Virus record (IMG/VR): IMGVR_UViG_3300028840_003424
Reading direction: 5' to 3' (one strand)
Source of the DNA: a virus
Length of the DNA stretch: 62,799 bases
Part shown: positions 1-62,799 of the stretch, one piece after another
Layout: every line of letters starts with the position of its first letter
Numbering within the stretch: position 1 is the stretch's first letter
Position numbers and translations under genes: made by a program
The notes under the pieces: model-generated
What the model was told of the DNA's origin: nothing
The model's input: the letters and a program-made list of their open reading frames with translations, nothing else
Databases searched by the model: none

Positions 1-144
1 GGTCGACGTGCCGGACGTGCAAAAGGTCGAGCGGAAAAAGCAGTAGTACCTTTTTCCTATTCCCCTTGCCCCGGTTCTGTGGTACAATTGGGGCATCAAA
101 ACCGAATCGAGAAAGAGAGGGTAACATGGAAATCACAGCAAAGC
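1..144. repeat. Terminal direct repeat, identical to 62656..62799 (circular-assembly overlap or terminal redundancy)
   Basis: Base-by-base identity of the first 144 nt with the last 144 nt of the window. Confidence 0.95.
80..88 (+). promoter_or_regulatory. Extended -10 promoter TGGTACAAT
   Basis: ccggttcTGTGGTACAATtgg, about 38 nt upstream of ATG 126; member of the recurring motif family. Confidence 0.6.
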
Positions 145-620
145 AGTTTGCGCGGCTCCCCAAGTACGCACAAGAGTACATCGAGGCGTTGCAGCGTCGG
201 GAAGATTCCCTTGCGCGCAAGGTTGACGAACTGACCGGGCACGAGCAGACCGGCGTAGCCTGGCGCGACGGTGGGCACTCTGGGCATTTGCCCAAGCACG
301 CGATCGTCTACTGGAAGCTTGATGACGGTCGGCGCATTGAAATCACCCGCTGTTCCGAGTATGGCGGAATCGTTATCCGAACGCAAAACCGCATGATGCT
401 CCTCCCCCGCAACTCAAACTGCGCGAGCATTATCGATCTGCCTTGGGGCGCAACCCCCTGGACCCCCAAGCCCAAAAAGGCCCCCGAGGTCTGGGTCTGC
501 GAGAACTGCGGGCAAAACCTTGACGACGTTGAGCCGGACGGTCCACCGTCCTGCTGCGACAAGCCGAGCTATGTCTTGCAGTCCCCCGACCTGGAGGAAG
601 ATGCGGAGGTAAGGCGATGA
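126..620 (+). CDS. Hypothetical protein with a zinc-ribbon-like C-terminus
   Basis: ORF 66..620 trimmed to ATG 126 (downstream of the promoter; purine-rich SD gagagaggg). VCENCG...SCCDKP motif. Confidence 0.6.
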   Translation: MEITAKQFARLPKYAQEYIEALQRREDSLARKVDELTGHEQTGVAWRDGGHSGHLPKHAIVYWKLDDGRRIEITRCSEYGGIVIRTQNRMMLLPRNSNCASIIDLPWGATPWTPKPKKAPEVWVCENCGQNLDDVEPDGPPSCCDKPSYVLQSPDLEEDAEVRR

Positions 621-943
621 TAAAGATCAAGATCATTGACGCGCCAGCGGTTCACAAAAAGCATGGCATTACAGTAGGGCGCGAGTTCGAGATCGCTTTT
701 GAGCGCCCAGGAGGAGGGGCCGCCCCGCTTTGGTTCGTGATGGGCGATGCAGGGGAACCGGTCGGTATCTGGCCCAGAGAGGCGATCGTCCTTGAGCGCG
801 AGAGGGTTGCTGTGTGCCCAGAGTGTGGCGAAGAGACCACCTATTACGATCAACACGCTGGATGGTGGTGTTCCACTGAGACCTGCCCCACCTGCTTCTT
901 TACGCTCTATCCTAAACCGGAGGCTGACGATGAGGATCTGTAA
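617..943 (+). CDS. Hypothetical zinc-ribbon protein
   Basis: ATGA overlap with the upstream stop; CPECG-x18-CPTC. Confidence 0.6.
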   Translation: MIKIKIIDAPAVHKKHGITVGREFEIAFERPGGGAAPLWFVMGDAGEPVGIWPREAIVLERERVAVCPECGEETTYYDQHAGWWCSTETCPTCFFTLYPKPEADDEDL

Positions 944-1364
944 CACCTGCTCAAACTATCCCAAAGGCACCAGGCCGGAAGATAACTTTGAGTGCGAAGC
1001 AGCCGGGTTGTTTGTGCAATGCTCGATGCATAGCTGCGAGTTTTACAACCCAACTCCAGAGGCCTACGGCGACGGCTCCCCTGCTCCGCTTGGGCCGGAT
1101 GACCAAACGGTGTACTTTGTCATTTGCGAGCCCGGAGACCCAGAAAAGGCAAATCGGGAATGGCCCTGGTTTCCAGATGGGCAAGCGTTCTATCTTGGCC
1201 TGGATCCGCAATACGACGATCTAGAGGTCTGGCTGTGGTTCGTCCGGGGCAACGTCGATGTGTACGGGCTGGCAAATATGCCCTTTGTGCGCGATATCCA
1301 ACCGCTGGCCCGTCGTCTCGCAAGCCAAGTGCCCCCATTGCCGGTTTCTTTTTCGGATCAGTAG
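930..1364 (+). CDS. Hypothetical Cys-rich protein
   Basis: ORF 747..1364 trimmed to ATG 930 (MRICNTCSN...), overlapping the upstream stop region. Confidence 0.5.
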   Translation: MRICNTCSNYPKGTRPEDNFECEAAGLFVQCSMHSCEFYNPTPEAYGDGSPAPLGPDDQTVYFVICEPGDPEKANREWPWFPDGQAFYLGLDPQYDDLEVWLWFVRGNVDVYGLANMPFVRDIQPLARRLASQVPPLPVSFSDQ

Positions 1365-1397
1365 TACCAGAGAGCTATTGCAAGTGATGGGGTTTTG

Positions 1398-1406
1398 TGG
1401 TAGAAT
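1398..1406 (+). promoter_or_regulatory. Extended -10 promoter TGGTAGAAT
   Basis: ggttttGTGGTAGAATgaaa, in the gap after the stop at 1364. Confidence 0.55.
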
Positions 1407-1483
1407 GAAAGGGACATTGGAGAGAGCATGTAAGCGAACCGATCCACGATCCTTTGCCTCTCCCTGTGCATCCTTTCGTGTGG

Positions 1484-1523
1484 GCCGGGGCGGACTCATC
1501 ACCCGCCCCGGCATTCTTCTTTC
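1484..1523 (+). terminator. Promoter-proximal intrinsic terminator/attenuator hairpin
   Basis: GCCGGGGCGG-9 nt-CCGCCCCGGC followed by ATTCTTCTTTC; lies between the promoter at 1398 and ATG 1543. Confidence 0.5.
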
Positions 1524-1542
1524 TAGTAGAAAGGTTTGGTCG

Positions 1543-1818
1543 ATGGCTGACGAGTTCAAGCCCAAAAAGATGGGCAAGGCGTCTTTTGTTGACATCCTGG
1601 CAACTATGTACACGCTGGTCGAGTGCCCCGAACCGGGGTGCAAGGCCCCGGCACTGCTCTTCAATGAGGACTCGACCCTTGACGGAGAAGAGCCGGTCAT
1701 CCTCTGCTTGGTATGCTGGCAAGCGTTCAATCCAGAGACCGGGGTGCCGTTGGAACCGGGCGAAAAGCCCTCCGACCAAAAGACTGAGGAAGGGCCGGGC
1801 GGGAAGGCCCGGCGCTAG
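1543..1818 (+). CDS. Hypothetical zinc-ribbon protein
   Basis: ORF 1258..1818 trimmed to ATG 1543 (GAAAGG SD at 1529-34). CPEPGC...CLVC. Confidence 0.55.
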   Translation: MADEFKPKKMGKASFVDILATMYTLVECPEPGCKAPALLFNEDSTLDGEEPVILCLVCWQAFNPETGVPLEPGEKPSDQKTEEGPGGKARR

Positions 1819-1836
1819 GGCAACAAGGCTGAATCG

Positions 1837-1860
1837 AGAGCCCGGAGCAATCCGGGCTCT
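1837..1860 (+). terminator. Stable GNRA-tetraloop hairpin (terminator or RNA-stabilising element)
   Basis: AGAGCCCGGA-GCAA-TCCGGGCTCT, 10-bp perfect stem; no clear U tract. Confidence 0.35.
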
Positions 1861-1881
1861 GTCCACTGAAAGGGGATTCTG

Positions 1882-2232
1882 ATGGGCAAGGCGATCTTGT
1901 TTTATGTCGAGGATAAAGACGACTCGCTGTCTCTCGATGTGGATCCATCCGATATGCCAGAAGGGGCGATCTGTGTCGGCACGTTGGAGCAGGAGCATCT
2001 GCAAGCGCTCGTTGCACGTGGGGTACACTCTGTCTTGACAGAGATTGACGATGGCTGGCAAAGCGGCATTGAGGCACCTGGACAGGATAAGGACGTACCA
2101 ATTGAACAATTGGTCTCGTACTATCAGCAAGTGCTTGCGGACTTGATCTACCTTGCAAACGTACACGCGGCTGGCGAGGCTTTGCTTTCCAATCTGGCAG
2201 ATCCGACCGGGGAAAACGAGATCCCCTTCTGA
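1882..2232 (+). CDS. Hypothetical acidic protein
   Basis: GAAAGGGG SD upstream; compact spacing with its neighbours. Confidence 0.55.
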   Translation: MGKAILFYVEDKDDSLSLDVDPSDMPEGAICVGTLEQEHLQALVARGVHSVLTEIDDGWQSGIEAPGQDKDVPIEQLVSYYQQVLADLIYLANVHAAGEALLSNLADPTGENEIPF

Positions 2233-2636
2233 TGCGCACTGCGTTTCTGACCGTGACCATTCTGACCGGCGTTATCACCCGCTACAACGGGGAGCCTGGA
2301 GACTTTCTCAAGTGCTACCCGCGTGGGGCCGAACGCTACGGCACGCTCAAAGAGCCCTGGATCGCGCTCGACATTCAAGGGCTTGGTGAGACGTGGCAGT
2401 GCGGCGACGAGGGCTTGGCCTACATCGACGGTCATCCACCGGTCCGGGTGACAGTGTTAGACTCTGGGCGATTTAGGGGCAAGTGCGTGGTGCAACTAGA
2501 CGAATCCTGTATTGATATCATCGGGGACATGCCTACGCGACTTGCCCCATTTTACCCTGACCTATCCGCACGCGGAAGGGTTGTTTTGACCTCTGCCGCC
2601 AAGAGAGCGATGGAGGCATACAGGCATGCCCCGTAA
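2232..2636 (+). CDS. Hypothetical protein
   Basis: TGATG stop/start overlap with the upstream gene. Confidence 0.55.
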   Translation: MRTAFLTVTILTGVITRYNGEPGDFLKCYPRGAERYGTLKEPWIALDIQGLGETWQCGDEGLAYIDGHPPVRVTVLDSGRFRGKCVVQLDESCIDIIGDMPTRLAPFYPDLSARGRVVLTSAAKRAMEAYRHAP

Positions 2637-2976
2637 GCAATACTACAAGCGCTACTTTCAAGAGACAGCCGCGCATCCGATCCTCAAGACAGACGTCTGT
2701 CACTGGTTTCGCATGGCGACATCTAACGTCATCCCCGATGTTGATGCGGCAGTAGAGCAGTTGGACAAGGGGGAGATCGTCAAAACCCTCTATGCCTGGT
2801 ACGGCACGGACAAGGCCGTGCTCGATGCGCTAGAATGCCCGCCGATTGATCCTTCCGCTGATTATTGGTGGGATGGGTTGCCGGAGGGGTTTGTCTTTGA
2901 CAATTCCACCGTTTGTGACTTTGGATCAGGTATTGTTCTAGAAGAGACCGATAATGTGGATACGAGGAGGTTGTGA
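2626..2976 (+). CDS. Hypothetical protein
   Basis: Short overlap with its neighbours; non-repetitive composition. Confidence 0.55.
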   Translation: MPRKQYYKRYFQETAAHPILKTDVCHWFRMATSNVIPDVDAAVEQLDKGEIVKTLYAWYGTDKAVLDALECPPIDPSADYWWDGLPEGFVFDNSTVCDFGSGIVLEETDNVDTRRL

Positions 2977-3311
2977 TGCCCTGGTGGAACGGTGTGAGGA
3001 CCTACTATCAATGGCCGTTATTGCGAACACCTCTTGTAACTGCGCAAATGGAGATTGAGCGCCTTTCGGTTCAATGTCGAGGATGCGGCAAGCCGGTTGC
3101 GTATTTGCACGGTGCAGTCCGAGAATATGCCCGCTGCACTAATGTGCGTTGCGGTGGATTGTGCACGGAATGCCAGGTGATCACCTATGCACAGTTTCGG
3201 ATCTATGATGGGTATTTGCTGTGGGAAGGGCAGCGGGGATGGTACGAGCTGCCGTTGCGTGCCCGGTGGCTGGTATGGTTGCTTAACCGAGTGCGCAGGT
3301 GGTTCCGATAA
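2973..3311 (+). CDS. Hypothetical zinc-finger protein
   Basis: GTGATG overlap; CRGCG...CTNVRCGGLCTEC. Confidence 0.55.
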   Translation: MMPWWNGVRTYYQWPLLRTPLVTAQMEIERLSVQCRGCGKPVAYLHGAVREYARCTNVRCGGLCTECQVITYAQFRIYDGYLLWEGQRGWYELPLRARWLVWLLNRVRRWFR

Positions 3312-3353
3312 GTTGACATATACGACCTAGCTTTACCGTTTGGATTGCCGTAA

Positions 3354-3920
3354 ATGGCAGGTAGAACGCGCAAGAAAGCCGAAAGACTGTCCCATCTGGT
3401 CCGCGCAAGCGACATGTACTTGCACGGCTACTTTATGCATGAGATCGCGGCTGAGTTGGGTGTCTCCAGACGTCAAGTCGGCTACGACCTTCAAAAGCTG
3501 CACAAGATGTGGGAAGAGAAGGCGATCTCTACCCACGAAAAGATGGTCCAGCGCACACTTGCCCGGATCGATTGGCTGGAGCGCCAGGCTTACGACCAGT
3601 GGATCCTCTCTCTCAAGGGTACCCCATCCTCTACCACGTCCTACTTTGAGACTGACGAGGAAGGGAACCCGCTCCCCTCACGTGCTGTGATGCACGAGGC
3701 AGAGGATGCAGGGCGCGGAGACATCCAATGGTGGAACGCGATCGCCCGGTGCGCTGAGATGCGCGTCCGCGTGCTCGAACGGGGCACGCCGCTGAGGATG
3801 GAGATCGGGGAGCCGGGGACCGATTGGGATGCTGCGGCAAAAAGAGCAGATGAGGAATGGGCATCAGAGCCGGACGAGCCTGACGTCTTTATAGAGGGGG
3901 AGGCGACGGAGATCGAGTGA
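3354..3920 (+). CDS. terS: Putative terminase small subunit (HTH protein)
   Basis: Directly upstream of and overlapping terL; helix-turn-helix-like HEIAAELGVSRRQVGYDLQK; acidic C-terminus. Confidence 0.55.
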   Translation: MAGRTRKKAERLSHLVRASDMYLHGYFMHEIAAELGVSRRQVGYDLQKLHKMWEEKAISTHEKMVQRTLARIDWLERQAYDQWILSLKGTPSSTTSYFETDEEGNPLPSRAVMHEAEDAGRGDIQWWNAIARCAEMRVRVLERGTPLRMEIGEPGTDWDAAAKRADEEWASEPDEPDVFIEGEATEIE

Positions 3921-5383
3921 AACCCCGAACCGGCAAGGCCCTGTTTGCCAAGAAGAACGTTGACATCCGCCTTGCGACGAGGGATGCCAGCGCCCGGTGG
4001 GAGCGCTACCAAATGGAGTTCCTGAACAATGAGACTCCATTTGACATCACGGACAAGTCACGGCAGATCGGATGGTCGTTTACAGCCGCAATGGATGCCG
4101 TTTGTGATGGCATCATTCACGAGGACACCCCCCACCTATTCGTCTCGATCAACAAGGAAGAGGCAGCCGAAAAGATTCGCTATGCGCGAGACATCGTAGC
4201 TGCAATCCGCCCCAAGTATCGCCCCATTCTCACGCAAGACGCCACGTTCTCACTGGCATTCGAGAACGGGTCTCGCTTGATCTCCCACCCCTGTAGGCCT
4301 CCACGCGGCAAGGCTCGCGCCCGCATCTACCTGGACGAGATGGCCCACTATCAACCATCCTTGATGCAACCGGTCTACACCGGGGCTCTCCCGGCAACGG
4401 TCAGGGGGGATGGCTACATTCGGATCGGATCCTCTCCCCTTGGAGCAGCCGGCCTTTTTTGGGAGATTTTCACCCAAACGCTGCGCAAGTGGCCCGGCTA
4501 CGATGGGCATCGTCGCACCGTGCCCTGGTGGACCTCTCACGCTCTGTGCAAGGATGTCAGGCTTGCAGCGCGTCTAGCGCCCCAGATGACCACGCACGAG
4601 CGGGTCATGACGTTCGGCACAGAGGCCCTTGTTGTCCAGTACGAGAACAACTTCCTAGAGGACTTTCAGCAGGAATTCGAGTGTGCTTGGGTCGATGAGG
4701 CTGTGGCCTGGATCTCTTGGGATCTGATCCAGAGCATCCAAAAGAACGACCTGCAATGCTGGCATTCTCACTCGGTAGACGAGGCGTTGGAGCATCTGAC
4801 AGAGGTTCAAAATGCTGTGCGGATGGGTCAGATCGAGCTCGTGCTGTGCGGCGGGATCGACGTCGGGCGCGTGCACGATCTGACAGAGTTTGTCTTGTTG
4901 GGCAAGGGGCCTTCTGGACAACTCCCCTGCCGGTGGATCGTTTCCTTGAGCAATGTCGAGTTTCGACACCAGCAAACGCTCTTTTGGCACATCATCAACT
5001 CGCTCCCGATCACGCTCGTGCTGGTCGACATGACCGGGATTGGGATGCAGTTGTCAGAGACCTTGGAGCAGACCGGCAAGGCGGCAGGGGTCTACTTTAC
5101 CGCGCCCACCAAGGAACTGCTTGCCGTCGAGGCTCGTTTGCAAGCGGAGAGCCACAATGCGCAGATCCCGGCGATCCGAGACCTGATCTACCAGATCCAT
5201 AGCATCCGCAAGATGCCAGGCGCGATCGTGAACCGGTTCGACGTAGAGGCCAGCGAGAAGCATCACGCCGACAAGTTCTGGGCGTGGGCTCTGGGTCTTT
5301 ATGCTGCGAACGTCATGGTGCGTCTGGGCCAAGAGAAAGACGAGGTCGTAGAGAGTATTCCTGGCTTGGGGTTGGAGTTCTGA
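3917..5383 (+). CDS. terL: Terminase large subunit
   Basis: Walker-A-like KSRQIGWSFT, Walker B RIYLDEMAH, C-terminal nuclease-like GGIDVGRVHDLTEF; size and position upstream of the portal. Confidence 0.85.
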   Translation: MKPRTGKALFAKKNVDIRLATRDASARWERYQMEFLNNETPFDITDKSRQIGWSFTAAMDAVCDGIIHEDTPHLFVSINKEEAAEKIRYARDIVAAIRPKYRPILTQDATFSLAFENGSRLISHPCRPPRGKARARIYLDEMAHYQPSLMQPVYTGALPATVRGDGYIRIGSSPLGAAGLFWEIFTQTLRKWPGYDGHRRTVPWWTSHALCKDVRLAARLAPQMTTHERVMTFGTEALVVQYENNFLEDFQQEFECAWVDEAVAWISWDLIQSIQKNDLQCWHSHSVDEALEHLTEVQNAVRMGQIELVLCGGIDVGRVHDLTEFVLLGKGPSGQLPCRWIVSLSNVEFRHQQTLFWHIINSLPITLVLVDMTGIGMQLSETLEQTGKAAGVYFTAPTKELLAVEARLQAESHNAQIPAIRDLIYQIHSIRKMPGAIVNRFDVEASEKHHADKFWAWALGLYAANVMVRLGQEKDEVVESIPGLGLEF

Positions 5384-5395
5384 GAAAGGCTTACA

Positions 5396-5644
5396 ATGGA
5401 CTGGCAAGAGGTCACGGAAGGCAATCGTCCGCCACAAAACAAGCACCTGCTCTGGTTGCTTGCTATGCCTCAAAAAGACGGCTCGTATCAGTGGGTTCTC
5501 TTGGGGAGCGGGATCTATGCTTTTGGGATTGTCGCTGGAGTTGTTGGAAGATTCACGCTTCCCCCACCAGGCGAGGATGAGCCTTACCTTAGAGGCAAGC
5601 GGGTATTCTGGAAAGAGATCGAACTGCCTGAAGGCATAGAGTGA
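5396..5644 (+). CDS. Hypothetical protein (possibly DUF551-like)
   Basis: 82-aa ORF after terL; the family assignment is from memory only. Confidence 0.45.
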   Translation: MDWQEVTEGNRPPQNKHLLWLLAMPQKDGSYQWVLLGSGIYAFGIVAGVVGRFTLPPPGEDEPYLRGKRVFWKEIELPEGIE

Positions 5645-5735
5645 TATGTTACCGTGGCACCAAGGTACACGTAGGGCTTGTCAAGTAGTGTGTATCGCAC
5701 AATATCCGACCTGACACATTATTCGAGCGGTGACG

Positions 5736-5803
5736 AAAAATTTAGATCCATCATGATATATTCTTATAGATCTAAATTTTAGGGGCCGTACTACAGTACT
5801 AGT
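5736..5803. repeat. AT-rich palindromic element, copy 1
   Basis: AAAATTTAGATC (5737-48) / GATCTAAATTTT (5769-80), 20-nt spacer beginning CATCATG; 3' flank GTACTACAGTACTAG. Confidence 0.85.
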
Positions 5804-5864
5804 GGGCGACGTTTTTTAGTGGGAACAAGGGGGCCGTCAAGGGGCATTTGGGATAACTCGCCCC

Positions 5865-5894
5865 TTGCCATCCGCCCCGGTTTTGTGGTATACT
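5865..5894 (+). promoter_or_regulatory. Sigma70-type promoter (TTGCCA-18 nt-TGgTATACT)
   Basis: -35 TTGCCA at 5865-70, 18-nt spacer, extended -10 TGGTATACT at 5886-94; upstream of AGGAGG and ATG 5918. Confidence 0.65.
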
Positions 5895-5917
5895 GGTCGA
5901 GAGACAGGAGGTTGATC

Positions 5918-6136
5918 ATGTTCATTCCCTTGTGGCCCAGACAGCCGGTCCCCTATGGCGTAGAGCGTCCCGATGGAACGTTCGAGGTCGTCACTGCTAC
6001 CCACTACCGCATAGACCGGTTTCAAAACCTGCATCTGTACATCGGTCAACATCAAGTCTCGCTGTTCAAGGTGGGGGAATGGCTCTATGCAGAAAGAGGT
6101 CTGACTGAGAAGGATGTAGACCAAAGGGGCATCTGA
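5918..6136 (+). CDS. Hypothetical protein
   Basis: ORF 5819..6136 trimmed to ATG 5918 (AGGAGG 7 nt upstream, downstream of the promoter at 5865-94). Confidence 0.5.
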   Translation: MFIPLWPRQPVPYGVERPDGTFEVVTATHYRIDRFQNLHLYIGQHQVSLFKVGEWLYAERGLTEKDVDQRGI

Positions 6137-7914
6137 TGACTAGAGTAGTACCAGGCGGGGCACTCCGCACACGGCTTCTAACCGGTCTGGCAGAGTCGGC
6201 GCAATGGCAGCTTCCCCCGGAAGAGATGATCGCTCTTTACAACGAGTACGATCCGACTATGCTGGACATGGTGATCGATGACGCCTATTGGGATCGCATC
6301 GGTGACCCTGGATCAGGGGATACGACAAACGAGCGGCGGGCCATGATTCGCGCCTCTAACCGAGCCTGGCGCTCATCCCCCCTTGATCAATGGACCAAGT
6401 GGACGTGGACCGCCGAGGGCTTGGGGCAAGGGATCGACGTCAAGGCAGCGGATGCCGGGGCTCAAGACCGGTGGGACGAGTTCTGGACGGCAGAGCGAAA
6501 CGACCCGCTGCTTGGAGACGACCGATTGCACCAGATGTCGTTTGACCTGTTGAATCACGGAAACCTCTTTCTGGCCTTCTACTCTTCCCCCGCTGACGGA
6601 GAGACCACGATTCGAGACGTCGACGCTGACGAGATCACAGAGATCATCTGCGACCCGGCAGACAGGAAAAAGCCATGGTTTTACAAGCGTGAGTACATGG
6701 CGACGTCAGGAACAATCTCGAACACGCGCACGCTGTACTACCCAGATTGGGCGCTCTTTTTCCAACCCCAAGAGCTAGAGCGTGCCTGGACACAAGCCCA
6801 AGAGCAGAGGCTTGTACCGGACACGGCGACCAGGGCGGACCTTGTTCAACAGAACGGCGACCTTGGGGACGCTGCGCAAACGTCCGTGTGCGTGCTGCAC
6901 ATTGCCCACAACCGCAAGATTAAAAACTCTCCTTGGGGCTGGCCTCTCTCTACCGTCTCTATGCCTTACGCCCGCGCACACAAGCAGTTCATCCAGGCTA
7001 CGCTCTCCAAGGTCTTGTCGATCGCGCAGTTCACTCGCAGATCTCGAGTCCAGGGAGGCTCAAGAGCGGTCAACTCTGTGATCGATACGGTTCGGTCAGC
7101 GCTCTCCCAAAACCAACGGCTAGACACCAACCCACCGGGCGCGCCTGGGGCCTCTTGGCACGTCGAAAACCAAGCCGTGACCACGGAAGAACTGCCGATG
7201 TCCACGGCGGCGATGGACACAGATCGGGACAACAAGACGCTGGCGTGGGCGGCGCTCATTGGGGCGGGCCTATTCCCGGCGACGGCTGGTCTGGACGTGG
7301 CGCGCTACGCCACGGCGCTGACGATGGACCGGGTACAAGCGTTTGTGTTCTCGCAGTACAAGAGCTTTTGGGCTGCACAGATCCGCAAGATGTTCAAGAT
7401 CGTGATGGGCTACGCTGGCATGAGCATGGAGATCGAGGTCGAGATCTCCATAGACAGCTACGGGCTCCCCGACTTTGCGGAGATGGTAGGGCCGACCACG
7501 ACCTTGATGCAGCAGATCACGCAAGCGGTCACGGCCAGCATCCTTGCCCCTCAAGATGCGCGGGATCTCTACGCCGCATTTCTCCGACCGGCTGTACAAG
7601 CCCTTGGGGCAAGCGGCATCACAGAACTGCTCGACTTTGAAGAGCCGCCCGAACCTGCCCCACAACCGGAGCAAGGCCAACAAGCAGCCGCAGAAGAGGT
7701 TTTGAGGCTTGCCGCTGGTCATTACGAGCGGGGAGAAATCACCTTTGATGCTCTCCTTGAGGCTGTTGTTGCCACGTACACGGAAGGCGGCAAGGGCTCT
7801 GGCTGGTTTGGACCGGATGCGGATCAATGGGCTGCGTATTTGGCGGAGCTTGAGAAAAAACGCCTTGAGGCGCAAGGGAAGCAAGATCAGGCAGAAAGCG
7901 AATCCAGTGAGTGA
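6136..7914 (+). CDS. Portal protein
   Basis: 592 aa, first large gene after terL, acidic C-terminus; the call rests on synteny and size. Confidence 0.7.
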   Translation: MTRVVPGGALRTRLLTGLAESAQWQLPPEEMIALYNEYDPTMLDMVIDDAYWDRIGDPGSGDTTNERRAMIRASNRAWRSSPLDQWTKWTWTAEGLGQGIDVKAADAGAQDRWDEFWTAERNDPLLGDDRLHQMSFDLLNHGNLFLAFYSSPADGETTIRDVDADEITEIICDPADRKKPWFYKREYMATSGTISNTRTLYYPDWALFFQPQELERAWTQAQEQRLVPDTATRADLVQQNGDLGDAAQTSVCVLHIAHNRKIKNSPWGWPLSTVSMPYARAHKQFIQATLSKVLSIAQFTRRSRVQGGSRAVNSVIDTVRSALSQNQRLDTNPPGAPGASWHVENQAVTTEELPMSTAAMDTDRDNKTLAWAALIGAGLFPATAGLDVARYATALTMDRVQAFVFSQYKSFWAAQIRKMFKIVMGYAGMSMEIEVEISIDSYGLPDFAEMVGPTTTLMQQITQAVTASILAPQDARDLYAAFLRPAVQALGASGITELLDFEEPPEPAPQPEQGQQAAAEEVLRLAAGHYERGEITFDALLEAVVATYTEGGKGSGWFGPDADQWAAYLAELEKKRLEAQGKQDQAESESSE

Positions 7915-8536
7915 CTTTTCGGAGGCCGCGCAACCTACCCTTGCGGCAGGAATGCGGCAATATCGCTCTGAGTTGCGCGCTGCGGTTCGCGGCCTCTGGT
8001 CGGGGGCTCTGGACGAGTTTGACACCTGGAGCATGTTCGAGGTTGCGATCCGGCGCTCATTCACCAAAGCCTACAACGATGGGGCGCAGTCTGTGGGGAC
8101 CAACCCAAGCGAGTTGACCGGGCTGGAGCGTGCAGAGCGCGCCGGGCGGATTGCTGCGGAGATGCGCTTTATCGACGGCTTTATTGAGGCGATCATCCGA
8201 GGCAGCAAGGCAAACGAGGGGAAGCTTGCCCCGCTGTTCAGGCGTGTTGACTTGTGGGTGCAGCGTTATCGGGAGGTCTACAATCTTGGGCTTGAAACAG
8301 CGCGAGACGACCCAAAGTATCGATGGAAGATCAACCCGGAGAAAGAGAACTGTGTCGATTGTAGCCGCTTGGCCGGTCAAGTTCGGCGGCTGTCCGTTTG
8401 GAAGGCGCACGATCTCCGCCCCCAGAGCCCCAAGCTGGCATGTATGCGCTCCGCTAGAGGGGTGACGGTGTGCGGCTGTGAGTTTGAAACGACTACGGAT
8501 CCGTGCACACGTGGCCCACTGCCGCGTGTAGAGTAG
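7907..8536 (+). CDS. Head morphogenesis protein (Mu F / SPP1 gp7-like)
   Basis: Follows the portal; C-terminal CVDC...CGC cysteine motif typical of this family; the start (GTG 7907) is uncertain. Confidence 0.5.
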   Translation: MSDFSEAAQPTLAAGMRQYRSELRAAVRGLWSGALDEFDTWSMFEVAIRRSFTKAYNDGAQSVGTNPSELTGLERAERAGRIAAEMRFIDGFIEAIIRGSKANEGKLAPLFRRVDLWVQRYREVYNLGLETARDDPKYRWKINPEKENCVDCSRLAGQVRRLSVWKAHDLRPQSPKLACMRSARGVTVCGCEFETTTDPCTRGPLPRVE

Positions 8537-8547
8537 AAAGGCGACGA

Positions 8548-8772
8548 ATGAGCCCACTGTCAGAGAACGCAACAAAAATCCGCTCATGGGAGGATGTTGC
8601 GCAGCGAATGCGCAATGCCACGAACGGAAGCAGGGGGGTATCGTTCGTGACCATCCGTGTCTTTTTGAACCAAGGCCGCCCGGTGGCCTGGATATCCCCA
8701 GAGGTACAGCACGTAGAGCCGAAAGGGGACGCCGCTGGCTTTGCAGAATGGCTTGAAACGCTCTGCACTTGA
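8548..8772 (+). CDS. Hypothetical protein
   Basis: ORF 8503..8772 trimmed to ATG 8548 (GAAAGG SD). Confidence 0.45.
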   Translation: MSPLSENATKIRSWEDVAQRMRNATNGSRGVSFVTIRVFLNQGRPVAWISPEVQHVEPKGDAAGFAEWLETLCT

Positions 8773-8798
8773 CAGCATGCGCAGAATCGTGGTACAAT
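8769..8798 (+). promoter_or_regulatory. Near-consensus promoter (TTGACA-18 nt-TGgTACAAT)
   Basis: -35 TTGACA at 8769-74, spacer 18, TGGTACAAT at 8790-98; best match to the sigma70 consensus in the window. Confidence 0.75.
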
Positions 8799-8804
8799 AG
8801 GCTT

Positions 8805-8972
8805 GCGGTGGCACTGACCTAAACTCGAAAGAGAGGTCAGACCGACGACTGCCGGCCTATAAGCCTATCCCCCCCCTAGCCTGGCCGGCAGTCTTACAAC
8901 ATAGAAACAATTTTAGAAGTGGCGTAGAAAGCGCGCTGTGTCCATATCGGGCACGGCGCGCTTTCGTGTTTA
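8805..8972 (+). ncRNA. Candidate structured leader or short non-coding RNA (three hairpins, ends in a terminator)
   Basis: No ORF. Hairpins at 8814-8840 (CTGACCT/AGGTCAG), 8847-8893 (GACTGCCGGCC/GGCCGGCAGTC) and 8927-8965 (GAAAGCGCGCUGUG/CACGGCGCGCUUUC), followed by GTGTTTAT. Confidence 0.45.
8927..8972 (+). terminator. Intrinsic terminator-like hairpin closing the 8805-8972 leader
   Basis: 14-bp GC-rich stem (one G-U pair) followed by a U-rich tail UUUCGUGUUUAU. Confidence 0.5.
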
Positions 8973-8987
8973 TGGGAGAGTACAGCT

Positions 8988-9476
8988 ATGGTTATGCCGT
9001 TGGATCCAGCTTGGGACGCTTACCCGAAAGGATGGGCGAACCCCCTGAATTTGCGTGTTTCCGCCGCTCTCCCCGCTGCGGGCGCGTGGGATGCTACGCC
9101 TGTAGAGCAAGTGCTTGCCGGTGCGCGCCAACTGACCCTTGCGTTTTCCTACACTCGCGGGGGCGCGGCTGGCGCGTTTGATTGGCAACTCGAGATCTCC
9201 CACTTCTCCGCTGCCGCTCTTGTGCCAGCCGGTGGGACAGAATGGTCTGTGGCCGATGCGATCTATGCGGCTGGCGCTGTTGTCGCCGGGGCGGATACGC
9301 AGAGCACGGTACAGCAAGAGTACCAGACCTACACGGCGACCGCTGCGGCCAAAGAGGCGTTTAGCGTCGGGCCGATCATCTTTAATGGTCCTGTTGAGCG
9401 CGTGCGGATCAACTGCCGGGAATCCGGCAACGTCGGCGCTCCGGGTACCTTGCAGGTTACGGGGATAGGAACATGA
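8988..9476 (+). CDS. Hypothetical virion-module protein
   Basis: GGGAGAG SD; Ala/Gly/Thr-rich, beta-rich-looking composition. Confidence 0.55.
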   Translation: MVMPLDPAWDAYPKGWANPLNLRVSAALPAAGAWDATPVEQVLAGARQLTLAFSYTRGGAAGAFDWQLEISHFSAAALVPAGGTEWSVADAIYAAGAVVAGADTQSTVQQEYQTYTATAAAKEAFSVGPIIFNGPVERVRINCRESGNVGAPGTLQVTGIGT

Positions 9477-10018
9477 GACAAGGGCTGACAGACCAAACCA
9501 CAGAGCCAACAGGTGGCGTAACGCTTGCGCAACCGGTGGACGTCGCGATCCAGGTTGACGGGGCGGACGTGAGCGCGGCAAACCCGGTCAACTCGCTTGA
9601 CTCTTGGCGTGTCTCACTTGTGGCGGACGAGACAGCCGACGACTCCGACAAGGTGATCTATACCGTCCCGGCTGACACAGAGGCTCAAGTGCTCTGGATT
9701 TGGGTCGAGTTGACATCCACGGCGACGGCTGGAGATCGGCAGCTTGTGATCGAGATCCAAGATGTCGCCAACGATGTGATCGGGCAATTCCGGGCGGGTG
9801 CTGTACAAGCCGCGTCTCTTACTCGTTATTACCAGTTTGGCGCCTCAATGGCCGATCTCCAAGCCTTCCGTGACACGGACTACTTGATGACCCCCCTGCC
9901 TCCCGGTTTGATTCTCCTTGAAGGCGATCAGGTTCGCGTCTATGACAACAATGCTGTAGATGCGGCGGCAGATGACATGGTTTGCCAGATGCAGCTTGCT
10001 ACAAGGAGTATCGCCTAG
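9473..10018 (+). CDS. Hypothetical virion-module protein
   Basis: ATGA-type overlap with the upstream gene; its stop overlaps the GTG start of the giant gene. Confidence 0.55.
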   Translation: MRQGLTDQTTEPTGGVTLAQPVDVAIQVDGADVSAANPVNSLDSWRVSLVADETADDSDKVIYTVPADTEAQVLWIWVELTSTATAGDRQLVIEIQDVANDVIGQFRAGAVQAASLTRYYQFGASMADLQAFRDTDYLMTPLPPGLILLEGDQVRVYDNNAVDAAADDMVCQMQLATRSIA

Positions 10019-13000
10019 TGTTCGGCATCCACGGCGCGGGGATTCTGCCAGTCTCTCGCTTGGGCGGCTCGCTTGGGCCGTACATCTACAACTTTGACCT
10101 GAACGACGTCACGTTCACCGAGAACATGGCCGTGCGCACCGGCTTTGGTGGGTTCGACGCCGCGCCCATCTACCAGGGCAAGTGGGACGGAACGGGCACG
10201 CCGGACGTGGTAACGTTCCCTCGTGGCACGCTCCTGGGCAACCAGACCCAACACTTCTACTCCAATTTCGACCCATACCAGGGCACCGTCTCGTTTTGGA
10301 TTCGCCCTGAGTGGGCGGGGAATGATGGGATAGAGCACAATATCCTGTATATCTCTTCTGACTATCAGGTACTCAAGACCACAGGCGACCTTCTCCAACT
10401 CACGGCTGGTGGTCAGAGCATGACCATAGATGTTTCTGCTTGGACGGCGGGGACGGCTTATTGCATCCAACTCTCCTGGGACACGCGCAATACAATTGAT
10501 GGGACAAACTATGGGCGTATAGCCTCTCAGGGATCAGAGACCTACGGTGCAAGTACGCAACCCACGGCAAGCGCCCCTGATGCAACGATATACGTGGGGT
10601 GCGAGACTGGGCCAGCCCTGGCGGCAGATGCCCAAATCTCCGGCTTGTTTGTCTGGCGGCGCGTCCTGTTCGACGGCACCTATGGCGTGGGTGCTACCTT
10701 TGACGAGTCCGGCCTGGTAGATGAGATCAACGCCATCTATGCGGCTGGCGTGGGGGCCGATCCCGCCCAGATCGTGGGCGGTTCCTGGGATGCTACGTTC
10801 TGCCTTCCCACCGACCAAACAGAAGGTGCGCTCCAGACCACCAACCAAGCCTGGTCCCATCCCGCCACGACCTTGATCGATGTGCCATATTTGGACGACG
10901 GTGGGCTTCCTGGCACGGACTATGCTGTAGAGTTCAATGGTACGAACACCGTCATCGACTGTGGGTCTGGGGCTACCCTAGATGACATCGCGTCTGGCGG
11001 TGAGATCAACATTGACATTTGGTTCAAGTCGGATGGCGCTGGAGATGGCGCATTAGAGGCGCTATGCAACAAGTATACTGGCGGTGTCGGCGGCTTTTAT
11101 GTCCAATTCAATCCGTCAACGGACACATTGTTTAGCTTCGTGATATGCGCCACAACCAATGCTTCCGCATCGGCTGTAGCCGCCTCCTTTGATTTGGATT
11201 CTTTTGCTGATGGGAAATACCACCTTGTTTCGTTCCATTATGAGGACACTACCAAGTGGATCAGTCTGGCAGTAGACGGTAGATGGGCATCAGCATATGC
11301 TACGCACACGCAAGGAGTTGGAGGATATTCCACTGATGCGGCCCAAAATTTCAGAATGGGGACGACAACACAAGCTGTAGTCTATCCCCTTTCTGGTGCA
11401 ATCGCTTGGTGCGAAATCTCCGACAACGACCGTCACAGCGCCGGAACCGACTTTATCCCCAACCGCGCCCCTTACAGCGACGGCAACACCGTTGAGTATT
11501 GGGCGATGGATGAGGGCACTGGCGCGACCGCTGCGGCCTCGGTGACCTCTCCCGCCAACGACGGCACGATCACCAACGGCTCCTGGTCCGCGATCTGGGC
11601 CATTGTGGGCACGCCGGAGATTCCGCAGAGCTTGCAGTTCTATCAGGAAAATGATGGGATTGACTTTGGGTCGGGGGCCAACATTGACGACCTGTTTGGG
11701 GCTGATTGCACTATGGAGTGCTGGGCGCGTACAGGCAAAGATATGGATGGAGCAGCGTATCTGATCTCCAAGCGAAATAGTGGAGCAGTTACCAATGGAT
11801 GGGATGTGGTCATTCAATCCAATGGAGAACCGCTCGTTCGCGCACAACACGCTACTAACGATCTTGTGCTAACTATTGCGCAGGATATGCGAGATGGGCG
11901 ATTTCATCACTATGCAGTTGACTGGGATTTTGGGACACTTACAGGCCGATTGTTCGTAGATGGAATCTTGCGGGATACCGACACGGCGATAGGGGCATAT
12001 CAAGCGGATGCCGCATATGATTGCATAGTAAATGGTGCGGCATCAGTTGGGGATAGCGACGAGTTTTTGACTATTGGCTGGCTTGCCCTCTCAGACATGC
12101 GGCGCTACACCGGCAACTCATTCATCCCTGCCGCACGTAACAATCCGCCAGCCAACGATGCGAACTATCACCTGCTGGTCTATATGGACGATGGGGCCGG
12201 GACCACCGCAACGGATAGTTCAGGCAATGGGTACAACGGCACGATCACGTTTGGGGCGTCTACCCGCTGGAACAACACGCCCGATCTGCTCATAGACGAA
12301 TCCGGCGCGATGTTCTACCAGCAGGGCTACAACGTGGGGAGCGATGGGGCCGATGACGGCATCTATATTCCGGTCACCCTGACAGCCTCCACAGACTATG
12401 TGATCCGTGCGCCGTTAAACTACTCGCCCAACGCCTGGCCCCGCATCACGCTCTACGATGTGACAGCAGCCGGGAGCATCGTGGACTTTGACGCTCCGCC
12501 GATGACAGCCGTTCACGATGGGGCGGGCAATGCTGCCGCGTTCACGAGCACCGGGGAGGTCTACCCTGCCAGCTTGATCGGTGGCAAGATCTACAATGTT
12601 ACGGATGGGTCGAGTGGGACCATCACAGCCGTAGGCGGCACCAACCAGGACACCATCACCGCTGCGCTGGCCGGGGGTACGGACAACGATTGGGACGTAG
12701 CCGACCAGGCCTACATCGTCCCGCCTGACGGTTGGGTGTTCAATGAGCCCATCGTGGCGCGCACGAGTGCCAACACTGCCTATCAGGTAATCATATCCAA
12801 CCGCAACGCAGACGGCATCATCACCGCGCATCAGGCGGAAGTGTTGGAGTCCCTGCTGGACAATGGAGATCACGAGTCGCTTAACGGCGGGTTCCCTGGC
12901 GCAGCAGAGTTGATCACGGGTTGGACAAATAGCAACCTAGACGCTGGAGACACAGAGCCAGAAGCTACCTATATCCACGCTGGCGCACAATCGCTGGAAT

Positions 13001-13836
13001 GGAATGTAGGTGCAATTGTAAATGAGCGCATGTACTACAATGTAGGCGCAGCTTCCGGTGCTTACTATACGTATGGAGTATGGTATTGTGGTGACGGCAC
13101 AGCGAATTTGCTTGTAATCCCGGCATCTCTTGGACAAGCTGTATTGCATAACAATCTGGGCACAGATGGCACAATGAATGGGCCTACAGTCAGCACTTGG
13201 AAGCATGTTTGTGGCGCATACAGGTCTTTGGGTGTAACGCAAAACATGATGCTGGCCGCGACGACTGGAGCAGTCGGTGATCGCTTCTCTGATGACGCCT
13301 ACGCCTTCGAGTGCGATGACGTAACCCTGGCCGTCACCCCGGCCTCCCAGGCCAACAGCCTGGAGGGCACCGGCATCCGCGTGGATGGGCGGGATAGCAG
13401 CACGGTCCCGGCAACAGCGCACAAGGTACTTGCTACAAGCGGCGGGGTACGGTTCAGGGCTACGCCACGGCACAGCATTGCCAATTCTGAGGCGTTCGGG
13501 CAAACGCAAGAGATGCTTTTCTCGCTGACCGAGGATGCCAACAACTACATCTTGCTCTATCGGGACGACGCGGCTGGCGGCACGCTCACGCTTGAGGTTG
13601 ACCAGGCCGGGGCCGGGCCTTGGACAGACACGGACACGCCCGCATGGGCGGCTGACACAGAGGCAAGCATAGACGTGATCAACTATGGCGGCTTGATCCG
13701 CGTGCTGTTTGACGGTGCTCCGCTCTTGGAGATCGGCGGCTTGACCGGGTTTGCCGCTGACTTTACTGCCGCCGCTTACTTTGGGAGTGACGCGACCCCT
13801 GAATACGAGTTTGACGGCGTGATCTCGCCGCCGTAG
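10018..13836 (+). CDS. Large (1272-aa) multi-LamG/CBM-like fibre or glycan-binding protein
   Basis: GTG 10018 with AAGGAG 9 nt upstream. Three LamG-like signatures (TVSFWIRPEWAGNDG, INIDIWFKSDGAGDG, CTMECWARTGKDMDG) and a CBM4/9-like NGGFPG..ITGWTN. Confidence 0.7.
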   Translation: MFGIHGAGILPVSRLGGSLGPYIYNFDLNDVTFTENMAVRTGFGGFDAAPIYQGKWDGTGTPDVVTFPRGTLLGNQTQHFYSNFDPYQGTVSFWIRPEWAGNDGIEHNILYISSDYQVLKTTGDLLQLTAGGQSMTIDVSAWTAGTAYCIQLSWDTRNTIDGTNYGRIASQGSETYGASTQPTASAPDATIYVGCETGPALAADAQISGLFVWRRVLFDGTYGVGATFDESGLVDEINAIYAAGVGADPAQIVGGSWDATFCLPTDQTEGALQTTNQAWSHPATTLIDVPYLDDGGLPGTDYAVEFNGTNTVIDCGSGATLDDIASGGEINIDIWFKSDGAGDGALEALCNKYTGGVGGFYVQFNPSTDTLFSFVICATTNASASAVAASFDLDSFADGKYHLVSFHYEDTTKWISLAVDGRWASAYATHTQGVGGYSTDAAQNFRMGTTTQAVVYPLSGAIAWCEISDNDRHSAGTDFIPNRAPYSDGNTVEYWAMDEGTGATAAASVTSPANDGTITNGSWSAIWAIVGTPEIPQSLQFYQENDGIDFGSGANIDDLFGADCTMECWARTGKDMDGAAYLISKRNSGAVTNGWDVVIQSNGEPLVRAQHATNDLVLTIAQDMRDGRFHHYAVDWDFGTLTGRLFVDGILRDTDTAIGAYQADAAYDCIVNGAASVGDSDEFLTIGWLALSDMRRYTGNSFIPAARNNPPANDANYHLLVYMDDGAGTTATDSSGNGYNGTITFGASTRWNNTPDLLIDESGAMFYQQGYNVGSDGADDGIYIPVTLTASTDYVIRAPLNYSPNAWPRITLYDVTAAGSIVDFDAPPMTAVHDGAGNAAAFTSTGEVYPASLIGGKIYNVTDGSSGTITAVGGTNQDTITAALAGGTDNDWDVADQAYIVPPDGWVFNEPIVARTSANTAYQVIISNRNADGIITAHQAEVLESLLDNGDHESLNGGFPGAAELITGWTNSNLDAGDTEPEATYIHAGAQSLEWNVGAIVNERMYYNVGAASGAYYTYGVWYCGDGTANLLVIPASLGQAVLHNNLGTDGTMNGPTVSTWKHVCGAYRSLGVTQNMMLAATTGAVGDRFSDDAYAFECDDVTLAVTPASQANSLEGTGIRVDGRDSSTVPATAHKVLATSGGVRFRATPRHSIANSEAFGQTQEMLFSLTEDANNYILLYRDDAAGGTLTLEVDQAGAGPWTDTDTPAWAADTEASIDVINYGGLIRVLFDGAPLLEIGGLTGFAADFTAAAYFGSDATPEYEFDGVISPP

Positions 13837-13846
13837 GGAGAAGAGT

Positions 13847-14236
13847 ATGGCAGAGTACAGCTTTCAATATCGGGTAGGACAACCACAGGCGCGCAACGAC
13901 GGATCCGGACTTGTCGCCCACGACGTCATGGTAGAGGCGTCTGCTGACGGTGAGATATGGAGCCCGGTTCCTGCTCGACATGCAACGATCTTGGTTCCAG
14001 CAAGCGAGATACAGGATGCGCTTTCTGCCGGGACCAACGCGCAGATCAACCAGGCATACAAGCTTGCACTCGCCAACAACTTGCGCACCTCTGCTGTTCC
14101 TATACAGGGATGGGACGCGGCAAGCTTACAAGCCTTGATGGAGGCCAACGATGCGGCCAGCAATGCGACCATTGCCGTGATCGAGTACGTGGTGGACACG
14201 CTCGGGATCACGTTTCCGGTCAGGTTTACTTTTTAG
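13847..14236 (+). CDS. Hypothetical protein
   Basis: 129-aa ORF with GGGAGAAG SD upstream. Confidence 0.5.
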   Translation: MAEYSFQYRVGQPQARNDGSGLVAHDVMVEASADGEIWSPVPARHATILVPASEIQDALSAGTNAQINQAYKLALANNLRTSAVPIQGWDAASLQALMEANDAASNATIAVIEYVVDTLGITFPVRFTF

Positions 14237-14247
14237 AAAGGCAGACA

Positions 14248-15678
14248 ATGCAGAAGGTCAGGGGGTACAACACAATTCATCTTCCGATCGCGAGCATAGC
14301 ATCGTACCCGGATAGCCTGCAACCAGCGTTTGGGGCGCCCGCGCTTACCTTTGGCGACTTCTGCGCCCGCATTTCCGCTGACGGCGTGAACCTTTTGCGG
14401 GTCAAGCTGTGCGGACGCAGAGGGGACGCTGACGCTCTCCCTTTTGAGTACCAGACCGGTGTATACACCGACTGGAATGGGCAACTTCAAGAGATGGTAC
14501 AGGCGTGTACGGATCACGGCATAGGACTTTGGGTGATTCCGTTTGACAGTCGAGAGATGTCTAGCGAGTACGTTTGGAGCTACAATGCTTGGAATGCCAG
14601 CAATAGCGGCGGGTTCTTGGAGAATCCAACAGAGATGTTCACCAACCCCGCTGCTATTGACGCGATGAAGGACAGAATCAGGGCTATCATCGACTATGCT
14701 GGCCCCATCATCAAGGCGTGGGAAGTTTGCGCTGAAATGGTCTCTTTGATGACCCCTTATGTTTGGGGGACAGATTGGGCGGGGCTGACAACGGTCACAC
14801 GCGAGATCGCCGTTCCGTGGGTTGAGGAAATTGCACAGTACATCAAATCCGTTCACCCTGCACCAGTCGGAAACGGGCAAGTGTTTGGCGACCTGTCCGC
14901 GCCACGGAATGAGGTCTACCGGACGCCAAGCCTTGATTTTTGCTTGATCAACTGGTATGGAGACCGGGATGTCTCCGAAAAGTTCAAATGGCTGCGCGAC
15001 GTGCAAGCATGGGCGGGTATCCCGGTCTATGTAGAGCAGTATGCCCCTTGGGATCTCGGTGCCGAGGCGGACTATACGCGAGAGCCTGACACGTTTGCTT
15101 GGTCCAAGATGCATGAATGGATCGCTGTGTGTGGAGAGCATGGCCTTGTGGGGCCTTTGCGCTGGCCGGAGATCCGGCCAAGGAACCCGGATCAGTATGC
15201 CCTATGGTGGGGCATCGCACATCCGAACATGGCATCAATTGCAGGAGTTTCGGCAGAGTATGCCGCCCGTGTCGATCTGGAGGAATGGGACGGCCCTGGG
15301 CAAGCTTGGGACAGCCTGATCGTCTCTCCGGGCGCGGATCTCGTGTCCAGTTGGGGGGATGGTGCGCACGTGACCGCTTTTGCTCGATGGATCGAAAATG
15401 ACCGGCAGCTTGTTATTCACGGTCTCCGAGACGGCATCTATGATGTGCTGTGGTTCGGTTGGCTCTCTGGTACGTTAACCAAGGTGCAGAATTTTGAAGT
15501 GACCAGCGGGAGGTTGGCCCTAGACGAGCCGGTCCCGGCTGATTGCTCTGTGCTATACGTCTCATTGACCGATGTGCTCCCGCCGCCGCTGGACGAGGAA
15601 CGGGTACGCGAGATTGCGCGAGAAGAGGCGATCAGGGCCTTGAATGAAGCAGAGTTCACGGTAACTGTCCATGTCTAA
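14248..15678 (+). CDS. TIM-barrel glycoside-hydrolase-like protein
   Basis: ORF 13957..15678 trimmed to ATG 14248 (GAAAGG SD). Clan GH-A-like strand motifs (KAWEVCAEM, PVYVEQYAPW), but the acid/base NE is not canonical. Confidence 0.55.
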   Translation: MQKVRGYNTIHLPIASIASYPDSLQPAFGAPALTFGDFCARISADGVNLLRVKLCGRRGDADALPFEYQTGVYTDWNGQLQEMVQACTDHGIGLWVIPFDSREMSSEYVWSYNAWNASNSGGFLENPTEMFTNPAAIDAMKDRIRAIIDYAGPIIKAWEVCAEMVSLMTPYVWGTDWAGLTTVTREIAVPWVEEIAQYIKSVHPAPVGNGQVFGDLSAPRNEVYRTPSLDFCLINWYGDRDVSEKFKWLRDVQAWAGIPVYVEQYAPWDLGAEADYTREPDTFAWSKMHEWIAVCGEHGLVGPLRWPEIRPRNPDQYALWWGIAHPNMASIAGVSAEYAARVDLEEWDGPGQAWDSLIVSPGADLVSSWGDGAHVTAFARWIENDRQLVIHGLRDGIYDVLWFGWLSGTLTKVQNFEVTSGRLALDEPVPADCSVLYVSLTDVLPPPLDEERVREIAREEAIRALNEAEFTVTVHV

Positions 15679-15737
15679 ATGGAAGCGTCTTGCACTCTCT
15701 TTGCTGATACTCGCTTTTGTTTGGGTCTGGGGGAGCG

Positions 15738-17309
15738 ATGGCAAAGACAAAAAGTTATGACGGGGAGGATCTTCCTGCGTCCGCGTTTCTGGTCGTAGGA
15801 GACCCACAAGAGCCAAGCACGTGGCATCTGCCAGTCAAAAAGGCCAATGGGTCGGTAGATCGGCGGCGGATGGGCGCGGCAAAAGCAGCGCTTACCTCTG
15901 CGGGCGGGCATCGCGGCCAAAAGTATGCTGGCCCAAACAAGCAAGAGGCGATCCGCAAGTTGAAGGCTCTGTACAAGAAAGAGGATATGATCTGGGAGGC
16001 TGACGTGGACCTTAAACACGAAATGAGCGAATTGGATGCAGCAGCATTCTCTGTGGGCCGGTTGTCCACAATGATCCGGGAGGCGTTTGACCTACGATTC
16101 CGCCCTGGACCTGGCGTGTACGACGAAGCACGCGGGCGACGTCGTCCCTGGATGCGTGATTTCTACATCGGGCACCCCCGCTTGGGCGATGCTGTGATCG
16201 CGAATCAAGAAGGCTTGATGTACGCGATCGCAATGGACCTGTCCGGCGAAAAGCCGACTTTTGCAGAAGAGGCACAATGGAGACAGGTGCGCCCCACCTA
16301 CGAGCTTGTGCAGCCACCGGAGGCGGCAAGTGAGATCACCGGGGCGGAGGCGGACGTTGATCTTGGCACTTTCTTGGAGTCAGCGCAAGCGATCGACATG
16401 GAGGAAAAGGCGGGCGCTGGAGCCCGAGATCCCTTGTCCATTCGGTTTGTGATGATCAAGCCTGGATTCGGTAACCCGAAAGACAACCACTACTACCCCA
16501 GAGAGGTCTTGGAGCGGGACGCTGGCAAGTTCGTTGGGGCCAAGATGTACGCTACCGACCACCGGGCGGATCAAAGGTCAGTCTTGACAGAGGTTGCGGT
16601 CATCGACAATATTTCCGGGTACACTGACGATGGAGCTCCGATCGCGGAGGCGACGGTCTGGGGGCCTGACTTTGCGGAGCAGGTGCGTAACCGGGCCAAG
16701 GTGGGCAAGCTGCACCTGCTAGAGTGCTCGATCATTGGGCGCGGCAAGGCCAAGCGGGGCAAGGTGGACGGCAGGGAAGCAAAGATTGTGCAAGAGATTG
16801 AGGAAGGAAAAGCGGTTGATTGGGTCAGTCGGGCGGGAGCCGGAGGCCATGCCCTTGACATATCGGAATCCAACAGTATAGACGACGGAGGCGAAACAGT
16901 GGACGAAAAAGAGAAGCAAGAGCAGATTGAAGAGTCCGCAGATCCAGCCGCCAACGTTGACATCCAAGAGAGCGAGACCGAAGAGGTCCAGCCGCAAGAA
17001 AATGAAACGGAGGTCACTACTCAAGAGGCGGCCTTGAGTCAGGATGCCGTTGCATCTCTCTTGGAAGAGTCAGGGCTTGGCGAACGGGCTCAACGGCTCC
17101 TGGTCGGCGCGACGTACAAGGACAAAAGCGCAGTGCAAAGCGCGATCCAGGAGATGAAAAGCCTCATCAAAGAGGCGACAGGCGCGGGGAAACCTTTCGA
17201 GCAAGGGGCGACCACGCAAGACCCTGTAGAAGAGACGGACGGGGAGTTCTGGGCCGGGCTCAACGAGCAGTACGGCACCAGCTTCTACGTCGAGGAAAAG
17301 GAGCAGTAA
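15738..17309 (+). CDS. Putative prohead protease/scaffolding protein
   Basis: Sits upstream of the capsid candidate; very acidic coiled-coil-like C-terminal third (EKEKQEQIEES...); function inferred from position and composition. Confidence 0.45.
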   Translation: MAKTKSYDGEDLPASAFLVVGDPQEPSTWHLPVKKANGSVDRRRMGAAKAALTSAGGHRGQKYAGPNKQEAIRKLKALYKKEDMIWEADVDLKHEMSELDAAAFSVGRLSTMIREAFDLRFRPGPGVYDEARGRRRPWMRDFYIGHPRLGDAVIANQEGLMYAIAMDLSGEKPTFAEEAQWRQVRPTYELVQPPEAASEITGAEADVDLGTFLESAQAIDMEEKAGAGARDPLSIRFVMIKPGFGNPKDNHYYPREVLERDAGKFVGAKMYATDHRADQRSVLTEVAVIDNISGYTDDGAPIAEATVWGPDFAEQVRNRAKVGKLHLLECSIIGRGKAKRGKVDGREAKIVQEIEEGKAVDWVSRAGAGGHALDISESNSIDDGGETVDEKEKQEQIEESADPAANVDIQESETEEVQPQENETEVTTQEAALSQDAVASLLEESGLGERAQRLLVGATYKDKSAVQSAIQEMKSLIKEATGAGKPFEQGATTQDPVEETDGEFWAGLNEQYGTSFYVEEKEQ

Positions 17310-17945
17310 ATGAGCGCCACTTTTACCACCTACGGCGGAATGGGGGATGTCTACTCGGAGACCACGCCCATTGATATGGTCGTGACTGTTTTGGAAAACG
17401 ACGTTTGGCCGGTGGACAACAACAGCATGTCCGGCACAAAGGACAGCTTGCTCGACGCAAACAGCCTTTACGATGGCGTGCATCCGGTCGTCGCGATCGG
17501 GAGCCGCGTTAGCACCTCTGGGCGTGGGCTGAACCCGGTTGGCCTTGTCGTGTCTGTCACGCCGGGTTTGACCACGGCAACGTCTCAGGTCAGGGTCAAC
17601 ATCACCCATGGCAAGATCGTTCGCAATTGGGTTGCGAACGTCCTGACCTACACCGGGACGACCCCCTCCACGTTCGTCACTGCGCCATTCCCCGGACAAC
17701 CGGTGTACGTGGACGACAGCGCGGCCCTTGGGGCGGGCGTGACCTTGAGCATGAGCCCCCTGAACACGGACGGAGACCGCAACCCCCTTGGCGGGTTCCT
17801 CTGGTACTGCCAAGACGAGTTGCCGGATTCGGCAGTTGGCGGAGCACGATCGGCGGCGACGTTTGACACGTCCCTTTCAAACTCGCTGGTACAACAGGAG
17901 TATTGCGTGATGCTGCCAGGCGGCGGCGCTCGCGACATCGCCTAG
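17310..17945 (+). CDS. Hypothetical head-module protein
   Basis: 211 aa, between the scaffold-like and capsid candidates. Confidence 0.5.
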   Translation: MSATFTTYGGMGDVYSETTPIDMVVTVLENDVWPVDNNSMSGTKDSLLDANSLYDGVHPVVAIGSRVSTSGRGLNPVGLVVSVTPGLTTATSQVRVNITHGKIVRNWVANVLTYTGTTPSTFVTAPFPGQPVYVDDSAALGAGVTLSMSPLNTDGDRNPLGGFLWYCQDELPDSAVGGARSAATFDTSLSNSLVQQEYCVMLPGGGARDIA

Positions 17946-17977
17946 AAAGGGGAACAGCTAGGCAAGGAGAAACAACG

Positions 17978-19099
17978 ATGAGGCAAATTCTGAAACTGAT
18001 GCTCGATATCCGCAAGCACCAACTGTCAAAGCGAGGCTTGCAAGCGGATCGGATGGCCCAGACCACGCGGATGTTCGAGTATCTGGACACTGAAATGAGC
18101 GGCTTTAGCTCGCTCAACAGCAACGACGTTCTGCAAGAGGCTCTGGTCTCTCAGGACTTCACCTTTGCGATCATGGAGTTCGTCAATCGCTTGGCGATCC
18201 CCGGATACCAGCAACGGCTTTTCAACTTTGAGCCCCTGGTCTACGTCGATCGCGTGCAAAACTTCCTGCCGCACTACCGTTACCAGAACCGGAACGGCTT
18301 TGACGACCTGGAGTATGTGGGCACGCGGGGACGGTCCCGCACTGGCGGCATCGACGACGCAACCAAGCGGACGCACGCAGTCTACCGGTGGGAAAAGGAC
18401 ATCTCGATTGATTGGGAGACCCTGGTCAACGACGACTTGGCTTATCTGGAAGAGACTGTGCGGTTGATGGGCGAGTCGGCACGGCGCACCCTGGAACGGT
18501 TTGTGAGCCGGATGTACACCAACGCGACGAGCATCGCCCGCCTGACCGGTCTTGGGGCCAACTACTCGCAGACCGGGCGGCTGACTACGGCGCGATGGTC
18601 TGAATGTCGGATGGCTTTTGCGCAGCGCGTGAACGCCGGGAACCAACCGATCCGGGCGTCAGCGGAGTACCTTGTGCACCATACCGGACTGCGCGACACG
18701 GCGCTCCAGATCCTACGCTCTACACAGGTCGCGGAGTTGATGACGAACGCTGTGAACGTGATCAACTTTACGCCGATCGAAGATCCGCACATGGCCGGCA
18801 CTGCGCCCAACTTGCCGTGGTATGGCTTTACCCGGTGGCAGGACAACAACATCCGCCCGTTTGCGCTGGTGCGCCTCCGTGGATGGGATGGTCCGCGAGT
18901 CTACCGCAAGCGCTCCGACGTCGAGGCTGTGACCTCTTTGACCGGAGCGGGGACTGCCGTCTCTCCCGCGTTTGGAGACTTTGAGACCGGCAACATCACC
19001 CTGAAGATCCGCGATATCTGGGGCACGTACATCGACGGCACGGAAGGCAACCTGTGGGACTTCCGGGGCGCGTACTACTCCAGCGGAACCGTCGCCTAG
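17978..19099 (+). CDS. Major capsid protein candidate
   Basis: ORF trimmed to ATG 17978 (AAGGAG SD). 373 aa, follows the scaffold-like gene; not verified by homology. Confidence 0.55.
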   Translation: MRQILKLMLDIRKHQLSKRGLQADRMAQTTRMFEYLDTEMSGFSSLNSNDVLQEALVSQDFTFAIMEFVNRLAIPGYQQRLFNFEPLVYVDRVQNFLPHYRYQNRNGFDDLEYVGTRGRSRTGGIDDATKRTHAVYRWEKDISIDWETLVNDDLAYLEETVRLMGESARRTLERFVSRMYTNATSIARLTGLGANYSQTGRLTTARWSECRMAFAQRVNAGNQPIRASAEYLVHHTGLRDTALQILRSTQVAELMTNAVNVINFTPIEDPHMAGTAPNLPWYGFTRWQDNNIRPFALVRLRGWDGPRVYRKRSDVEAVTSLTGAGTAVSPAFGDFETGNITLKIRDIWGTYIDGTEGNLWDFRGAYYSSGTVA

Positions 19100-19119
19100 C
19101 GGCGGAGAAAGGCCCAACT

Positions 19120-19548
19120 GTGGCAAAACAGACGATTGCAGACCTGCAATCACAGATCAATCAATTGACTGCGCTCTTGGTGAGTCAAGGCATTCGCGTG
19201 CCGGGCTCTCTAGGGCCAGTATCGGAAGAGCCAGAAGAGCGGGCGGATTTCATCGAGTTTGGCAGTGCGCGGCATGCGTCTCTCTTGGGCATTATCGTCT
19301 TGGAGAACCTGGACGAGGCCGGAGAGCGCGAGGTCTACGAGAGCCGGACAACTGGCAAGATGTACGTTCTGGAGGATGAACCGGCAGCGCTACGGCGAGC
19401 GCCGGGGCGCTCCATCAAGGACGCGGTGATAGCTGAATTGCGACAGAAAGTCGCGCAATTCGAGGCTGGACCTCCGCCTATCCCAGAAAACGCGCCGGGC
19501 TTGTGGTCTCCTAACCCGCTCCCTGACGTGACTTCCGAGATTCTATAA
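19120..19548 (+). CDS. Hypothetical protein
   Basis: GTG 19120 with GAGAAAGG SD; the start is uncertain. Confidence 0.4.
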   Translation: MAKQTIADLQSQINQLTALLVSQGIRVPGSLGPVSEEPEERADFIEFGSARHASLLGIIVLENLDEAGEREVYESRTTGKMYVLEDEPAALRRAPGRSIKDAVIAELRQKVAQFEAGPPPIPENAPGLWSPNPLPDVTSEIL

Positions 19549-19560
19549 AGGAGCAGAGCT

Positions 19561-20505
19561 ATGGTTCAAGGTCCATTTTCTGGAACCTGGCCGCAGACGT
19601 TCAAGATCCCGCCCATGTTCGGCGGGCAAATCGGCGTGCCTGGATCGGATACGCCGCAAGGTGTGCGGCTTGCCCCTCAAGGGCTGGTCTACTATGTAGA
19701 CGCAAGCCACGGTAGGGCCAACGATAACAACGACGGCACTGACCCGGACAACCCTCTTGCGACGATCCAACAGGCGATCACGCTCAACAACGCAACGATC
19801 ACCTGGGCGAACACTCCGCCTTACGTGGGGGTAAACACGATCGTCATCTCCCCTGGAACGTATGCGGAGAATCTTACCCCTCCCTACTACTGCCGGATCA
19901 TCGGGCTTGGGTTGGCGACGGGGAACACAACGGATGTATGCGTTGACATCCATCCAGCATCGGGATCCGCTCTTGCGGGCACCGGCTTGGCATGCCACTG
20001 GTACAACATCCGTTTCACGACGGACACGGCAGCGCCGGTCATCGACTTTGGCGTGATGAACTCGGTGATTATCGAGCAGTGCGCGATCACGGACGGCAAC
20101 CCTGGACTTGCGACGGTCGGGATCGACACGACCAGTGCAAACTCAAGCTGGATCATCAACTGCGTGTTCAAAGGCAACACGAACCCCCTGACTCGCGGCA
20201 TTCGGTCGACGGGCAACTTTTACTCTTGTCGGGTGATCGGAAACGAGATCTGCGCTGTCACGACCGGGATCGACTTGTCCGGCGCGGCGCTCGTTGGGAA
20301 CGCTGTCATTGCCAGAAACATGATCTGGGGCGGCGGCAGCGTGCTGCTCGGAACCGGGATCGATGACTCGGTGGTGGGTGACTCGTTCTGCGTCGGCAAC
20401 TGGATCACGGCGACCGACGCGATCAGCCATGCCGATGCCGCGATGACGCTTGATAACCACGTTCAGAATGCGGGCGTTGGAGCGATCGAAACAGCCGGTA
20501 CATAA
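19561..20505 (+). CDS. Right-handed beta-helix (pectate-lyase-like) protein, paralog A
   Basis: AAAGGAG SD. YYVD..NDGTDPDNPLATIQQAI N-terminus and Gly/Asn/Thr-rich repeats. Confidence 0.6.
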   Translation: MVQGPFSGTWPQTFKIPPMFGGQIGVPGSDTPQGVRLAPQGLVYYVDASHGRANDNNDGTDPDNPLATIQQAITLNNATITWANTPPYVGVNTIVISPGTYAENLTPPYYCRIIGLGLATGNTTDVCVDIHPASGSALAGTGLACHWYNIRFTTDTAAPVIDFGVMNSVIIEQCAITDGNPGLATVGIDTTSANSSWIINCVFKGNTNPLTRGIRSTGNFYSCRVIGNEICAVTTGIDLSGAALVGNAVIARNMIWGGGSVLLGTGIDDSVVGDSFCVGNWITATDAISHADAAMTLDNHVQNAGVGAIETAGT

Positions 20506-20517
20506 AGGAGATCGGAT

Positions 20518-21510
20518 ATGTCAGGCGCAAACGTAAACTTTCCGATCCCCATCCTGCAACTGCCGCCCATGTTTCCGGGGCAGTTTGGGGTTCCGGGCAC
20601 GGGCTCTCCTGAAGGGATGCGCACGGACGCGATCGGGGCGATCTACTATGTAGACCCGAACGCGACCGGTGTCACTGACCAGAGGGACGGCACAAACCCG
20701 GAATGCCCCTTGCAGACCGTTGCAGCGGCCTTGACCAAGTGCAACCCGTACAAAAACGATGTGATCGTGGTGATGCCCAACAACTCATGGCAGTACGGCG
20801 ATGCTACGGATGGGCTCACGACTGCCATAGAAGAAGAGGTCACGATTGACGTTCCAGGGGTGCATCTGGTCGGGCTCTCCCGCTCTGGAATGGGCGTCTA
20901 CTGGTATCCGGCCTCAAACGCCGGGACGTGCATCACGGTCTCAGCGATCGATGTGACGATCGAGGGCTTTTTCTTCTCAGAAGGGCCAACTTACACCGGC
21001 TGTACGGCAATCTCTGCCGAATGGGACGGGGCGACCCTCTTTGGGGAGAACCTGACCGTTCGCAACTGTGTCTTTGATGACACGGTAGACATCGCGATCC
21101 AGCTAGAGTACTCCTGGTACTGTGACATCCACCACTGCCGGTTTTGGGAGTGCGACCAATACGGGGTCTACACAGCGGCCGCTGGATCCGGAACGGACTA
21201 TACCGCGATCCACGACAACGAGTTTATCGACTGTGGAACGGCGGCGATCGCGCTCTTGGGCGGCGCTGACAACAACTTCATCTACCGAAACCGCATCTTC
21301 AACACAAGCGCGCAAGGTGCAGCGGCGGCGGCAAACGAAGGTATTAACACGACCGGTGGGGCGACGAACCTTGTCACAGAAAACTACCTGTCTTGCCTCT
21401 TGCCGGTCCCCGCAAACGGCGATCTGGATGACTTTTGCACGGCAGCCGCGACGGACGCTTGGGTAGGCAACTACTGCATGAACGGCTTGCAAGTCACGAA
21501 TCCGACCTAA
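20518..21510 (+). CDS. Right-handed beta-helix (pectate-lyase-like) protein, paralog B
   Basis: N-terminal ~75 aa align with paralog A (PPMF.GQ.GVPG...YYVD...DGT.P..PL.T). Confidence 0.6.
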   Translation: MSGANVNFPIPILQLPPMFPGQFGVPGTGSPEGMRTDAIGAIYYVDPNATGVTDQRDGTNPECPLQTVAAALTKCNPYKNDVIVVMPNNSWQYGDATDGLTTAIEEEVTIDVPGVHLVGLSRSGMGVYWYPASNAGTCITVSAIDVTIEGFFFSEGPTYTGCTAISAEWDGATLFGENLTVRNCVFDDTVDIAIQLEYSWYCDIHHCRFWECDQYGVYTAAAGSGTDYTAIHDNEFIDCGTAAIALLGGADNNFIYRNRIFNTSAQGAAAAANEGINTTGGATNLVTENYLSCLLPVPANGDLDDFCTAAATDAWVGNYCMNGLQVTNPT

Positions 21511-21519
21511 AGGGGATCT

Positions 21520-22203
21520 ATGGCAACAGAAGCCTGGATACTTGAAAAGGCCACAATCGGAGAAGGGGATCAGGTTGCGAACTCGCTTGCTCAGAGGATC
21601 CTTGACCTTGCAACTTCGGTCGCGGCCCTGGACACGTCCGACATCGCGACGATCTTGGGCTACACCCAAAAGATCGACTCGCTGGCGACGGATGGGCTTG
21701 CAGGGGTCTCAAACTCGTTGGCCTATCGGGTGCACGAGATCGAGCGTCACCTGCACAGCGGTGCACGGTGGTTTGAGACGGCAGCGGTTCCAGACGGAGA
21801 GGTCCACGTTGCGGACAGCATTGGATCCGGATCCGGCGCTTTTCGGGCGGATGCTGGAAACGATACGTGGGGCTCTTGGGTACAGGTGCTTGGAAGTGAC
21901 GATACGCCAACAGTTGAGGGAAAAGCGTACTTTGATCCGCACCAACTGATCATAGAGGACACAGAGCGGGCAAGCACGTACTTTTTGCAGTTTACGCGTG
22001 GAACCTCTGGGGCGGCGGGCCTTGCGGCTGGCACCTACACCGAGCTTGTCTATGGGGCATCTGTCCAAAAAGAAACAGGAATCATCACCGTACAGACCGG
22101 ACGCGCACCTTCCGGATCAAAGCTCTGGTGGCGCGTAATGTGTCCAGGACAAAACACTGGTTGGATGGATGCCTACATAGGGATTCATGAATACGAGGGC
22201 TGA
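21520..22203 (+). CDS. Hypothetical structural protein
   Basis: AAAGGGG SD; 227 aa. Confidence 0.5.
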   Translation: MATEAWILEKATIGEGDQVANSLAQRILDLATSVAALDTSDIATILGYTQKIDSLATDGLAGVSNSLAYRVHEIERHLHSGARWFETAAVPDGEVHVADSIGSGSGAFRADAGNDTWGSWVQVLGSDDTPTVEGKAYFDPHQLIIEDTERASTYFLQFTRGTSGAAGLAAGTYTELVYGASVQKETGIITVQTGRAPSGSKLWWRVMCPGQNTGWMDAYIGIHEYEG

Positions 22204-22204
22204 T

Positions 22205-22390
22205 ATGGACGCAAGAGCACAAAAACTCGCTATCAAGCTGAAAGACGCAGAAACCGCGCACGCTTTAGTGCGGGCCGGTTTCGACACTCCAGCCAAGATC
22301 AAACGGGCCAAGGACGCGGATCTGACCACTATCCCTGGCATCGGCAAAGCGCGCCTTGACAAGGTGCGCGCAAGGTGCCCACGGCAGTAG
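22205..22390 (+). CDS. Small helix-hairpin-helix protein
   Basis: HhH motif LTTIPGIGKARLDKV; the start could be 22187 or 22205. Confidence 0.5.
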   Translation: MDARAQKLAIKLKDAETAHALVRAGFDTPAKIKRAKDADLTTIPGIGKARLDKVRARCPRQ

Positions 22391-22408
22391 GCACAGAAAG
22401 GTCTCGAC

Positions 22409-23746
22409 GTGTCAGAATCACAGGGAAGGCAATCAACGGTGCTGATTGCGATTTTGCACATGGGTCGCGTATGCACAGAACTGGCATCATGGGCGGCATA
22501 CGTAGCAGCGACAGAGCGCCGCTATCCTTTAACAATTCAGTGGTTTGGGAATGACGCGCAAGCCGTACCCCATTCCTCCAACCGAAACCGCATTTTGAGG
22601 GAGACGCCGGCTGACTTTTCCGGTGTCTTGATGTTGGACGCGGACACAGTGCCCCATCCGAGAACGGTAGACATTCCTTTGCTCGGAAAGGACATCTTGC
22701 TTGCCCCTTGTCCCATCTGGAGACCTGACGACGACTATGGACCGATTGTAACCAACCTGGTCCCCTACGGGGCCAAAGAGGGCAACATGGACGGCGCCAC
22801 ACTGCCCATTGGTGCGCCGATCGTGAGCAGGATTAAGGAAGGTGGGACCGGGTGCATCTGGATCAGCAACAACGTTATACGACACCCTGACATGCGTGCC
22901 CCGTTCAAGTTTGAGACGGACGACGATGGGATAACAGTCATCGGAGAGGATCACGCCTTTTGTCGGCGGGCAACAGAAGCAGGGTTCGAGATCTGGGGCG
23001 GCATGGCCTACGTGATGGGGCACATCAAGGCGATCAACTTGACCACCTGCTACGATGCGTTTCATCCCATCACAGGCCGGAAGCCGGAGATTGTCATCAC
23101 CGGGACCGGGCGCAATGGATCAGGGTACGCCGCAAGTCGTCTGACCGTTGCAGGTCTGCCTACCGGGCATGAATCCGTGTTCATGTATCGCGGGCTGGAC
23201 TCCGCCAAGGAGAGAATGGGCCGGGCGGCACAGTTGCGCGCCGACTCGTCTTGGATGGCAGCGCCTTATCTGGACGATCCTTTCCTTGAGAATACGCTGA
23301 TCGTTCATCAAGTGAGGCATCCGGGCAAGGTGCTGGCCTCTTGGGTTCGAGAGCCCACGCAAACCACGCCGCGCTACTGGCACTTCCTGCTCGAACACTT
23401 GCCGGAACTGGAAAAGATTGAGGACGAGATCACCCGTTGTGCTGCGCGGTATGTGCTCTGGAATCAGATGGTAGAACTGCGGGGCAACGGCAGAATCATC
23501 TACCGGTGGCGGCTGGAGGACGGAGAAAAAGGAGAGAAAGCCCTGCTCCAGACACTCATCGATCGGGAGATTCTTCCGCCTGGTGCGATGTTCCGCCCCT
23601 ACATCCCCAACAAAACGGCCAATGCGCACAATCAAGGGGCACAGCCGAAGTTTATCACGCTTGACCAGATTCAAGAACCCTGGAGATCGCATATCCACGA
23701 AATGGCGGAGCGCTACGGCTACGAGAATTGGGAGCAGGAGAAGTAG
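22409..23746 (+). CDS. Glycosyltransferase (GT2-like) fused to a sulfotransferase-like domain
   Basis: N-terminal half: VLMLDADTVP (DxD) and EDHAFCRRATEAGFEIW. C-terminal half: ITGTGRNGSGYAASRL (5'-PSB-like) and VRHPGKVLASW (3'-PB-like). Confidence 0.55.
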   Translation: MSESQGRQSTVLIAILHMGRVCTELASWAAYVAATERRYPLTIQWFGNDAQAVPHSSNRNRILRETPADFSGVLMLDADTVPHPRTVDIPLLGKDILLAPCPIWRPDDDYGPIVTNLVPYGAKEGNMDGATLPIGAPIVSRIKEGGTGCIWISNNVIRHPDMRAPFKFETDDDGITVIGEDHAFCRRATEAGFEIWGGMAYVMGHIKAINLTTCYDAFHPITGRKPEIVITGTGRNGSGYAASRLTVAGLPTGHESVFMYRGLDSAKERMGRAAQLRADSSWMAAPYLDDPFLENTLIVHQVRHPGKVLASWVREPTQTTPRYWHFLLEHLPELEKIEDEITRCAARYVLWNQMVELRGNGRIIYRWRLEDGEKGEKALLQTLIDREILPPGAMFRPYIPNKTANAHNQGAQPKFITLDQIQEPWRSHIHEMAERYGYENWEQEK

Positions 23747-24415
23747 ATGGGTTGCGGGAGCAGGTTTGCGGAGGCTTGGGAGTTTGCCGCGTTCTGGTGT
23801 GTAGAGCAGCTTCTTGCCGGGACACACGGCGGAGCAGGTCCGGCAGACGCGGCTTTGTCGGACATTACGCAACAGTTCCGCACCAAGGGAGTGCAAGCCA
23901 ACCGGGGCTTTGTTCTGTACAATGTGACACAAAGCACCAGCGGGCAAGTGACGGCTGTCACAGAAACGTCACTCACGGCGACCGGTGTCACGTGGGCAGC
24001 GGGGGACACGTTTCGGATCACGCTGATCAACGGCACGGAGATCGCCAACATCGAGCACTGGCTTGACGTAGCAGCGGGCGACGTGCACGCGGCAATGATG
24101 GCGGCGGATGCGTGCGATTGCACCTTGCGGACTGGTGCAAGTGCCTATCTGGGTAAGCTCAATATCATCGACGCTGCGGCCTACTACTCGTGCAAGTGTG
24201 CCAACACCTACATATCAGACAGCCAAAAGCAAGCGCTCTTGCAATGGGTCGGCGCGCAACTGACGATGATCGCGACCGGTGTCACGGAGCTATGCTCTGG
24301 GGAGACAGGATCAAACTTTCCGGCGATGGGATGGGCGCAACAAGCCGTCACAGACTTTGCAGCGGCGACGATTATCATCAACGATCTGATGCGTAACTCG
24401 GAGGATGCTGGATAG
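23747..24415 (+). CDS. Hypothetical protein (connector-region)
   Basis: ATG immediately after the upstream stop; 222 aa. Confidence 0.5.
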   Translation: MGCGSRFAEAWEFAAFWCVEQLLAGTHGGAGPADAALSDITQQFRTKGVQANRGFVLYNVTQSTSGQVTAVTETSLTATGVTWAAGDTFRITLINGTEIANIEHWLDVAAGDVHAAMMAADACDCTLRTGASAYLGKLNIIDAAAYYSCKCANTYISDSQKQALLQWVGAQLTMIATGVTELCSGETGSNFPAMGWAQQAVTDFAAATIIINDLMRNSEDAG

Positions 24416-24433
24416 TGGCTTGAGGCGGAGGCT

Positions 24434-24723
24434 ATGCAGCGCGGGGCGTTGCGAAAAAGGAAGAGCCGCCCCCGCCTTGGCCGGGGGAGAACGGCTGGCT
24501 ACGTATAAGGTATCTTGGAGGCGCACGTATCGCGAGAGCCTGGACCGGGCAATACACCGGTCAAGCGTATTGGTTCGGGGGAGACAGGCGGAGCGGGTAC
24601 GTCGATGCAAGAGACGGTCTAAAATTCTTGTTCCCGCGAACGACAGGCGGGGCAAGTCCGGTTTTTGAGGTCTACAATGCAAGTGTCAGCCAAGCGATTG
24701 AGCAAGCGAAAAAAAGCATCTGA
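24434..24723 (+). CDS. Candidate ~96-aa gene needing a -1 frame change at an A5 run (or containing an indel error)
   Basis: GGAGG and ATG 24434 open a 24-codon frame. The protein-like frame 24424..24723 has no start codon. The two frames join at GCGAAAAAGG (24451-60). Confidence 0.3.
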
Positions 24724-25273
24724 TTGGGGCTCTGCGGTGATCCATGAGATCATAGATGAGACCTTGCGCGAGCCTGGCTTCCAAAGGGAGCCCAAGGCGA
24801 TCGTCGCGAACTGGCGCAACAAGCCCAAGTTTACGGTTGAGGCCGCGCTGAACGCCATCATAAGTGGAGCTCTAACTGTCCGGTACATCGTCAAAGGCAC
24901 AGACCTTGCGCGCAATATCTGGCGCTGGCTGAACGAGGGCACAAAACCGCACAAGATCAGGGCCAAGAACGCGCCCACGCTCGTTTTTCAATGGGGCGGG
25001 CCGGGCAGCTACAATCCAAAGACCAAGCCGGGCGGGGCAACGTTGCAGTATGGCGGGCCGGGGACCGTTTCGGGCGGAGAGACACACAGACCGGTGGAGG
25101 TTGACCATCCGGGCAACGAGGCCAGGGAGTTCTACGTCTACCTTGGCGGAGAGTTGTTGCCAACCTGGAGAGGAAATATCCGAACGGCAATCAGTCGGGC
25201 AATGGGCAACGTGTCTCGTGGAAAGGAATACCCCCCGATTGGGGCCAGTGAAAAGGTGGTGAGGAGCAAATGA
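24677..25273 (+). CDS. Hypothetical head-tail joining region protein
   Basis: ORF 24665..25273 with first ATG at 24677. Confidence 0.5.
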   Translation: MQVSAKRLSKRKKASDWGSAVIHEIIDETLREPGFQREPKAIVANWRNKPKFTVEAALNAIISGALTVRYIVKGTDLARNIWRWLNEGTKPHKIRAKNAPTLVFQWGGPGSYNPKTKPGGATLQYGGPGTVSGGETHRPVEVDHPGNEAREFYVYLGGELLPTWRGNIRTAISRAMGNVSRGKEYPPIGASEKVVRSK

Positions 25274-25641
25274 GTGACGGTACAACAGTTGTCGAGATGG
25301 AGCCTGTAAAGGTTGTTTTTGAGAAGGGACAATCAGCGCTTGTCGAATGGGCTGACGTCCGGCGCTCGCTTGTTCCTGCAATCGAGATCAAGGCCGGGCA
25401 CGTCCGCCTTGATACGCTGCTCGAATGCCCCACCTACGGGATCGATTGGGAAGAGTATTTGAGCGTCGATCTCGACAGCAACGAGCTTGCCCTTAAGTTG
25501 CGCAAGGCTGGTATCTGGACGTTGGAGGATCTGCAAACGAAAGACCGTGTTGTCGCTCGGATTGCAGTCAATATAATCGGAAAAGCGGTCTGGGACGCGG
25601 CAAAACGCGCCACAGCCAAGGGAGTTAGAAAAGATGGCTGA
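25270..25641 (+). CDS. Hypothetical protein
   Basis: ATGA overlap with the upstream gene. Confidence 0.5.
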   Translation: MSDGTTVVEMEPVKVVFEKGQSALVEWADVRRSLVPAIEIKAGHVRLDTLLECPTYGIDWEEYLSVDLDSNELALKLRKAGIWTLEDLQTKDRVVARIAVNIIGKAVWDAAKRATAKGVRKDG

Positions 25642-27193
25642 CTATTTCACCAACAGGGGCAGCACGGTATGGGTACAGCCGGGAGGTCCAAACACGGAGA
25701 TGCGCCCCCTCCTGTGTCACGATCTTGACACGATTGACGAGCCCTTGGGGGATGTCACGCTGCGCATGTGTCGCAACCCGGACGGTACCTACAGCGTGGC
25801 GAACCGGTCCCAAGGCGAACCGGACGGGCTGACGTTTGATGTGGTCACGTGGGAAGCGGACACGAGAGACTGGCTTCAAAAGATGAAAGAGCAGAGATGC
25901 CCGTTCACCGTCTATGTCAGCAAGTCTCTCTGCGGACGCGAGGACGTCTCGCTGAACTACACGCTCATGAAGCGCGCCCCGGACGCCATGGCGACCAACA
26001 AGAGCAGTTCACAGAACGTGCGTCGACGTGCTGAGGGCGGCGAGACCTCCGAGATGACCGAAAACACGTTCTCGCTGAATGCCGCTCCACCCCTTGTCGA
26101 GTTGTACAAGCTGGACTCTTCTAACACGGAAGAGGCCGGGACAGAGGCGGAACCCTTGCGGGCGATCGCCGGCTGCACCACCCCACAATGCGATGGACCT
26201 TGCGGCGGGATCGAGTTTCCTTGCAAGGAAATCCACGTTGCGGCAGACAGTGCCGCAAGTCCATCCACAGCTAACGGCTACGTTTCGACGGACTATGCAT
26301 CGACGTTTACAGCGTGGGCGGCTAACCCGTTTGCGGGCGGGCTGGACATCGCGGCCTTGAAGTGTTTCCAGATCGACAAGGACACGGAGCGCTTGCTTGC
26401 AGTGCAAGGGACAACGGTCGGTGGCGCCCCCATGACCGTCGAGTACTCCGACGACGATGGTGCGACCTGGACAGCGGTCACGGTAGGATCGACAAACGGC
26501 GAATACGGCATGCACAGCCGGTGCTTGCACGTGCTTGACCATCGGCACATCTGGGTTTGCACCAGTGAGGCCAACGTCTACTTTTCGAGTGACAGCGGCT
26601 TGACCTGGACTGACCAGGGAGCCCCCGCCCCCGGTGCGAGCGAAAAGCTGTATGGCATCCACTTTATAGACGAAAACTATGGATGGGCAGTCGGTGGATT
26701 CAGAACAACCCCCACTGGTCTTTTCATCCAGACCACGGACGGCGGTGCTCACTGGAGTGCAGCAACGTCGGAACCCAAGGTCGAGATGGGCGTCTGGTGC
26801 GCAGTCATCGATCGCTACAACGTTTGGGTTGGCCTGGATGACGGCACGGTCTACTACACCGAGGACTGGGGAACGTCTTGGACACAAAGAACGCTCCCAG
26901 AGACCTTGACCAACACTGGAGACGGCAAGTTCCTTGGCCCTCTGACCGGCTTTATCGCCGGGTACCGCACTATCAGCGGTGCCGTGCATCCGACCATCAT
27001 GCGCACGCCCAACGGTGGCTATGACTGGGAGGTCTACGATCACGATACGTCCTTCTCGACGGCAGTGGAGCACTTTGGGATCAACGAGATCCACATTTGC
27101 AGCCACAACCAAGTGATCGGCGTGGGCGAGCAGATGACCGGGGGTGTCTCGCTGGTTTGGTACCTCAAGCCGGTTGGGGCATCCTGGGACTAG
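25634..27193 (+). CDS. Tail-tube candidate fused to a BNR/Asp-box beta-propeller
   Basis: Five Asp-box-like motifs (SDDDGATWT, SSDSGLTWT, TTDGGAHWS, TEDWGTSWT, TPNGGYDWE). Position just upstream of the chaperone and tape measure. Confidence 0.6.
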   Translation: MADYFTNRGSTVWVQPGGPNTEMRPLLCHDLDTIDEPLGDVTLRMCRNPDGTYSVANRSQGEPDGLTFDVVTWEADTRDWLQKMKEQRCPFTVYVSKSLCGREDVSLNYTLMKRAPDAMATNKSSSQNVRRRAEGGETSEMTENTFSLNAAPPLVELYKLDSSNTEEAGTEAEPLRAIAGCTTPQCDGPCGGIEFPCKEIHVAADSAASPSTANGYVSTDYASTFTAWAANPFAGGLDIAALKCFQIDKDTERLLAVQGTTVGGAPMTVEYSDDDGATWTAVTVGSTNGEYGMHSRCLHVLDHRHIWVCTSEANVYFSSDSGLTWTDQGAPAPGASEKLYGIHFIDENYGWAVGGFRTTPTGLFIQTTDGGAHWSAATSEPKVEMGVWCAVIDRYNVWVGLDDGTVYYTEDWGTSWTQRTLPETLTNTGDGKFLGPLTGFIAGYRTISGAVHPTIMRTPNGGYDWEVYDHDTSFSTAVEHFGINEIHICSHNQVIGVGEQMTGGVSLVWYLKPVGASWD

Positions 27194-27209
27194 GCTAGAC
27201 TCCACAGGG

Positions 27210-27262
27210 GACCGGGGTTGGCATGCGGGTAACTTCCCTGCTCGTGTGTCACCCCGGTTTTC
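27210..27262 (+). terminator. Putative terminator after the tail-tube candidate gene
   Basis: GACCGGGG..CCCCGGTT stem with a large, possibly branched loop, followed by TTTT. Confidence 0.3.
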
Positions 27263-27273
27263 ACGCCCGGAGA

Positions 27274-27295
27274 AAGGTATAAGGAAGGTATAAGC
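27274..27295. repeat. Tandem 11-bp direct repeat AAGGTATAAGG/AAGGTATAAGC
   Basis: Two adjacent units; an inverted partial copy CCTTATAC at 27354-61 lies on the other side of AT-rich element copy 2. Confidence 0.7.
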
Positions 27296-27296
27296 G

Positions 27297-27340
27297 AAAA
27301 ATTTAGATCCATCATGTATATTATAATGGATCTAATAAAC
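27297..27340. repeat. AT-rich palindromic element, copy 2 (degenerate right arm)
   Basis: AAAAATTTAGATCCATCATGTATATTATAATGGATCTAATAAAC; shares TTTAGATCCATCATG with copies 1 and 3. Confidence 0.75.
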
Positions 27341-27417
27341 TCACCTTCACCAACCTTATACTTTCAGCAACCTAACTTTTACCAAAGGGCCAACTTGGCC
27401 CGGAAAGGCACAGGCTC

Positions 27418-28101
27418 ATGCCTGACTTTATGCGCGTAGACGATGATGGGATTCGTCAGCGTGTGTACACCATGCTTTCGACTGGATACGAGGTTGAGTG
27501 CCTGCCGGTCGGACAGCACCTTGCAACGGTCGGATCGTCCGTTGCGGATCCTCCAAAACCGGCGCCCCCACAGTACACGATAGAGGGGGTGGGCGGGGCA
27601 AAAGAGAAGCGCGATCACGATGAGGTCAGCATTAAAGACCCCAAGACGTCTGACAAAGAGCGCGCTGCTTGGGACAAGTACCAAGAACGGTTAGAAAAGT
27701 GGGAGGCCAAGGTCGCAGAGAATCAGGCCAAGCGGGACACGATGGAGGCCCGCTTTATCGCGCTGCGTGCGATCGCTATCCCTAGTCGTCCCACGGATGA
27801 GGCCATGAAGCAGTGGGCGGAAGAGCAAGAACTGCTTTTCGGGCTCGTTCCTGACTCTGACAACGGTCTGCCGGACAAGATCAACCTGTACTTGTTTTGG
27901 ATCGCCCAAGAGGTCATTGCTACGCAGGACGATGGAAAGCGGATCATGATCGGCGTTATGCGGGCATCAGGGATGGACGCGGAGGCCATCGACCAAGCGG
28001 TCAACATGTTTTGGCCTGAGATGGGGAACGCTGGAGGATCCGGGACCGACGATACTCGAGATCCGGGAGCATCTGGGCAAGAAGAGAAAAAGGCAGGGTA
28101 A
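27418..28101 (+). CDS. Tail assembly chaperone candidate
   Basis: Immediately upstream of the tape measure; GAAAGG SD; acidic/Lys-rich C-terminus. Confidence 0.55.
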   Translation: MPDFMRVDDDGIRQRVYTMLSTGYEVECLPVGQHLATVGSSVADPPKPAPPQYTIEGVGGAKEKRDHDEVSIKDPKTSDKERAAWDKYQERLEKWEAKVAENQAKRDTMEARFIALRAIAIPSRPTDEAMKQWAEEQELLFGLVPDSDNGLPDKINLYLFWIAQEVIATQDDGKRIMIGVMRASGMDAEAIDQAVNMFWPEMGNAGGSGTDDTRDPGASGQEEKKAG

Positions 28102-28144
28102 GCCGGGGTGGATCATCACTCCGCTTTACCTGGAGGTCGAGACG

Positions 28145-28276
28145 ATGATCCGTTCTGGCCTGGCGGATGTCTGGGACGACATATCAGAGGGGCGCAAAAT
28201 GCAGATCCGCGCCTACTACCGACAGCTTGAGGTCATGGAGGCTTGGGAGCAAGACCAGGCCGAACAGAAGGGATAA
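28145..28276 (+). CDS. Small ORF or +1 frameshift extension of the tail chaperone
   Basis: Frame open 27950..28276 with protein-like sequence from 28103. An internal ATG at 28145 is preceded by GGAGG at 8 nt. The stop abuts the tape measure GTG. Confidence 0.35.
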   Translation: MIRSGLADVWDDISEGRKMQIRAYYRQLEVMEAWEQDQAEQKG

Positions 28277-31045
28277 GTGCCTGAAAAAGACGGTGTAATC
28301 CTTGTAGCACAGGGAGCGTCAAAATTCGTATCCGACATGGCGGCGGCTACGAAAGCATATCAGGGCTTTATGGATGCGACCGGAAAGGGCGCATCCGGGC
28401 TATCTGCCGCTGCGTCTGCGACAAAAGACGTCTCGCAAAAAGCCAAATCGGCAAGCGGCACAATGACCTTGCTGGCCGGGGCGCTCGGTGGGGTAGCCGC
28501 CGCTGCTGCATCCGCTGCACTTGGCGGGCTCAAGCAGATGACGGGTCAGCTAAAGGGGCTCGTTTCAGAGGCGATCCAGACAGCCGGGCGCGTAAACGAG
28601 ATGGGCCTTGTCACGCAGTTGGTGGGCCAAAGGGCCGGGTTCTCTTCTGAACAAATAGACGAGTACACGCAGTCCGTCATCAAGGCTGGCATCCGTACAG
28701 ACATTGCGCAAAACCTCATTGCGCAAATGGCTCGACAGCAACTAGATCTCTCCCAGGCATCCAAGCTTGCACGTGTAGCACAGGATGCCGCGGTCCTCTC
28801 CATGTCCAACTCTTCTGAGACCTTGGCGCGCATCCAGTATGGTATACAGACCTACCAGACAGAGGTCTTGCGCACTGCCGGTCTTAACATCAACATGCAA
28901 GGCTCTTTCAAGATGCTGGCGAAAGAGCTTGGCAAGAGCACGGCAGCTTTAACGGAATCGGAAAAGCAACAAGCAGCGCTGAATGCGGTCCTAGCAGAAG
29001 GGGCCAAGATTGCCGGTACCTATGAACTGGCGATGACTTCCCCCTCCAAGGCGCTGCGTTCTCTCCCCCGCTACTTCTTTGAGATCAAGTCAGCGATCGG
29101 AGCTCCTTTTCAAGATGCGTTTGGGACGGCTATCCAGACTGTGACCAAGTTGACCAAGGCTCTGCTTGCAGCCGTGCAAGAGGGCGGCGCGCTCTATCCC
29201 CTGCTAGTCAAGCTTGGAGCAGTCGCGAGCTTGATCGCGGATGGGTTTGCGGCTCTTGTAGACAAGGTTCTCCCCGCTGTTACGAGCATCACCGGGGAGG
29301 TCGAGGGAGGGATCACCGGGCTAATCAGCAAGGCGTTCAATTGGGGAGCCAACATCGTCATTCAGTTGAGCGAGGGTATTATCAACGCCGCGTCAACTGT
29401 CTTGTCAAAGGCAATTTCCTCTCTTGGAAGAATCCTCTCCGGCTGGCTTGCCCCCGGATCTCCGCCCAAGGTCGCCCCTGACTTGCGCAAGTGGGGCGTG
29501 GGGTGGATGGCAGAGTTGTTTGCAGGGGTACCGGATGCAATGCAAGGTGTGCTTGCCGACATTCAAGGCCCGCTGCAAACGCTTTTCGAGGGCGCGGACT
29601 TTGCCAAGTTGAGCCGTCAGGTGACCGGTTTGCTCGGAAAGGGCGATCGAAAGGGGGTCTTGAACGTCCTGTCTGGTGCGGATGAGGATTTTGGCCCTAT
29701 CTTGGCCGATCTCGCTGAAAGCGAGTTCAACCTTGCGGATGCGATCGAGGCAGTCACACAAGCAGAATTGGATCTCGAGGCAGCACAAAAGCGTGTGCTT
29801 GCGGTCCAGGGCAAGGTTTCGTCAGAAACAGACGAGTACAACCGTCTCCTGAGAGAAGGGGCGAGCCAAGATGTCCTAGATGCGCAACTGGCGCGCATCA
29901 ATGCGGCAGAGGAAGAGCGCAAAGCGGCTCTTGAGGCAGAAAAGGCAGCGGCGGCCAACCTTGAAAAGCGGGAAGTAGCAGCGGACACGGCGCAAGATGA
30001 AGTGTCGGGCATGAAAGACCTGCTCGATCAACTTTTCATGTACAACCGCGCCCTGCAAGAGCAAGAAGAAGTACCTCTTATCGGCGCTGGTGGCGGGATC
30101 GTCCCTCCAGATGCACCTGAGTTCGCAGCGGTCGGCGGGATTGACATCGGCGGGGCAATTGGCGCGGCAGTAGACGCGGCAAAAGAGCAGATCAAAGAGA
30201 AGTTCAGGGGCTTGCTTGGAAGCGTGCGCAAGGTCTGGGAAGAGGGGCTTGCAGAACTGCGCAACAAGTGGAATGTTTTTGTAGCAGGGCTTGGCCTTGC
30301 TTGGGATCGGATCAAGAAAAAGTACCCCATCTTGCAGGAAGTCGAGGATTGGGTTGTCGGCATCCCTGAAAAGATCGGGACCATGATCGCCAATGGATGG
30401 GATCTGTTCAAGGGGGCGCTTGAGGCAGTCTGGTCATACATCGAGACCTATGTCTCCCCTCTGCTGGTCACCTTGCGCGACGTCGTTATAGAGACCCTGA
30501 AAGGCAAAGTGCTCGATCTCGCTCTCGCCTGGTTTGGAGAAGGGGGCCTACTCGACGGGTTGAAGCAGCTCAAAAAGTTCTGGGACGAAAAGCTTGGCCC
30601 GCTGATGAGTGAGATTTGGCCCAAGGTGGTAGAGGCCTTTCGTTTGCAGTATTTGAATCCTCTTATTGAAGGCTTTAACTGGTTTAAGGAAGGGCTAGAG
30701 AAGGTAAACGAGATACTTGGCAAGGTTCTGGAAAAGATTCGCACAGCCAACTTGAAAAAGATGGACGCTCTGATTGGGCACAGCCCGTCACCGCTCGCGA
30801 TCGGTATCTCGACTGCCGCCGACGCCATGGAGCGCATGGCAAAGGTGAGTCTCCCCCAGATGAATGCAGCTATGGGGGCCTACAGAGGGGCGGGCGCGGC
30901 GACGTTCAGGCCGGCGGGGACGACTACGAACACGACGTCAAACCAGTTCAATTTCAACTCAAGCATCAGCAGTGGCATCGATCAAGTCTCTTTTGAGGCG
31001 ATGGTCATGCGAACGATCCGGCGCGCTTTGTCGGAGGCAGCATAG
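28277..31045 (+). CDS. Tape measure protein
   Basis: 922 aa, Ala/Leu/Gly-rich with long helical/coiled-coil stretches; canonical position. Confidence 0.85.
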   Translation: MPEKDGVILVAQGASKFVSDMAAATKAYQGFMDATGKGASGLSAAASATKDVSQKAKSASGTMTLLAGALGGVAAAAASAALGGLKQMTGQLKGLVSEAIQTAGRVNEMGLVTQLVGQRAGFSSEQIDEYTQSVIKAGIRTDIAQNLIAQMARQQLDLSQASKLARVAQDAAVLSMSNSSETLARIQYGIQTYQTEVLRTAGLNINMQGSFKMLAKELGKSTAALTESEKQQAALNAVLAEGAKIAGTYELAMTSPSKALRSLPRYFFEIKSAIGAPFQDAFGTAIQTVTKLTKALLAAVQEGGALYPLLVKLGAVASLIADGFAALVDKVLPAVTSITGEVEGGITGLISKAFNWGANIVIQLSEGIINAASTVLSKAISSLGRILSGWLAPGSPPKVAPDLRKWGVGWMAELFAGVPDAMQGVLADIQGPLQTLFEGADFAKLSRQVTGLLGKGDRKGVLNVLSGADEDFGPILADLAESEFNLADAIEAVTQAELDLEAAQKRVLAVQGKVSSETDEYNRLLREGASQDVLDAQLARINAAEEERKAALEAEKAAAANLEKREVAADTAQDEVSGMKDLLDQLFMYNRALQEQEEVPLIGAGGGIVPPDAPEFAAVGGIDIGGAIGAAVDAAKEQIKEKFRGLLGSVRKVWEEGLAELRNKWNVFVAGLGLAWDRIKKKYPILQEVEDWVVGIPEKIGTMIANGWDLFKGALEAVWSYIETYVSPLLVTLRDVVIETLKGKVLDLALAWFGEGGLLDGLKQLKKFWDEKLGPLMSEIWPKVVEAFRLQYLNPLIEGFNWFKEGLEKVNEILGKVLEKIRTANLKKMDALIGHSPSPLAIGISTAADAMERMAKVSLPQMNAAMGAYRGAGAATFRPAGTTTNTTSNQFNFNSSISSGIDQVSFEAMVMRTIRRALSEAA

Positions 31046-33804
31046 TGGCAAACCCATACAGCCGTTTTGTGATCACAGACGGCACAACCGAAACATCTGG
31101 GCACAGGCGAGAGGTTTCCCTTCTGAACGGCACAAACGGTATCTGCATCAGTGAATGGAGCATGCGGGTCGCAGAGACCAAGAATGGGGGCGTTTGGGCT
31201 GACTCTGCTCTTGCGGATGGCCGGTTCTTGCAGATGTCCAAGCTGCAAAACGTGCAAGAGACGCTTACCCTGACTGTCTCTGATTGGGATGCAGACGCCC
31301 TTGCCGATGACCTGCATTTGCTCTACGATCTCTTGGAGCAAGCACGCAATTGGGGGCCTAGCGGCTGGTCTAAAAAGCCAGTTTGGATTGAGGTCGTTGG
31401 TGTCAACGAGACTAACATCCGCTACGCACTGGTCCATACCTATGCTACGCCGGGCGCGGGCGATCCGTTCCATCAACCGTTTTGGCAGCGAGTCTTACGG
31501 TCTGGGATCAACGAGTTTGAGCTTGTCCTTGAGCGAGAACCGTCCTGGCGCGGCAACTATCCCGGCGACTCTGATTGTGTCGAGATCAGCGCAATGCAAG
31601 AGATGTGCACGATCTACCCCCTGGTTTTTAATGGCGACACGTCAGAGGTGGATCTTGCAAGCCCGGCAGTGCTAGACGATCTGCCGAGCACTTGGGCCTC
31701 TTTCACTGTCGAGGCGTGGGTCTATGCGGACGGGTGGGGTGAGGTAAATCTTGGGCGCATCATCGACAAGTCAGGGAATGGGAACGTTGGATGGTCGTTT
31801 TGGATTAGCAACACTGCCGGGCTCGTGGCGCGTGTCTACTACGATGTGCAGGATGCCGTATCAGAATCCGGCACGGACGATTGGGGGACAAGCCAGCTGT
31901 CTGGCTGGCATCATGTCGCGTTTGGGTACGTTGCTGCAACGGATACTATTCGGTTATGGATCGATGGTATAGAGCCATCTTATGCAACACAGCAAGCCGG
32001 AAACAACAACTTTTTGGCAGACGCAGCGCAGACCGCGCAAATTGGGAACATCGCAAATGGGACGCGATGTTGGGACGGCAAAATTGGCTGGTTGCGCATA
32101 TCGAGTGGTACAAAGTACGCCGCTGGCTTTACGCCTCCAGAGAGATGTATTATCCCTGCTGGCGGAGACGGTTTTGCGCAATGGCTTGGGATTCACGAAG
32201 GGACAGGGAACACGATCTATGACTTGGCGATATTGGGCGGCAACAACGGAACAGCGACGAACACAACATGGGGCGACTGCTGCTCTGTCACCTATGGCAC
32301 CTATGATCCGGTTGACGCAGAACGAGAAGAAAGCTGCGATGACGAGTTTGTGTTTGTCGCCAACAAGCATAACACCATCGGACTGACTCACATTATGGTG
32401 GAGGATGGGGCAGTATTTGGGGCCAACCTGCTTGCCGGAGATCCCCCTTACTCTCTTTTGCCCGCCGTTCCGGCTGCAAACGATCGGGTGTACTTTGGCA
32501 TCCAGAGCACGCTTGCCGACGCTGGTCCATTCTGCTCTCTGGTGTTCGATCTGTCTCAAGCCCAAGCCAACGTTGCAGATATTGTCTGGGAGTACTGGAA
32601 TGGTGCATGGGTCGCCCTGACCGTGCAAGACAACACAGATCAAAATGGGGCAATGACCGGGGCAGCGTTCGACACGACCGGACGCAGATCGGTCCATTGG
32701 GTACAACCGTCCGATTGGGCGACGACAACGGTCAATGGTGTAACAGGTTTTTGGATACGTGCCGAGGTCCAAGATGCGGGGACGCAACCCCCTATCCAGC
32801 AGAATCGACATGTGTACACGGTGCTTTCTCCTTTCCTAGAGATTCAGAAAGACCAATTGAACGGCAACGTGCCAGCCATTGCCAAGCTTGCGCTTTTGAA
32901 TCAGAGCGACAATAACAACACGGTTGTACTGCCCTACAACCGTGTGATCATGGGACTCCGCTCTGTCTCTCGTGGCGCGGACTTTACCCCCTACCTGAAC
33001 ATCACAGATCGAGAACTCAACAACTTTTCTACAATCTTTGTGTCCGCCGCTGGCGTAGGGGCCTTTGCAGTAGATTCAACCGCTGTTACAGGGCGCTCTC
33101 TTTTTGTCGCCAACCCTGGCGCGATGGCAAATGTGACCTATATCCAGATACAAGACGCAACCAGCTACCAGGGGACGTTTCACGCCTACTTGAGACTTCA
33201 GCAGACGAGCGGGGCGGCGGGGGATCTGTCTTTTCGCGCTTGGGCAACTGCCGGGCTCACTATCGGGAACATCAATGCGGCTTTCTGGGTCTCTGACACA
33301 GTGGAGACGCAATACGCCAATGATTGGCAAGTGCTCGATCTTGGGACTGTGACCGTTGACACGGAGTTTGGAAGTATCAACTCGTTTGTCTGGTTTGGAA
33401 TTGACGCAGCCGGAGATGGTGCTGCGGATGCGAATCTATACGATCTGATCTTGATGCCCACAGACGAGTGGTCAGCGGATGTGCTTGATCCATTCAATAT
33501 CTCAACGTCTTTTTGCGGAAACCGGGACAACGATGGGTACTCTGTGCTGGCCGATCGTGTTTCAGATCCGCGCAAGTGGCATTCGCTTGTAACGGATCGA
33601 GACTTGGGCAGCGTGAACATGCTCTGGCAAGGTCGGGCGCCGGAGGGGCCGATCCTTTTGCCGGACACAAGGCAGCGGCTTTGGTTTTTCTGTACTCGCT
33701 ACCCATCCACGACCACGACGGAGCAGCGAGCAGAGCCCTACTTGAGCGGATCCCCACAGGTGTGGGCCACTGAGAGATACTTGCTCATGCGGGGGGACAA
33801 GTGA
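31045..33804 (+). CDS. Distal tail protein with an internal LamG-like domain
   Basis: GTG overlapping the tape measure stop. FTVEAWVYADGWG...WHHVAFGY...IRLWIDG LamG-like signature. Confidence 0.6.
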   Translation: MANPYSRFVITDGTTETSGHRREVSLLNGTNGICISEWSMRVAETKNGGVWADSALADGRFLQMSKLQNVQETLTLTVSDWDADALADDLHLLYDLLEQARNWGPSGWSKKPVWIEVVGVNETNIRYALVHTYATPGAGDPFHQPFWQRVLRSGINEFELVLEREPSWRGNYPGDSDCVEISAMQEMCTIYPLVFNGDTSEVDLASPAVLDDLPSTWASFTVEAWVYADGWGEVNLGRIIDKSGNGNVGWSFWISNTAGLVARVYYDVQDAVSESGTDDWGTSQLSGWHHVAFGYVAATDTIRLWIDGIEPSYATQQAGNNNFLADAAQTAQIGNIANGTRCWDGKIGWLRISSGTKYAAGFTPPERCIIPAGGDGFAQWLGIHEGTGNTIYDLAILGGNNGTATNTTWGDCCSVTYGTYDPVDAEREESCDDEFVFVANKHNTIGLTHIMVEDGAVFGANLLAGDPPYSLLPAVPAANDRVYFGIQSTLADAGPFCSLVFDLSQAQANVADIVWEYWNGAWVALTVQDNTDQNGAMTGAAFDTTGRRSVHWVQPSDWATTTVNGVTGFWIRAEVQDAGTQPPIQQNRHVYTVLSPFLEIQKDQLNGNVPAIAKLALLNQSDNNNTVVLPYNRVIMGLRSVSRGADFTPYLNITDRELNNFSTIFVSAAGVGAFAVDSTAVTGRSLFVANPGAMANVTYIQIQDATSYQGTFHAYLRLQQTSGAAGDLSFRAWATAGLTIGNINAAFWVSDTVETQYANDWQVLDLGTVTVDTEFGSINSFVWFGIDAAGDGAADANLYDLILMPTDEWSADVLDPFNISTSFCGNRDNDGYSVLADRVSDPRKWHSLVTDRDLGSVNMLWQGRAPEGPILLPDTRQRLWFFCTRYPSTTTTEQRAEPYLSGSPQVWATERYLLMRGDK

Positions 33805-35003
33805 GCATCTATCGCTCTGTAGGGCTGTCTATCTCTGCGTTCAAGCCCACGATTGACACGAGCACGCCCCTTTATACTCCTGCCGGGACATTGGTCACGG
33901 ATCAACTTGGGCAACAAGTGGACTCCTACGAGCATGAGATTCTCGCTGACGGTGGGTTTTGGGCCGCACGCTTTACCATTCAAGCCTCTCGCCCGGTGCT
34001 GGAGGAATGGTTTGATCAGGGCCTCAATCGGCACATAGAGGTTTACGGTCCTGAGTTGACGCTTCTTTGGGAAGGGTTTGTCAACCAGATCGAGTACAGC
34101 GCCGGGGCACTCTCTGCCGTGCATGGCCCTCTGATGGATGCGACAAACAGGACGAGCGTGGTCTATACGCCGATCTTGGACGCGACGACAGATCCACCCA
34201 CGACCGGGGTACAGCAAAGCACGACCGTCGCAGACGATGACGATAGCCGGGCAAAGTATGCTGTACTCGAAACCGTTCTATCTCAAGGGCAACTTTTGGA
34301 TGATGGGACGACGGACCAGGCAGAGCAGATCAGAGACACCTACCTGGAGGAAAACGCTTGGCCCAAGTCAACCCAAAGCCTTGGGTTGGGCGATTCCTCT
34401 CAACCGTCGATCACAGTAAGTTGCCTGGGGTACGTGCATCGCTTGTCTCGTTACATTGTACAGGACACGACGGCAGCAACGGTACAGATCTCGAACAATG
34501 CCGGGACCGGCAAACTCCAACTGGCGATTGCCGCAGATCCCAACGGCATGTTTCCGGCAACGTACAGCAAAACGGACAACAACGCTTTTCTGGCAAGCAG
34601 GTATGAGAATGGGAACCGCATGGCCTGGGACGTGATACAAGAGTTGGTCAGTGTGGGGGATGTAAACGACGATCGTTATACATTTGGGGTCTATGATGGG
34701 CGCATCGCAACGTACACTGTCAAGCCAACGGATGTCCTTTATCAGCGCAAGCTCGGTGGCGCGCGCATGGCCCTGGAGCATTTTGGGAGCGAGCAAGACG
34801 TCATGCCCTGGCTAGTTCGCCCGGCACAATGGGTCTTTTTGCCCAACTTTTTGACCGGCAAATCAGAGCCGCTGACCAGGGCGAGCGATCCACGGTATGA
34901 GTTTATAGAGTCTGTGCGGTACACTGCTCCTTTTGGACTGCAAATCTCTGGCAACCCGGACAGCCGCCTTGATCGGATGCTTGCCAAGCTGGGGATGCGA
35001 TGA
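33801..35003 (+). CDS. Tail tip/baseplate-region protein
   Basis: GTGA overlap with the upstream gene; 400 aa; call from position only. Confidence 0.5.
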   Translation: MSIYRSVGLSISAFKPTIDTSTPLYTPAGTLVTDQLGQQVDSYEHEILADGGFWAARFTIQASRPVLEEWFDQGLNRHIEVYGPELTLLWEGFVNQIEYSAGALSAVHGPLMDATNRTSVVYTPILDATTDPPTTGVQQSTTVADDDDSRAKYAVLETVLSQGQLLDDGTTDQAEQIRDTYLEENAWPKSTQSLGLGDSSQPSITVSCLGYVHRLSRYIVQDTTAATVQISNNAGTGKLQLAIAADPNGMFPATYSKTDNNAFLASRYENGNRMAWDVIQELVSVGDVNDDRYTFGVYDGRIATYTVKPTDVLYQRKLGGARMALEHFGSEQDVMPWLVRPAQWVFLPNFLTGKSEPLTRASDPRYEFIESVRYTAPFGLQISGNPDSRLDRMLAKLGMR

Positions 35004-35809
35004 TCGGAACAACCAGACGCCGCAGCGATGTCATGAATAGTCGGGCCGGGGAACTGCAACCCCGGCATGACGGATCGTTTGCCTGGAAAACACTTGCATC
35101 TACGCTTCAATGCTTGCCCGCCTTGCGCGGAGCGTGGATCATGGGCGCATCGCTGGACTCAAACGGGGACGTCTACGATCTGAGCGAGCAGGATCGGACA
35201 CTCAATTACAATGGCGGATCGTATGCCTACACCGGACTGGTCCCCTTGCTCAGTCTGGGCGGAGGGGCCGGGGCCTACTTGAACCGGTTGGACGAGGCCG
35301 GGCTGGACATTCTTGGGACCGAGGCGTGGATAGCGGACAAGGGGCTGACCATCGGCGGATGGTTCAATTTTGATCGGCTGACCGCACAAGAGTTCTTGAT
35401 CGGCAAGGCGTCAACAGTCGCGGCGACGTCAAGTTATTGGCTCTCTTTCCGTGGCGATGTCGCAAACGATCCTGTTCGGTTCAACATCAGCGATGGTGCG
35501 GCCCTGGACACAGTTGACGTGCAGATCACTCCGTCCACCTCAAGCTGGACCTTTGTCGTGGGCCGGTACGATCCTTCTACAGAGATCAAGGTTTTCGCAG
35601 CGCAAGGAACCTTGGAGAGCAACACTAACGCGGTAGGGATTCCCGCTGCTCTGAACAACAGCGGGGTTGACTTTACGGTCGGCGCGGATTCTACCGGGGC
35701 GAACAGGCTACAGGGTGACGTGTCGGCGTGTTTCCTTTGCGCATGTCGCTTGTCTGACACACTGATATCCTCTATCTGGCATCACACGAGGGCGCTGTAT
35801 GGACACTAG
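35000..35809 (+). CDS. LamG-like domain tail protein
   Basis: LTIGGWFNFDRL...WTFVVGRYD...IKVFAAQG signature. Confidence 0.55.
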   Translation: MIGTTRRRSDVMNSRAGELQPRHDGSFAWKTLASTLQCLPALRGAWIMGASLDSNGDVYDLSEQDRTLNYNGGSYAYTGLVPLLSLGGGAGAYLNRLDEAGLDILGTEAWIADKGLTIGGWFNFDRLTAQEFLIGKASTVAATSSYWLSFRGDVANDPVRFNISDGAALDTVDVQITPSTSSWTFVVGRYDPSTEIKVFAAQGTLESNTNAVGIPAALNNSGVDFTVGADSTGANRLQGDVSACFLCACRLSDTLISSIWHHTRALYGH

Positions 35810-37355
35810 ACACACCCCCTATCTGTACGGTATGACTGACTTGTGCCCTGACAATGTGCTTGACGGCAAGGGGGTTATTGTGCATCCGGTCAGGCTTGGG
35901 CACAACCCGGACGACTTTTCTTCTGTGGATTACAGCGACCGGCGTGAGACCATGATCTGCCGACCGCAGCACGGATGGGGAAACGAGGGCACGCTTCCCA
36001 TCGAGCCGTACATGCCGTACTACTTGCAGCGCATGAGAAACTTTGTTTCAGGATCCAAAGGGGTCAACATCTGGATTGCTTGGAACGAGCCCAACCACAG
36101 CCAAGAAAGGCCAAACGGCCAGATCATCTCCCCGAGTTATGCAGCGACGTCCTACTTGGACATCCGAGACGTGATCCGTTCTCTGCCAGGACACGATGAT
36201 GACCTTGTGCTTGTCGGCGCGATCGCTCCCTGGAACATTGAAACCGGCGACTGGCTAGAGTACATGCAAGCCGTTTATGCACAGCTTCCCACAGCCTACG
36301 TTGATGGCATAGCCCTACATGCCTACACCCACGGAGCGCATCCTGATCTGATCTTTTCGATGGAAGTTCAGCACGGTTGGCTGTGGCACTTTCGGACCTA
36401 CCAGCAACAGATCAATGTGGGTATCCCTGACCGTTTCAAAGATCGGCCTATCTACATCACAGAGACGAATCAAGGCGATGGGCCTTGGCTGGACTATAAC
36501 AACGGATGGGCGCAGAATGCGTACCTGGAAATTGACGACTGGAATCGCGCCGGAGAGCCGACGATCCGATCGCTGGTCCTCTATCGGTGGGCCTTTGATC
36601 AATGGAAGATTCAGGATAAGGACGGCGTAAAAGCCGATCTGCACACCGCAATGGAACACGAGTACACATGGACCGGCTGGACCCCGCCGGATCCCCCGGA
36701 GGACAACATGCTAGAGAATCACAGTTTTGAGGGTGGATGGTACAATCAAACTCCTGACGGAATCCTTGTGTTGCCGGAAGGCTGGTTTGCAGAGTATCAA
36801 GAGGGAGACGACCCGTACAAACGACCTGAGATCAAGCCCAACCAGGAGTTTGTCACGGACGGCACGCACAGTATCCGCTCCTTTCCGCCAGAGCACAGCC
36901 GGGCCTTTTCGGGCATCTGTCAAGACGTCGACGTGGAGCCTGGACAGTGGTATAGGCTCTCCGCTGATGTACGCATAGAAAGCAAGCCGAGCGGTGAGCT
37001 TACAGCGTTTGTCGGAATACAGCCGTGGGGCGGGTCAATTTTCGAGCGCCAAATGATCTGGGGGAAAGAGACCAGGCTGTTGGATGAGTTCCAACAGATC
37101 GAGGCCTATGTACAGGCGTTCGGCGGGCGCATCCGGGTTGCCTTGGGATCAACCAACAAATGGGCCAGCAAGAACAACACAACTTGGTGGGACAACGCCA
37201 AACTGGAGCCTTGGGAGTGCGACGGCGGCACGGAACCCCCCGTAGATCCCCCCGAGCCCGGAGAGTGTAGCGCGCTGACCTATGCCGAAACGGTGGCGGC
37301 AGTGGAGCAAGGCGTCAAGGGCGCGCTAGAGGGGTTGTGTATCCGCCTGGAGTAA
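35799..37355 (+). CDS. Glycoside hydrolase (clan GH-A TIM barrel) with a C-terminal CBM4/9-like module
   Basis: IWIAWNEPNH (acid/base NEP) and PIYITETNQ (nucleophile TE); C-terminal LENHSFEGGWYNQ. Confidence 0.65.
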   Translation: MDTRHTPYLYGMTDLCPDNVLDGKGVIVHPVRLGHNPDDFSSVDYSDRRETMICRPQHGWGNEGTLPIEPYMPYYLQRMRNFVSGSKGVNIWIAWNEPNHSQERPNGQIISPSYAATSYLDIRDVIRSLPGHDDDLVLVGAIAPWNIETGDWLEYMQAVYAQLPTAYVDGIALHAYTHGAHPDLIFSMEVQHGWLWHFRTYQQQINVGIPDRFKDRPIYITETNQGDGPWLDYNNGWAQNAYLEIDDWNRAGEPTIRSLVLYRWAFDQWKIQDKDGVKADLHTAMEHEYTWTGWTPPDPPEDNMLENHSFEGGWYNQTPDGILVLPEGWFAEYQEGDDPYKRPEIKPNQEFVTDGTHSIRSFPPEHSRAFSGICQDVDVEPGQWYRLSADVRIESKPSGELTAFVGIQPWGGSIFERQMIWGKETRLLDEFQQIEAYVQAFGGRIRVALGSTNKWASKNNTTWWDNAKLEPWECDGGTEPPVDPPEPGECSALTYAETVAAVEQGVKGALEGLCIRLE

Positions 37356-37358
37356 CGC

Positions 37359-37718
37359 ATGAACGCATCGCAGCAGTCGAGGGGAACGTCAGAGATCACA
37401 ATGCTGGCCCAAAAGGCGATCGATCAGCAATCGCGTGTCTGCCAAGAGCGGATGGGGCGGCTCAGTGACCGGCTCAATCAAGTAGCGCGGGACGTAGACG
37501 AAGCGAGGCAGGGATTGGGAGACTTGGCAGAGGTGGTCAGCAAAGGGACCGAAAAGCAAGCGGAGCAAATGACGGCGCTTTTGGTCGCAGTGGAGCATGC
37601 CAACACGGAAAACAAGACACGATGGTCATTCTTTCGCGTGTTCTCAGGCGTGATCGCCGCGCTCGGGGCTCTGTCTGGGATGGCAGGGCTCTTGATCTCG
37701 CTCTTGAATCGTCCGTAA
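37359..37718 (+). CDS. Tail-anchored membrane protein (holin/lysis-associated candidate)
   Basis: Helical N-terminal part and a single C-terminal TM segment, FFRVFSGVIAALGALSGMAGLLISLL; last gene of the late operon. Confidence 0.45.
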   Translation: MNASQQSRGTSEITMLAQKAIDQQSRVCQERMGRLSDRLNQVARDVDEARQGLGDLAEVVSKGTEKQAEQMTALLVAVEHANTENKTRWSFFRVFSGVIAALGALSGMAGLLISLLNRP

Positions 37719-37720
37719 CC

Positions 37721-37740
37721 CTTATTATAGATCTAAAATG
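37721..37740. repeat. AT-rich element, half copy (right arm only)
   Basis: CTTATTATAGATCTAAAATG resembles TTCTTATAGATCTAAATTTT of copy 1; abuts the terminator at 37741. Confidence 0.55.
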
Positions 37741-37777
37741 AAAAGAGCCCTTGCCGGTCATCGGCAAGGGCTCTTTT
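37741..37777. terminator. Bidirectional rho-independent terminator between convergent operons
   Basis: AAAAGAGCCCTTGCCG-GTCAT-CGGCAAGGGCTCTTTT: 16-bp perfect stem with A/T tracts on both sides; sits between the + stop at 37718 and the - stop at 37791. Confidence 0.9.
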
Positions 37778-37790
37778 GCTTGGGTGATGT

Positions 37791-38120
37791 CTAGTACTCG
37801 TAAAATATCTCAAACCGATCGTTTGGCCTGGTATGGTTCAATCGATCGCGTTCGTGCTTGCAAGATTCAAAAGACTCAGAAAACCACATGTTAGCGTACA
37901 ATGGGAACCACGTGGTAAGCATATACTCTACAGAAGAGCCCTTGCCGGATGCATGATCATCGTAGTTGGGCGGTTCTCTATCTGGGCGGATCTCGCTATA
38001 CAATGCCGCAAGCTTGCACCATGCATCTTGTGCGTCAAGGTTCGCATGCTTGTAATGTGAGACGATCGCCTTGATGTCGTCCGTGTGTTGGCCCTTGGTT
38101 TGCTCTACCCAATATGGCAT
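37791..38120 (-). CDS. Hypothetical protein
   Basis: ORF 37791..38183 trimmed to the ATG at 38120, after the leader cacacgaaaggaaaaaacg. Confidence 0.55.
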   Translation of the reverse strand: MPYWVEQTKGQHTDDIKAIVSHYKHANLDAQDAWCKLAALYSEIRPDREPPNYDDHASGKGSSVEYMLTTWFPLYANMWFSESFESCKHERDRLNHTRPNDRFEIFYEY

Positions 38121-38163
38121 CGTTTTTTCCTTTCGTGTGTGTGTTCTCATTTCCCCCAAGGCC

Positions 38164-38172
38164 ATTGTACCA
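38164..38172 (-). promoter_or_regulatory. Extended -10 promoter (TGGTACAAT on the minus strand)
   Basis: Reverse complement gtgTGGTACAATggccttggggg...cacacacgaaagg leads into the ATG at 38120. Confidence 0.65.
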
Positions 38173-38202
38173 CACAACCCCATGCTAGTCGATGGGACTT
38201 GG

Positions 38203-38263
38203 GTACTAACTTTTTGTCACTAGTACCCTAGTACTATGTGTAAAATGTTTGTAACCCTAGTAC
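38203..38263. promoter_or_regulatory. Cluster of CTAGTAC heptamers between divergent promoters (candidate operator array)
   Basis: GTACTA at 38203-08; CTAGTAC at 38220-26, 38228-34 and 38257-63. Confidence 0.5.
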
Positions 38264-38285
38264 CATTCCATGCATGGTGGTTACG

Positions 38286-38294
38286 TGGTACAAT
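38286..38294 (+). promoter_or_regulatory. Extended -10 promoter TGGTACAAT
   Basis: ttacgTGGTACAATgg, followed by the leader ...cacacgaaaggaaaaaacgATG (38339). Confidence 0.65.
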
Positions 38295-38338
38295 GGTTCT
38301 AGCGTTTGATAGGTTCAATCACACGAAAGGAAAAAACG

Positions 38339-39742
38339 ATGTTGACGGTAAAGGATCTGAAACGATTTTGCGGACGTGGTTATGCGCTCAAGAACATTGG
38401 GCGTAAGGTGTTTTGGTTCAAGGATCCCGAGAACGGATTGGCGCCGTTCTGGAGTGATGGTAGCATGACCATCTTTTCAGATGCCCCAAGCACGATCAAG
38501 CGTCGGGCGGAGGATCCGGCAAAGTGGCCCAAGTTGCCCCAGACGATCGCGCGGTTTTTGCCCAAGTTGATCAAGTCACTTACGCCGATCATGGTCGGGG
38601 CGCTCAAGAGCGAGACGGACGATATCTCCCATCTTTTGATGCTTGTCGATGCCGATGAGCAAGTCCACTTTTTGGATGCCCGACGCATTGCCATGGTGCT
38701 TGCATCGGATGACCCAGAAACGACGATCGCAGATCTCGAGTTTTTGACCGAAAACAAGGGCAAGGGCAAACCGATCCTTGTGAGAATCAACAAGCAAACC
38801 CGGGCGATCGTTGCGCAATGCGCGATCACGGGTGATTTTGAGTTTGATTCCCCTCACACTTATGTCTTTGCCGATGAGGCCGGCGCGGATGAGACCGGCG
38901 CGGATGAGACCGACGCCGATGAGACCGACGCCGATGAGACCGACGCCGATGAGGCCGACGCCGATGAGACCGACGCCGATGAGACCGACGCCGATGAGAC
39001 CGACGCCGATGAGACCGACGCCGATGAGACCCCAGAAGAACCATGGTGCACCGCAGACGATGCCCCAAGGCCCAAGCTTAAGGTCTGGAGAGCGATCAAA
39101 TCTTACCCACGTTTCACACTTGACGATGACGGGTACACTCTGTATACCGGGGCGATCAATCCCACCATGTATCAAGCAAAAACGCGCAAGTTTGAGTATA
39201 AGCCGGGGCGGGGCGGGTTTGCACATTCGATTTATGGATTGGTTGAAACGACCAACCATTTTGACGGGGCGGATGCCGACGCGATCGGTAACCCGTTCCA
39301 ATTCTCTTGGGACGATTGGAGCGAGTATACCTCAAGTCCAGAGTATACCCGTGGTCCTACGATGGGTGTCTGGTACATGGCCGATCGTGAAAATGGTCCC
39401 ACGGATACGGATTGGGCATATGCGGATGAGTTGGCACGTCAAGAACGGGTGATCGGTCTTTTGCTCATTGCCAAGCTTGCCGATGGTAGCATTTGGGGAT
39501 ACTTTTTGCCGGGGCGATCGCCAGATGTGCGCGATACGATGTGGGCCTACAAAACCAAGATCAAGGGCGCAAGCAAGACCAAGGCCAAGCCCGAGGCCGA
39601 TGAGCCCGAGGCCGATGAGCCCGAGGCCGATGAGCCCGAGGCCGATGAGCCCGAGGCCGATGAGCCCGAGGCCGATGAGCCCGAGGCCGATGAGCCCGAG
39701 GCCGACGCCGACGCGATCGCCTTGCCGGAAAAGGCAAGCTAA
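38339..39742 (+). CDS. Hypothetical protein with two acidic tandem-repeat tracts
   Basis: ATG 38339 after the conserved leader. (ADETD)n and (EADEP)n tracts encoded by 15-bp repeats. Confidence 0.7.
   Translation: MLTVKDLKRFCGRGYALKNIGRKVFWFKDPENGLAPFWSDGSMTIFSDAPSTIKRRAEDPAKWPKLPQTIARFLPKLIKSLTPIMVGALKSETDDISHLLMLVDADEQVHFLDARRIAMVLASDDPETTIADLEFLTENKGKGKPILVRINKQTRAIVAQCAITGDFEFDSPHTYVFADEAGADETGADETDADETDADETDADEADADETDADETDADETDADETDADETPEEPWCTADDAPRPKLKVWRAIKSYPRFTLDDDGYTLYTGAINPTMYQAKTRKFEYKPGRGGFAHSIYGLVETTNHFDGADADAIGNPFQFSWDDWSEYTSSPEYTRGPTMGVWYMADRENGPTDTDWAYADELARQERVIGLLLIAKLADGSIWGYFLPGRSPDVRDTMWAYKTKIKGASKTKAKPEADEPEADEPEADEPEADEPEADEPEADEPEADEPEADADAIALPEKAS
38870..39034 (+). 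repeat. In-frame 15-bp tandem repeat, about 11 units (GCCGATGAGACCGAC; peptide ADETD)
   Basis: Direct reading of consecutive 15-nt units with a few substitutions. Confidence 0.9.
39590..39709 (+). repeat. In-frame 15-bp tandem repeat, 7 full units plus 1 partial (CCCGAGGCCGATGAG; peptide PEADE)
   Basis: Seven identical consecutive units, then a diverged unit. Confidence 0.9.
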
Positions 39743-39750
39743 CACTACTC

Positions 39751-39784
39751 CAGAAAGGCCATAGGTTATCCTATGGCCTTTCTG
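39751..39784 (+). terminator. Terminator hairpin after the acidic-repeat gene
   Basis: CAGAAAGGCCATAGG-TTAT-CCTATGGCCTTTCTG, 15-bp perfect stem; a second hairpin follows at 39797-39828. Confidence 0.6.
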
Positions 39785-39796
39785 CTTGCGTCCATT

Positions 39797-39828
39797 CTCC
39801 AGAGTACAAGAGACCTTGTATTCTGGAG
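39797..39828 (+). terminator. Second tandem hairpin
   Basis: CTCCAGAGTACAAG-AGAC-CTTGTATTCTGGAG, 14 bp with one G-U pair. Confidence 0.4.
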
Positions 39829-39884
39829 AGTAGAAACAAGCGGAAAAAAACAAAGTACACCATTTTTTGAAAGGATGGAACGTC

Positions 39885-40106
39885 ATGGGTAACCCGATCA
39901 AACGCAACCTCAAGCAAGAAATGCAAGAAAGACGTGCTAGACAATACGCTCGCGCATGGGCGAATAGCATAGTACGTGTGCGATGTCTCACGTGTGGGCA
40001 TGTGTGGTATGGACCAAAAGGATCCGTGTACAAAGAGTATGCTTGTTGTTCGATGCCCGGTTGTCTGGGCGCCTATAGGGTCGAAAAAGAAAGGATCGGG
40101 ACATGA
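39885..40106 (+). CDS. Small zinc-ribbon protein
   Basis: GAAAGGA SD; CLTCGH...CCSMPGC. Confidence 0.5.
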   Translation: MGNPIKRNLKQEMQERRARQYARAWANSIVRVRCLTCGHVWYGPKGSVYKEYACCSMPGCLGAYRVEKERIGT

Positions 40107-40492
40107 GTAAAGCATTGATCGGGATGATACGAAAAAAGGATCCGCACAAGACGTATCCTCAAGGAGTTGTTTGGCGCAAGGCATGCATGCCCTTTTTGGA
40201 AGATGGGGCGGATTATATCCGGCTTCACTTGCCCAAGGGTTGGCTTGCCTTGCCCTTGATTCAAGATGCCGCATACTTGGGCATGTGGTTTAATCCCCAG
40301 ACGTTAGAAACGATCGCTTGGTTTGAGGGGGATCTGCTACACTCGATATCCCCAGACAAGGCCACATTGGTCAAGGTCTGCGATCAAGCCTTACATGACA
40401 TCGACGGTAAACCGGAAACGCAAGCGGAACACCAAGCATACGCAAGAGCGATCAACAAGGTTAGAGCAACCTTGTGCAACCACTGGCACTAG
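40103..40492 (+). CDS. Hypothetical protein
   Basis: ATGA overlap with the upstream gene; followed by the palindromic terminator. Confidence 0.55.
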   Translation: MSKALIGMIRKKDPHKTYPQGVVWRKACMPFLEDGADYIRLHLPKGWLALPLIQDAAYLGMWFNPQTLETIAWFEGDLLHSISPDKATLVKVCDQALHDIDGKPETQAEHQAYARAINKVRATLCNHWH

Positions 40493-40499
40493 AACGGCA

Positions 40500-40531
40500 A
40501 AGAGCCCAAGATCTCGAGATCTTGGGCTCTT
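40500..40531. terminator. Bidirectional terminator / 32-bp perfect palindrome
   Basis: AAGAGCCCAAGATCTCGAGATCTTGGGCTCTT, between convergent genes (+ stop at 40492, - ORFs downstream). Confidence 0.7.
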
Positions 40532-40553
40532 GCGACCTTGCGACCTTGCGCGA

Positions 40554-40697
40554 CTACCGTCGCCGCCTGGCCGCTGCCCGCCGCGATGCGGCGACCGCTC
40601 GACGCATCGCTCTTTCACGCGCAGCGTTCACGCCACCAAGCGCTCGACGCTCGCCCTCTTCTCTAGCCCTACGTGCGGCCCTGGAGGTTCCACCCAT
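40554..40697 (-). CDS. Possible 47-aa Arg/Ala-rich protein
   Basis: ATGA-coupled to the upstream gene's stop; fills the gap up to the terminator; below the ORF-track cutoff. Confidence 0.25.
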   Translation of the reverse strand: MGGTSRAARRAREEGERRALGGVNAARERAMRRAVAASRRAAARRRR

Positions 40698-41044
40698 CAG
40701 TTATCACCTGCCTTTTGCATCACTTTGGACATGGCGCGCTCTCCGCGCCGCGTCACTCGACTGGTAACCCATATAGCGTGGACGTTCTCTGGTACAGCCC
40801 CGGCGAATGAAAGCCGGAGATCCACGCCCCCACCGTAAAACAGCACGTTTTTAGGTTCTAGCGTCTCTAGCACCCGTTGCGCTGTACCGGTCAAGACGTT
40901 CAATCTACTCTTGTCTAGCTGCTGCGTGTGAATCTCGATTGCAATGCAGGGCGCTCCCTTTGGGATGCCCATAATGCTATACTCTACGCACTCCGCAGCG
41001 GCGATCTCGATGTCTGGGATAACGTATATCCCTGCCTCTTGCAT
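40697..41044 (-). CDS. C-terminal part of a DUF4417-like domain (downstream of an in-frame TGA)
   Basis: In the same frame as 41057..41914, separated by TGA plus 4 codons. GIYVIPDI...IMGIPKGAPCIAIE resembles the family's second half (from memory). Confidence 0.5.
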   Translation of the reverse strand: MQEAGIYVIPDIEIAAAECVEYSIMGIPKGAPCIAIEIHTQQLDKSRLNVLTGTAQRVLETLEPKNVLFYGGGVDLRLSFAGAVPENVHAIWVTSRVTRRGERAMSKVMQKAGDN

Positions 41045-41056
41045 GTAGCGGCCTAC

Positions 41057-41914
41057 TCACCGACGCTTGAATACCTGCATCAGGTTCAGCACGAGCGGAT
41101 CAGCGCCCCACATCGAATAGTTTGGCTCTACGGCAAGCTTGAATCCAGCGTTGAGCATTTTGGCAACGTACACATTAGGCTGCAAAAACCAGTTCTCAAA
41201 ACGGTAATCGTCCACGTAAAAGGCCAGCATAGCCCGGTCTATGTCGAGCCCTTTCATGCTGTCCGATCCGTAGCAGTACAACCAAGAGCCTTCCCATTCT
41301 GCATCTGACGCATCAGGGCCGGCCCAGATGTCTAGGGGCTCGGGGCACTCTGCGAGCATGTCAGGCTTGAGATCGGGGATGCCCATGATGTTGCTCGACT
41401 CAAAGTCCATCCAGGCCTTTAATGCAGAGGCTCCTGGCAACTCCGAACTGACATCATCCAAGCCTTGAGCGTCCTGTACTTCTTCCTCTGCGATCTGAAA
41501 TAGTTGCTTTAGCTGCTCCGGGTTCCACGCTTTGGACAGGTCAACGCCCTTTTCCCACTTGGCTTTGAGAGTCTTTGCGCTCCATTTGAGACCAGCGGCG
41601 GCAGTGGCATTGTCCAGAATGGCAAGCTCATCACGGCGCGGGTCGTCAGGGTCTAGATCCTCCCGCACGACGACCACATACTCGTCCCCTGTCGTCGCGA
41701 CCTCCACAACCTTGCGGATGCCCGCTCTTTTTGCTGCAACCAGACTCTTGTTTCCGGCCATCATGCGCCGACTGTTATCTGCCAGGCCGGAGCGACCGGC
41801 ACGCAAGGATCGCATGCTTTCATCGAGCATTTCACGCCCTGCCTTGGTGCCCTCATTGGCGTTTTCTGGGTCAAGGCTGTATTCCTCTATGGAATGCTCA
41901 GTGACCTTTGCCAC
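41057..41914 (-). CDS. ParB N-terminal-like domain plus the first part of a DUF4417-like domain
   Basis: ParB/Srx-like LDPENANEG...AGNKSLVAAKRAGIRKVVEV; FYVDDYRFENWF...EPNYSMW resembles DUF4417. Confidence 0.55.
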   Translation of the reverse strand: MAKVTEHSIEEYSLDPENANEGTKAGREMLDESMRSLRAGRSGLADNSRRMMAGNKSLVAAKRAGIRKVVEVATTGDEYVVVVREDLDPDDPRRDELAILDNATAAAGLKWSAKTLKAKWEKGVDLSKAWNPEQLKQLFQIAEEEVQDAQGLDDVSSELPGASALKAWMDFESSNIMGIPDLKPDMLAECPEPLDIWAGPDASDAEWEGSWLYCYGSDSMKGLDIDRAMLAFYVDDYRFENWFLQPNVYVAKMLNAGFKLAVEPNYSMWGADPLVLNLMQVFKRR

Positions 41915-41917
41915 AGG

Positions 41918-42355
41918 CTATTTGCTCTCCGGCTTTTCCTCAGAGACATAGGAGACAGCGCCCAACGAGATAGGCAAGACGCCCTGCTCTCGTAGCATGA
42001 CGGTAGAGGCATACTGCTCTTGCGCAAGCTCTCGCGGCCACGACTTGGCGCGGGAAACGATATCTTGGGCAAAAAGGGCGACCAGCGCGGTCAGTACGCG
42101 CCCAAGGACAAGCGGCATCTGTGGATAGCTGGCCGGATCGAAGAGATTGACCCCGGCGAACCAACAGAGCAACCCGGCGACAATGGCCTGAATGTACTGC
42201 TCTGCAAAGTCCAGAATATCGATCGCAAGCGCAAGGTTGGGCCTGGCATCGGATCGAGTGGACAAAAAGGTGACGATCGGCTGGTAAAAGTGTTCCACGA
42301 TCGCGAGAGATACAGCGGCAAAAAGGGCTACTCCGGCAATGGCTTCACCGTTCAT
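41918..42355 (-). CDS. Multi-pass membrane protein
   Basis: Three or four hydrophobic segments (IAGVALFAAVSLAIV, IQAIVAGLLCWFAGV, LVLGRVLTALVALFA). Confidence 0.55.
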   Translation of the reverse strand: MNGEAIAGVALFAAVSLAIVEHFYQPIVTFLSTRSDARPNLALAIDILDFAEQYIQAIVAGLLCWFAGVNLFDPASYPQMPLVLGRVLTALVALFAQDIVSRAKSWPRELAQEQYASTVMLREQGVLPISLGAVSYVSEEKPESK

Positions 42356-42435
42356 GGCGACCTCCAGTGGGGTGGTGGAGCGGGTAGGACAGACAGGTGA
42401 CCCGCCCCACCAAAGGCTAGATACTCATCAGCTTG

Positions 42436-42444
42436 ATTGTACCA
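42436..42444 (-). promoter_or_regulatory. Extended -10 promoter (TGGTACAAT on the minus strand)
   Basis: Reverse complement gaatcgTGGTACAATcaagc, upstream of the minus-strand gene starting at 42355. Confidence 0.6.
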
Positions 42445-42469
42445 CGATTCTGCACTTACTGTCAAGCGT

Positions 42470-42652
42470 CTAAAAGTCGTCAAGGTGTAGCCATAGGGAA
42501 ATGCGCACATAAATGGGACCAAACAAGCGAATCAGCATGCACAGAATCCACCGGAAACAGTCTCCGATCGCGCCAAGGAGAAAGACAAAGGGAATAGCGA
42601 TCAGGCACAGGGCAATACGTAAGTGGTCCTTGATCATGCCTCCAACCCCCAT
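42470..42652 (-). CDS. Small membrane protein
   Basis: Two hydrophobic segments in 60 aa. Confidence 0.45.
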   Translation of the reverse strand: MGVGGMIKDHLRIALCLIAIPFVFLLGAIGDCFRWILCMLIRLFGPIYVRISLWLHLDDF

Positions 42653-43392
42653 CGAACGGCAGTGCGCGGATTCGGCATTTGTCGCTTGTGCTTGACCAAG
42701 AACCCTGACGCCTGTTCAATTGTTCGCGGCGTTTCCCCGTTCATCCCGGCGACAAGTTCAAGATACTCTGCCTTGGTCACGACCGGCCAAGACAACTGTT
42801 CGATCTTACTCTCGAGATCTGCGATGCGATCTTCCAGCACGGAGCTTGCACGCTCGACAACGTTTCCGTTGTCGATGTCAAACTGGCGTTTTTCGTCAAG
42901 CCAGCTTTCCATGCGCATCTCGTAAGAGGCAAAGAGAAAGCCTGTCTCGACAAGACCCCCATAATAGTCGGCGGCGACTGTCAAGCCGCTGACAATTGGC
43001 CCCCAATTGAGAACAAATGTCTGCCACGTCGGGGCAAGCGTGCTGCGTGACGCAAACGTGACAAGCAAGTTGACCATTGTCCCCAAGAGTGACAGGATGA
43101 GCGCCCAGATGTCCCAAGCGTTGGCCTCTTTGCGCAAGATTTTGCGAAAGACCTCGATCACAGTGCCGGGCGTGTTCAACTCTGCGCCCCAGACAATCAT
43201 GCCACTTGACACAATCACGAGCCAAGACTGCACAGTCGGGCGGATCACGCCGATGTCAGAAAAGGAAAAGGCAAAGATCCCACTGACAAAAAAGCCAAAC
43301 GCAGAGACAATGATCGGGCCAAGCATGCTAAACGTCCGCCAATCTCGCTGCGGCTCGCGCGGTTTCGGTTTCCAAAACTGAATTTCAGACAT
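42634..43392 (-). CDS. Membrane protein (about 4 TM) with a coiled-coil/soluble C-terminal domain
   Basis: TM-like segments in the first 160 aa; then VLEDRIADLESKIEQLS. Confidence 0.6.
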   Translation of the reverse strand: MSEIQFWKPKPREPQRDWRTFSMLGPIIVSAFGFFVSGIFAFSFSDIGVIRPTVQSWLVIVSSGMIVWGAELNTPGTVIEVFRKILRKEANAWDIWALILSLLGTMVNLLVTFASRSTLAPTWQTFVLNWGPIVSGLTVAADYYGGLVETGFLFASYEMRMESWLDEKRQFDIDNGNVVERASSVLEDRIADLESKIEQLSWPVVTKAEYLELVAGMNGETPRTIEQASGFLVKHKRQMPNPRTAVRWGLEA

Positions 43393-43567
43393 CTTTTTCT
43401 TCCCTCTCTTTCAGTGGGATCAAAGAACCGTATCGAAACAGACGACAAATAGGCTCATTGATGGTCAGAGCCAGCGGTTCTGATTGTTTGTTTGTGCGTA
43501 GGATTCGGGTGTGTACCAGATTGATAGGATCGACGCGCACAAACCTCACTTGCTGTTTATCGCTCAT
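43385..43567 (-). CDS. Hypothetical small protein
   Basis: 8-nt overlap with the downstream gene. Confidence 0.4.
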   Translation of the reverse strand: MSDKQQVRFVRVDPINLVHTRILRTNKQSEPLALTINEPICRLFRYGSLIPLKEREEKDV

Positions 43568-43865
43568 GTGGAGCCTCGGCCCACAGCAGCCCGGCCAATT
43601 CTGGGGTCGCTCCAGGTTTTACTTGACCCCCGCTTGGTCCTGCTGGCTCCAATCCAAACGCCAACCCCACCGAAAGCAGCGTATTGTACACGCCTTGCCG
43701 GTATGCGTGCAACAACTTCTCAGAGTCAACACCCATCACTGGATCGCTTGGCACAGCCAAACTGGCAAGAAGCTCAAGAGCCACCCTGGCAGACCCTTCA
43801 CTAGCGCACGCCGTAGCGCGCAAAACGTTTGCAATGTCTCGCCTGAAATAAACATCCAGTCCCAT
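43557..43865 (-). CDS. Hypothetical protein
   Basis: GAAAGG SD upstream. Confidence 0.5.
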   Translation of the reverse strand: MGLDVYFRRDIANVLRATACASEGSARVALELLASLAVPSDPVMGVDSEKLLHAYRQGVYNTLLSVGLAFGLEPAGPSGGQVKPGATPELAGLLWAEAPHER

Positions 43866-43877
43866 CGTAGCACCTTT

Positions 43878-44057
43878 CTAGGCTATAGCCCCTGTTTTGA
43901 TCTGAAATCCCCACGCCCGGACGCGGGGTTCCCCCGGTTCATTTGAAAACACGCTTTCAACGACCAGTTGGAGCGTGCCTTGCTTCATGTGGTCGGAGAA
44001 GAGCAGCCCGGCCACAAACCCCATCAAAAGCGCATTTGCAACCCATATCCACAACAT
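43878..44057 (-). CDS. Possible 59-aa single-pass membrane protein
   Basis: MLWIWVANALLMGFVAGLLF...; GAAAAGGA SD; below the ORF-track cutoff. Confidence 0.35.
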   Translation of the reverse strand: MLWIWVANALLMGFVAGLLFSDHMKQGTLQLVVESVFSNEPGEPRVRAWGFQIKTGAIA

Positions 44058-44072
44058 CAGCTTGTCCTTTTC

Positions 44073-44112
44073 CGGTTTCAGTTTCGGTTTCCGGTTCCGA
44101 TTCGGTTTCGGT
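44073..44112. repeat. Short GGTTTC-type microrepeat (about 6 units, period 6-7 nt)
   Basis: CGGTTTCAGTTTCGGTTTCCGGTTCCGATTCGGTTTCGGTG, in the gap between two minus-strand genes. Confidence 0.6.
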
Positions 44113-44144
44113 GCTGACCGTTATGCAAAAAATCGGTTTTCCGA

Positions 44145-44885
44145 TCAGTGGGGTGGGGGAGGCAGAGCCCCCATCCGTTCAGCGATCTGCCTCATCTTTC
44201 GGTCGCGACGGTAAAGATCCGCCTCGTCGTACAGCCATCGGATCGCCCCGTTCCCCCGCTCTTCCGCCCATCCCAAGCGCAGCCAAATGTCTTTATACTT
44301 GGTGTAGAGGTTTTGCCCACCCTGGTAACGAGCGTCAAATTCCTCTTTCGTTGGCCTGTCATACATCTCGTGTGTGACGTCTATGATCTCTTCCATCAGC
44401 GAGAACTCGCGCATGTTCGGCTCTGGCTTGTGTACAGTTGCAGGAATGGCCTTCGTTTGGTTTGCGTAGGCTCTACTTTGCGCTTTCGCTTCGATCTTCT
44501 TCTTGACCTGATCCATCGTATCCTGCCACTTTTCCCCAATGGTGCGCGGACGCTCCTTGTTGTGCCTGTCGATCGTAACCAGCCGGTCCTTGTAGACCGT
44601 TTTGGGCTTGCGCTCTCTTGGAGGCAGGGTAGCAATCAAGGTGCCCGCCCACACAAAGCTGGTCAGAAGGACGTACACAATGGTTTGTGTAGGAAACAAC
44701 ACAAAGAACAGCTTACCCGCCGACTCCATAGCAACGTCGAGCCGGTCTCCGCTCACCCAGGCGTACCCTAGTCGAGACACGGACACAATTGCTGATGTCG
44801 AAAGCGACACCAGCAACGGCCACTTGAAATAGATCAGCATATGCGATTCTGAATGATTCTCCCTTCGGCTGCCACCGTCAATCAT
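44145..44885 (-). CDS. Membrane protein with a soluble C-terminal domain
   Basis: GAAAGGGG SD; three hydrophobic segments in the N-terminal ~95 aa. Confidence 0.6.
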   Translation of the reverse strand: MIDGGSRRENHSESHMLIYFKWPLLVSLSTSAIVSVSRLGYAWVSGDRLDVAMESAGKLFFVLFPTQTIVYVLLTSFVWAGTLIATLPPRERKPKTVYKDRLVTIDRHNKERPRTIGEKWQDTMDQVKKKIEAKAQSRAYANQTKAIPATVHKPEPNMREFSLMEEIIDVTHEMYDRPTKEEFDARYQGGQNLYTKYKDIWLRLGWAEERGNGAIRWLYDEADLYRRDRKMRQIAERMGALPPPPH

Positions 44886-44930
44886 GGCCGCCCCTTTCTG
44901 GGCTTTGTCGCCCTCAAAATCTACACTGTC

Positions 44931-44939
44931 ATTGTACCA
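44931..44939 (-). promoter_or_regulatory. Extended -10 promoter (TGGTACAAT on the minus strand)
   Basis: Reverse complement agTGGTACAATgacag, about 45 nt upstream of the ATG at 44885. Confidence 0.6.
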
Positions 44940-44971
44940 CTAAACTTGTCAAAGGCAATAGGAAAAAAGTA

Positions 44972-45301
44972 CTATGTCTGAACAGTCTTGACTTCCCATT
45001 GCCCGGAGTCTGACTTGTAGGCTGTCCACGATTGTACAGATGTCCCAAACGGTGGATGACATTTTGAGCAAAGCCAGTTGCCGCCCGGACCTTGGTAGAA
45101 ATCTGTCCCATAGCACCAGGGACACGCACCGGCTGCAAGCAACTCCTTCTTGTGCTTGTACTCTGCCGCCTTGCGCTCCAGGTAGGCGATCCGATCCTCT
45201 TTGGGTATAAAGGTTCCGGTAGGCGGATGCGGATGCAGTTTGTTCTGCATCTGCTCGTCCCACGTGTCCCGATCGTCAAGGTCTAGTATCAGTTGTCCCA
45301 T
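44972..45301 (-). CDS. Zinc-ribbon protein
   Basis: CPWC...CSKC. Confidence 0.5.
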   Translation of the reverse strand: MGQLILDLDDRDTWDEQMQNKLHPHPPTGTFIPKEDRIAYLERKAAEYKHKKELLAAGACPWCYGTDFYQGPGGNWLCSKCHPPFGTSVQSWTAYKSDSGQWEVKTVQT

Positions 45302-45678
45302 GGATATCTCCCCTTCATTTCAAAGAACTGTTTGACCAGCTTGATAGCGGAGTTGTCGTCAAGCCGCTCCTTGGTAAACTCGTAAACGACCCAGCCGCAT
45401 GTTTGTGCGACGTTGGCAAAGTCTCGATCTCGCTGATACCCGTCCTTTCGCAGATGTGCGCCCCGGCTTTTTCCGCTCCCATCCGTGACCCCACCCTGGA
45501 TCATGACGACCAGATGGACCGGGTATCTCCAAGAAAAATCAGTCTCGACCCCATAAAGAACCTCATGCCATAGAGGCAGTGGGACGCTTGGCTCGTCTTT
45601 GCATTGCGCCCAAAATTGAAACTCCAGCGGACTCTCTCCTAAAATCTCGCGCTCTAGTTCAGCGATGTCGATAGACAT
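45289..45678 (-). CDS. Vsr/DUF559-like endonuclease-fold protein (tentative)
   Basis: ETDFSW...LVVMIQGG...GWVVYEFTKERL resembles PD-(D/E)xK Vsr-like proteins; weak. Confidence 0.35.
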   Translation of the reverse strand: MSIDIAELEREILGESPLEFQFWAQCKDEPSVPLPLWHEVLYGVETDFSWRYPVHLVVMIQGGVTDGSGKSRGAHLRKDGYQRDRDFANVAQTCGWVVYEFTKERLDDNSAIKLVKQFFEMKGRYPWDN

Positions 45679-45988
45679 AAATCAACTCCTGTATCTGTGC
45701 GCGCTCATACGTGCCCCACTTGCGTTTGGTCCACCTACGGCAGTAGTGCAGCCACACTCTAGGCGGCACCCCTTCGGATAAAGCAGCCTCTCCGAGCCGA
45801 TGGCGCAAACGTGCAGTTTCATCTTGCCCCGCTTGCATCCGCTCCCACTGGCGCCGATGCTTGCTGCATGTCGTCGCCTTGTCCGTGATCGGGATGTCGC
45901 AGATGGGACACGTTTTCCCTAGTTTGTGCTGATAGTTGTATGAGTGCTTGGCCTCCACGTATCGGTTGCGGATCCTCTTCTTGGTCAT
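45659..45988 (-). CDS. Hypothetical zinc-finger protein
   Basis: ORF trimmed to the ATG at 45988 (TGATG junction with the primase stop). CPICD...C..H. Confidence 0.45.
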   Translation of the reverse strand: MTKKRIRNRYVEAKHSYNYQHKLGKTCPICDIPITDKATTCSKHRRQWERMQAGQDETARLRHRLGEAALSEGVPPRVWLHYCRRWTKRKWGTYERAQIQELIYVYRHR

Positions 45989-46977
45989 CACGTCCGCCCT
46001 TCCATCAGCGCCCATGATAGGTCTGCTTTCTCCGGCGCGTCATCCGGCCACTTGTACAGTACGGCGTTTGCTCCGGCTTTGCGGAGCAGGTTGGCGACTC
46101 GCGGGCCGTTCGCCCTGGGCAGCTTTTTGGCCTTGGGGTGATCCAAAAACCATTTCTCTGCCAGCTTGGATAAAAGCTTTTCGTTCGGCGTGCCATGCAG
46201 GTCGTTGTCGTACCAGACGATCACCCGTCCCGGCTTTTGAGAAACAATCCATTTCGTCCACGAATCGCGCCAGGTACCCGCCCCACCGGTCGACGCTACA
46301 GCGATCACACGCGGCGTCTCTTGCATGGCGAACATCGCATCTACAGGGCTTTCGCACACAATCACAATCGCGTTTTCCTCGTAGGGGATCAGCGATCCGC
46401 CCCACAAGGTTACTCGAGATCCCGCCGCTTGGTGCCACTTTTGTTCACAGCCGCATCCGCCGACCTTGAGCACGCGACCACGAAAGGCCACGATCCGCCC
46501 CATGGCATCGTAGCAGGGGTAGATCAAGCGGTCGTGCCGGCAACTGCAAGACGGCAAGACGCCAACCCCAAGGCTCCAGGCTTGAATTGTATCGAGCGTG
46601 AACGGAACATAATCGTTCCACAGTTTTTGTGTCTTGGGATGGTTCGTGAAGGCGCTCAGTGTCTCTTCTGCGTGTTGTTGCCAAAAGTGCGGGCGATGCG
46701 TGACCTTGGCCTTGCGCTTTACAGGCTCCCGGTAGGGCTCTGTGGGCCTTGGCGTGCCTAGACGCTCTGTGAGGTCTTTCAGCCCGCCGTGCTCTTGGCA
46801 GATAAAGCAGTTCCAACCACGTGGGGAGTAAGAGCACTTTTTCCGGTGCGCCTCCGCCCCGCAGTTTGGGCAATCGATCCAGCGCTCGTCCTTTTCCCCT
46901 TCCGGCTCAACCCCTAGCTGGTCATCAAGCGCTTGCAGCCTCCGGCTCACCCATTGCAGTCTCGTCGGCTCGTCCAT
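45988..46977 (-). CDS. DNA primase (zinc finger + Toprim)
   Basis: CPNCG...CFIC zinc finger; Toprim IVIVCESPVDAMFA and VWYDNDLHG. Confidence 0.7.
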   Translation of the reverse strand: MDEPTRLQWVSRRLQALDDQLGVEPEGEKDERWIDCPNCGAEAHRKKCSYSPRGWNCFICQEHGGLKDLTERLGTPRPTEPYREPVKRKAKVTHRPHFWQQHAEETLSAFTNHPKTQKLWNDYVPFTLDTIQAWSLGVGVLPSCSCRHDRLIYPCYDAMGRIVAFRGRVLKVGGCGCEQKWHQAAGSRVTLWGGSLIPYEENAIVIVCESPVDAMFAMQETPRVIAVASTGGAGTWRDSWTKWIVSQKPGRVIVWYDNDLHGTPNEKLLSKLAEKWFLDHPKAKKLPRANGPRVANLLRKAGANAVLYKWPDDAPEKADLSWALMEGRT

Positions 46978-47293
46978 GTTCCAACACTCCGTCTACATTC
47001 TCCAGCCACCGTGTCAGATCCACGGCGGCATGGACGTCTGTCTCGTCCTCGTCCATGTAGTACTGAATAGCTGCCTCTAGGAGAGGAAACAGCCGGGCCG
47101 TTTCCGACAAAAGCCGGATGATTACCCGGAACCCCTTTGACCTGTTTCCGTCTCCTACGCTCTCCAAAAACGCCACTTGCTTTTTGAGCAGGGAGAGGTT
47201 GAATCTCTCCCGCCTTGGTCCGACAATGCTGACCGTCGTTCTGTTTTCTCCATCCGCCCCCAATGACGGGCGACCTCCCCGGTTACTTTTCAT
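46925..47293 (-). CDS. Putative DNA-binding protein (RHH/excisionase-like N-terminus)
   Basis: GGRPSLG...TTVSIV motif; GAAAGGAG SD; first gene after the promoter at 47324. Confidence 0.4.
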   Translation of the reverse strand: MKSNRGGRPSLGADGENRTTVSIVGPRRERFNLSLLKKQVAFLESVGDGNRSKGFRVIIRLLSETARLFPLLEAAIQYYMDEDETDVHAAVDLTRWLENVDGVLEHGRADETAMGEPEAASA

Positions 47294-47323
47294 GCCGATC
47301 TCCTTTCTCTGTATGGTGGTACT

Positions 47324-47332
47324 ATTCTACCA
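47324..47332 (-). promoter_or_regulatory. Extended -10 promoter (TGGTAGAAT on the minus strand)
   Basis: Reverse complement ggttctgTGGTAGAATagtacc; same ggttctgtgg context as the promoter at 80-88. Confidence 0.55.
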
Positions 47333-47692
47333 CAGAACCTTGTCGCTGTCAATGCCAAGCTTGTTGTAGAGAACGTCAAGAGCGGCACATATCTGTGTCC
47401 GAAAGTCAGCACCTTGGGGTAATTTGAGCGTTTCGTCAATTGCGTACTTGAAATCATGATGCAGCCGATCGTCATCGATCATGTCGAACACGCGGTCGTT
47501 TGGGCTCACGGAGTACATAAAGAGCCAACCAAGCGCGTTCACTGCGCGTTCTCTCTGTTCTCTCTCACAACCCATGCACCATTCGCAGCGCGGAAACTGG
47601 CTCTTGATCTTCCATTCTCCGCACCGGGGGCAGCGCCGGAATCCCCGGCGCTGCATCCATAGGTGGTATCGGGTTTTCAGTCGATCAAACAT
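47327..47692 (-). CDS. Zinc-ribbon protein
   Basis: CPRCG...CEWCMGC. Confidence 0.5.
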   Translation of the reverse strand: MFDRLKTRYHLWMQRRGFRRCPRCGEWKIKSQFPRCEWCMGCEREQRERAVNALGWLFMYSVSPNDRVFDMIDDDRLHHDFKYAIDETLKLPQGADFRTQICAALDVLYNKLGIDSDKVLW

Positions 47693-47892
47693 GTCTGTTC
47701 CTCCACGATCTTTAGGGCAAGATTGCCTTGCGCAACCTGTTCAAACGCCTCTGTGATAAAGTCGGACAGGCGATAGTCCTCACCGCCATGCTCCATGTCG
47801 TAGAGCATATCTTGCCAGGCGAGCGCGATCGCATTGTCGTTCTCCGCTGCATACTTTTCGACATCCTCTAGAGTCTTGAGTTTGATGATCAC
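47677..47892 (-). CDS. Hypothetical acidic protein
   Basis: ORF trimmed to a GTG overlapping the helicase stop (GTGA), with GGGAG upstream. Confidence 0.45.
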   Translation of the reverse strand: MIIKLKTLEDVEKYAAENDNAIALAWQDMLYDMEHGGEDYRLSDFITEAFEQVAQGNLALKIVEEQTCLID

Positions 47893-49634
47893 AGCCTCAA
47901 CTCCCTTCTGGCAAAAAAGTGGGTGATGGCTTGAGCAGCGCGGCCCTTGCTCATGCCCTCTTCCCAGACACCCAAGCGCTTGCACAGCGATTCTTGCTTT
48001 TCGCTTGCGCTCTGCTTGCGCCACTTGGCCGATTTTTTACCAAGTACGTCGATTTGATGCAAGATGCAGAAATCTTCTGCAGCCTCGCTTGCATCTTCCC
48101 ACGTCTCGTATGTGCCGATGTTTTCAGTGGGAGAGCGCTTTTTGATGTAGTAGAGCGAGAACCGAGCGGCACGGCGCAGCCGTTCATACTCGCGATTGTA
48201 GGCCGGTTTCCAGTGTTCCGTGCCGCGTAGCTCATCGGCTCTTTCCAGCCGGGATAGCGCAACCTCATCCGGCATGGTGATCGCCAGCGTTCCGCCTTCC
48301 CCCACGGTCGCGCTTGCCAACACCCCGTCAAAGGTCCAGGCCAGTCGGCTTGACGTGAGATAGTCCAAGACCTCGACAACGATCTCGTCAGGGTCACCGT
48401 CAACGCCTTCACCTTTCGAGTTGATGCCAAACGCGCCCAAGATCACGCCAGAATCCGCGCCCTTTTCCTCAGCCTCTCGTTGTTCCTTGGGCTTGCCCAA
48501 CATATCCCCGGCTTGCAGGATGTCCCGATCCCCGTCCGGCACAAAGTCAAGGATCGTCGCTACCTGCTTGCCGGGGTAGACGCGCAGCGCCCGGCCCATC
48601 ATCTGCATGTAGACCAGATCCGACTTGGTTGGGCGGACCTGCACCAGGCACTCGATCTGGGGGGCGTCAAACCCCTCAGTCCAGAGCGCACAGTTGACCA
48701 CACCGGTCGTCTCTCCGCTCTTGAATCGTCTCAGGATCGCTTGCCGTTCTGCCTTTGGCGTGGTTCCATCCGCTGACTCGAACGCATACCCGGCCTCTCT
48801 GAATCGAGCAGCGAGTGAGTGGGCTTGTGCGACGGATGCCGTAAAGCAGATCGTCGGCTTGCCCTTACAGTGCTCTTCCCACTCTGCAATGACCAGATCC
48901 TCCGCGTTCCGTGCTTTCAGCACGTCGCCTAGTTCCTCATCGTCCCACCCGGCGCCCACGCGCCGAACGTTCGAGATGTTGACAGGGAGACGGAATCCGA
49001 GCGCCACAAACGGACACAGCGCGCCGCTCTTGATGCTTTTCTTGATGCCCATGCGATAGGCGACAGAATCATAGACGCGGCTCAGTCCGTCTCCATCCGT
49101 GCGCCTTGGGGTAGCAGTGACGCCAAGGTGCCGGATCTCCGGGTTGTGCTCTTTGAGCCGCGTGTACACGTCCAGGTAAGAGGGGGCAACGGAGTGATGG
49201 GCCTCGTCAGTGATCACGTGCGTGATCTTGCCGTGGGCAAAGATGCGATCCAGCCGCCTGTTTGCGTTCAAGGTCTGGATGGTCGCGATCACGACCTTGC
49301 AGCCGGCCATGTTCTCGTCCGCCATGACGACCCCGACGTCCGCGAGTTCAGGGAAAAACTTCAAGATGCGATCGCGGGGTTGGTAAATCAGTTCTTGCCG
49401 GTGGGCGATGACGAGCGCCCGGTCCTCTGGCCCAAGGTGTCGGGCCAGCGCGGCAAGAAAGATGATCGTCTTGCCGGTCCCGGTGGACAGCGCGGCAAGC
49501 GTCCACTTGCCATGATCCCACTCGGAGCAGATAGACGACACTGCCTCTTCTTGGTAGGGGCGGAGCGTCAGGGGCTCAAAGGTCAAGTTTAGACGTTCCG
49601 CGTCCGCTGTACCGTCAAATAGTGTTCTTTGCAT
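47889..49634 (-). CDS. SF2 DEAH-box DNA helicase
   Basis: Motif I STGTGKT, II VITDEAHH, III VTATP, VI QMMGRALR. Confidence 0.85.
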   Translation of the reverse strand: MQRTLFDGTADAERLNLTFEPLTLRPYQEEAVSSICSEWDHGKWTLAALSTGTGKTIIFLAALARHLGPEDRALVIAHRQELIYQPRDRILKFFPELADVGVVMADENMAGCKVVIATIQTLNANRRLDRIFAHGKITHVITDEAHHSVAPSYLDVYTRLKEHNPEIRHLGVTATPRRTDGDGLSRVYDSVAYRMGIKKSIKSGALCPFVALGFRLPVNISNVRRVGAGWDDEELGDVLKARNAEDLVIAEWEEHCKGKPTICFTASVAQAHSLAARFREAGYAFESADGTTPKAERQAILRRFKSGETTGVVNCALWTEGFDAPQIECLVQVRPTKSDLVYMQMMGRALRVYPGKQVATILDFVPDGDRDILQAGDMLGKPKEQREAEEKGADSGVILGAFGINSKGEGVDGDPDEIVVEVLDYLTSSRLAWTFDGVLASATVGEGGTLAITMPDEVALSRLERADELRGTEHWKPAYNREYERLRRAARFSLYYIKKRSPTENIGTYETWEDASEAAEDFCILHQIDVLGKKSAKWRKQSASEKQESLCKRLGVWEEGMSKGRAAQAITHFFARRELRL

Positions 49635-49839
49635 AAAGCCTTTCCTTTCTCAGCGGGTGGTACAGATTACATCCGCAATGTGGGCACAGGTGGAGCAGGT
49701 GCGATGGTCGCATGTTACCAAGGGGCTTGCCGCAAATCGGACAGAGCCCCTTGCACTGGCAATCAAGGCAAAGCACCCGCTCCCATTCCCAAGTAGGGTT
49801 GGGAACCCAACCCTCGCCCTTACAGGTCGGGCACGTCAT
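49615..49839 (-). CDS. Cys-rich zinc-finger protein (DnaJ-type CxxCxGxG)
   Basis: CPTCKGEG, CLDCQC, CPICG, CPHCGC. Confidence 0.5.
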   Translation of the reverse strand: MTCPTCKGEGWVPNPTWEWERVLCLDCQCKGLCPICGKPLGNMRPSHLLHLCPHCGCNLYHPLRKERLYAKNTI

Positions 49840-50035
49840 CGAAAAGCCCCAAGTCGCCCAAGGTCCGGGCCAGGATCACCAGTTGATCCGTGTGGTGGGT
49901 CGCCAAAAACTCGTAATGCTTGGCAGCGCTCGCCCCTTCCGTCAAGGACGGATGGAGCAGAGTTTGCGCGTGCGGGGACAGCCTTTCGTCCCCGTCGATT
50001 CGTGCTTGCGCTTGCGTTCTGTAGTCGTTAGGCAT
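49820..50035 (-). CDS. Hypothetical protein
   Basis: 71-aa ORF packed between its neighbours. Confidence 0.45.
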   Translation of the reverse strand: MPNDYRTQAQARIDGDERLSPHAQTLLHPSLTEGASAAKHYEFLATHHTDQLVILARTLGDLGLFDDVPDL

Positions 50036-50292
50036 CAGTCGTCACTCTCCATAGAATCAAAAAGAGCCATATCCCCACCGCTCACAGGGGCCGGGGCGTA
50101 TAGCTCGTTCAACCGGTCTTGCTCCAGCGGCAAGCCGGGCCGCTCGTGTTCTGTCCCGCAGACCTCACAGCGCAAGACCTCTTGCCACGTTCCGGCCTCG
50201 TCCAGAATCCAGTTGGTGTACCGGATGTGCCACGTCTGGGCCTTGCACTTGTGGCAGTCTGCTTTTGTCTTTGCGTCTTTTCGCTCTGGCAT
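50035..50292 (-). CDS. Zinc-ribbon protein
   Basis: ORF trimmed to the ATG at 50292, downstream of the promoter. CHKC...CEVC. Confidence 0.5.
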   Translation of the reverse strand: MPERKDAKTKADCHKCKAQTWHIRYTNWILDEAGTWQEVLRCEVCGTEHERPGLPLEQDRLNELYAPAPVSGGDMALFDSMESDD

Positions 50293-50332
50293 TGGCAAAA
50301 TCTCCAAGTCCCCCGTTTTGTTTCGTGGTACC

Positions 50333-50341
50333 ATCATACCA
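50333..50341 (-). promoter_or_regulatory. Extended -10 promoter (TGGTATGAT on the minus strand)
   Basis: Reverse complement ggttctgTGGTATGATggtacc; the CTAGTAC triplet lies immediately upstream. Confidence 0.55.
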
Positions 50342-50353
50342 CAGAACCAAGTC

Positions 50354-50378
50354 CTAGTACATAGTACTAGAGTACTAG
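50354..50378. promoter_or_regulatory. Three CTAGTAC/GTACTAG heptamers (candidate operator)
   Basis: cCTAGTACataGTACTAGaGTACTAGg, immediately upstream of the minus promoter at 50333-41. Confidence 0.5.
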
Positions 50379-51100
50379 GACGTTTGTTCTAGGGTCATCA
50401 GGGCGAAAAGGTCATCGACGGGGATAGGGATAGGGACAGGATCGGGCTCTACGATGTCTGCTTGGCCGGTGTAGAGCAAGAGCATCTTACGGGCAAGGTC
50501 AGGGGATATCTCGTCAGAGTAGCGCCGGGTCAAGTGGATTGTGCCCCACTTGCTGATCTCAAAAAAGGCGACATTTGCGCTCGTCCGGTTGCTGTTGAAC
50601 CAATCGGGGGGATAGGGCTCCTTGCCGATCGCAGCGCATAGCTCGTTGACCATGGCAAGCGTGCGCTCCTGCTGCTCGATTGCGTCAAGCATCGTTTTCT
50701 CTAGCTTGTACCACTTGCGCAAGTAGGGGCGCAAGAAACGCTCGCTGATATTGCTTACCACGCTCTGCGGCGTGCGGTCGGCGGAGACAGTAGCGCGGTA
50801 GTTGGTCGTGTCCGTGTAACGGTTGGGCATGGACCAGCCGTACCGGTCGTCTCTGGGCCAATGAAAGGAAAAGATCAGCCGTCCGCTCTCCGGCACGTCT
50901 TTCTCTAGCGCCGGGCACCCTGGACAGATGACGCTCTCCGGGCTTGTGTGGAGCCCTACCATCGCCCCGGCGATGTGCTGCAAGTAGGTGTAGCGCACCT
51001 TTTCACGGTTCGCCCATTCTCCTTGCCCCAAACGCACAGGTGCATGATCCCATTCGATCATGCACCCGGCGATCGCGTCCCCCCACTGCCGTAGATTCAT
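50375..51100 (-). CDS. Hypothetical protein
   Basis: 241 aa, non-repetitive. Confidence 0.6.
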   Translation of the reverse strand: MNLRQWGDAIAGCMIEWDHAPVRLGQGEWANREKVRYTYLQHIAGAMVGLHTSPESVICPGCPALEKDVPESGRLIFSFHWPRDDRYGWSMPNRYTDTTNYRATVSADRTPQSVVSNISERFLRPYLRKWYKLEKTMLDAIEQQERTLAMVNELCAAIGKEPYPPDWFNSNRTSANVAFFEISKWGTIHLTRRYSDEISPDLARKMLLLYTGQADIVEPDPVPIPIPVDDLFALMTLEQTS

Positions 51101-51258
51101 TTCTTGACTCCCAAAATGCGATAGCGGATCTCCGCGACGTCAGCTAGTTCGTGCCGCCAACCGTCAACCTCCATCCAGCCCTTGGGCAACAAGCGGACAT
51201 AGTGCAGATTCTTGGTGTGAACAGCCGTGTTGTCCTTGAAAAGTACGCTTATGCGCAT
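51097..51258 (-). CDS. Possible 53-aa protein
   Basis: ATGA-coupled to the downstream gene; below the track cutoff. Confidence 0.4.
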   Translation of the reverse strand: MRISVLFKDNTAVHTKNLHYVRLLPKGWMEVDGWRHELADVAEIRYRILGVKK

Positions 51259-51259
51259 G

Positions 51260-51427
51260 TCAGTCGATCGCGCCGCTCTCCAAGTCCATGATCTCGTCAG
51301 CGGCCTCTTGGGGCGTCTTGTCGGTCAAGAAAGCCTCGTCCAGCACGTTCGCCCACGACACAAGCAGATCCTCGTCATCGCCAAGCAGTTGGAGAACCTT
51401 GTCATTCCAGGTATCGCGTTCTGTCAT
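51260..51427 (-). CDS. Possible 55-aa acidic protein
   Basis: Leader acacgaaaggcggagca precedes the ATG. Confidence 0.4.
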   Translation of the reverse strand: MTERDTWNDKVLQLLGDDEDLLVSWANVLDEAFLTDKTPQEAADEIMDLESGAID

Positions 51428-51471
51428 TGCTCCGCCTTTCGTGTATGGTGCACTTTGTTGTTTCTGCCTCT

Positions 51472-51480
51472 ATTGTACCG
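51472..51480 (-). promoter_or_regulatory. -10-like element (CGGTACAAT on the minus strand)
   Basis: Reverse complement ggtttcgCGGTACAATagagg, followed by the leader ...acacgaaaggcggagcaATG (51427). Confidence 0.45.
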
Positions 51481-51514
51481 CGAAACCTACCCCGACTCAA
51501 TAGTACTCTAGTAA

Positions 51515-51586
51515 CCCCCCTAAAATTTAGATCCATCATGTAAGATCTTATAGATCTAAATTTTAGGGGGAGTACTACAGTACTAC
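51515..51586. repeat. AT-rich palindromic element, copy 3 (best copy)
   Basis: 18-bp perfect inverted repeat CCCCCTAAAATTTAGATC (51516-33) / GATCTAAATTTTAGGGGG (51553-70), 19-nt spacer CATCATGTAAGATCTTATA; 3' flank AGTACTACAGTACTAC. Confidence 0.9.
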
Positions 51587-53695
51587 CTAGTCTTGAACGG
51601 GCTCTAGTATCCAGGTCGTCCGCCCATGGTCTGGAGAAAGACGCCGGTTGACTCTGGCCCACTGCTTGACCCGCGCCCGCTCTTGCGAGTGTTGGGCGAT
51701 GTAGAATAGCCAGCGCTGTGCCGTGACGGTCGACGTCGCGACGTCCGCAGCCTCCGCGATCTGCTCTTTTGTGAGATAGGGTACGCATGCGTCCCACTGC
51801 TCGTCAAGCCATTCTCGCAGCAGGAGCCACTTTTCCCACGTAACCCCCTCGTAGTAGGGCCGGCCAGTCTTGGTTTCCTTGCGCTCTCTGGATGGTGCCA
51901 GCCACGTGTCGTTGAGATTGGAAAAGATGCCGTCAAGGGGCTCGTCAGTCGGCAGAGAGGTCAAGAGCCACACGTCAGAGGGTTTGATGTTGGGCCTGAC
52001 CCGGTGTACGGCTTGGGTGATCTCGTTGCGCCGAAACTCTTCCAGCACAACCCGCAGATGCGGATCGCTCCAAAACCCGGAGATATCACGAACAGGGTAG
52101 CCCCTTGGATCCGGATCCTTCAACCTGTACTCCCGCTCTTTGCGCGTCCATGGCGGAGGCTTGCCCTCTTCTATGAAGGATTCCATCCGGTCAGGGAAGA
52201 TGCTTGCGGCAAGATCCATCACTCCGCCAGTATTCGGACAGAACCCACCGGCCACGATCAGAGCGTCGGCGCTCTCCAGGTCGTTGGTGCCCCGGATGTC
52301 TCCAAAGTGGCGTGTGTTTCCGTTGAACCGGGGCACTGCTTCAAATTCCGGCTTTGCAGCCTTGAACGTGACGACGGCTACACGCTTGCCTGGATAGTCG
52401 TCCGCGATAATCTGGGCGACGTCGAGCATTTGCCGCCCCTTCTTGCTCAGTTTCTTTTCTCCGTTCACCCCCTCGAACGCGCCGCCCATGCCGTTCAGTC
52501 GGCCCACGATCTGGAAGATGCGCCCCGGCCTTTCGACGGTCGGAGCATACAGCAAGACGTCACGATCAAAAAGGGCTTTGTACATCTCTGGGGATCCGGT
52601 TGCGTCCAGGCAGATCAGAGGGCAGCTTTTCGACCAGCGGTCTTTTGCGTTGTGCCGGGAGAGGATGAGCAGACCGTCGCGGCTGACTCTCACTCTCGAG
52701 ATCCAACGTGTCCATCCGCTCTTCCAGCACGTGAACTCTGGAGAGAGGGCAAGCAGCAGGTCTTGCACGTACCAAAAGGGCGCATTGTGGACCTCTCCAG
52801 GCGTGTCGATGATCGGGATATGGGGGATCCATTCTCCAAGGTTCTCTTGCTCGTCGTACACTGCCGCCAGATCGTTACCGATCATACTAAACAGCTTTGG
52901 CCCCCAGAGGGGAGCGGTCGCCCGGCTTGCCAGGTATTCTAGCCCGTCAAGCAAGCGCTTCAAGGCCCCTTGGGCGCCGGGAACGACGATCGACTTGGGG
53001 GGTACCCACTGCTTTTTGAGGAACGCGCCGAGCGGCATTTCGTCGCAGAATCCACACCAGTAGTCAGAGATCGCCATGCCGGTGATCAGGTGTTGGTGCA
53101 TTCCAAAGATGATCCGCTCCTTGCGCCGGGCTTGCAGCCGGTAGGGGCAGTTGGAGAGATAGCCATCATGGTTGCACAGCGCTTTACATAGGTCGATCGA
53201 CGGGTACCCGCGGTTCAACCAGGACATCATCTCCGGTGCATACCTGCACATGTCGTAAGCTTCCCCTCCGCCCAACGTGTGGGCAAAGGGCAGCCATTCA
53301 TACCACTTTGACCAGTCAAAACCCTTGGTGCCCGCGATGTCGGCAAAAAAGTCATGGCGTGGACCTGCATAGAGGATACGGCCTCTCTCTGCAAGGTCTT
53401 GTGCGGCCTCGACCGCAGCGGTGGTCTTGCCCACGCCAGGGGGAACGCGCACAAGCAAAAGCCGGGGATCCGCTGACTCTACATAGTCTAGGATCGCCCG
53501 GCTGATCCCCTCTCTTACCTCGTCCAGAGGCAAGGGAGGGGGATGCTCGTCAAGCGTCGTTTTATCAGTCCACCCCAGATCGTAGGTGGACGGCTTGTCC
53601 GTCCACCATTCCGGTTCAGGGGGTATCCCATACGCTTGCTCGTCGTGTTCCCTTTTTTGCCGCAGGGCGTCAAGGAAGTCGTCAATGATGGTCAC
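51587..53695 (-). CDS. P-loop helicase-like protein with a 4-Cys cluster (possibly Rad3/XPD/DinG-like)
   Basis: Walker A PPGVGKTT; four Cys (C-x19-C-x3-C-x8-C) before a DE motif CGFCDEMP; late motifs GTNDLESADALIVAG and QAVHRVRP. Confidence 0.5.
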   Translation of the reverse strand: MTIIDDFLDALRQKREHDEQAYGIPPEPEWWTDKPSTYDLGWTDKTTLDEHPPPLPLDEVREGISRAILDYVESADPRLLLVRVPPGVGKTTAAVEAAQDLAERGRILYAGPRHDFFADIAGTKGFDWSKWYEWLPFAHTLGGGEAYDMCRYAPEMMSWLNRGYPSIDLCKALCNHDGYLSNCPYRLQARRKERIIFGMHQHLITGMAISDYWCGFCDEMPLGAFLKKQWVPPKSIVVPGAQGALKRLLDGLEYLASRATAPLWGPKLFSMIGNDLAAVYDEQENLGEWIPHIPIIDTPGEVHNAPFWYVQDLLLALSPEFTCWKSGWTRWISRVRVSRDGLLILSRHNAKDRWSKSCPLICLDATGSPEMYKALFDRDVLLYAPTVERPGRIFQIVGRLNGMGGAFEGVNGEKKLSKKGRQMLDVAQIIADDYPGKRVAVVTFKAAKPEFEAVPRFNGNTRHFGDIRGTNDLESADALIVAGGFCPNTGGVMDLAASIFPDRMESFIEEGKPPPWTRKEREYRLKDPDPRGYPVRDISGFWSDPHLRVVLEEFRRNEITQAVHRVRPNIKPSDVWLLTSLPTDEPLDGIFSNLNDTWLAPSRERKETKTGRPYYEGVTWEKWLLLREWLDEQWDACVPYLTKEQIAEAADVATSTVTAQRWLFYIAQHSQERARVKQWARVNRRLSPDHGRTTWILEPVQD

Positions 53696-53698
53696 AGG

Positions 53699-54067
53699 CT
53701 AGTATCCTGATTTGCCTCTGCGTACAGCCGTCGCGTGCTTTTGCTTTCCGCCAAAGGGGCGGTCAGGAATTGGGGGGCGATATCTCTTGTGCATGGTCTG
53801 GCTCTCATTGCCGCACTCTGGGCATTTCCAGCGAAACGACCATTTGCCGTCAAGTGTCCAGCCAATGTAGACCAGATTGACCTTGCACGTGAGGCATTGC
53901 GTATCAAACCAGCGGTTGGTGCGCCACGTGCCGTCGATCTTTACTCTTGAGAGCGGGGGTTGGTCTACGCGGACCTCTGTCTCCAAGAGACACAGATCGT
54001 CAGGGTGCCAATCCGTGTCGCGGGGTGCCGGGACGTTCCCGGCGTGCAAAACAAACAGTTTGCCCAT
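53699..54067 (-). CDS. Zinc-ribbon protein
   Basis: ORF trimmed to the ATG at 54067 (GAAAGGA SD). CLTC...CPECG. Confidence 0.5.
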   Translation of the reverse strand: MGKLFVLHAGNVPAPRDTDWHPDDLCLLETEVRVDQPPLSRVKIDGTWRTNRWFDTQCLTCKVNLVYIGWTLDGKWSFRWKCPECGNESQTMHKRYRPPIPDRPFGGKQKHATAVRRGKSGY

Positions 54068-54121
54068 GGTCTCGATCCTTTCAGTGAGAAGAAACAAGTG
54101 GGGCGGGGTGCCCCACTTGTC

Positions 54122-54130
54122 ATGGTACCA
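54122..54130 (-). promoter_or_regulatory. Extended -10-like element (TGGTACCAT on the minus strand)
   Basis: Reverse complement gacaTGGTACCATgac, upstream of GAAAGGA and the ATG at 54067. Confidence 0.45.
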
Positions 54131-54163
54131 TGTCCGCTCTATAAGATCAATGGGACATGGGTA

Positions 54164-54700
54164 CTAGTATATTTCGCTGTACCACTTGTCGGCCTCAGTC
54201 GCGGCCTTGTCATGAATCCACTCAGGTAAAGGCTCAGAGAGCACGCGCAAGAGGGGCGGATAGTAGAGATAGGGCAGCGGTCGCCACCAAAAGCCGTTGT
54301 TTTGATCGAACCGGGGCGCGATCTTGTACGGCGGCTTGCAGTGTACCATCTCCCACTTGAACCGCACCACGTCAAAGTCAGGCTTGCGCCAATGTTTGGC
54401 CTCTCGATCGCTCATGCCCCCTTGGGTGTAGTGTTCGACGTAGACACAGCCGGTGAACGGACCAAGGCCATGCTCTGCCATCAGCGCGTGCGCGATGTAG
54501 TTTGCCCCGTTCGTCACGCTGAACCCGTCATAGGGATAGGGTTCCCCGACGATGACCACCTTTTGACCGGGGAACATAAAGGACGGCAGTTCGCCGGGCT
54601 CCAAGACAGTGATGTCCGCACGCGGCTGAACAAGCTTGTTAGGTGCATCATAGAGTAGTTCAAACTGCTCCATCGGCGTCTCCTTCCAAGATCGTGCCAA
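54164..54700 (-). CDS. Hypothetical protein
   Basis: 178-aa ORF; the start may be the internal ATG near 54673. Confidence 0.5.
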   Translation of the reverse strand: MARSWKETPMEQFELLYDAPNKLVQPRADITVLEPGELPSFMFPGQKVVIVGEPYPYDGFSVTNGANYIAHALMAEHGLGPFTGCVYVEHYTQGGMSDREAKHWRKPDFDVVRFKWEMVHCKPPYKIAPRFDQNNGFWWRPLPYLYYPPLLRVLSEPLPEWIHDKAATEADKWYSEIY

Positions 54701-55106
54701 CCATGCCCGATATGCCGAATTGAGCGGCGGCAGCGTTCAAGGCTGTGAGATAGTCTGTATTAACCGGCTTATCGCCCTCGATTTGTTGGGCGATGACCCC
54801 GGCCAGGGCGATGATGACAGCCATTGCGCTCCCGGTCTGCGAGTCGGTCAGTTCGCACGGCTCGTTGATCGTGTAGGGCTTGAGTGCGCCTAGTAACAGC
54901 ACTGCTTTCTCTGGGGGCACATAGTACTCTTGCGGCTTGATGTTGGCAGGGTCACGGTTGACGGGGGAGATCCAAACTCCCCCGTCCTGCATCTGCGTGA
55001 TTCCGGCGATCTCCGAGATATTGATCCAGGCGTTTCTGATTTGCCGGTCGGCGCATTCTTCCACAAAATCGCTCTTGCGTACCGGCCCGGTCAGTTTGAT
55101 AAACAC
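54660..55106 (-). CDS. Hypothetical protein
   Basis: 148-aa ORF. Confidence 0.5.
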   Translation of the reverse strand: MFIKLTGPVRKSDFVEECADRQIRNAWINISEIAGITQMQDGGVWISPVNRDPANIKPQEYYVPPEKAVLLLGALKPYTINEPCELTDSQTGSAMAVIIALAGVIAQQIEGDKPVNTDYLTALNAAAAQFGISGMVGTILEGDADGAV

Positions 55107-55124
55107 GGTGGCTCCTTTCTGTGC

Positions 55125-56438
55125 CTAGAACGGCACAAGCAGAGATTCAGGCGCGGTTTCCGCAAACTCGCGGAGTTTCGCCATGACCTCTTCCAGGTTG
55201 TCCGGCCCGACCTTTTCGTACCCAAGCCCTCCTGCCACTTGCAGGATGCGCGGGAAGTCGGCCTTGCCGGATGGGGCGTAGACAGCCTTGTGTTCTTCTG
55301 CGAGCTTGGTCGCCTCTCCGCGCCAGGCGTTCATGTTCATGCCCGCGCCCATCTTGGCAGCTTTGGCCTCTGGGTCATAGTCCAGCGAAAAACCGTTTTC
55401 GTCGCCCGGTTCGTCGTCCATTGCGTCGAACAGCGTGGCGTCAAGCTCTCCGGGTTCTTGTCCAGGGGGTGGCTCTGCTTTCGGCTTGGGCTTCTTGGCA
55501 GGGGGCTTTTTCTTGGGCGTGCGCTTGGGCTTCTCCGCAGCCGGGGGCTCTGGTTCGGGGGATCCACCGCCACCGTCAAACTCAGGGTGCTTGCCCCGAT
55601 CTGGCGCGATTGTGGGATCGCTCTCTCCAGTCAGATCGTCGTCTGCATAGTCCATCTCAGCGTCGATGAATGCCCCGGTTTCGACGTCCAACAAGCGAAC
55701 GTTGTCGCCCGCCGACAGTGCCAAGGCTTCGTTTTGCGCGCCGATGAGCGCCGATTGCATGTACACAGCACTCCGGGCAATCCCGATGTCATAGTGCGGG
55801 TAACGGTTGCCTGACCCCGGATCGGCCCTTTTGATCTCGAATCTCCAGAGCATCACAAGGTAGTGCTCCAGCGTGGCGGCCTCTCCGTACTTCCGCTCTT
55901 GCTCCGTCCAGAGCCCGTACAGGAATTGAGCAATGCGGGTGATGTCGTTGATCCCGCCCGTCGAGATCATCACCGGCTGAGAGTACCCGGCCTTGGCAAG
56001 CCGGACAAGCCGGACGTACAGCCGGCCCTTGTTCTGCTCCCACTTGCGATTTGGCAGGTCCGCGTGCGCGATCTGCTCGTCGGCCCGCGCCGTGTAGCGC
56101 TTTTCCTCTGGTATCCAGCGCAGAACGCTTTTTTCCCCATCGGAGCGCCACCAGAACCGGCCCCCCTCTCCAGGCTCCCGGCACTCGATCCACGTCTCAA
56201 AGCACTGCTCGATCGTGGGGTAGGCCAAGGCCGCGTCAGGGAGTTCGGTCGGCTTTTCGCCGTAGATCTCGTGAAAGGCAGCGGCAGAGCCGGGGATGCG
56301 CTCGACAAATCGCCAGTGCGGTTGTTCTTTTCCGACCCCACGGTTAGGCTTTTTTGCCCCTTTCATCAGCGTGCCGCACGTTGGGAAACGGTAACCCCGC
56401 GACAGCGTTTCTCGATCCGACATGTTCTTGATTGGCAT
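55125..56438 (-). CDS. Hypothetical protein with a Lys/Pro-rich linker (DNA-binding or recombination role possible)
   Basis: ORF trimmed to the ATG at 56438 (GAAAGGG SD). PEPEPPAAEKPKRTPKKKPPAKKPKPKAEPPP linker between two globular parts. Confidence 0.55.
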   Translation of the reverse strand: MPIKNMSDRETLSRGYRFPTCGTLMKGAKKPNRGVGKEQPHWRFVERIPGSAAAFHEIYGEKPTELPDAALAYPTIEQCFETWIECREPGEGGRFWWRSDGEKSVLRWIPEEKRYTARADEQIAHADLPNRKWEQNKGRLYVRLVRLAKAGYSQPVMISTGGINDITRIAQFLYGLWTEQERKYGEAATLEHYLVMLWRFEIKRADPGSGNRYPHYDIGIARSAVYMQSALIGAQNEALALSAGDNVRLLDVETGAFIDAEMDYADDDLTGESDPTIAPDRGKHPEFDGGGGSPEPEPPAAEKPKRTPKKKPPAKKPKPKAEPPPGQEPGELDATLFDAMDDEPGDENGFSLDYDPEAKAAKMGAGMNMNAWRGEATKLAEEHKAVYAPSGKADFPRILQVAGGLGYEKVGPDNLEEVMAKLREFAETAPESLLVPF

Positions 56439-56688
56439 CAGTTTGCCCTTTCTGCGGCTCTGTCTTGGGACAGAGCCGCCACTTGCTGATATTGGGCTCG
56501 AACACACGCATGAGCAGTTCGAGCGTCGGCAGATCCTCTATGTGAATGGTCATGCTCTCGTCAGGGGATCGGATCTGATAGGGCTCCATGTCGCCCGGTG
56601 TAGCGATCGCGACATAGGTAAATCGCCCGTCACTGACCGTCATCCCCCGGCCTATGTTCTTCTCAATCCGCTTGCTGACGATGGTCAT
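56344..56688 (-). CDS. Hypothetical protein (3' end uncertain)
   Basis: 114-aa ORF whose last ~95 nt overlap the next gene in another frame. Confidence 0.4.
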   Translation of the reverse strand: MTIVSKRIEKNIGRGMTVSDGRFTYVAIATPGDMEPYQIRSPDESMTIHIEDLPTLELLMRVFEPNISKWRLCPKTEPQKGQTDANQEHVGSRNAVAGLPFPNVRHADERGKKA

Positions 56689-56696
56689 TCTCCTTT

Positions 56697-56987
56697 CTAG
56701 TCGTCCCGGTCGATCGGCTTGCCCATAAACAGTTCTTGGACCTTTGGATCAACCGAGTGATCGGCGTTGACGTAGGACAGTTGGACGAACGGCAAAAATG
56801 GCTTGGCCCGGTCCCGAACGGCGGCGGCGGCGGAATCTTGCAGGTAGGCTATAGCGGTGTCGATGTCCTCTCCAGCCTCTACGTCTACCTCTGTCTGGAT
56901 CTCTACTCCGAGCCGCACGCTGTTATAGTCGGTCAAGCCCAACGTTTGGATATGTGTCACCTTGACGATGACAGGTGTACTTTCCAT
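56697..56987 (-). CDS. Hypothetical acidic protein
   Basis: GAAAGGGG SD. Confidence 0.5.
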   Translation of the reverse strand: MESTPVIVKVTHIQTLGLTDYNSVRLGVEIQTEVDVEAGEDIDTAIAYLQDSAAAAVRDRAKPFLPFVQLSYVNADHSVDPKVQELFMGKPIDRDD

Positions 56988-57029
56988 CCCAACCCCTTTC
57001 TACGCCTGATCGCCTTGCAATCAGGAAGT

Positions 57030-57056
57030 GAGACGCCGGGACATTCCCGGCGTCTC
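57030..57056 (-). terminator. Hairpin after the minus-strand gene 57065..57466
   Basis: GAGACGCCGGG-5 nt-CCCGGCGTCTC, 11-bp perfect stem. Confidence 0.45.
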
Positions 57057-57064
57057 GTTGCGGT

Positions 57065-57466
57065 TCAGCCGTTGTGCTTTCGATGGTTGACGTAGGACAT
57101 GACGATCTCGTCATACTCTGCGTCCAGCACAAAGTTGCCGTGCTTTTCAGCCATCTCTTGCCGGTAGGCCTCGATCGCGCTCTCCGGCACGAACTCCAGT
57201 TGATGGGCGTCTTGTCGCCGGTTGAACTCCCGGCACTTTTCGGCGTCCAGCACGTGATCGCCTTCCTCAAGGTCGATCTCCGCATAGAACACGCCCCGCG
57301 AAAACTCACCCTTGTGCAGCCCCTCCTTGCCCTTGGTCGAGTAGAGCGGTCGGGGAGCGTTCCACAGTTCGACCTTGCCGTCCAGAAATGCTTGCCATAC
57401 TTCCTTGGGCAGCTTGAGACATCGCGAATACCCCTCAATCCACAGAACCTTGTCCAGTTTGTCCAC
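57065..57466 (-). CDS. Hypothetical protein
   Basis: GAAAGGGG SD; about 130-nt leader from the promoter at 57605. Confidence 0.5.
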   Translation of the reverse strand: MDKLDKVLWIEGYSRCLKLPKEVWQAFLDGKVELWNAPRPLYSTKGKEGLHKGEFSRGVFYAEIDLEEGDHVLDAEKCREFNRRQDAHQLEFVPESAIEAYRQEMAEKHGNFVLDAEYDEIVMSYVNHRKHNG

Positions 57467-57604
57467 CGTGTAACCCCTTTCGGTTCCCCCCGGTCTAAAA
57501 CCCCCGACCTTGAGAGCGTTCAGCCAACATGAACGCCCCCAAGAGCGGGCTTTTTAGTGCCCAGGTGCATCGGTTCAATCCCCCTTCCCTTGTGTGATGC
57601 CTCT

Positions 57605-57613
57605 AGGGTACCA
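57605..57613 (-). promoter_or_regulatory. Extended -10-like element (TGGTACCCT on the minus strand)
   Basis: Reverse complement tgtgTGGTACCCTagaggcatcacac; shares the downstream cassette with the promoter at 59862. Confidence 0.4.
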
Positions 57614-57659
57614 CACAAAGAGACATCACACAATAGGAAAAGAGTACTAGGTCAGCGGA

Positions 57660-57905
57660 CTAGTCCGCCCACCGGCCCACGCCGCACCCATGGCCCAGGC
57701 CCATGATGTAGTGGTACATGTCCCGCGTGTTCATCCAGGCCGACGTAGAGACGATCCGGTTATCGCATCGTTCCTCAATCTGCCAGCCAAGGCGCGTGCG
57801 GGGATCCGCCTTGTTCAGCTTGAAGTAGGTCTTTCGCCCAGATGAGCGGAGCGAATCGTTGACGATCTCCAGGTGCTTGTACAAGGTTGCTTGGTTATAC
57901 CGCAT
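57660..57905 (-). CDS. Hypothetical protein
   Basis: Second ATG chosen (GAAAGG 9 nt upstream). Confidence 0.45.
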   Translation of the reverse strand: MRYNQATLYKHLEIVNDSLRSSGRKTYFKLNKADPRTRLGWQIEERCDNRIVSTSAWMNTRDMYHYIMGLGHGCGVGRWAD

Positions 57906-57954
57906 GGTGCACATCCTTTCTATGCAGTTGTTAAAGATCCGGTCAAATTCCCAT

Positions 57955-57990
57955 GCTCTAACCCGTTACTCCAGAGTAACGGGTTAGAGC
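57955..57990 (-). terminator. Strong hairpin after the minus-strand gene 58004..58237
   Basis: GCTCTAACCCGTTAC-6 nt-GTAACGGGTTAGAGC, 15-bp perfect stem. Confidence 0.5.
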
Positions 57991-58003
57991 GTAGGCGTTT
58001 GGC

Positions 58004-58237
58004 CTACTTGGAGAAAAGAGCGAGAAACTCTAGTGCACCTTTGCTCCAATTGCGATCGGACAATTTGTGGTGGGGATGTCCACAAAGGGCCAATGCCTCA
58101 TCGGTCAAAAGGTTGGCATAGATCGGATTGTTTTTGCCATGAATGGCCTTGGTATAAAGGTCGTTATCATAGCATGCATGATAACGGGCATATGCCCGAT
58201 CACATTGCTTGCGCATAAAAGCTATTGACTTGCCCAT
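58004..58237 (-). CDS. Hypothetical protein
   Basis: Conserved leader cacacgaaagggcgcaaa precedes the ATG. Confidence 0.5.
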   Translation of the reverse strand: MGKSIAFMRKQCDRAYARYHACYDNDLYTKAIHGKNNPIYANLLTDEALALCGHPHHKLSDRNWSKGALEFLALFSK

Positions 58238-58281
58238 TTTGCGCCCTTTCGTGTGAGTGAAACCGTCTAAACTCTAGGGCC

Positions 58282-58290
58282 ATTGTACCA
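58282..58290 (-). promoter_or_regulatory. Extended -10 promoter (TGGTACAAT on the minus strand)
   Basis: Reverse complement gtttcgTGGTACAATggccc...cacacgaaagggcgcaaaATG (58237). Confidence 0.65.
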
Positions 58291-58374
58291 CGAAACACAC
58301 CTTGAGTATATAGCTCTATAGTACCAGAACGGATTTTCTAGTACCCTAGAGCTATTGAGTGACTATACCTTTCG

Positions 58375-58383
58375 TGGTACAAT
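58375..58383 (+). promoter_or_regulatory. Extended -10 promoter TGGTACAAT
   Basis: cctttcgTGGTACAATggccttggggggaacgagaatacacacacgaaagggg...ATG (58430); near-duplicate of the cassette at 38164. Confidence 0.65.
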
Positions 58384-58429
58384 GGCCTTGGGGGGAACGA
58401 GAATACACACACGAAAGGGGCAAGGCCAA

Positions 58430-58963
58430 ATGAGCGAGACGCGCTACTATGTCAAGTACAACAAGGGCATGCAATGGTTTTTTGGATGTGAGACCCCAGA
58501 CGCGGCACGTAAGCGATATCACAAGTTGGCCCGCATGTACCATCCAGACGTCAACGTGGGCATGCCGGACGCAACGGCCATTATGCAAGAGATCAACGCG
58601 CACTATGAACGTGACATGCGTGGTTTCTCTGGACAAACTTTCGGCAAGGGTGAACGTTCAGAGCAAGAGTATACCTATACCTACTCGCACAAGAAAGAAA
58701 CCGATATCCAATCCAAGATCGTAGAAACCTTGCGCATGCGCATGGTTGGTGTCAAGGTTGAACTAGTAGGCTCTTGGATTTGGCTATCTGGAAACACAAA
58801 GGTCTATAAAGACAAGCTTGGCAAGAACGGCCTCGGGTATAAATGGTCTGGACGTCGTAAGATGTGGTACTACTCAAACTCTCCATATCGACGCCGCGCA
58901 AGCAAGGCATCGTTTGACCAGATTCGGCGCAAGTACGGATCTCGAGTACTCCAAGACGACTAG
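58430..58963 (+). CDS. J-domain (DnaJ-like) protein
   Basis: ARKRYHKLARMYHPDVN carries the HPD tripeptide in a J-domain context; the C-terminal domain is unassigned. Confidence 0.6.
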   Translation: MSETRYYVKYNKGMQWFFGCETPDAARKRYHKLARMYHPDVNVGMPDATAIMQEINAHYERDMRGFSGQTFGKGERSEQEYTYTYSHKKETDIQSKIVETLRMRMVGVKVELVGSWIWLSGNTKVYKDKLGKNGLGYKWSGRRKMWYYSNSPYRRRASKASFDQIRRKYGSRVLQDD

Positions 58964-58974
58964 ATCACAAGCCC

Positions 58975-59002
58975 TAGGGCTCTTGCCCATGCAAGAGCCC
59001 TA
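58975..59002 (+). terminator. Hairpin after the J-domain gene
   Basis: TAGGGCTCTTGC-CCAT-GCAAGAGCCCTA, 12-bp perfect stem. Confidence 0.45.
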
Positions 59003-59042
59003 TAGCTTGGGGGATAGTCTAGCACACGAAAGGGGAAAAACG

Positions 59043-59258
59043 ATGCTTATGCAATGTGAAGATCCGGAGCATAAAGAGTACTATACAAGTGAGATCTATA
59101 GGTGTTTCAAGGATTGGTCAGATCTTGCACGTTTTGTTTGTCGCAAGTGTGCAAGCAAGGGCATGTGGGTATACTTGGCAAGGTCAAACGCTTATGGTCC
59201 AGATGACCCGCCATTGATCAATAGCACCTTGCCAAGGAAAGGATCTGAGGTTTTGTGA
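59043..59258 (+). CDS. Hypothetical small protein
   Basis: Leader cacacgaaaggggaaaaacg precedes the ATG. Confidence 0.5.
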   Translation: MLMQCEDPEHKEYYTSEIYRCFKDWSDLARFVCRKCASKGMWVYLARSNAYGPDDPPLINSTLPRKGSEVL

Positions 59259-59527
59259 TGTCGGAAAAAAACAAAGTACCCGATCTTGGCATGGCCCAAA
59301 TGAGACCGGATCCATGCCAAGACATGGTTTTTTGGCGATCGGATGCCCCAGACGGCAAGCAAGTAACGATCGTCTATGACCAAGAACACGACTGCTGGCG
59401 TTTGATCGTCTATCCTACCGTCTATGCTTACGTGCTCCAGAGCGGCGGAGTGCTGCTCGGGGACCACATTGTGGACTTTCGCAAGGGCATGGCACATGCC
59501 CAACATGAGCTTGGCCTAACGGCCTGA
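59255..59527 (+). CDS. Hypothetical protein
   Basis: GTGATG overlap with the upstream gene. Confidence 0.5.
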   Translation: MMSEKNKVPDLGMAQMRPDPCQDMVFWRSDAPDGKQVTIVYDQEHDCWRLIVYPTVYAYVLQSGGVLLGDHIVDFRKGMAHAQHELGLTA

Positions 59528-59535
59528 AAGGGGTT

Positions 59536-59718
59536 ATGATGGTCACAGAGGAACAAATCAGAAATGTTTGGCTGCGGCTCGCTGATGGGATGTTTCGTCA
59601 ATACAAGATCGCGGATGAGAAGGGCGATCGAACCATTGCCGCCTCCTGGATCAAGAGTGCAATCCGGGCGGCGACGATCGCAAGGCAAGGGCGCTATTCT
59701 ACGTTCAAGCGGCTGTAA
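59536..59718 (+). CDS. Hypothetical small protein
   Basis: AAAGGGG SD; followed by the hairpin at 59724. Confidence 0.45.
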   Translation: MMVTEEQIRNVWLRLADGMFRQYKIADEKGDRTIAASWIKSAIRAATIARQGRYSTFKRL

Positions 59719-59723
59719 AAGGG

Positions 59724-59757
59724 TTGCGCCCCGGTGGAGGGGTTAACACCGGGGCGC
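59724..59757. terminator. Bidirectional hairpin between the + stop at 59718 and the minus promoter at 59786
   Basis: TGCGCCCCGGTG-10 nt-CACCGGGGCGCA, 12-bp perfect stem; CTTTT on the minus-strand side. Confidence 0.55.
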
Positions 59758-59785
59758 ACTGGACAAACTGAATCGAGACACCTAT

Positions 59786-59794
59786 AGTGTACCA
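59786..59794 (-). promoter_or_regulatory. Extended -10 promoter (TGGTACACT on the minus strand)
   Basis: Reverse complement ctttcgTGGTACACTatagg; faces the hairpin at 59724-59757. Confidence 0.45.
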
Positions 59795-59861
59795 CGAAAG
59801 ACAGGCGAATGCAAGGGCAAAAACCTAGTACTTTTTTCCTATTGAGCGCAAAGGGGTTATG

Positions 59862-59870
59862 TGGTACCAT
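59862..59870 (+). promoter_or_regulatory. Extended -10-like promoter TGGTACCAT
   Basis: ggttatgTGGTACCATagaggcatcacacgaaaggg, upstream of ATG 59919. Confidence 0.5.
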
Positions 59871-59918
59871 AGAGGCATCACACGAAAGGGCCATAGGGCC
59901 AGAAAGGGACAAACTGAG

Positions 59919-60251
59919 ATGAAACGAGGGACGCTTTACGTCAACGCTTTGGGGTGCAGCGTGGTACACACGATGCGCATCCATGCGCGGTTTTACATCG
60001 ACCCGGCCAAGCTGGAGGCTGAGATCAAGGAGCGAGCAAGGCATTCTCCCAAGTCTCGCTATAATGCGGTCAACTGCCGGGTTGAGTACGCAGAAGGTGG
60101 ACATCCGAACCGATACGACATCACCTTTGCGCACCTGGACGCGGAAGAGGCAATCGTGGCGATCGTGGGCGAGATCGAGGCTGACATTGCCCACGCCCAA
60201 GAGTTTGCCCGGCTGCTCGACATGACCAAGACGGATGTGGGCGATGCGTAG
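59919..60251 (+). CDS. Hypothetical protein
   Basis: ORF trimmed to ATG 59919, downstream of the promoter at 59862. Confidence 0.5.
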   Translation: MKRGTLYVNALGCSVVHTMRIHARFYIDPAKLEAEIKERARHSPKSRYNAVNCRVEYAEGGHPNRYDITFAHLDAEEAIVAIVGEIEADIAHAQEFARLLDMTKTDVGDA

Positions 60252-60702
60252 GACGGTCAAGGATCGCCGCCCGCTGGTCCACGGCAACAATGGAATGCGC
60301 CCGCGTGGGCGCATCCGCCGCCGTGACATAGGGGTTAGCAAGCAGGTGGGCACGGTCTACATGCTAGAGTTTGTGCCCCCGTACAAGCACTGCCAGCACA
60401 CGATCGGTTTTACAGAACGCCCGGTCGCGGAACGGCTGGCGGAACACCGGGCGGGTGGGAAAAAGGCGTCTCGTATCTGCCGTGCTGCTGTGCGTGCCGG
60501 ATGCAAGATCGAGCTTGTACGGACGTGGGAAAACGTAAACCAGTGGGTAGAGATGGCCTTGAAGTCTCGCGGAGAAAGCCGCAAGCTGTGCCCAAAGTGT
60601 AGCGGGCCAGAGGCGTACAACTACGCACAATATGACCGGCCTGGAACAAGCCTCACTGTCGCAGACCCAGAGCCCGGCGAACCGATGATAGGAGCATTCT
60701 GA
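60235..60702 (+). CDS. GIY-YIG-like nuclease domain protein (tentative)
   Basis: VYMLEF...HTIGFTERPVAERLAEH...E pattern plus C-terminal CPKC; the start is uncertain. Confidence 0.45.
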   Translation: MWAMRRTVKDRRPLVHGNNGMRPRGRIRRRDIGVSKQVGTVYMLEFVPPYKHCQHTIGFTERPVAERLAEHRAGGKKASRICRAAVRAGCKIELVRTWENVNQWVEMALKSRGESRKLCPKCSGPEAYNYAQYDRPGTSLTVADPEPGEPMIGAF

Positions 60703-60932
60703 TGCCTGGAAGAGTTTCACAAGTTTTTCACGTGATCGAGATGCAGGTCACGATAGACGATCTGCCGCGTGTCACGCCTTTGGGGTACTCGGTTGCCAAC
60801 GAGACGGCGCTGCGCTATCTCAACGACAATGTGACCGACCCGGAGAGTTGGGAGCACTGGATCACCAAGCGCGAGAACGGGTGCTACACCGTCAAGTGGC
60901 GCAAGCCGCTGAAAAAAGGAGAGCACGTATGA
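60702..60932 (+). CDS. Hypothetical protein
   Basis: TGATG junction with the upstream gene. Confidence 0.5.
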   Translation: MPGRVSQVFHVIEMQVTIDDLPRVTPLGYSVANETALRYLNDNVTDPESWEHWITKRENGCYTVKWRKPLKKGEHV

Positions 60933-61189
60933 TAGACACGTATGGCCTGGCCGGTATCGTAGAGACTGCTGGAAAACTGGCCCAAGAGGCAGTGCGCGAG
61001 TCTGGAGAGCTTGGGCCGGACGACGGCATTATCCGCTACAAAGTCAGCCGGCCCAAGTTTCTTTTCGACGGGTACCGGGCACTGTTCGAGGTTTCCGTGG
61101 AGACCTCCAAGGGTGCGTACAAGGTGGTCGTCGGCTGTGACGTCCGGTTTACGCATCCGAGCATCACCCATAGGTTTGGCAAAGTATGA
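60929..61189 (+). CDS. Hypothetical protein
   Basis: AAAGGAG SD; ATGA overlap. Confidence 0.5.
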   Translation: MIDTYGLAGIVETAGKLAQEAVRESGELGPDDGIIRYKVSRPKFLFDGYRALFEVSVETSKGAYKVVVGCDVRFTHPSITHRFGKV

Positions 61190-61374
61190 CCGCAAGAGCG
61201 GCGATCTTGGCCTACCTGAAAGATCACCCTTGGTCCCCGCCAAGGGTGATTGCCGAGGGAACCGGGTACAGTCTTGGTCATGTTGTGCGCATCCTACAAG
61301 ACATGGTGTTTGAGCTAGACAGCAAGCGGAGAGGCAGAGTGCGATACTATGCCTTGCCAAGAAAGGATCGGTGA
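61186..61374 (+). CDS. Small winged-helix-like DNA-binding protein
   Basis: ILAYLKDHPWSPPRVIAEGTGYSLGHVVRILQDM resembles MarR/wHTH. Confidence 0.45.
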   Translation: MTARAAILAYLKDHPWSPPRVIAEGTGYSLGHVVRILQDMVFELDSKRRGRVRYYALPRKDR

Positions 61375-61646
61375 TGTACAACAGGCACATTCGGGGATTG
61401 TCCAAGGGAAACGCTCGGCGGTTGCTTGAAGATGTCGAGCGGATCGGCTGGAGACCTTGCGGCTACGGAAGGCAAGCACACGCCTGGACTGGAGTTTACG
61501 GCAACGGTGGGGCGACCCTTTGTGCAAACATGCTTGTTGCCTTGCCGGGCTCCAAGAACGATGCCAAGCCCCACTGCCCGGCATGTGAGGACAAGCTTGC
61601 TCTGCTGCGGCACGTGGCGGAAGGCGAGAGCGATGATGCCAGTTAA
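61371..61646 (+). CDS. Hypothetical protein
   Basis: GTGATG overlap; CPAC motif. Confidence 0.45.
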   Translation: MMYNRHIRGLSKGNARRLLEDVERIGWRPCGYGRQAHAWTGVYGNGGATLCANMLVALPGSKNDAKPHCPACEDKLALLRHVAEGESDDAS

Positions 61647-61848
61647 AGAGTCTGTTGTAGAGGATATGGCAAGAATGAGCTTGGTACTGCTCGAATGCGG
61701 GCATTATGCCTACGCAAAGGGCTACCCCGAAACCCCTGCAAGCCCGAGCTATATCTGCGCTATATGTCGTGGCGTTCGGCTGACTGATGTCGAGAAACGT
61801 CGGCGTGACAAACTCGGCATAGAGGGGCGCGGAGTGATTATAGACTAG
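61633..61848 (+). CDS. Hypothetical zinc-binding protein
   Basis: ORF trimmed to ATG 61633. C.H...CAIC. Confidence 0.45.
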   Translation: MMPVKESVVEDMARMSLVLLECGHYAYAKGYPETPASPSYICAICRGVRLTDVEKRRRDKLGIEGRGVIID

Positions 61849-61890
61849 TACCAAAGTACTATGTCCGACAATAGACGTTATAGGACATAG

Positions 61891-62250
61891 AGATACCCGA
61901 TCTGGTCGTGCGACCTGTGCGGGCGCGACTGCTACAGCGGTGAGCAAGAGCGGCACTGGCTGTACGTGGCGGGTAAGGGTGGCAAGGATCGGCTTGTGCC
62001 GGTCGGTGATAGGCTCGCTGCTGAGCGGGGTGATCCCTCGGTAGGCAACGGGGATCCACTCTTTGACGGTAGACAGGGCCGATATGGTCGGGTGCGTGGG
62101 CCTGAATTGTCAAGAGCGCGGTTGAGGCAGCGTTCGCCTTCCGACTCGCTCGGAACGGGATCAACATGCGGGTGCAGGACTACATGCGGCTCGTAGAGGA
62201 ATCCTTGCAAGTCAGTGAGGCCTGCATTGTGGGTGACCCGGACGCGGACC
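61891..62250 (+). pseudogene. Tyrosine-recombinase (integrase) remnant
   Basis: Frame 1 reads ...HWLYVAGKGGKDRLVPVGDRLA...DPLFDG..., matching the conserved GKG.K.R.VP core. A downstream frame change follows (..AFRLARNGINMRVQDYM..). No N-terminal domain, no start, catalytic residues not recognisable. Confidence 0.5.
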
Positions 62251-62262
62251 TTTCGAGAAAGG

Positions 62263-62520
62263 ATGACCATGCTAGCCTGGCTTGACGAGAAAACCGCAGA
62301 GGAATCCGCCAACCACTTTTGCGCTGGCGCGACAATCATGTGCGTCAACTTCTACCCAAAGGACGGCAACTGTCACTTGCTCTTGAGCAATAGCGCGATC
62401 TTGACCTTTTCGGCAGTAGACATTGACACCGGCCTAAACGAGCGGCTGAGAATCGGCATCCTTGGGCCAAGCGTACCGGAGAGCCCCCATCACACAGAAA
62501 GAGAGATACAGGATGAGTGA
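62263..62520 (+). CDS. Hypothetical protein
   Basis: GAAAGGA SD and ATG 62263. Confidence 0.5.
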   Translation: MTMLAWLDEKTAEESANHFCAGATIMCVNFYPKDGNCHLLLSNSAILTFSAVDIDTGLNERLRIGILGPSVPESPHHTEREIQDE

Positions 62521-62701
62521 TTCTGCTCTTGTTGAGACTTTGCGCGCCAAGGCCGAATCCCTGCTTGACAAGATGGAAGGCATGACCAAGCCAAGCCCGT
62601 AGCACTCTGCTGCTCTATCCGTTCTGGCCGACATCGAGCACGAGATCGGGCGACTGGTCGACGTGCCGGACGTGCAAAAGGTCGAGCGGAAAAAGCAGTA
62701 G
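62513..62701 (+). CDS. Small helical protein interrupted by an in-frame TAG (62600-62602)
   Basis: A 29-codon ORF continues in the same frame for 32 more protein-like codons (HSAALSVLADIEHEIGRLVDVPDVQKVERKKQ) with no start of its own. Confidence 0.35.
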
Positions 62702-62799
62702 TACCTTTTTCCTATTCCCCTTGCCCCGGTTCTGTGGTACAATTGGGGCATCAAAACCGAATCGAGAAAGAGAGGGTAACATGGAAATCACAGCAAAGC
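62656..62799. repeat. Second copy of the 144-nt terminal repeat
   Basis: Identical to 1..144, including the promoter at 80-88 and the ATG at 126. Confidence 0.95.

Follow-up and report, generated by a model that had tools for sequence, protein, structure and literature searches.

A strong promoter, a conserved box and a terminator ahead of phage late genes: a candidate gate for late transcription

Introduction

Why would a strong promoter that points at about 29 kb of phage structural genes be followed, just before the first of these genes, by a hairpin that resembles a transcription terminator? The question is raised by a locus in the window, by which we mean the whole stretch of DNA analysed here, a complete phage genome of 62,799 nt. 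The first 144 nt of the window are repeated exactly at its end, which leaves 62,655 bp of unique sequence, and the GC content of the genome is about 57%. A preliminary description of this DNA had reported a promoter at this locus that drives an ORF-less, structured RNA ending in a terminator, and had likened the arrangement to PR'-tR' of phage lambda, with a riboswitch-like leader or a stand-alone small RNA as alternatives. Here we examine which parts of this leader are conserved among related phages and what the conserved parts suggest about late transcription.

Genome layout and relatives

On the plus strand, several small genes are followed by the genes of the small and large terminase subunits, the portal gene, a minor head gene and a gene for a 74-aa protein, where this upstream block ends at position 8772. 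After a gap of 215 nt, the late block (8988–37718) runs uninterrupted on the plus strand and comprises about 29 kb of structural genes, including a capsid-like gene (17903–19099), a tape measure gene (28277–31045) and tail genes. The replication and early genes are found mainly on the minus strand, beyond 40 kb. The gene order thus confirms that the leader is located in the middle of the head module, after the portal and minor head genes, and directly ahead of the ~29 kb of late genes.

We found no DNA match to the window among cultured phages. Searches against cultured-phage DNA and proteins returned nothing for the leader region or for the 162-aa protein that is encoded by the first late gene (8988–9476, plus strand). 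Matches to cultured phages were limited to the portal, at 20–25% identity, and there is thus no characterised relative. The 162-aa protein, whose model is all-beta and jelly-roll-like (pLDDT 74) with no confident PDB match or structural neighbour, has 382 metagenomic homologues, all unannotated, and it served as the marker for finding relatives. We fetched one viral contig, 80 metagenomic loci, one contig by exact protein look-up and three contigs from metagenome-assembled genomes (MAGs), and compared 61 non-redundant upstream regions. Four contigs that carry a homologue were binned in MAGs of Chloroflexota or Patescibacteria, three of the four being Anaerolineae or Chloroflexi, which gives a weak hint that the host is among the Anaerolineae.

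A near-consensus promoter ahead of the late genes

A sigma-70-type promoter (8769–8798) is located on the plus strand at the junction of the upstream block and the gap. It consists of TTGACA (8769–8774), an 18-nt spacer with TG at 8790–8791 and one further nucleotide, and TACAAT (8793–8798). Against the sigma-70-type consensus it scores 11/12 plus the extended −10, and the transcription start is predicted at ~8805. The claim that this is the best promoter in the genome was right about its strength but not about its uniqueness. A scan of the whole window yielded three 11/12 promoters with TG, so that 8769(+) ties with 42465(−) and 47352(−), and a fourth 11/12 match at 29408(−) that has a 19-nt spacer and lacks TG. 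The extended −10, TGGTACAAT, occurs in 10 exact copies in the window (nine if the 144-nt terminal repeat is counted once), and two further sites read TGGTAGAAT. At one mismatch, TGGTACAAT has 30 matches in the window, compared to 7.3 expected. Judged by its sequence, the promoter at 8769 is a member of a family of about 11 putative promoters that share TGGTACAAT. With the spacer counted, it agrees with the promoter at 42436–42465(−) at 26 of 30 positions.

Of the 61 non-redundant relatives, 55 carry a near-consensus promoter of this type 71–309 nt upstream of the ATG, in most cases with an exact TTGACA and an extended −10. In the window, the stop codon of the upstream 74-aa gene, labelled p75 (8548–8772, plus strand), is a TGA at 8770–8772 that falls inside the −35 hexamer. 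The TGA within this hexamer likewise closes the upstream ORF in 23 of 56 relatives. We considered the 74-aa protein as an analogue of Q and rejected it: only some relatives have the gene in a syntenic position, a word-index search with the protein found only itself, and the modelled alpha-beta4-alpha fold has no match in the PDB.

The leader ends in an intrinsic-terminator hairpin

Downstream of the promoter, the preliminary description had noted three consecutive hairpins in a stretch devoid of ORFs. Both observations are confirmed, as 8800–8937 contains no ORF of 20 aa or more and each of the three hairpins is individually significant (z = −4.2, −5.5 and −6.7). The fold of 8805–8975 has a free energy of −75.9 kcal/mol (z = −6.5), and none of 200 shuffled sequences folded as well. 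All three hairpins are on the plus strand. Hairpin 1 (8814–8840) has 7+3 bp and a GAAA loop, and hairpin 2 (8847–8893) has an 11-bp stem and a 25-nt loop with a run of eight C at 8869–8876. An A/U-rich, unstructured linker (8894–8926; z = +0.8) separates these two from hairpin 3 (8927–8965), which has 17 bp, 11 of them G-C, and the loop CATAT. The short RNA is predicted to extend from ~8805 to ~8972 (~168 nt), with its 3' end at ~8970–8973.

Hairpin 3 is followed by a U-tract (8962–8973, tail TTTCGTGTTTAT), and this order of a GC-rich stem-loop and a U-tract is that of an intrinsic terminator, though the tail is weak. The GC-rich stem that had been described stands, whereas the U-rich tail is present but interrupted and degenerate: its T-tail score according to d'Aubenton-Carafa is 3.08, compared to a median of 4.69 in the relatives, which is among the weakest in the family. 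Termination may thus be inefficient here, and the leader of this phage is probably leakier than those of its relatives, as far as the tail sequence can tell. In the closest relative (L007), stem and loop of hairpin 3 are identical to those of the window, and the tail at the same place is TTTTTGCGTTTT. The distance of 16 nt between terminator and Shine-Dalgarno (SD) sequence that had been given needs correction, as the stem ends at 8965, leaving 8 nt to the SD (GGGAGAG, 8974–8980) and 22 nt to the ATG (8988) of the first late gene.

The position of the terminator is widely kept. About 50 of the 61 relatives have a GC-rich hairpin and a T-tract directly before the SD; the T-tract is typically TTTTTGTTTT or TTTTTGCGTT and ends 5–15 nt before the SD. 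With a strict definition, a terminator is found within 55 nt before the ATG in 24 of 60 loci, compared to a background of 0.0017 per scanned interval, which is an enrichment of more than 200-fold over the remaining plus strand of the same loci. Six relatives even have two tandem terminators (L014, L008, L016, L040, L053 and L001), which suggests selection for efficient stopping. When the flank of hairpin 3 was searched as a 16-mer in IMG/VR, 18 loci were found, 17 of which are chance matches in coding DNA. Hairpin 3 apart, the window has a single strong terminator on the plus strand, at the end of the late block (37741–37777), and no other was found between 8988 and 37741. The late block is free of internal terminators.

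A conserved box travels with the terminator

By Gibbs motif sampling of 47 non-redundant sequences, we detected an 11-nt box with the consensus ACAACTGAATA and nearly invariant AA..AATA, which precedes the terminator by 9–25 nt in most of them (log-likelihood of 277 compared to ~182 for shuffled sequences). The copy in the window, ACAACATAGAA at 8896–8906 on the plus strand, lies inside the unstructured linker and was assigned by eye; the sampler itself placed the site of the window at ACAATTTTAGA (8906–8916). The linker also holds three TAGAA repeats, at 8902, 8914 and 8925. Whereas the distance between box and promoter varies from about +5 to more than +200, the distance between box and terminator is constrained. 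Furthermore, a box-like sequence precedes each copy of the tandem terminators, as judged by eye, in L014, L008, L016 and L040. That the box is conserved near the terminator and is repeated with it suggests that it is part of a terminator module and that termination is under selection. This terminator-linked box is a new element that has not been described before.

Two simple roles of the box were tried and rejected. Pairing between box and U-tail is no stronger in the own sequences (−6.9 kcal/mol) than in shuffled ones (−7.5 kcal/mol). A −10-like pause element or a second promoter does not fit either, as the box tracks the terminator and its commonest form (CTGAAT/TGAATA, in our reading of the motif) lacks key −10 bases, namely A(−11).

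Between box and hairpin 3, the window carries a short GC element, GGCG (8921–8924, plus strand), and relatives carry GCGC, GACGC, GAGGC or GTGCC between box and hairpin. The element is able to pair with the bottom of the 5' arm of the terminator, and the pairs include the non-palindromic GACGC/GCGTC, GACGG/CCGTC, GAGGC/GCCTC and GTGCC/GGCAC. The resulting small hairpin of 4–6 bp is the predicted fold before the terminator forms in seven of eight relatives tested; the z-scores of these folds are not significant, and p was 0.023 in one permutation test and 0.23 in another.

An alignment of 42 leaders with MAFFT and RNAalifold gave no consensus because the stems cannot be aligned by sequence. We therefore used a covariance model (R1), which was trained on 11 sequences including the window and spans the box, the GC element, the terminator, the U-tract and the SD. 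On the plus strand of the 62,799-nt window, the sole match is 8895–8988 (63.1 bits, E = 1e-12, the window being among the training sequences). In the relatives, all full-length matches are located at the homologous site, including those in loci that were not used for training (E-values from 1e-13 to ~0.1), and a few partial matches cover the hairpin alone, in tandem copies or on the opposite strand.

For hairpin 3 itself, the covariation is clear. In an alignment of 44 sequences, 84% of the cells are paired and each of the 17 modelled pairs has compensatory double changes. The score for covariation reaches 0.527, compared to 0.162 for shuffles (0/500 as high) and at most 0.13 for slid controls. 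The alignment was fitted to the model and thus favours the structure, but the margin remains large and the hairpin sequences are plainly different. The check on relatives that had been suggested with the preliminary description therefore succeeds for hairpin 3 and fails for hairpins 1 and 2. The conserved RNA structure is hairpin 3 and not the whole 170-nt RNA.

These findings bear on how literally the comparison with lambda can be taken. In a strict lambda-type system, a Q-like protein would load at an element next to the promoter and at a sigma-dependent pause, and the polymerase would then resist terminators over the whole late operon. The constitutive strong promoter, the short terminated RNA and the long late operon are as expected, the small gene directly upstream of the promoter has the position of Q in lambda, and the near-identical spacer of the promoter at 42465(−) makes a spacer-binding protein conceivable. 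The comparison breaks down at the protein and at its site. A search of 33 non-structural (early or small) ORFs, many of them unannotated and thus possibly including a novel analogue, with Pfam and PHROGs revealed no recognisable member of the Q family and no other antiterminator or RNA-binding regulator, so that the suggested early-region search came back empty. The small upstream gene is neither universal nor of a recognisable fold, and no conserved element is found at a fixed distance from the promoter, whereas the box follows the terminator and is duplicated with it. In addition, a late operon without internal terminators has no need for processive antitermination. A strict lambda-type system is thus distinctly improbable.

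The same search result, together with the degenerate tail in the window, could also point to a leader that is not regulated at all. The hairpin and the U-tract would then end the terminase-portal operon. In transcripts that are processed or read through, the stem would stabilise the mRNA and the U-rich tract next to the SD would enhance translation, and the promoter would simply boost late transcription, with no factor-dependent switch involved. The U-tract does adjoin the SD in nearly all relatives. In L019 and L066, moreover, a −10-like element abuts the terminator hairpin, so that transcripts starting there would carry an incomplete stem and escape it, which counts against a gate and fits a pure insulator. 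We nevertheless regard an unregulated leader as rather unlikely. In 55 of the 61 relatives the promoter is followed by a canonical terminator (at the median tail score given above), and most initiations would be wasted if this terminator were never relieved. The tandem terminators speak for tight stopping. Stabilising hairpins act at the 5' end of a transcript, where this one does not lie, and an unregulated leader gives no reason for the conservation of the box.

Hairpins 1 and 2 occupy a variable slot

When comparing the 61 upstream regions, we found no counterpart of hairpins 1 and 2 in most relatives. Only L007 carries a hairpin with an architecture similar to that of hairpin 2, and its sequence is different; a 19-mer from hairpin 2 has zero matches in IMG/VR. 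The segment between promoter and box is all but absent in some phages, reaches ~230 nt in others and contains structures that are unrelated between phages, such as a tRNA-like element in L070 and a structured leader of 300 nt in L082. The shortest leaders among the relatives measure 71 nt from −10 to ATG, and about 22 relatives with leaders of 95 nt or less lack the structured 5' part. From these sequence comparisons, hairpins 1 and 2 are best described as a lineage-specific insert in a variable leader slot, outside the conserved mechanism. The highly structured RNA of ~170 nt that had been proposed is thus predicted for this phage, with its z-score of −6.5, but it is not a conserved entity.

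One candidate role of hairpin 2 was rejected. Its C-rich loop might have acted as an element directed against an SD or a leader, and the best case is the pairing of the eight C with the G-run leader of the promoter at 58375. The energy of this pairing (−25.5 kcal/mol) reaches only about the 1st percentile of random windows and is not significant.

A structured leader ahead of a terminator could also be a riboswitch or another attenuator that senses a ligand. No tRNA and no Rfam family was detected in the window (tRNA scan; Rfam at gathering score), and for 8600–9100 Rfam gave no match at gathering or relaxed thresholds, with only chance-level matches by E-value; in 16 relatives there was none. 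The structured part is not conserved, and the minimal leaders hold only ~15–25 nt before the terminator, which leaves no room for an aptamer. We therefore discard the riboswitch-like leader, which we consider extremely improbable.

Another reading is that the unit is primarily a gene for a trans-acting small RNA (sRNA) derived from the 5' UTR. Its variable 5' part would serve as seed or cargo, followed by an A/U-rich site for a chaperone and by a terminator with a U-tail, and the late genes would be reached by constitutive partial read-through. Hfq-type sRNAs classically have a structured 5' part, a single-stranded A/U-rich stretch, a terminator hairpin and a U-tail, and the unit in the window shows the same order of parts. 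That the slot between promoter and box carries differing structured RNAs would fit such a cargo, and the weak U-tract in the window would fit a leaky terminator. There is also a precedent in phages 201phi2-1 and phiKZ, where sRNAs derived from 5' UTRs arise by premature termination (PMC11512511). The 5' part, on the other hand, is not kept even in L007 and is absent in the relatives with the shortest leaders, and the loop of hairpin 2 has no significant target within the phage genome. Moreover, the parts that are conserved (the box, the terminator and the position before the SD) are tied to the downstream gene. We thus consider an sRNA as the main function of the unit unlikely, although it is still a serious rival to the gate.

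A proposed gate for late transcription

The layout of promoter and terminator, together with the box, is present in most of the ~60 relatives and suggests that the locus is probably a switch for late expression rather than a gene for a stand-alone structured RNA. The order of promoter, terminator and SD, which is kept in most of the family, is the reverse of that at an ordinary operon junction. Terminator and SD leave no space for a promoter between them, so that transcription of the late block must cross the terminator both from 8769 and from any start further upstream. We propose that this region serves as leader of the late transcription unit and acts as a premature-termination gate, with read-through controlled locally at the terminator. 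This is the reading that we favour, with a confidence that stops slightly short of even.

The gate might work as follows. A strong promoter of the type used by the primary sigma factor of the host would fire towards the late genes without any activator. About 160 nt later, RNA polymerase would stop at the terminator formed by hairpin 3 and the U-tract, whose end is 8 nt short of the first late gene's ribosome-binding site, so that the default product would be a short non-coding RNA of ~168 nt. The terminator would also halt transcripts that arrive from the upstream terminase-portal operon, and the 29-kb late block would be transcribed only when polymerase reads through. A candidate factor of the phage or the host may recognise the single-stranded box (similar to ACAACTGAATA; ACAACATAGAA here), the GC element or both. 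Hypothetically, and with the weak statistics given above, the GC element could pair with the bottom of the 5' arm of the terminator and leave a shorter stem beside the U-tract.

We favour local control at the module of box and terminator because no antiterminator was found, the 74-aa gene is patchy among relatives, the box travels with the terminator and internal terminators are missing from the late block. With no further strong terminator before position 37741, a local switch would suffice.

The proposal can be extended. The module of box (ACAACTGAATA), 9–25 nt with the GC element, and terminator may be the RNA target of a new, terminator-specific antitermination factor that times the late genes in a large clade of uncultured siphophages, which probably infect Anaerolineae or Chloroflexota. 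The variable slot would have been co-opted for lineage-specific structured RNAs, such as hairpins 1 and 2 or the tRNA-like element of L070, which would be produced as abundant early sRNAs. This extension as a whole is possible but, in our view, doubtful.

If the gate works as proposed, the succession of consensus promoter, box, terminator and SD would provide a signature of the early-to-late boundary in widespread uncultured phages. It would also point to a mechanism of antitermination or attenuation without a recognisable protein component, in a compact module of 95 nt, and the variable leader slot would lend itself to the expression of phage non-coding RNAs. Should the terminator be no more than leaky, the module would remain a conserved leader element with good support, though of an ordinary kind.

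Comparison with known systems

The closest parallel is the PR'-qut-tR' region of lambda with its 6S RNA and Q. Both systems have a strong promoter that is independent of activators, a short terminated non-coding RNA and a long late operon behind it, with a small gene immediately upstream. The likeness that had been proposed thus holds for the logic of promoter, terminator and late genes, which is conserved in the family and includes a covarying helix, but not for a strict Q-type mechanism, as no Q was found and the box is tied to the terminator. In lambda the conserved cis element is at the promoter, whereas here it is beside the terminator, and with its variable distance to the promoter the box does not resemble a Q-binding and pause element at a fixed promoter position. 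The locations differ as well: the gate described here lies inside the morphogenesis region, after the genes of terminase, portal and minor head protein, whereas that of lambda precedes the lysis and terminase genes, and the late operon here has no further terminators.

In jumbo phages, terminators just downstream of promoters ahead of capsid and tail genes have been mapped experimentally, and control of timing and antitermination have been proposed (PMC11512511). The shared feature is a terminator right after the promoter and before structural genes, at a conserved position (PMC11512511). However, 201phi2-1 and phiKZ use their own RNA polymerases and promoters, whereas the signals here are of the host sigma-70 type (PMC11512511). 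A phage-encoded RNA polymerase was not found in the window, where the large late ORFs are the tape measure and virion proteins. The jumbo-phage sites also share no sequence similarity with the gate, and the box is not reported there (PMC11512511).

Local control at each terminator is known from the attenuators of the BglG/SacY-RAT, ANTAR and PyrR types. These resemble the present module in a possible weak hairpin that overlaps the 5' arm of the terminator and in an adjacent single-stranded recognition sequence. The alternative hairpin here has only 4–6 bp and weak statistical support, in contrast to those systems, and Pfam detected no protein with a CAT, ANTAR or PyrR domain among the phage ORFs scanned. 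In the put RNA of HK022, two stem-loops follow closely after a promoter and precede a terminator, as hairpins 1 and 2 do here; these two, however, are not conserved and are missing in many relatives that keep the terminator, which sets them apart from put.

The gate proposed here would be a known kind of control, with a logic like that of lambda, to which one new element is added, the terminator-linked box.

Genome completeness and promoter set

The first 144 nt of the window (1-144) recur exactly at its end (62656-62799). We thus conclude that the window represents a complete genome of 62,655 bp, which either closes as a circle or carries a terminal redundancy.

The extended -10 sequence TGGTACAAT has 10 exact matches in the window, or 9 once the terminal duplicate is allowed for. 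The copies are found at 80, 8790, 36738, 38286, 58375 and 62735 (listed without a strand sign) and, on the minus strand, at 38164, 42436, 44931 and 58282. When one mismatch is allowed, there are 30 matches in the window compared to 7.3 expected. A good -35 hexamer is absent at most of the copies. Judged by their sequence, the copies look like the standard promoter set of this phage.

Four of these copies form two divergent promoter pairs, 38164-38172(-)/38286-38294(+) and 58282-58290(-)/58375-58383(+). In both pairs the leaders end in (C)ACACACGAAAGG just 5' of the start codons, which probably represents a conserved leader or RBS context of early genes. The promoter ahead of the late block (8769-8798(+)) closely resembles a further promoter at 42436-42465(-), as 26 of the 30 positions are identical, including the spacer GCAGAATCGTGG. 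The latter promoter would drive a minus-strand gene with an ATG near 42355, and the intervening leader contains a hairpin without a U-tract. The two promoters may share an operator, or may have arisen by a recent duplication.

At the -35 hexamer TTGACA of the late promoter, the TGA is also the stop codon of the upstream ORF, both in the window and in 23 of 56 relatives (from the metagenomic loci L001-L081). This overlap between gene and promoter is unusually tight and has been kept across the family.

Boundaries and leader of the late block

Downstream of the late genes, a perfect 16-bp hairpin lies between A and T runs (AAAAGAGCCCTTGCCGG...CCGGCAAGGGCTCTTTT; 37741-37777). It is predicted to be a bidirectional terminator that ends the late block on the side facing the convergent gene 37791-38183. 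Beyond this gene, a 478-aa ORF (38306-39742) has two acidic tracts of tandem repeats, one of (ADETD)n and the other of (EADEP)n; a family search with this ORF gave no match.

Within the late leader, the C8 run in the loop of hairpin 2 (8869-8876) can pair with a G6 run (58390-58400) located 5'-terminally in the leader that follows the 58375 promoter. When compared to random windows, the pairing energy of -25.5 kcal/mol ranks only at about the 1st percentile; about 20 G6 runs occur in the genome.

Leaders and hosts of relatives

Homologues of the first late gene, which encodes a 162-aa protein, have diverse leaders. In the metagenomic locus L070, the leader includes a tRNA-like element (~137-230) with a long acceptor-like stem, the T-arm GTGGGTTCGAGGCCCAC and the 3' end ...ACCGCCA; neither ARAGORN nor Rfam made a call for it. 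The leader of locus L079 contains AATCACGAC as three or four direct repeats. In contig L082, a leader of ~300 nt with a very stable fold (9641-10001; -150 kcal/mol) lies upstream of the same module of conserved box and terminator.

The L082 contig was binned in a Chloroflexi MAG. Together with L101 and L102, it belongs to the MAG-binned contigs carrying homologues of the 162-aa protein, whose bins are Chloroflexi, Anaerolineae and Anaerolineales, with one Patescibacteria. These bins are a hint to Chloroflexota as the hosts of this clade.

Follow-up and report, generated by a model that had tools for sequence, protein, structure and literature searches.

In an uncultivated phage, a short AT-rich palindrome marks three junctions between gene modules; judging from its sequence it looks like a DNA-level control site that is recognised by a protein, not like an RNA hairpin. 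Tentatively, and at somewhat less than an even chance, the best explanation is that the element constitutes a promoter-operator cassette without a -35 box; a terminator, a processing site and a mobile element are disfavoured. The window, meaning the whole stretch of 62,799 nucleotides that was analysed, is a complete phage-like genome (62.6-kb, ~57% GC).

The best copy (locus B, core 51516-51570) contains a perfect 18-bp inverted repeat, CCCCCTAAAATTTAGATC (51516-51533) and GATCTAAATTTTAGGGGG (51553-51570), around a 19-nt spacer, and the repeat stretches to 43-nt arms with 84% complementarity (51494-51536 and 51550-51592). The conserved 11-bp half-sites of this copy are TTTAGATCCAT (51526-51536) and ATAGATCTAAA (51550-51560), 13 nt apart, and the 702-aa gene beside it encodes an XPD/DinG-like Fe-S helicase. 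Copy 1 (locus A, 5734-5780), located between the TerL/82-aa genes and the portal operon, has half-sites at 5741-5751 and 5766-5776 with a 14-nt spacer. Copy 2 (locus D, 27295-27336) has them at 27302-27312 and 27326-27336 with a 13-nt spacer, and is located with a 519-aa BNR-repeat gene on one side and, on the other, a 227-aa gene that is the first of the tail-side genes; a 922-aa protein encoded downstream of it displays tape-measure similarity. A half copy consisting of the right half-site ATAGATCTAAA only (37727-37737) is placed directly 3' of the last structural gene's stop codon and borders a canonical bidirectional terminator (37741-37777), and the window lacks a locus C copy.

In the genome TTTAGATCCATCATG has three exact matches (5741, 27302 and 51526), each of them on the + strand; if up to three mismatches are allowed, the count is seven against 1.18 expected, a number reached by none of 100 shuffles, and TATAGATCTAAATTTT has seven matches against 0.05 expected. 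The 7-mers TTAGATC and GATCTAA occur seven times in total, only in the element copies and the half copy, and genome-wide the three copies are the only 40-nt segments with 11 or fewer G+C. A previous sequence-only reading had described four AT-rich islands between transcription units of a GC-rich genome, all in the same plus-strand orientation. Its coordinates, arms and spacer for the best copy were confirmed by a sequence check, while other parts of that description required adjustment: the fourth island is the half copy, and the genome, at ~57% GC, is moderately GC-rich only. All four sites are intergenic, in a genome with ~10% intergenic DNA, but the term 'operon boundary' was overstated as most operon boundaries in the window have no element; the structural-region copies may lie inside one long late operon. 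The common orientation holds in this genome and, relative to gene direction, is not conserved in relatives; among the unidirectional cases, four of five point at the downstream gene.

A search of related phages located the core at the same junctions in a sister lineage, whose proteins are 62-87% identical to those of the window, as a 38-bp version; its 10 complete instances, distributed over four syntenic junctions, are 100% identical. The 11-bp arms (TTTAGATCCAT) are identical between the window and the sister lineage and the half-site spacing is conserved, being 12-14 bp across lineages. In a third lineage both-sided arm changes preserve the dyad, and altogether six of 15 arm pairs are changed on both sides, with a covariation score that 0 of 500 shuffles reach; these changes are not decisive for an RNA helix because a protein dyad predicts the same. 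The linkers next to the sister-lineage core and the N4 of its flanking boxes vary whereas the core is invariant: of the 10 instances, only 2-6 keep complementarity between a left and a right linker position, except for one conserved C/G column (9/10), and 3-8 keep it at the N4 positions. Across lineages the arms read TTTAGATCCAT or TTTAGTTTGAT, and they are absent in the L057 and L147 lineages, which have no AT palindrome at all at locus B. Copies inside one genome are more alike than syntenic counterparts between genomes. Conserved half-sites, a maintained dyad and constant spacing are the features of a palindromic operator; they sustain the earlier proposal that the symmetric arms are the conserved part, and are compatible with a binding site for a dimeric protein.

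A directional core, arm-CATG(A)-TAnnnT, recurs in several lineages in a cross-lineage alignment, and its conservation reaches deeper than that of the palindrome. ATCATGATAT (TG-A-TAT...) is common to copy 1 of the window, L058/L059 and L061, including lineages in which the adjacent helicase is only ~50% identical, which bears out the previous remark that a hairpin does not explain the conserved CATCATG. L061 keeps arm-CATGA-TATCAT and is missing the second arm. In the best copy, the conserved CATG (51537-51540) is followed immediately by TAAGAT (51541-51546, + strand), within the palindrome TAAGATCTTA; copy 1 displays an extended -10 arrangement on the + strand, with TG (5754-5755), A and TATATT (5757-5762), and the sense strand of copy 2 carries TATATT (27317-27322) and a consensus TATAAT (27322-27327). 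The hexamers at the -10-like position (TATATT, TATATT, TAAGAT, TATATT on both strands, TATCAT and TATATA) have invariant T1 and A2, T6 in all except TATATA, and variable positions 3-5. The extended -10 motif is exact in copy 1 (TG-A-TATATT) and L061 (TG-A-TATCAT); L058 has TG-A-TATATA, i.e., without the -7 T, in copy 2 and the best copy the TG directly adjoins the hexamer, one base too close, and the sister-lineage core has no TG and carries TATATT plus TATAAT on both strands. No -35 hexamer was found 16-18 bp upstream of the core hexamers, where the sequence reads CGAAAA or CTAAAA, and no core is among the promoters listed by a sigma-70 consensus scan of the genome.

The sister-lineage cores are accompanied by perfect TAGTAC-N4-GTACTA boxes, 8 bp away on each side, in a fixed geometry (8-bp linkers, 69-70 bp from box start to box start), and a TAGTAC box is also found upstream of most promoters of the phage, which are of the sigma-70 type. 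In the window, the best copy has a right box, GAGTACTACAGTACTA (51570-51585), with one mismatch, and a degenerate left box, TAGTACTCTAGTAACC (51501-51516), which doubles as the upstream 16-mer of a leftward canonical promoter located directly beside this copy (TTGAGT-N17-TACAAT, 51472-51500, - strand) and predicted to drive the genes 51427-50375 (-). Copy 1 has a single degenerate box on its right, CCGTACTACAGTACTA (5786-5801, two mismatches), followed by a T6 run, with the canonical promoter of the portal operon at 5865-5894; copy 2 has no flanking boxes. Canonical promoters already adjoin copy 1 and the best copy, and the promoter scan found none between copy 2 and the 227-aa/922-aa genes and no good one at loci C and D of the sister lineage. 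A 3' flank attributed earlier to 'copies 1 and 3', a numbering that is ambiguous, is exactly shared as GTACTACAGTACTA at 5788 (the 5.7-kb copy) and 51572 (the best copy), although it is not specific to the element because it is a copy of the box upstream of most phage promoters. TGn before the -10 hexamer recurs in the canonical promoters of the phage, e.g., GTGGTACAAT, a recurrence that the genome promoter scan cannot test since it required TGn. Among unrelated viral contigs with pairs of TAGTAC-N4-GTACTA, some (e.g., L063 and L086) have a sigma-70 promoter between the boxes.

The flanking boxes share with the cyanobacterial-type LexA box (AGTACWNWTGTACT / RGTACNNNDGTWCB; PMC3091678) the outer pentamers AGTAC...GTACT, which are identical, and a base before GTAC that is never C; they differ in their G/C-rich inner positions, which mostly do not fit WNWT. 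A LexA PWM gave 9-17 bits for these boxes; across 41 published sites the median score is 17.2 and the highest 21.8. Placement of the box hexamer upstream of the -35 at most phage promoters is not typical of LexA, and the boxes are doubtful as bona fide cyanobacterial LexA sites, their match being below the consensus. Sites for NtcA (GTA-N8-TAC), sigma-54 (GG-N10-GC) and IHF (WATCAANNNNTTR), compared by eye only, did not fit.

The core thus consists of two 11-bp half-sites (TTTAGATCCAT) placed 12-14 bp apart with an AT-rich centre between them, where a -10-type hexamer (TAnnnT) follows a half-site by 4-5 nt, often with TG before it. It can be proposed that this is a sigma-70-type promoter with no -35 box. 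The half-sites would then lie at about -28 to -18 and, on the opposite side, over the start region, and may bind a dimeric regulator, maybe phage-encoded, acting either as a repressor that occludes the promoter or as an activator that replaces the -35 element. In the sister lineage, with arm-5 nt-TATATT on both strands, the cassette would fire both ways, and the boxes, an operator-like motif of ordinary phage promoters, would be located at about +17 to +32 of each predicted start. In the window the arrangement is intact on the + strand only; in copy 1 it points at the portal module and in copy 2 at the tail-side genes, and the intact arrangement of the best copy points back, antisense, into the helicase gene.

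Some observations bear on the promoter reading from either side. Strong AT-richness is confined to the cores, which melt more easily than any other part of the genome, and copy 2 is placed after a hairpin with a U run and before the 227-aa/922-aa genes, which have no canonical promoter; both speak for it. Against it, TAnnnT is easily found by chance in AT-rich DNA, the cores have no -35 match, the arrangement in the best copy is antisense to the helicase, and conservation is stronger in the arms than in the -10-like hexamer, so that a role of the arms unrelated to initiation is possible. Half-site centres ~24-25 bp apart, unusual for a simple dimer, speak against the operator reading. Two more specific roles were tried and rejected, namely a phased activator site for the portal promoter, as the spacing between GTGGTATACT and the core is not conserved (108 bp for the window, 115 bp for L009, more for L116), and late promoters ahead of head, tail and lysis operons, as the genes after the best copy, having no transmembrane segments, are not a lysis cassette.

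In the classical repressor-operator design a palindromic operator lies over the promoter, e.g., the LexA boxes over -10 or +1, or Arc/Mnt at P22 immI. The element is similar in that its dyad half-sites bracket the -10/start region, with further operators a few turns away; unlike these operators, its half-site centres are ~24-25 bp apart, it has no -35, and the cassette is present at 3-4 dispersed junctions. Bidirectional promoters, as Warman et al. reportedly described in 2021, arise from -10 symmetry. The opposite-strand -10 hexamers of the sister lineage likewise overlap in AT-rich symmetric sequence (TATATT, 2 bp offset); however, here the symmetry extends to the 11-bp arms and the boxes, and the predicted starts are ~21 bp apart, not 18 bp. 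Halovirus class I/II IRs of the HF1/HF2 group are AT-rich intergenic sequences at transcript boundaries that are reported to carry functional promoter elements (PMC7230728), and the element resembles them as a prominent AT-rich repeat in a virus of ~55-57% GC, conserved among relatives and strategically placed with respect to transcripts. Conversely, those IRs are archaeal with TATA/BRE-type promoters while here the layout is bacterial, with -35/extended -10 promoters and Shine-Dalgarno sites; neither palindromy nor operator boxes are described there (PMC7230728), and no sequence relationship is expected.

Beyond this phage group, no copies were found among the viral, metagenomic and genomic contigs searched. 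In IMG/VR, an exact 17-mer had six matches, all by chance, in contigs of 30-40% GC, the L058-type pattern gave only chance matches, and gapped core patterns detected L033 as the only true relative; the gapped patterns detected no true relative in GTDB genomes. INPHARED contains no near match, the best TerL match in public collections is 32% identical, portal- and helicase-based locus searches in IMG/VR returned no close relatives, and the only relatives from a profile search, at 31-34% identity, carry different regulatory repeats. The HIP1 sequence (GCGATCGC) is ~8-fold over base composition and not over the Markov expectation, a host clue too weak for naming a host. Pfam and PHROGs were silent for most small proteins of the window, and among ~60 window proteins scanned no HTH repressor or activator was recognised, the only DNA-binding-type hits being an HHH protein (22205-22390) and a TerS-like HTH protein (3354-3920).

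It is possible, though unlikely, that the element is a pure protein-binding junction site without promoter activity, at which a phage regulator, or else a nucleoid/bending protein of the host, would be bound by the arms together with the TAGTAC boxes; the same small probability covers its variants, a roadblock/insulator at module boundaries or an architectural bend or loop between the two boxes. Such a site, which would resemble stoperators or IHF-containing RIP/BIME-1 elements, agrees with the conserved sequence and spacing of the arms, the maintained dyad and the fixed box geometry; the likeness of copies within a genome would fit co-evolution with a genome-specific protein, and if the structural-region copies are inside one late operon, a removable roadblock would make sense. 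Mycobacteriophage stoperators are dispersed intergenic repressor sites of 13-14 bp, asymmetric, oriented with transcription, present in dozens per genome and bound by a monomer, which co-evolve with the phage's own regulator and act at places other than early promoters (PMC9283540, PMC6550527). The element shares with them its dispersed intergenic location in a phage genome, and differs in being palindromic and 35-45 bp long, in having 3-4 copies and in an orientation versus genes that is not conserved. What a junction site leaves unexplained is the deeper conservation of the directional ATCATGATAT / TAnnnT core, which in L061 survives without the second arm and is kept in copy 2 without boxes and in copy 1 with one degenerate box; in addition, the scanned window proteins include no recognised binding protein. 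A DNA unwinding element or cruciform site, serving replication initiation at multiple origins or terminase recognition at multiple pac sites, is decidedly improbable. T4 and T7 are phages with multiple origins and P1 pac is GATC-rich; we take the element to resemble P1 pac and the oriC 13-mers, and we know of no precedent for multiple pac sites. The strong AT-richness confined to the cores, together with (AT)n-type centres and nested palindromes, would favour melting and cruciform extrusion, GATC motifs are kept in lineages with a related core (three TGATCA hexamers in L061), several lineages (L058, L061 and L150 among them) have AT-rich palindromes, of differing sequence, after their helicase gene, and copy 1 adjoins terminase genes in a genome that encodes the TerS-like protein. 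However, three of the four loci are in the structural region, L057 and L147 do without the palindrome at locus B, no element-specific iterons were found, the flanking boxes being general promoter motifs, and an origin beside an initiator gene was rejected as the 702-aa protein at locus B is a helicase of the XPD/DinG type and not an origin-binding initiator. It is equally doubtful, to about the degree of a replication or packaging site, that the core and its two boxes would form a two-fold symmetric 'junction module' of ~90-110 bp, an undescribed class of phage cis-element in which an easily melted, cruciform-prone palindrome, occupied by its own phage protein wherever two major modules meet, does more than start transcription; it might link the insulation of transcription units to replication or packaging that begins at multiple sites or, alternatively, be a hotspot that keeps modules exchangeable between phages.

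It is highly unlikely that the element acts in RNA, be it through bidirectional intrinsic termination, RNase III processing or 3' stabilisation. Its predicted folds are far more stable than shuffled sequence (-46 and -57 kcal/mol for the best copy, z = -8 and -10 vs shuffles; -52 kcal/mol for L009, ~-20 for copy 1, -13 and -20 for copy 2), the arms in the window are bracketed by AAAA...TTTT, the elements are located after stop codons, and a terminator scan lists copy 2. Stability is nevertheless accompanied by variable outer columns of the long palindrome that are not kept complementary, and the arm sequence is conserved with little free covariation. The stems are AU-rich (three G/C positions in the 11-bp arms, a single G-C pair in 11 in L058), with a C·A mismatch on the sense strand in copy 1 and the best copy. 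No U-tract is conserved: a T5 run is found only 3' of copies 1 and 2 on the - strand, i.e., after their antisense strand, the AAATTTT of the window version is part of the stem, and on either strand the core of the sister lineage has the order TTTT-arm...arm-AAAA. Elsewhere the same genome uses canonical terminators that are GC-rich and have a U-tract, including right beside copy 2 and the half copy; one of them, a GC-rich hairpin followed by a U run (27210-27261, + strand, -34 to -41 kcal/mol, z = -3.7), lies ~35 nt upstream of copy 2 and is likely the real terminator of the genes upstream of it. Loci C and D are followed by capsid and tail genes that are essential and lack a good promoter, and Rfam contains no family that matches at gathering score. 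A short terminated RNA starting from the core was also rejected, as the downstream segments fold no better than shuffles (z -0.6 to -1.6). The terminator and processing hairpin suggested by the sequence-only reading are therefore disfavoured for their missing U-tract, AU-rich stems and uncompensated outer palindrome, and its miniature mobile element fares no better. There is very little probability that the element is a selfish miniature inverted repeat (MITE, Correia-like), spreading among the genomes of these phages without serving any host-directed function. E. coli RIP/BIME-1 are IHF-containing intergenic palindromic elements, chromosomal and present in hundreds of copies. The Correia repeat-enclosed elements of Neisseria are intergenic, palindromic and ~100 bp long, with outward promoter-like ends, and are chromosomal and mobile, with hundreds of copies and TA duplications (PMC2649163). 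The element is like both in its central AT-rich or IHF-type segment, outward promoter-like ends (in the sister lineage) and potential RNA hairpins, and unlike them in being phage-borne, syntenic and duplication-free with 3-4 copies. Mobility would agree with the variable presence (no copy at locus B of L057 or at locus C of the window, and only half of one at another site), with the homogenised copies, and with similarity that drops or breaks near elements: across locus D protein identity falls from 87% to 66%, and ~50 nt beyond the element L058 diverges from L059. Against it stand the syntenic position of every copy in lineages diverged to 62-87% protein identity, the absence of a target-site duplication when filled locus B (L056 and the window) is compared with the empty one (L057), the confinement of copies to this phage group in the contigs searched, and arms under purifying selection over a long divergence.

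Should the element prove to be an origin, a recombination hotspot or a site of cruciform formation, it would be even more unusual than a promoter-operator cassette. If the promoter-operator reading is correct, this phage group would have, beside its box-plus-sigma-70 promoters, a second, very different promoter class that is AT-rich, -35-less and palindromic and that is found where the portal, capsid and tail modules begin as well as after the helicase gene. In a clade with ~90% of its genes unannotated, it would also help to annotate transcription units and temporal control from sequence, and would point to a putative regulator recognising TTTAGATCCAT. The conservation pattern, in which the core is invariant, the spacers are free, the copies are homogenised and the arm changes are compensated, would represent a clean case for the co-evolution of a regulator and its sites.

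The AT-rich palindromic element has three copies in the window, copy 1 (5734-5780), copy 2 (27295-27336) and the best copy, copy 4 (51516-51570). The last carries the perfect 18-bp inverted repeat around a 19-nt spacer that the sequence-only reading had described, in exactly that position, and the repeated core, TTTAGATCCATCATG, occurs exactly three times in the window, always on the + strand. When up to 3 mismatches were allowed, 7 matches were found vs 1.18 expected, and a chance occurrence of the right-hand motif is similarly improbable. The 7-mers TTAGATC and GATCTAA are confined to the three copies and to a half copy at 37727-37737. As had been noticed, the copies are AT-rich islands (the only strongly AT-rich 40-nt segments of a genome with ~57% GC), and all occurrences are intergenic, with intergenic DNA representing ~10% of the genome.

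The genome is complete and circularly assembled (62,655 bp, bases 1-144 being a repeat of 62656-62799), and no near relative was found among deposited phages. Genes of the + strand extend from ~58.4 kb across the map origin to 37.7 kb, and - strand genes from 58.2 to 40.7 kb; they include the large terminase TerL (3917-5383), the portal (6136-7914), a 922-aa protein with tape-measure similarity, a primase (45988-46977) and an SF2 helicase (47889-49634). The gene at 38339-39742 contains two arrays of 15-nt tandem repeats (38840-39064 and 39566-39730) encoding the acidic pentapeptides ADETD and ADEPE. DUF4417 is split over two adjacent - strand ORFs (40697-41044 and 41057-41914), its N-terminal part in the upstream and its C-terminal part in the downstream one, which could reflect a frameshift, an interruption or a truly split gene. 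The commonest 8-bp palindrome is the cyanobacterial HIP1 sequence GCGATCGC (12 copies; base composition predicts 1.5 and a Markov model 13.8), and CGTACG is absent (7.4 expected); these counts may give a weak hint on the host and its restriction systems.

Relatives were retrieved with two protein queries, the portal and the 702-aa protein encoded beside copy 4, followed by contig look-ups. A sister lineage originating from the same metagenome series (identity of 62% for the portal, 79% for TerL, 74% for the 702-aa and 87% for the 519-aa protein) bears the element at the same junctions as the window, namely between TerL and the portal operon (locus A; L009, L116), after the 702-aa gene (locus B; L056, L092/L095, L114, L131) and between the 519-aa and 227-aa genes (locus D; L096/L109, L099). 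A fourth site, locus C, lies ahead of the capsid-side genes (L093, L128), and at this position the window has, instead of the element, an extra 476-aa gene without family match (14248-15678), placed exactly at the junction. The element junctions may thus be hot spots of gene gain and loss. All 10 complete unique instances from the sister lineage share an unchanged 38-bp core, TTTTAGATCCATAAGAATATATTATAATGGATCTAAAA, and perfect TAGTAC-N4-GTACTA boxes stand on both sides, 8 bp off the core, in all of these except L116, which lacks the left box; linkers, box N4 and outer flanks vary. A 4.5-kb metagenome contig (L012) begins at the exact first base of the core (TTTTAGATCCAT...), most likely an assembly break at the repeat.

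Farther away, locus B retains only the box and promoter in L057 (65% identity), has no palindrome in L147 (53%), shows TTTTTTAGTTTGATCATGATATATATATGAAACTAAAAAA in L058/L059 (51%) and TTTTTAGTTTGATCATGATATCATGATCA in L061 (50%), and contains two unrelated AT-rich palindromes in L150 (45%). L058 (2780-2900) and L059 (4900-5000) share an identical 707-aa helicase and the same palindrome and diverge completely ~50 nt further on, where tail genes in convergent orientation follow in one contig and a co-directional gene in the other. The divergence marks either a mosaic breakpoint adjoining the element or an assembly chimera. Searched for in IMG/VR, JGI metagenomes and GTDB genomes, the element was confined to this phage group. 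It is a real, conserved and clade-specific cis-element.

Arm sequence is kept across lineages, which agrees with the proposal that the symmetric arms are probably the functional part. Two arm positions are altered on both sides in L058 (A·T to T·A and C·G to T·A); counting all copies, both-sided changes affect 6 of the 15 arm pairs, 88.9% of cells pair, and the observed covariation score was reached by no shuffle. Half-site spacing is constant at 12-14 bp. The suggested folding check showed that a larger palindrome folds at -46 to -57 kcal/mol, but its variable positions are not maintained: out of 10 instances, 2-6 are complementary at the linker columns, save one conserved C/G column (9/10), 3-8 at the box N4 columns and 0-9, mostly low, at the outer-flank columns. 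The long hairpin is therefore a by-product of adjacent palindromic motifs, and the conservation pattern, as read from the alignments, is that of a recognised DNA sequence. The uniform orientation reported earlier holds within the window, where CATCATG is on the left of the + strand in all three copies, but not in the sister lineage, whose asymmetric centre reads in the sense direction at loci A, B and C and in the antisense direction at D. Compared by eye, its orientation matches that of the window at B and is flipped at A and D, so the centre can invert, consistent with a near-symmetric functional unit.

A terminator or processing hairpin, as had been considered, is disfavored by several features. 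On either strand of the sister-lineage core the stem is preceded by TTTT and followed by AAAA, so there is no conserved U-tract; stems are AU-rich, and the sense strand of copies 1 and 4 has a C·A mismatch. True terminators, GC-rich and ending in a U-tract, are present elsewhere (8927-8965 and 37741-37777), a strong GC-rich hairpin followed by a U run is located just upstream of copy 2 (27210-27261), and at loci C and D no good canonical promoter stands between the element and the essential structural genes that follow. No match to the element was found in Rfam. The idea of a miniature mobile element likewise did not hold, as copies are syntenic across deep divergence, number only 3-4 per genome and were absent elsewhere in the databases searched, and no duplication is visible at filled vs empty sites. 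A protein site other than a promoter (roadblock or architectural) and a site that melts or forms a cruciform in replication or packaging are possible, and an RNA hairpin is so to a lesser degree. An origin at locus B beside an initiator gene was also considered and lost its main support, given that the neighbouring 702-aa protein (51587-53695, - strand), without Pfam or PHROG match, fits an XPD/DinG-like SF2 helicase in a confident model (pLDDT 91; best Foldseek match 3crv, E = 3e-12) and has four invariant cysteines (C150, C170, C174 and C183) that would fit an Fe-S cluster.

In the ordinary promoters of the phage a 16-mer TAGTAC-N7-CTA precedes a -35 hexamer, which is followed by 17 bp, mostly with (TTTC)GTGG at the end, and by a TACAAT-like hexamer. 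This stereotyped arrangement is found at 10 sites or more on both strands, e.g. 44-88 (+), 44995-44931 (-), 50377-50330 (-) and 57650-57605 (-), with divergent pairs at 58282-58383, 59786-59870 and 38164-38300. The 3' flank noted as shared between copies is present but is not element-specific, being a general promoter motif of this phage. The left flank of copy 4 is the upstream 16-mer of a leftward promoter (51500-51472, - strand), and its right flank a box with one mismatch (51570); perfect palindromic boxes occur at 38221, 50362 and 61846. In the divergent regions at ~38.2 and ~58.3 kb the -35 elements are separated by 2-3 boxes, as in a genetic switch, and a 45-nt promoter/5'-UTR segment is present in inverted duplicate (38129-38173 and 58374-58418, 93% identity); a 5'-UTR motif, CACGAAAGG, recurs ahead of many start codons. 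The box resembles the cyanobacterial LexA box, AGTACWNWTGTACT (PMC3091678), and scores below typical LexA sites. Canonical versions flank sigma-70 promoters in some unrelated IMG/VR contigs: loci L062-L088 (33-64% GC) have pairs or arrays of TAGTACATTTGTACTA, the maximum score on the cyanobacterial LexA matrix, on both sides of the promoter in, e.g., L063 and L086, which could represent widespread LexA-type or LexA-mimicking control of phage promoters. A near-consensus promoter (8769-8798, TTGACA-N18-TGGTACAAT) is followed by a leader of ~130 nt and, at 8927-8965, by the GC-rich hairpin directly before the SD/ATG of gene 8994 and a ~29-kb structural block. This layout (8769-8993), kept in the sister lineage (L009 7360-7590), is similar to PR'-tR' of lambda and suggests that the late genes are controlled by antitermination or attenuation.

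For the element itself, a protein-recognised promoter-operator cassette at module junctions is tentatively proposed as the likeliest reading, at somewhat less than even likelihood. In the alignment a directional unit, arm, CATG(A) and a TAnnnT hexamer, is conserved more deeply than the palindrome. The hexamer is TATATT in copy 1, with TG exactly at -15/-14, TATATT and TATAAT in copy 2, TAAGAT in copy 4, TATCAT in L061, again with TG-A and with the second arm absent, and TATATA in L058; the sister-lineage central AATATATT gives arm, 5 nt and TATATT on both strands. T1 and A2 are invariant and T6 is present in all except TATATA, the middle being variable; these three are key positions of a -10 element. 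TGn ahead of the -10 recurs in ordinary promoters of the phage (e.g., GTGGTACAAT), copy 2 has a terminator-like hairpin on one side and the tail-side genes on the other, a place at which a promoter would be expected, and in 4 of 5 unidirectional cases the unit faces the gene downstream. One arm would be placed at about -28 to -18 and the other across the start region, a geometry suited to an operator occluding the promoter or to an activator that takes over from the missing -35. The flanking boxes of the sister lineage would fall just downstream of each putative start, as in the box-promoter-box layout of some unrelated viral contigs. Against this proposal, the putative promoter has no -35, TG is mis-spaced or missing in several copies, TAnnnT readily turns up by chance in DNA rich in AT, copy 4 is directed into the helicase gene, canonical promoters already adjoin copies 1 and 4, and no cognate binding protein was identified. 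The closest conceptual precedent is found in the haloviruses HF1 and HF2, with AT-rich intergenic repeats that bear promoters (PMC7230728). The element adds a variant to the phage regulatory repeats, which are a known kind.
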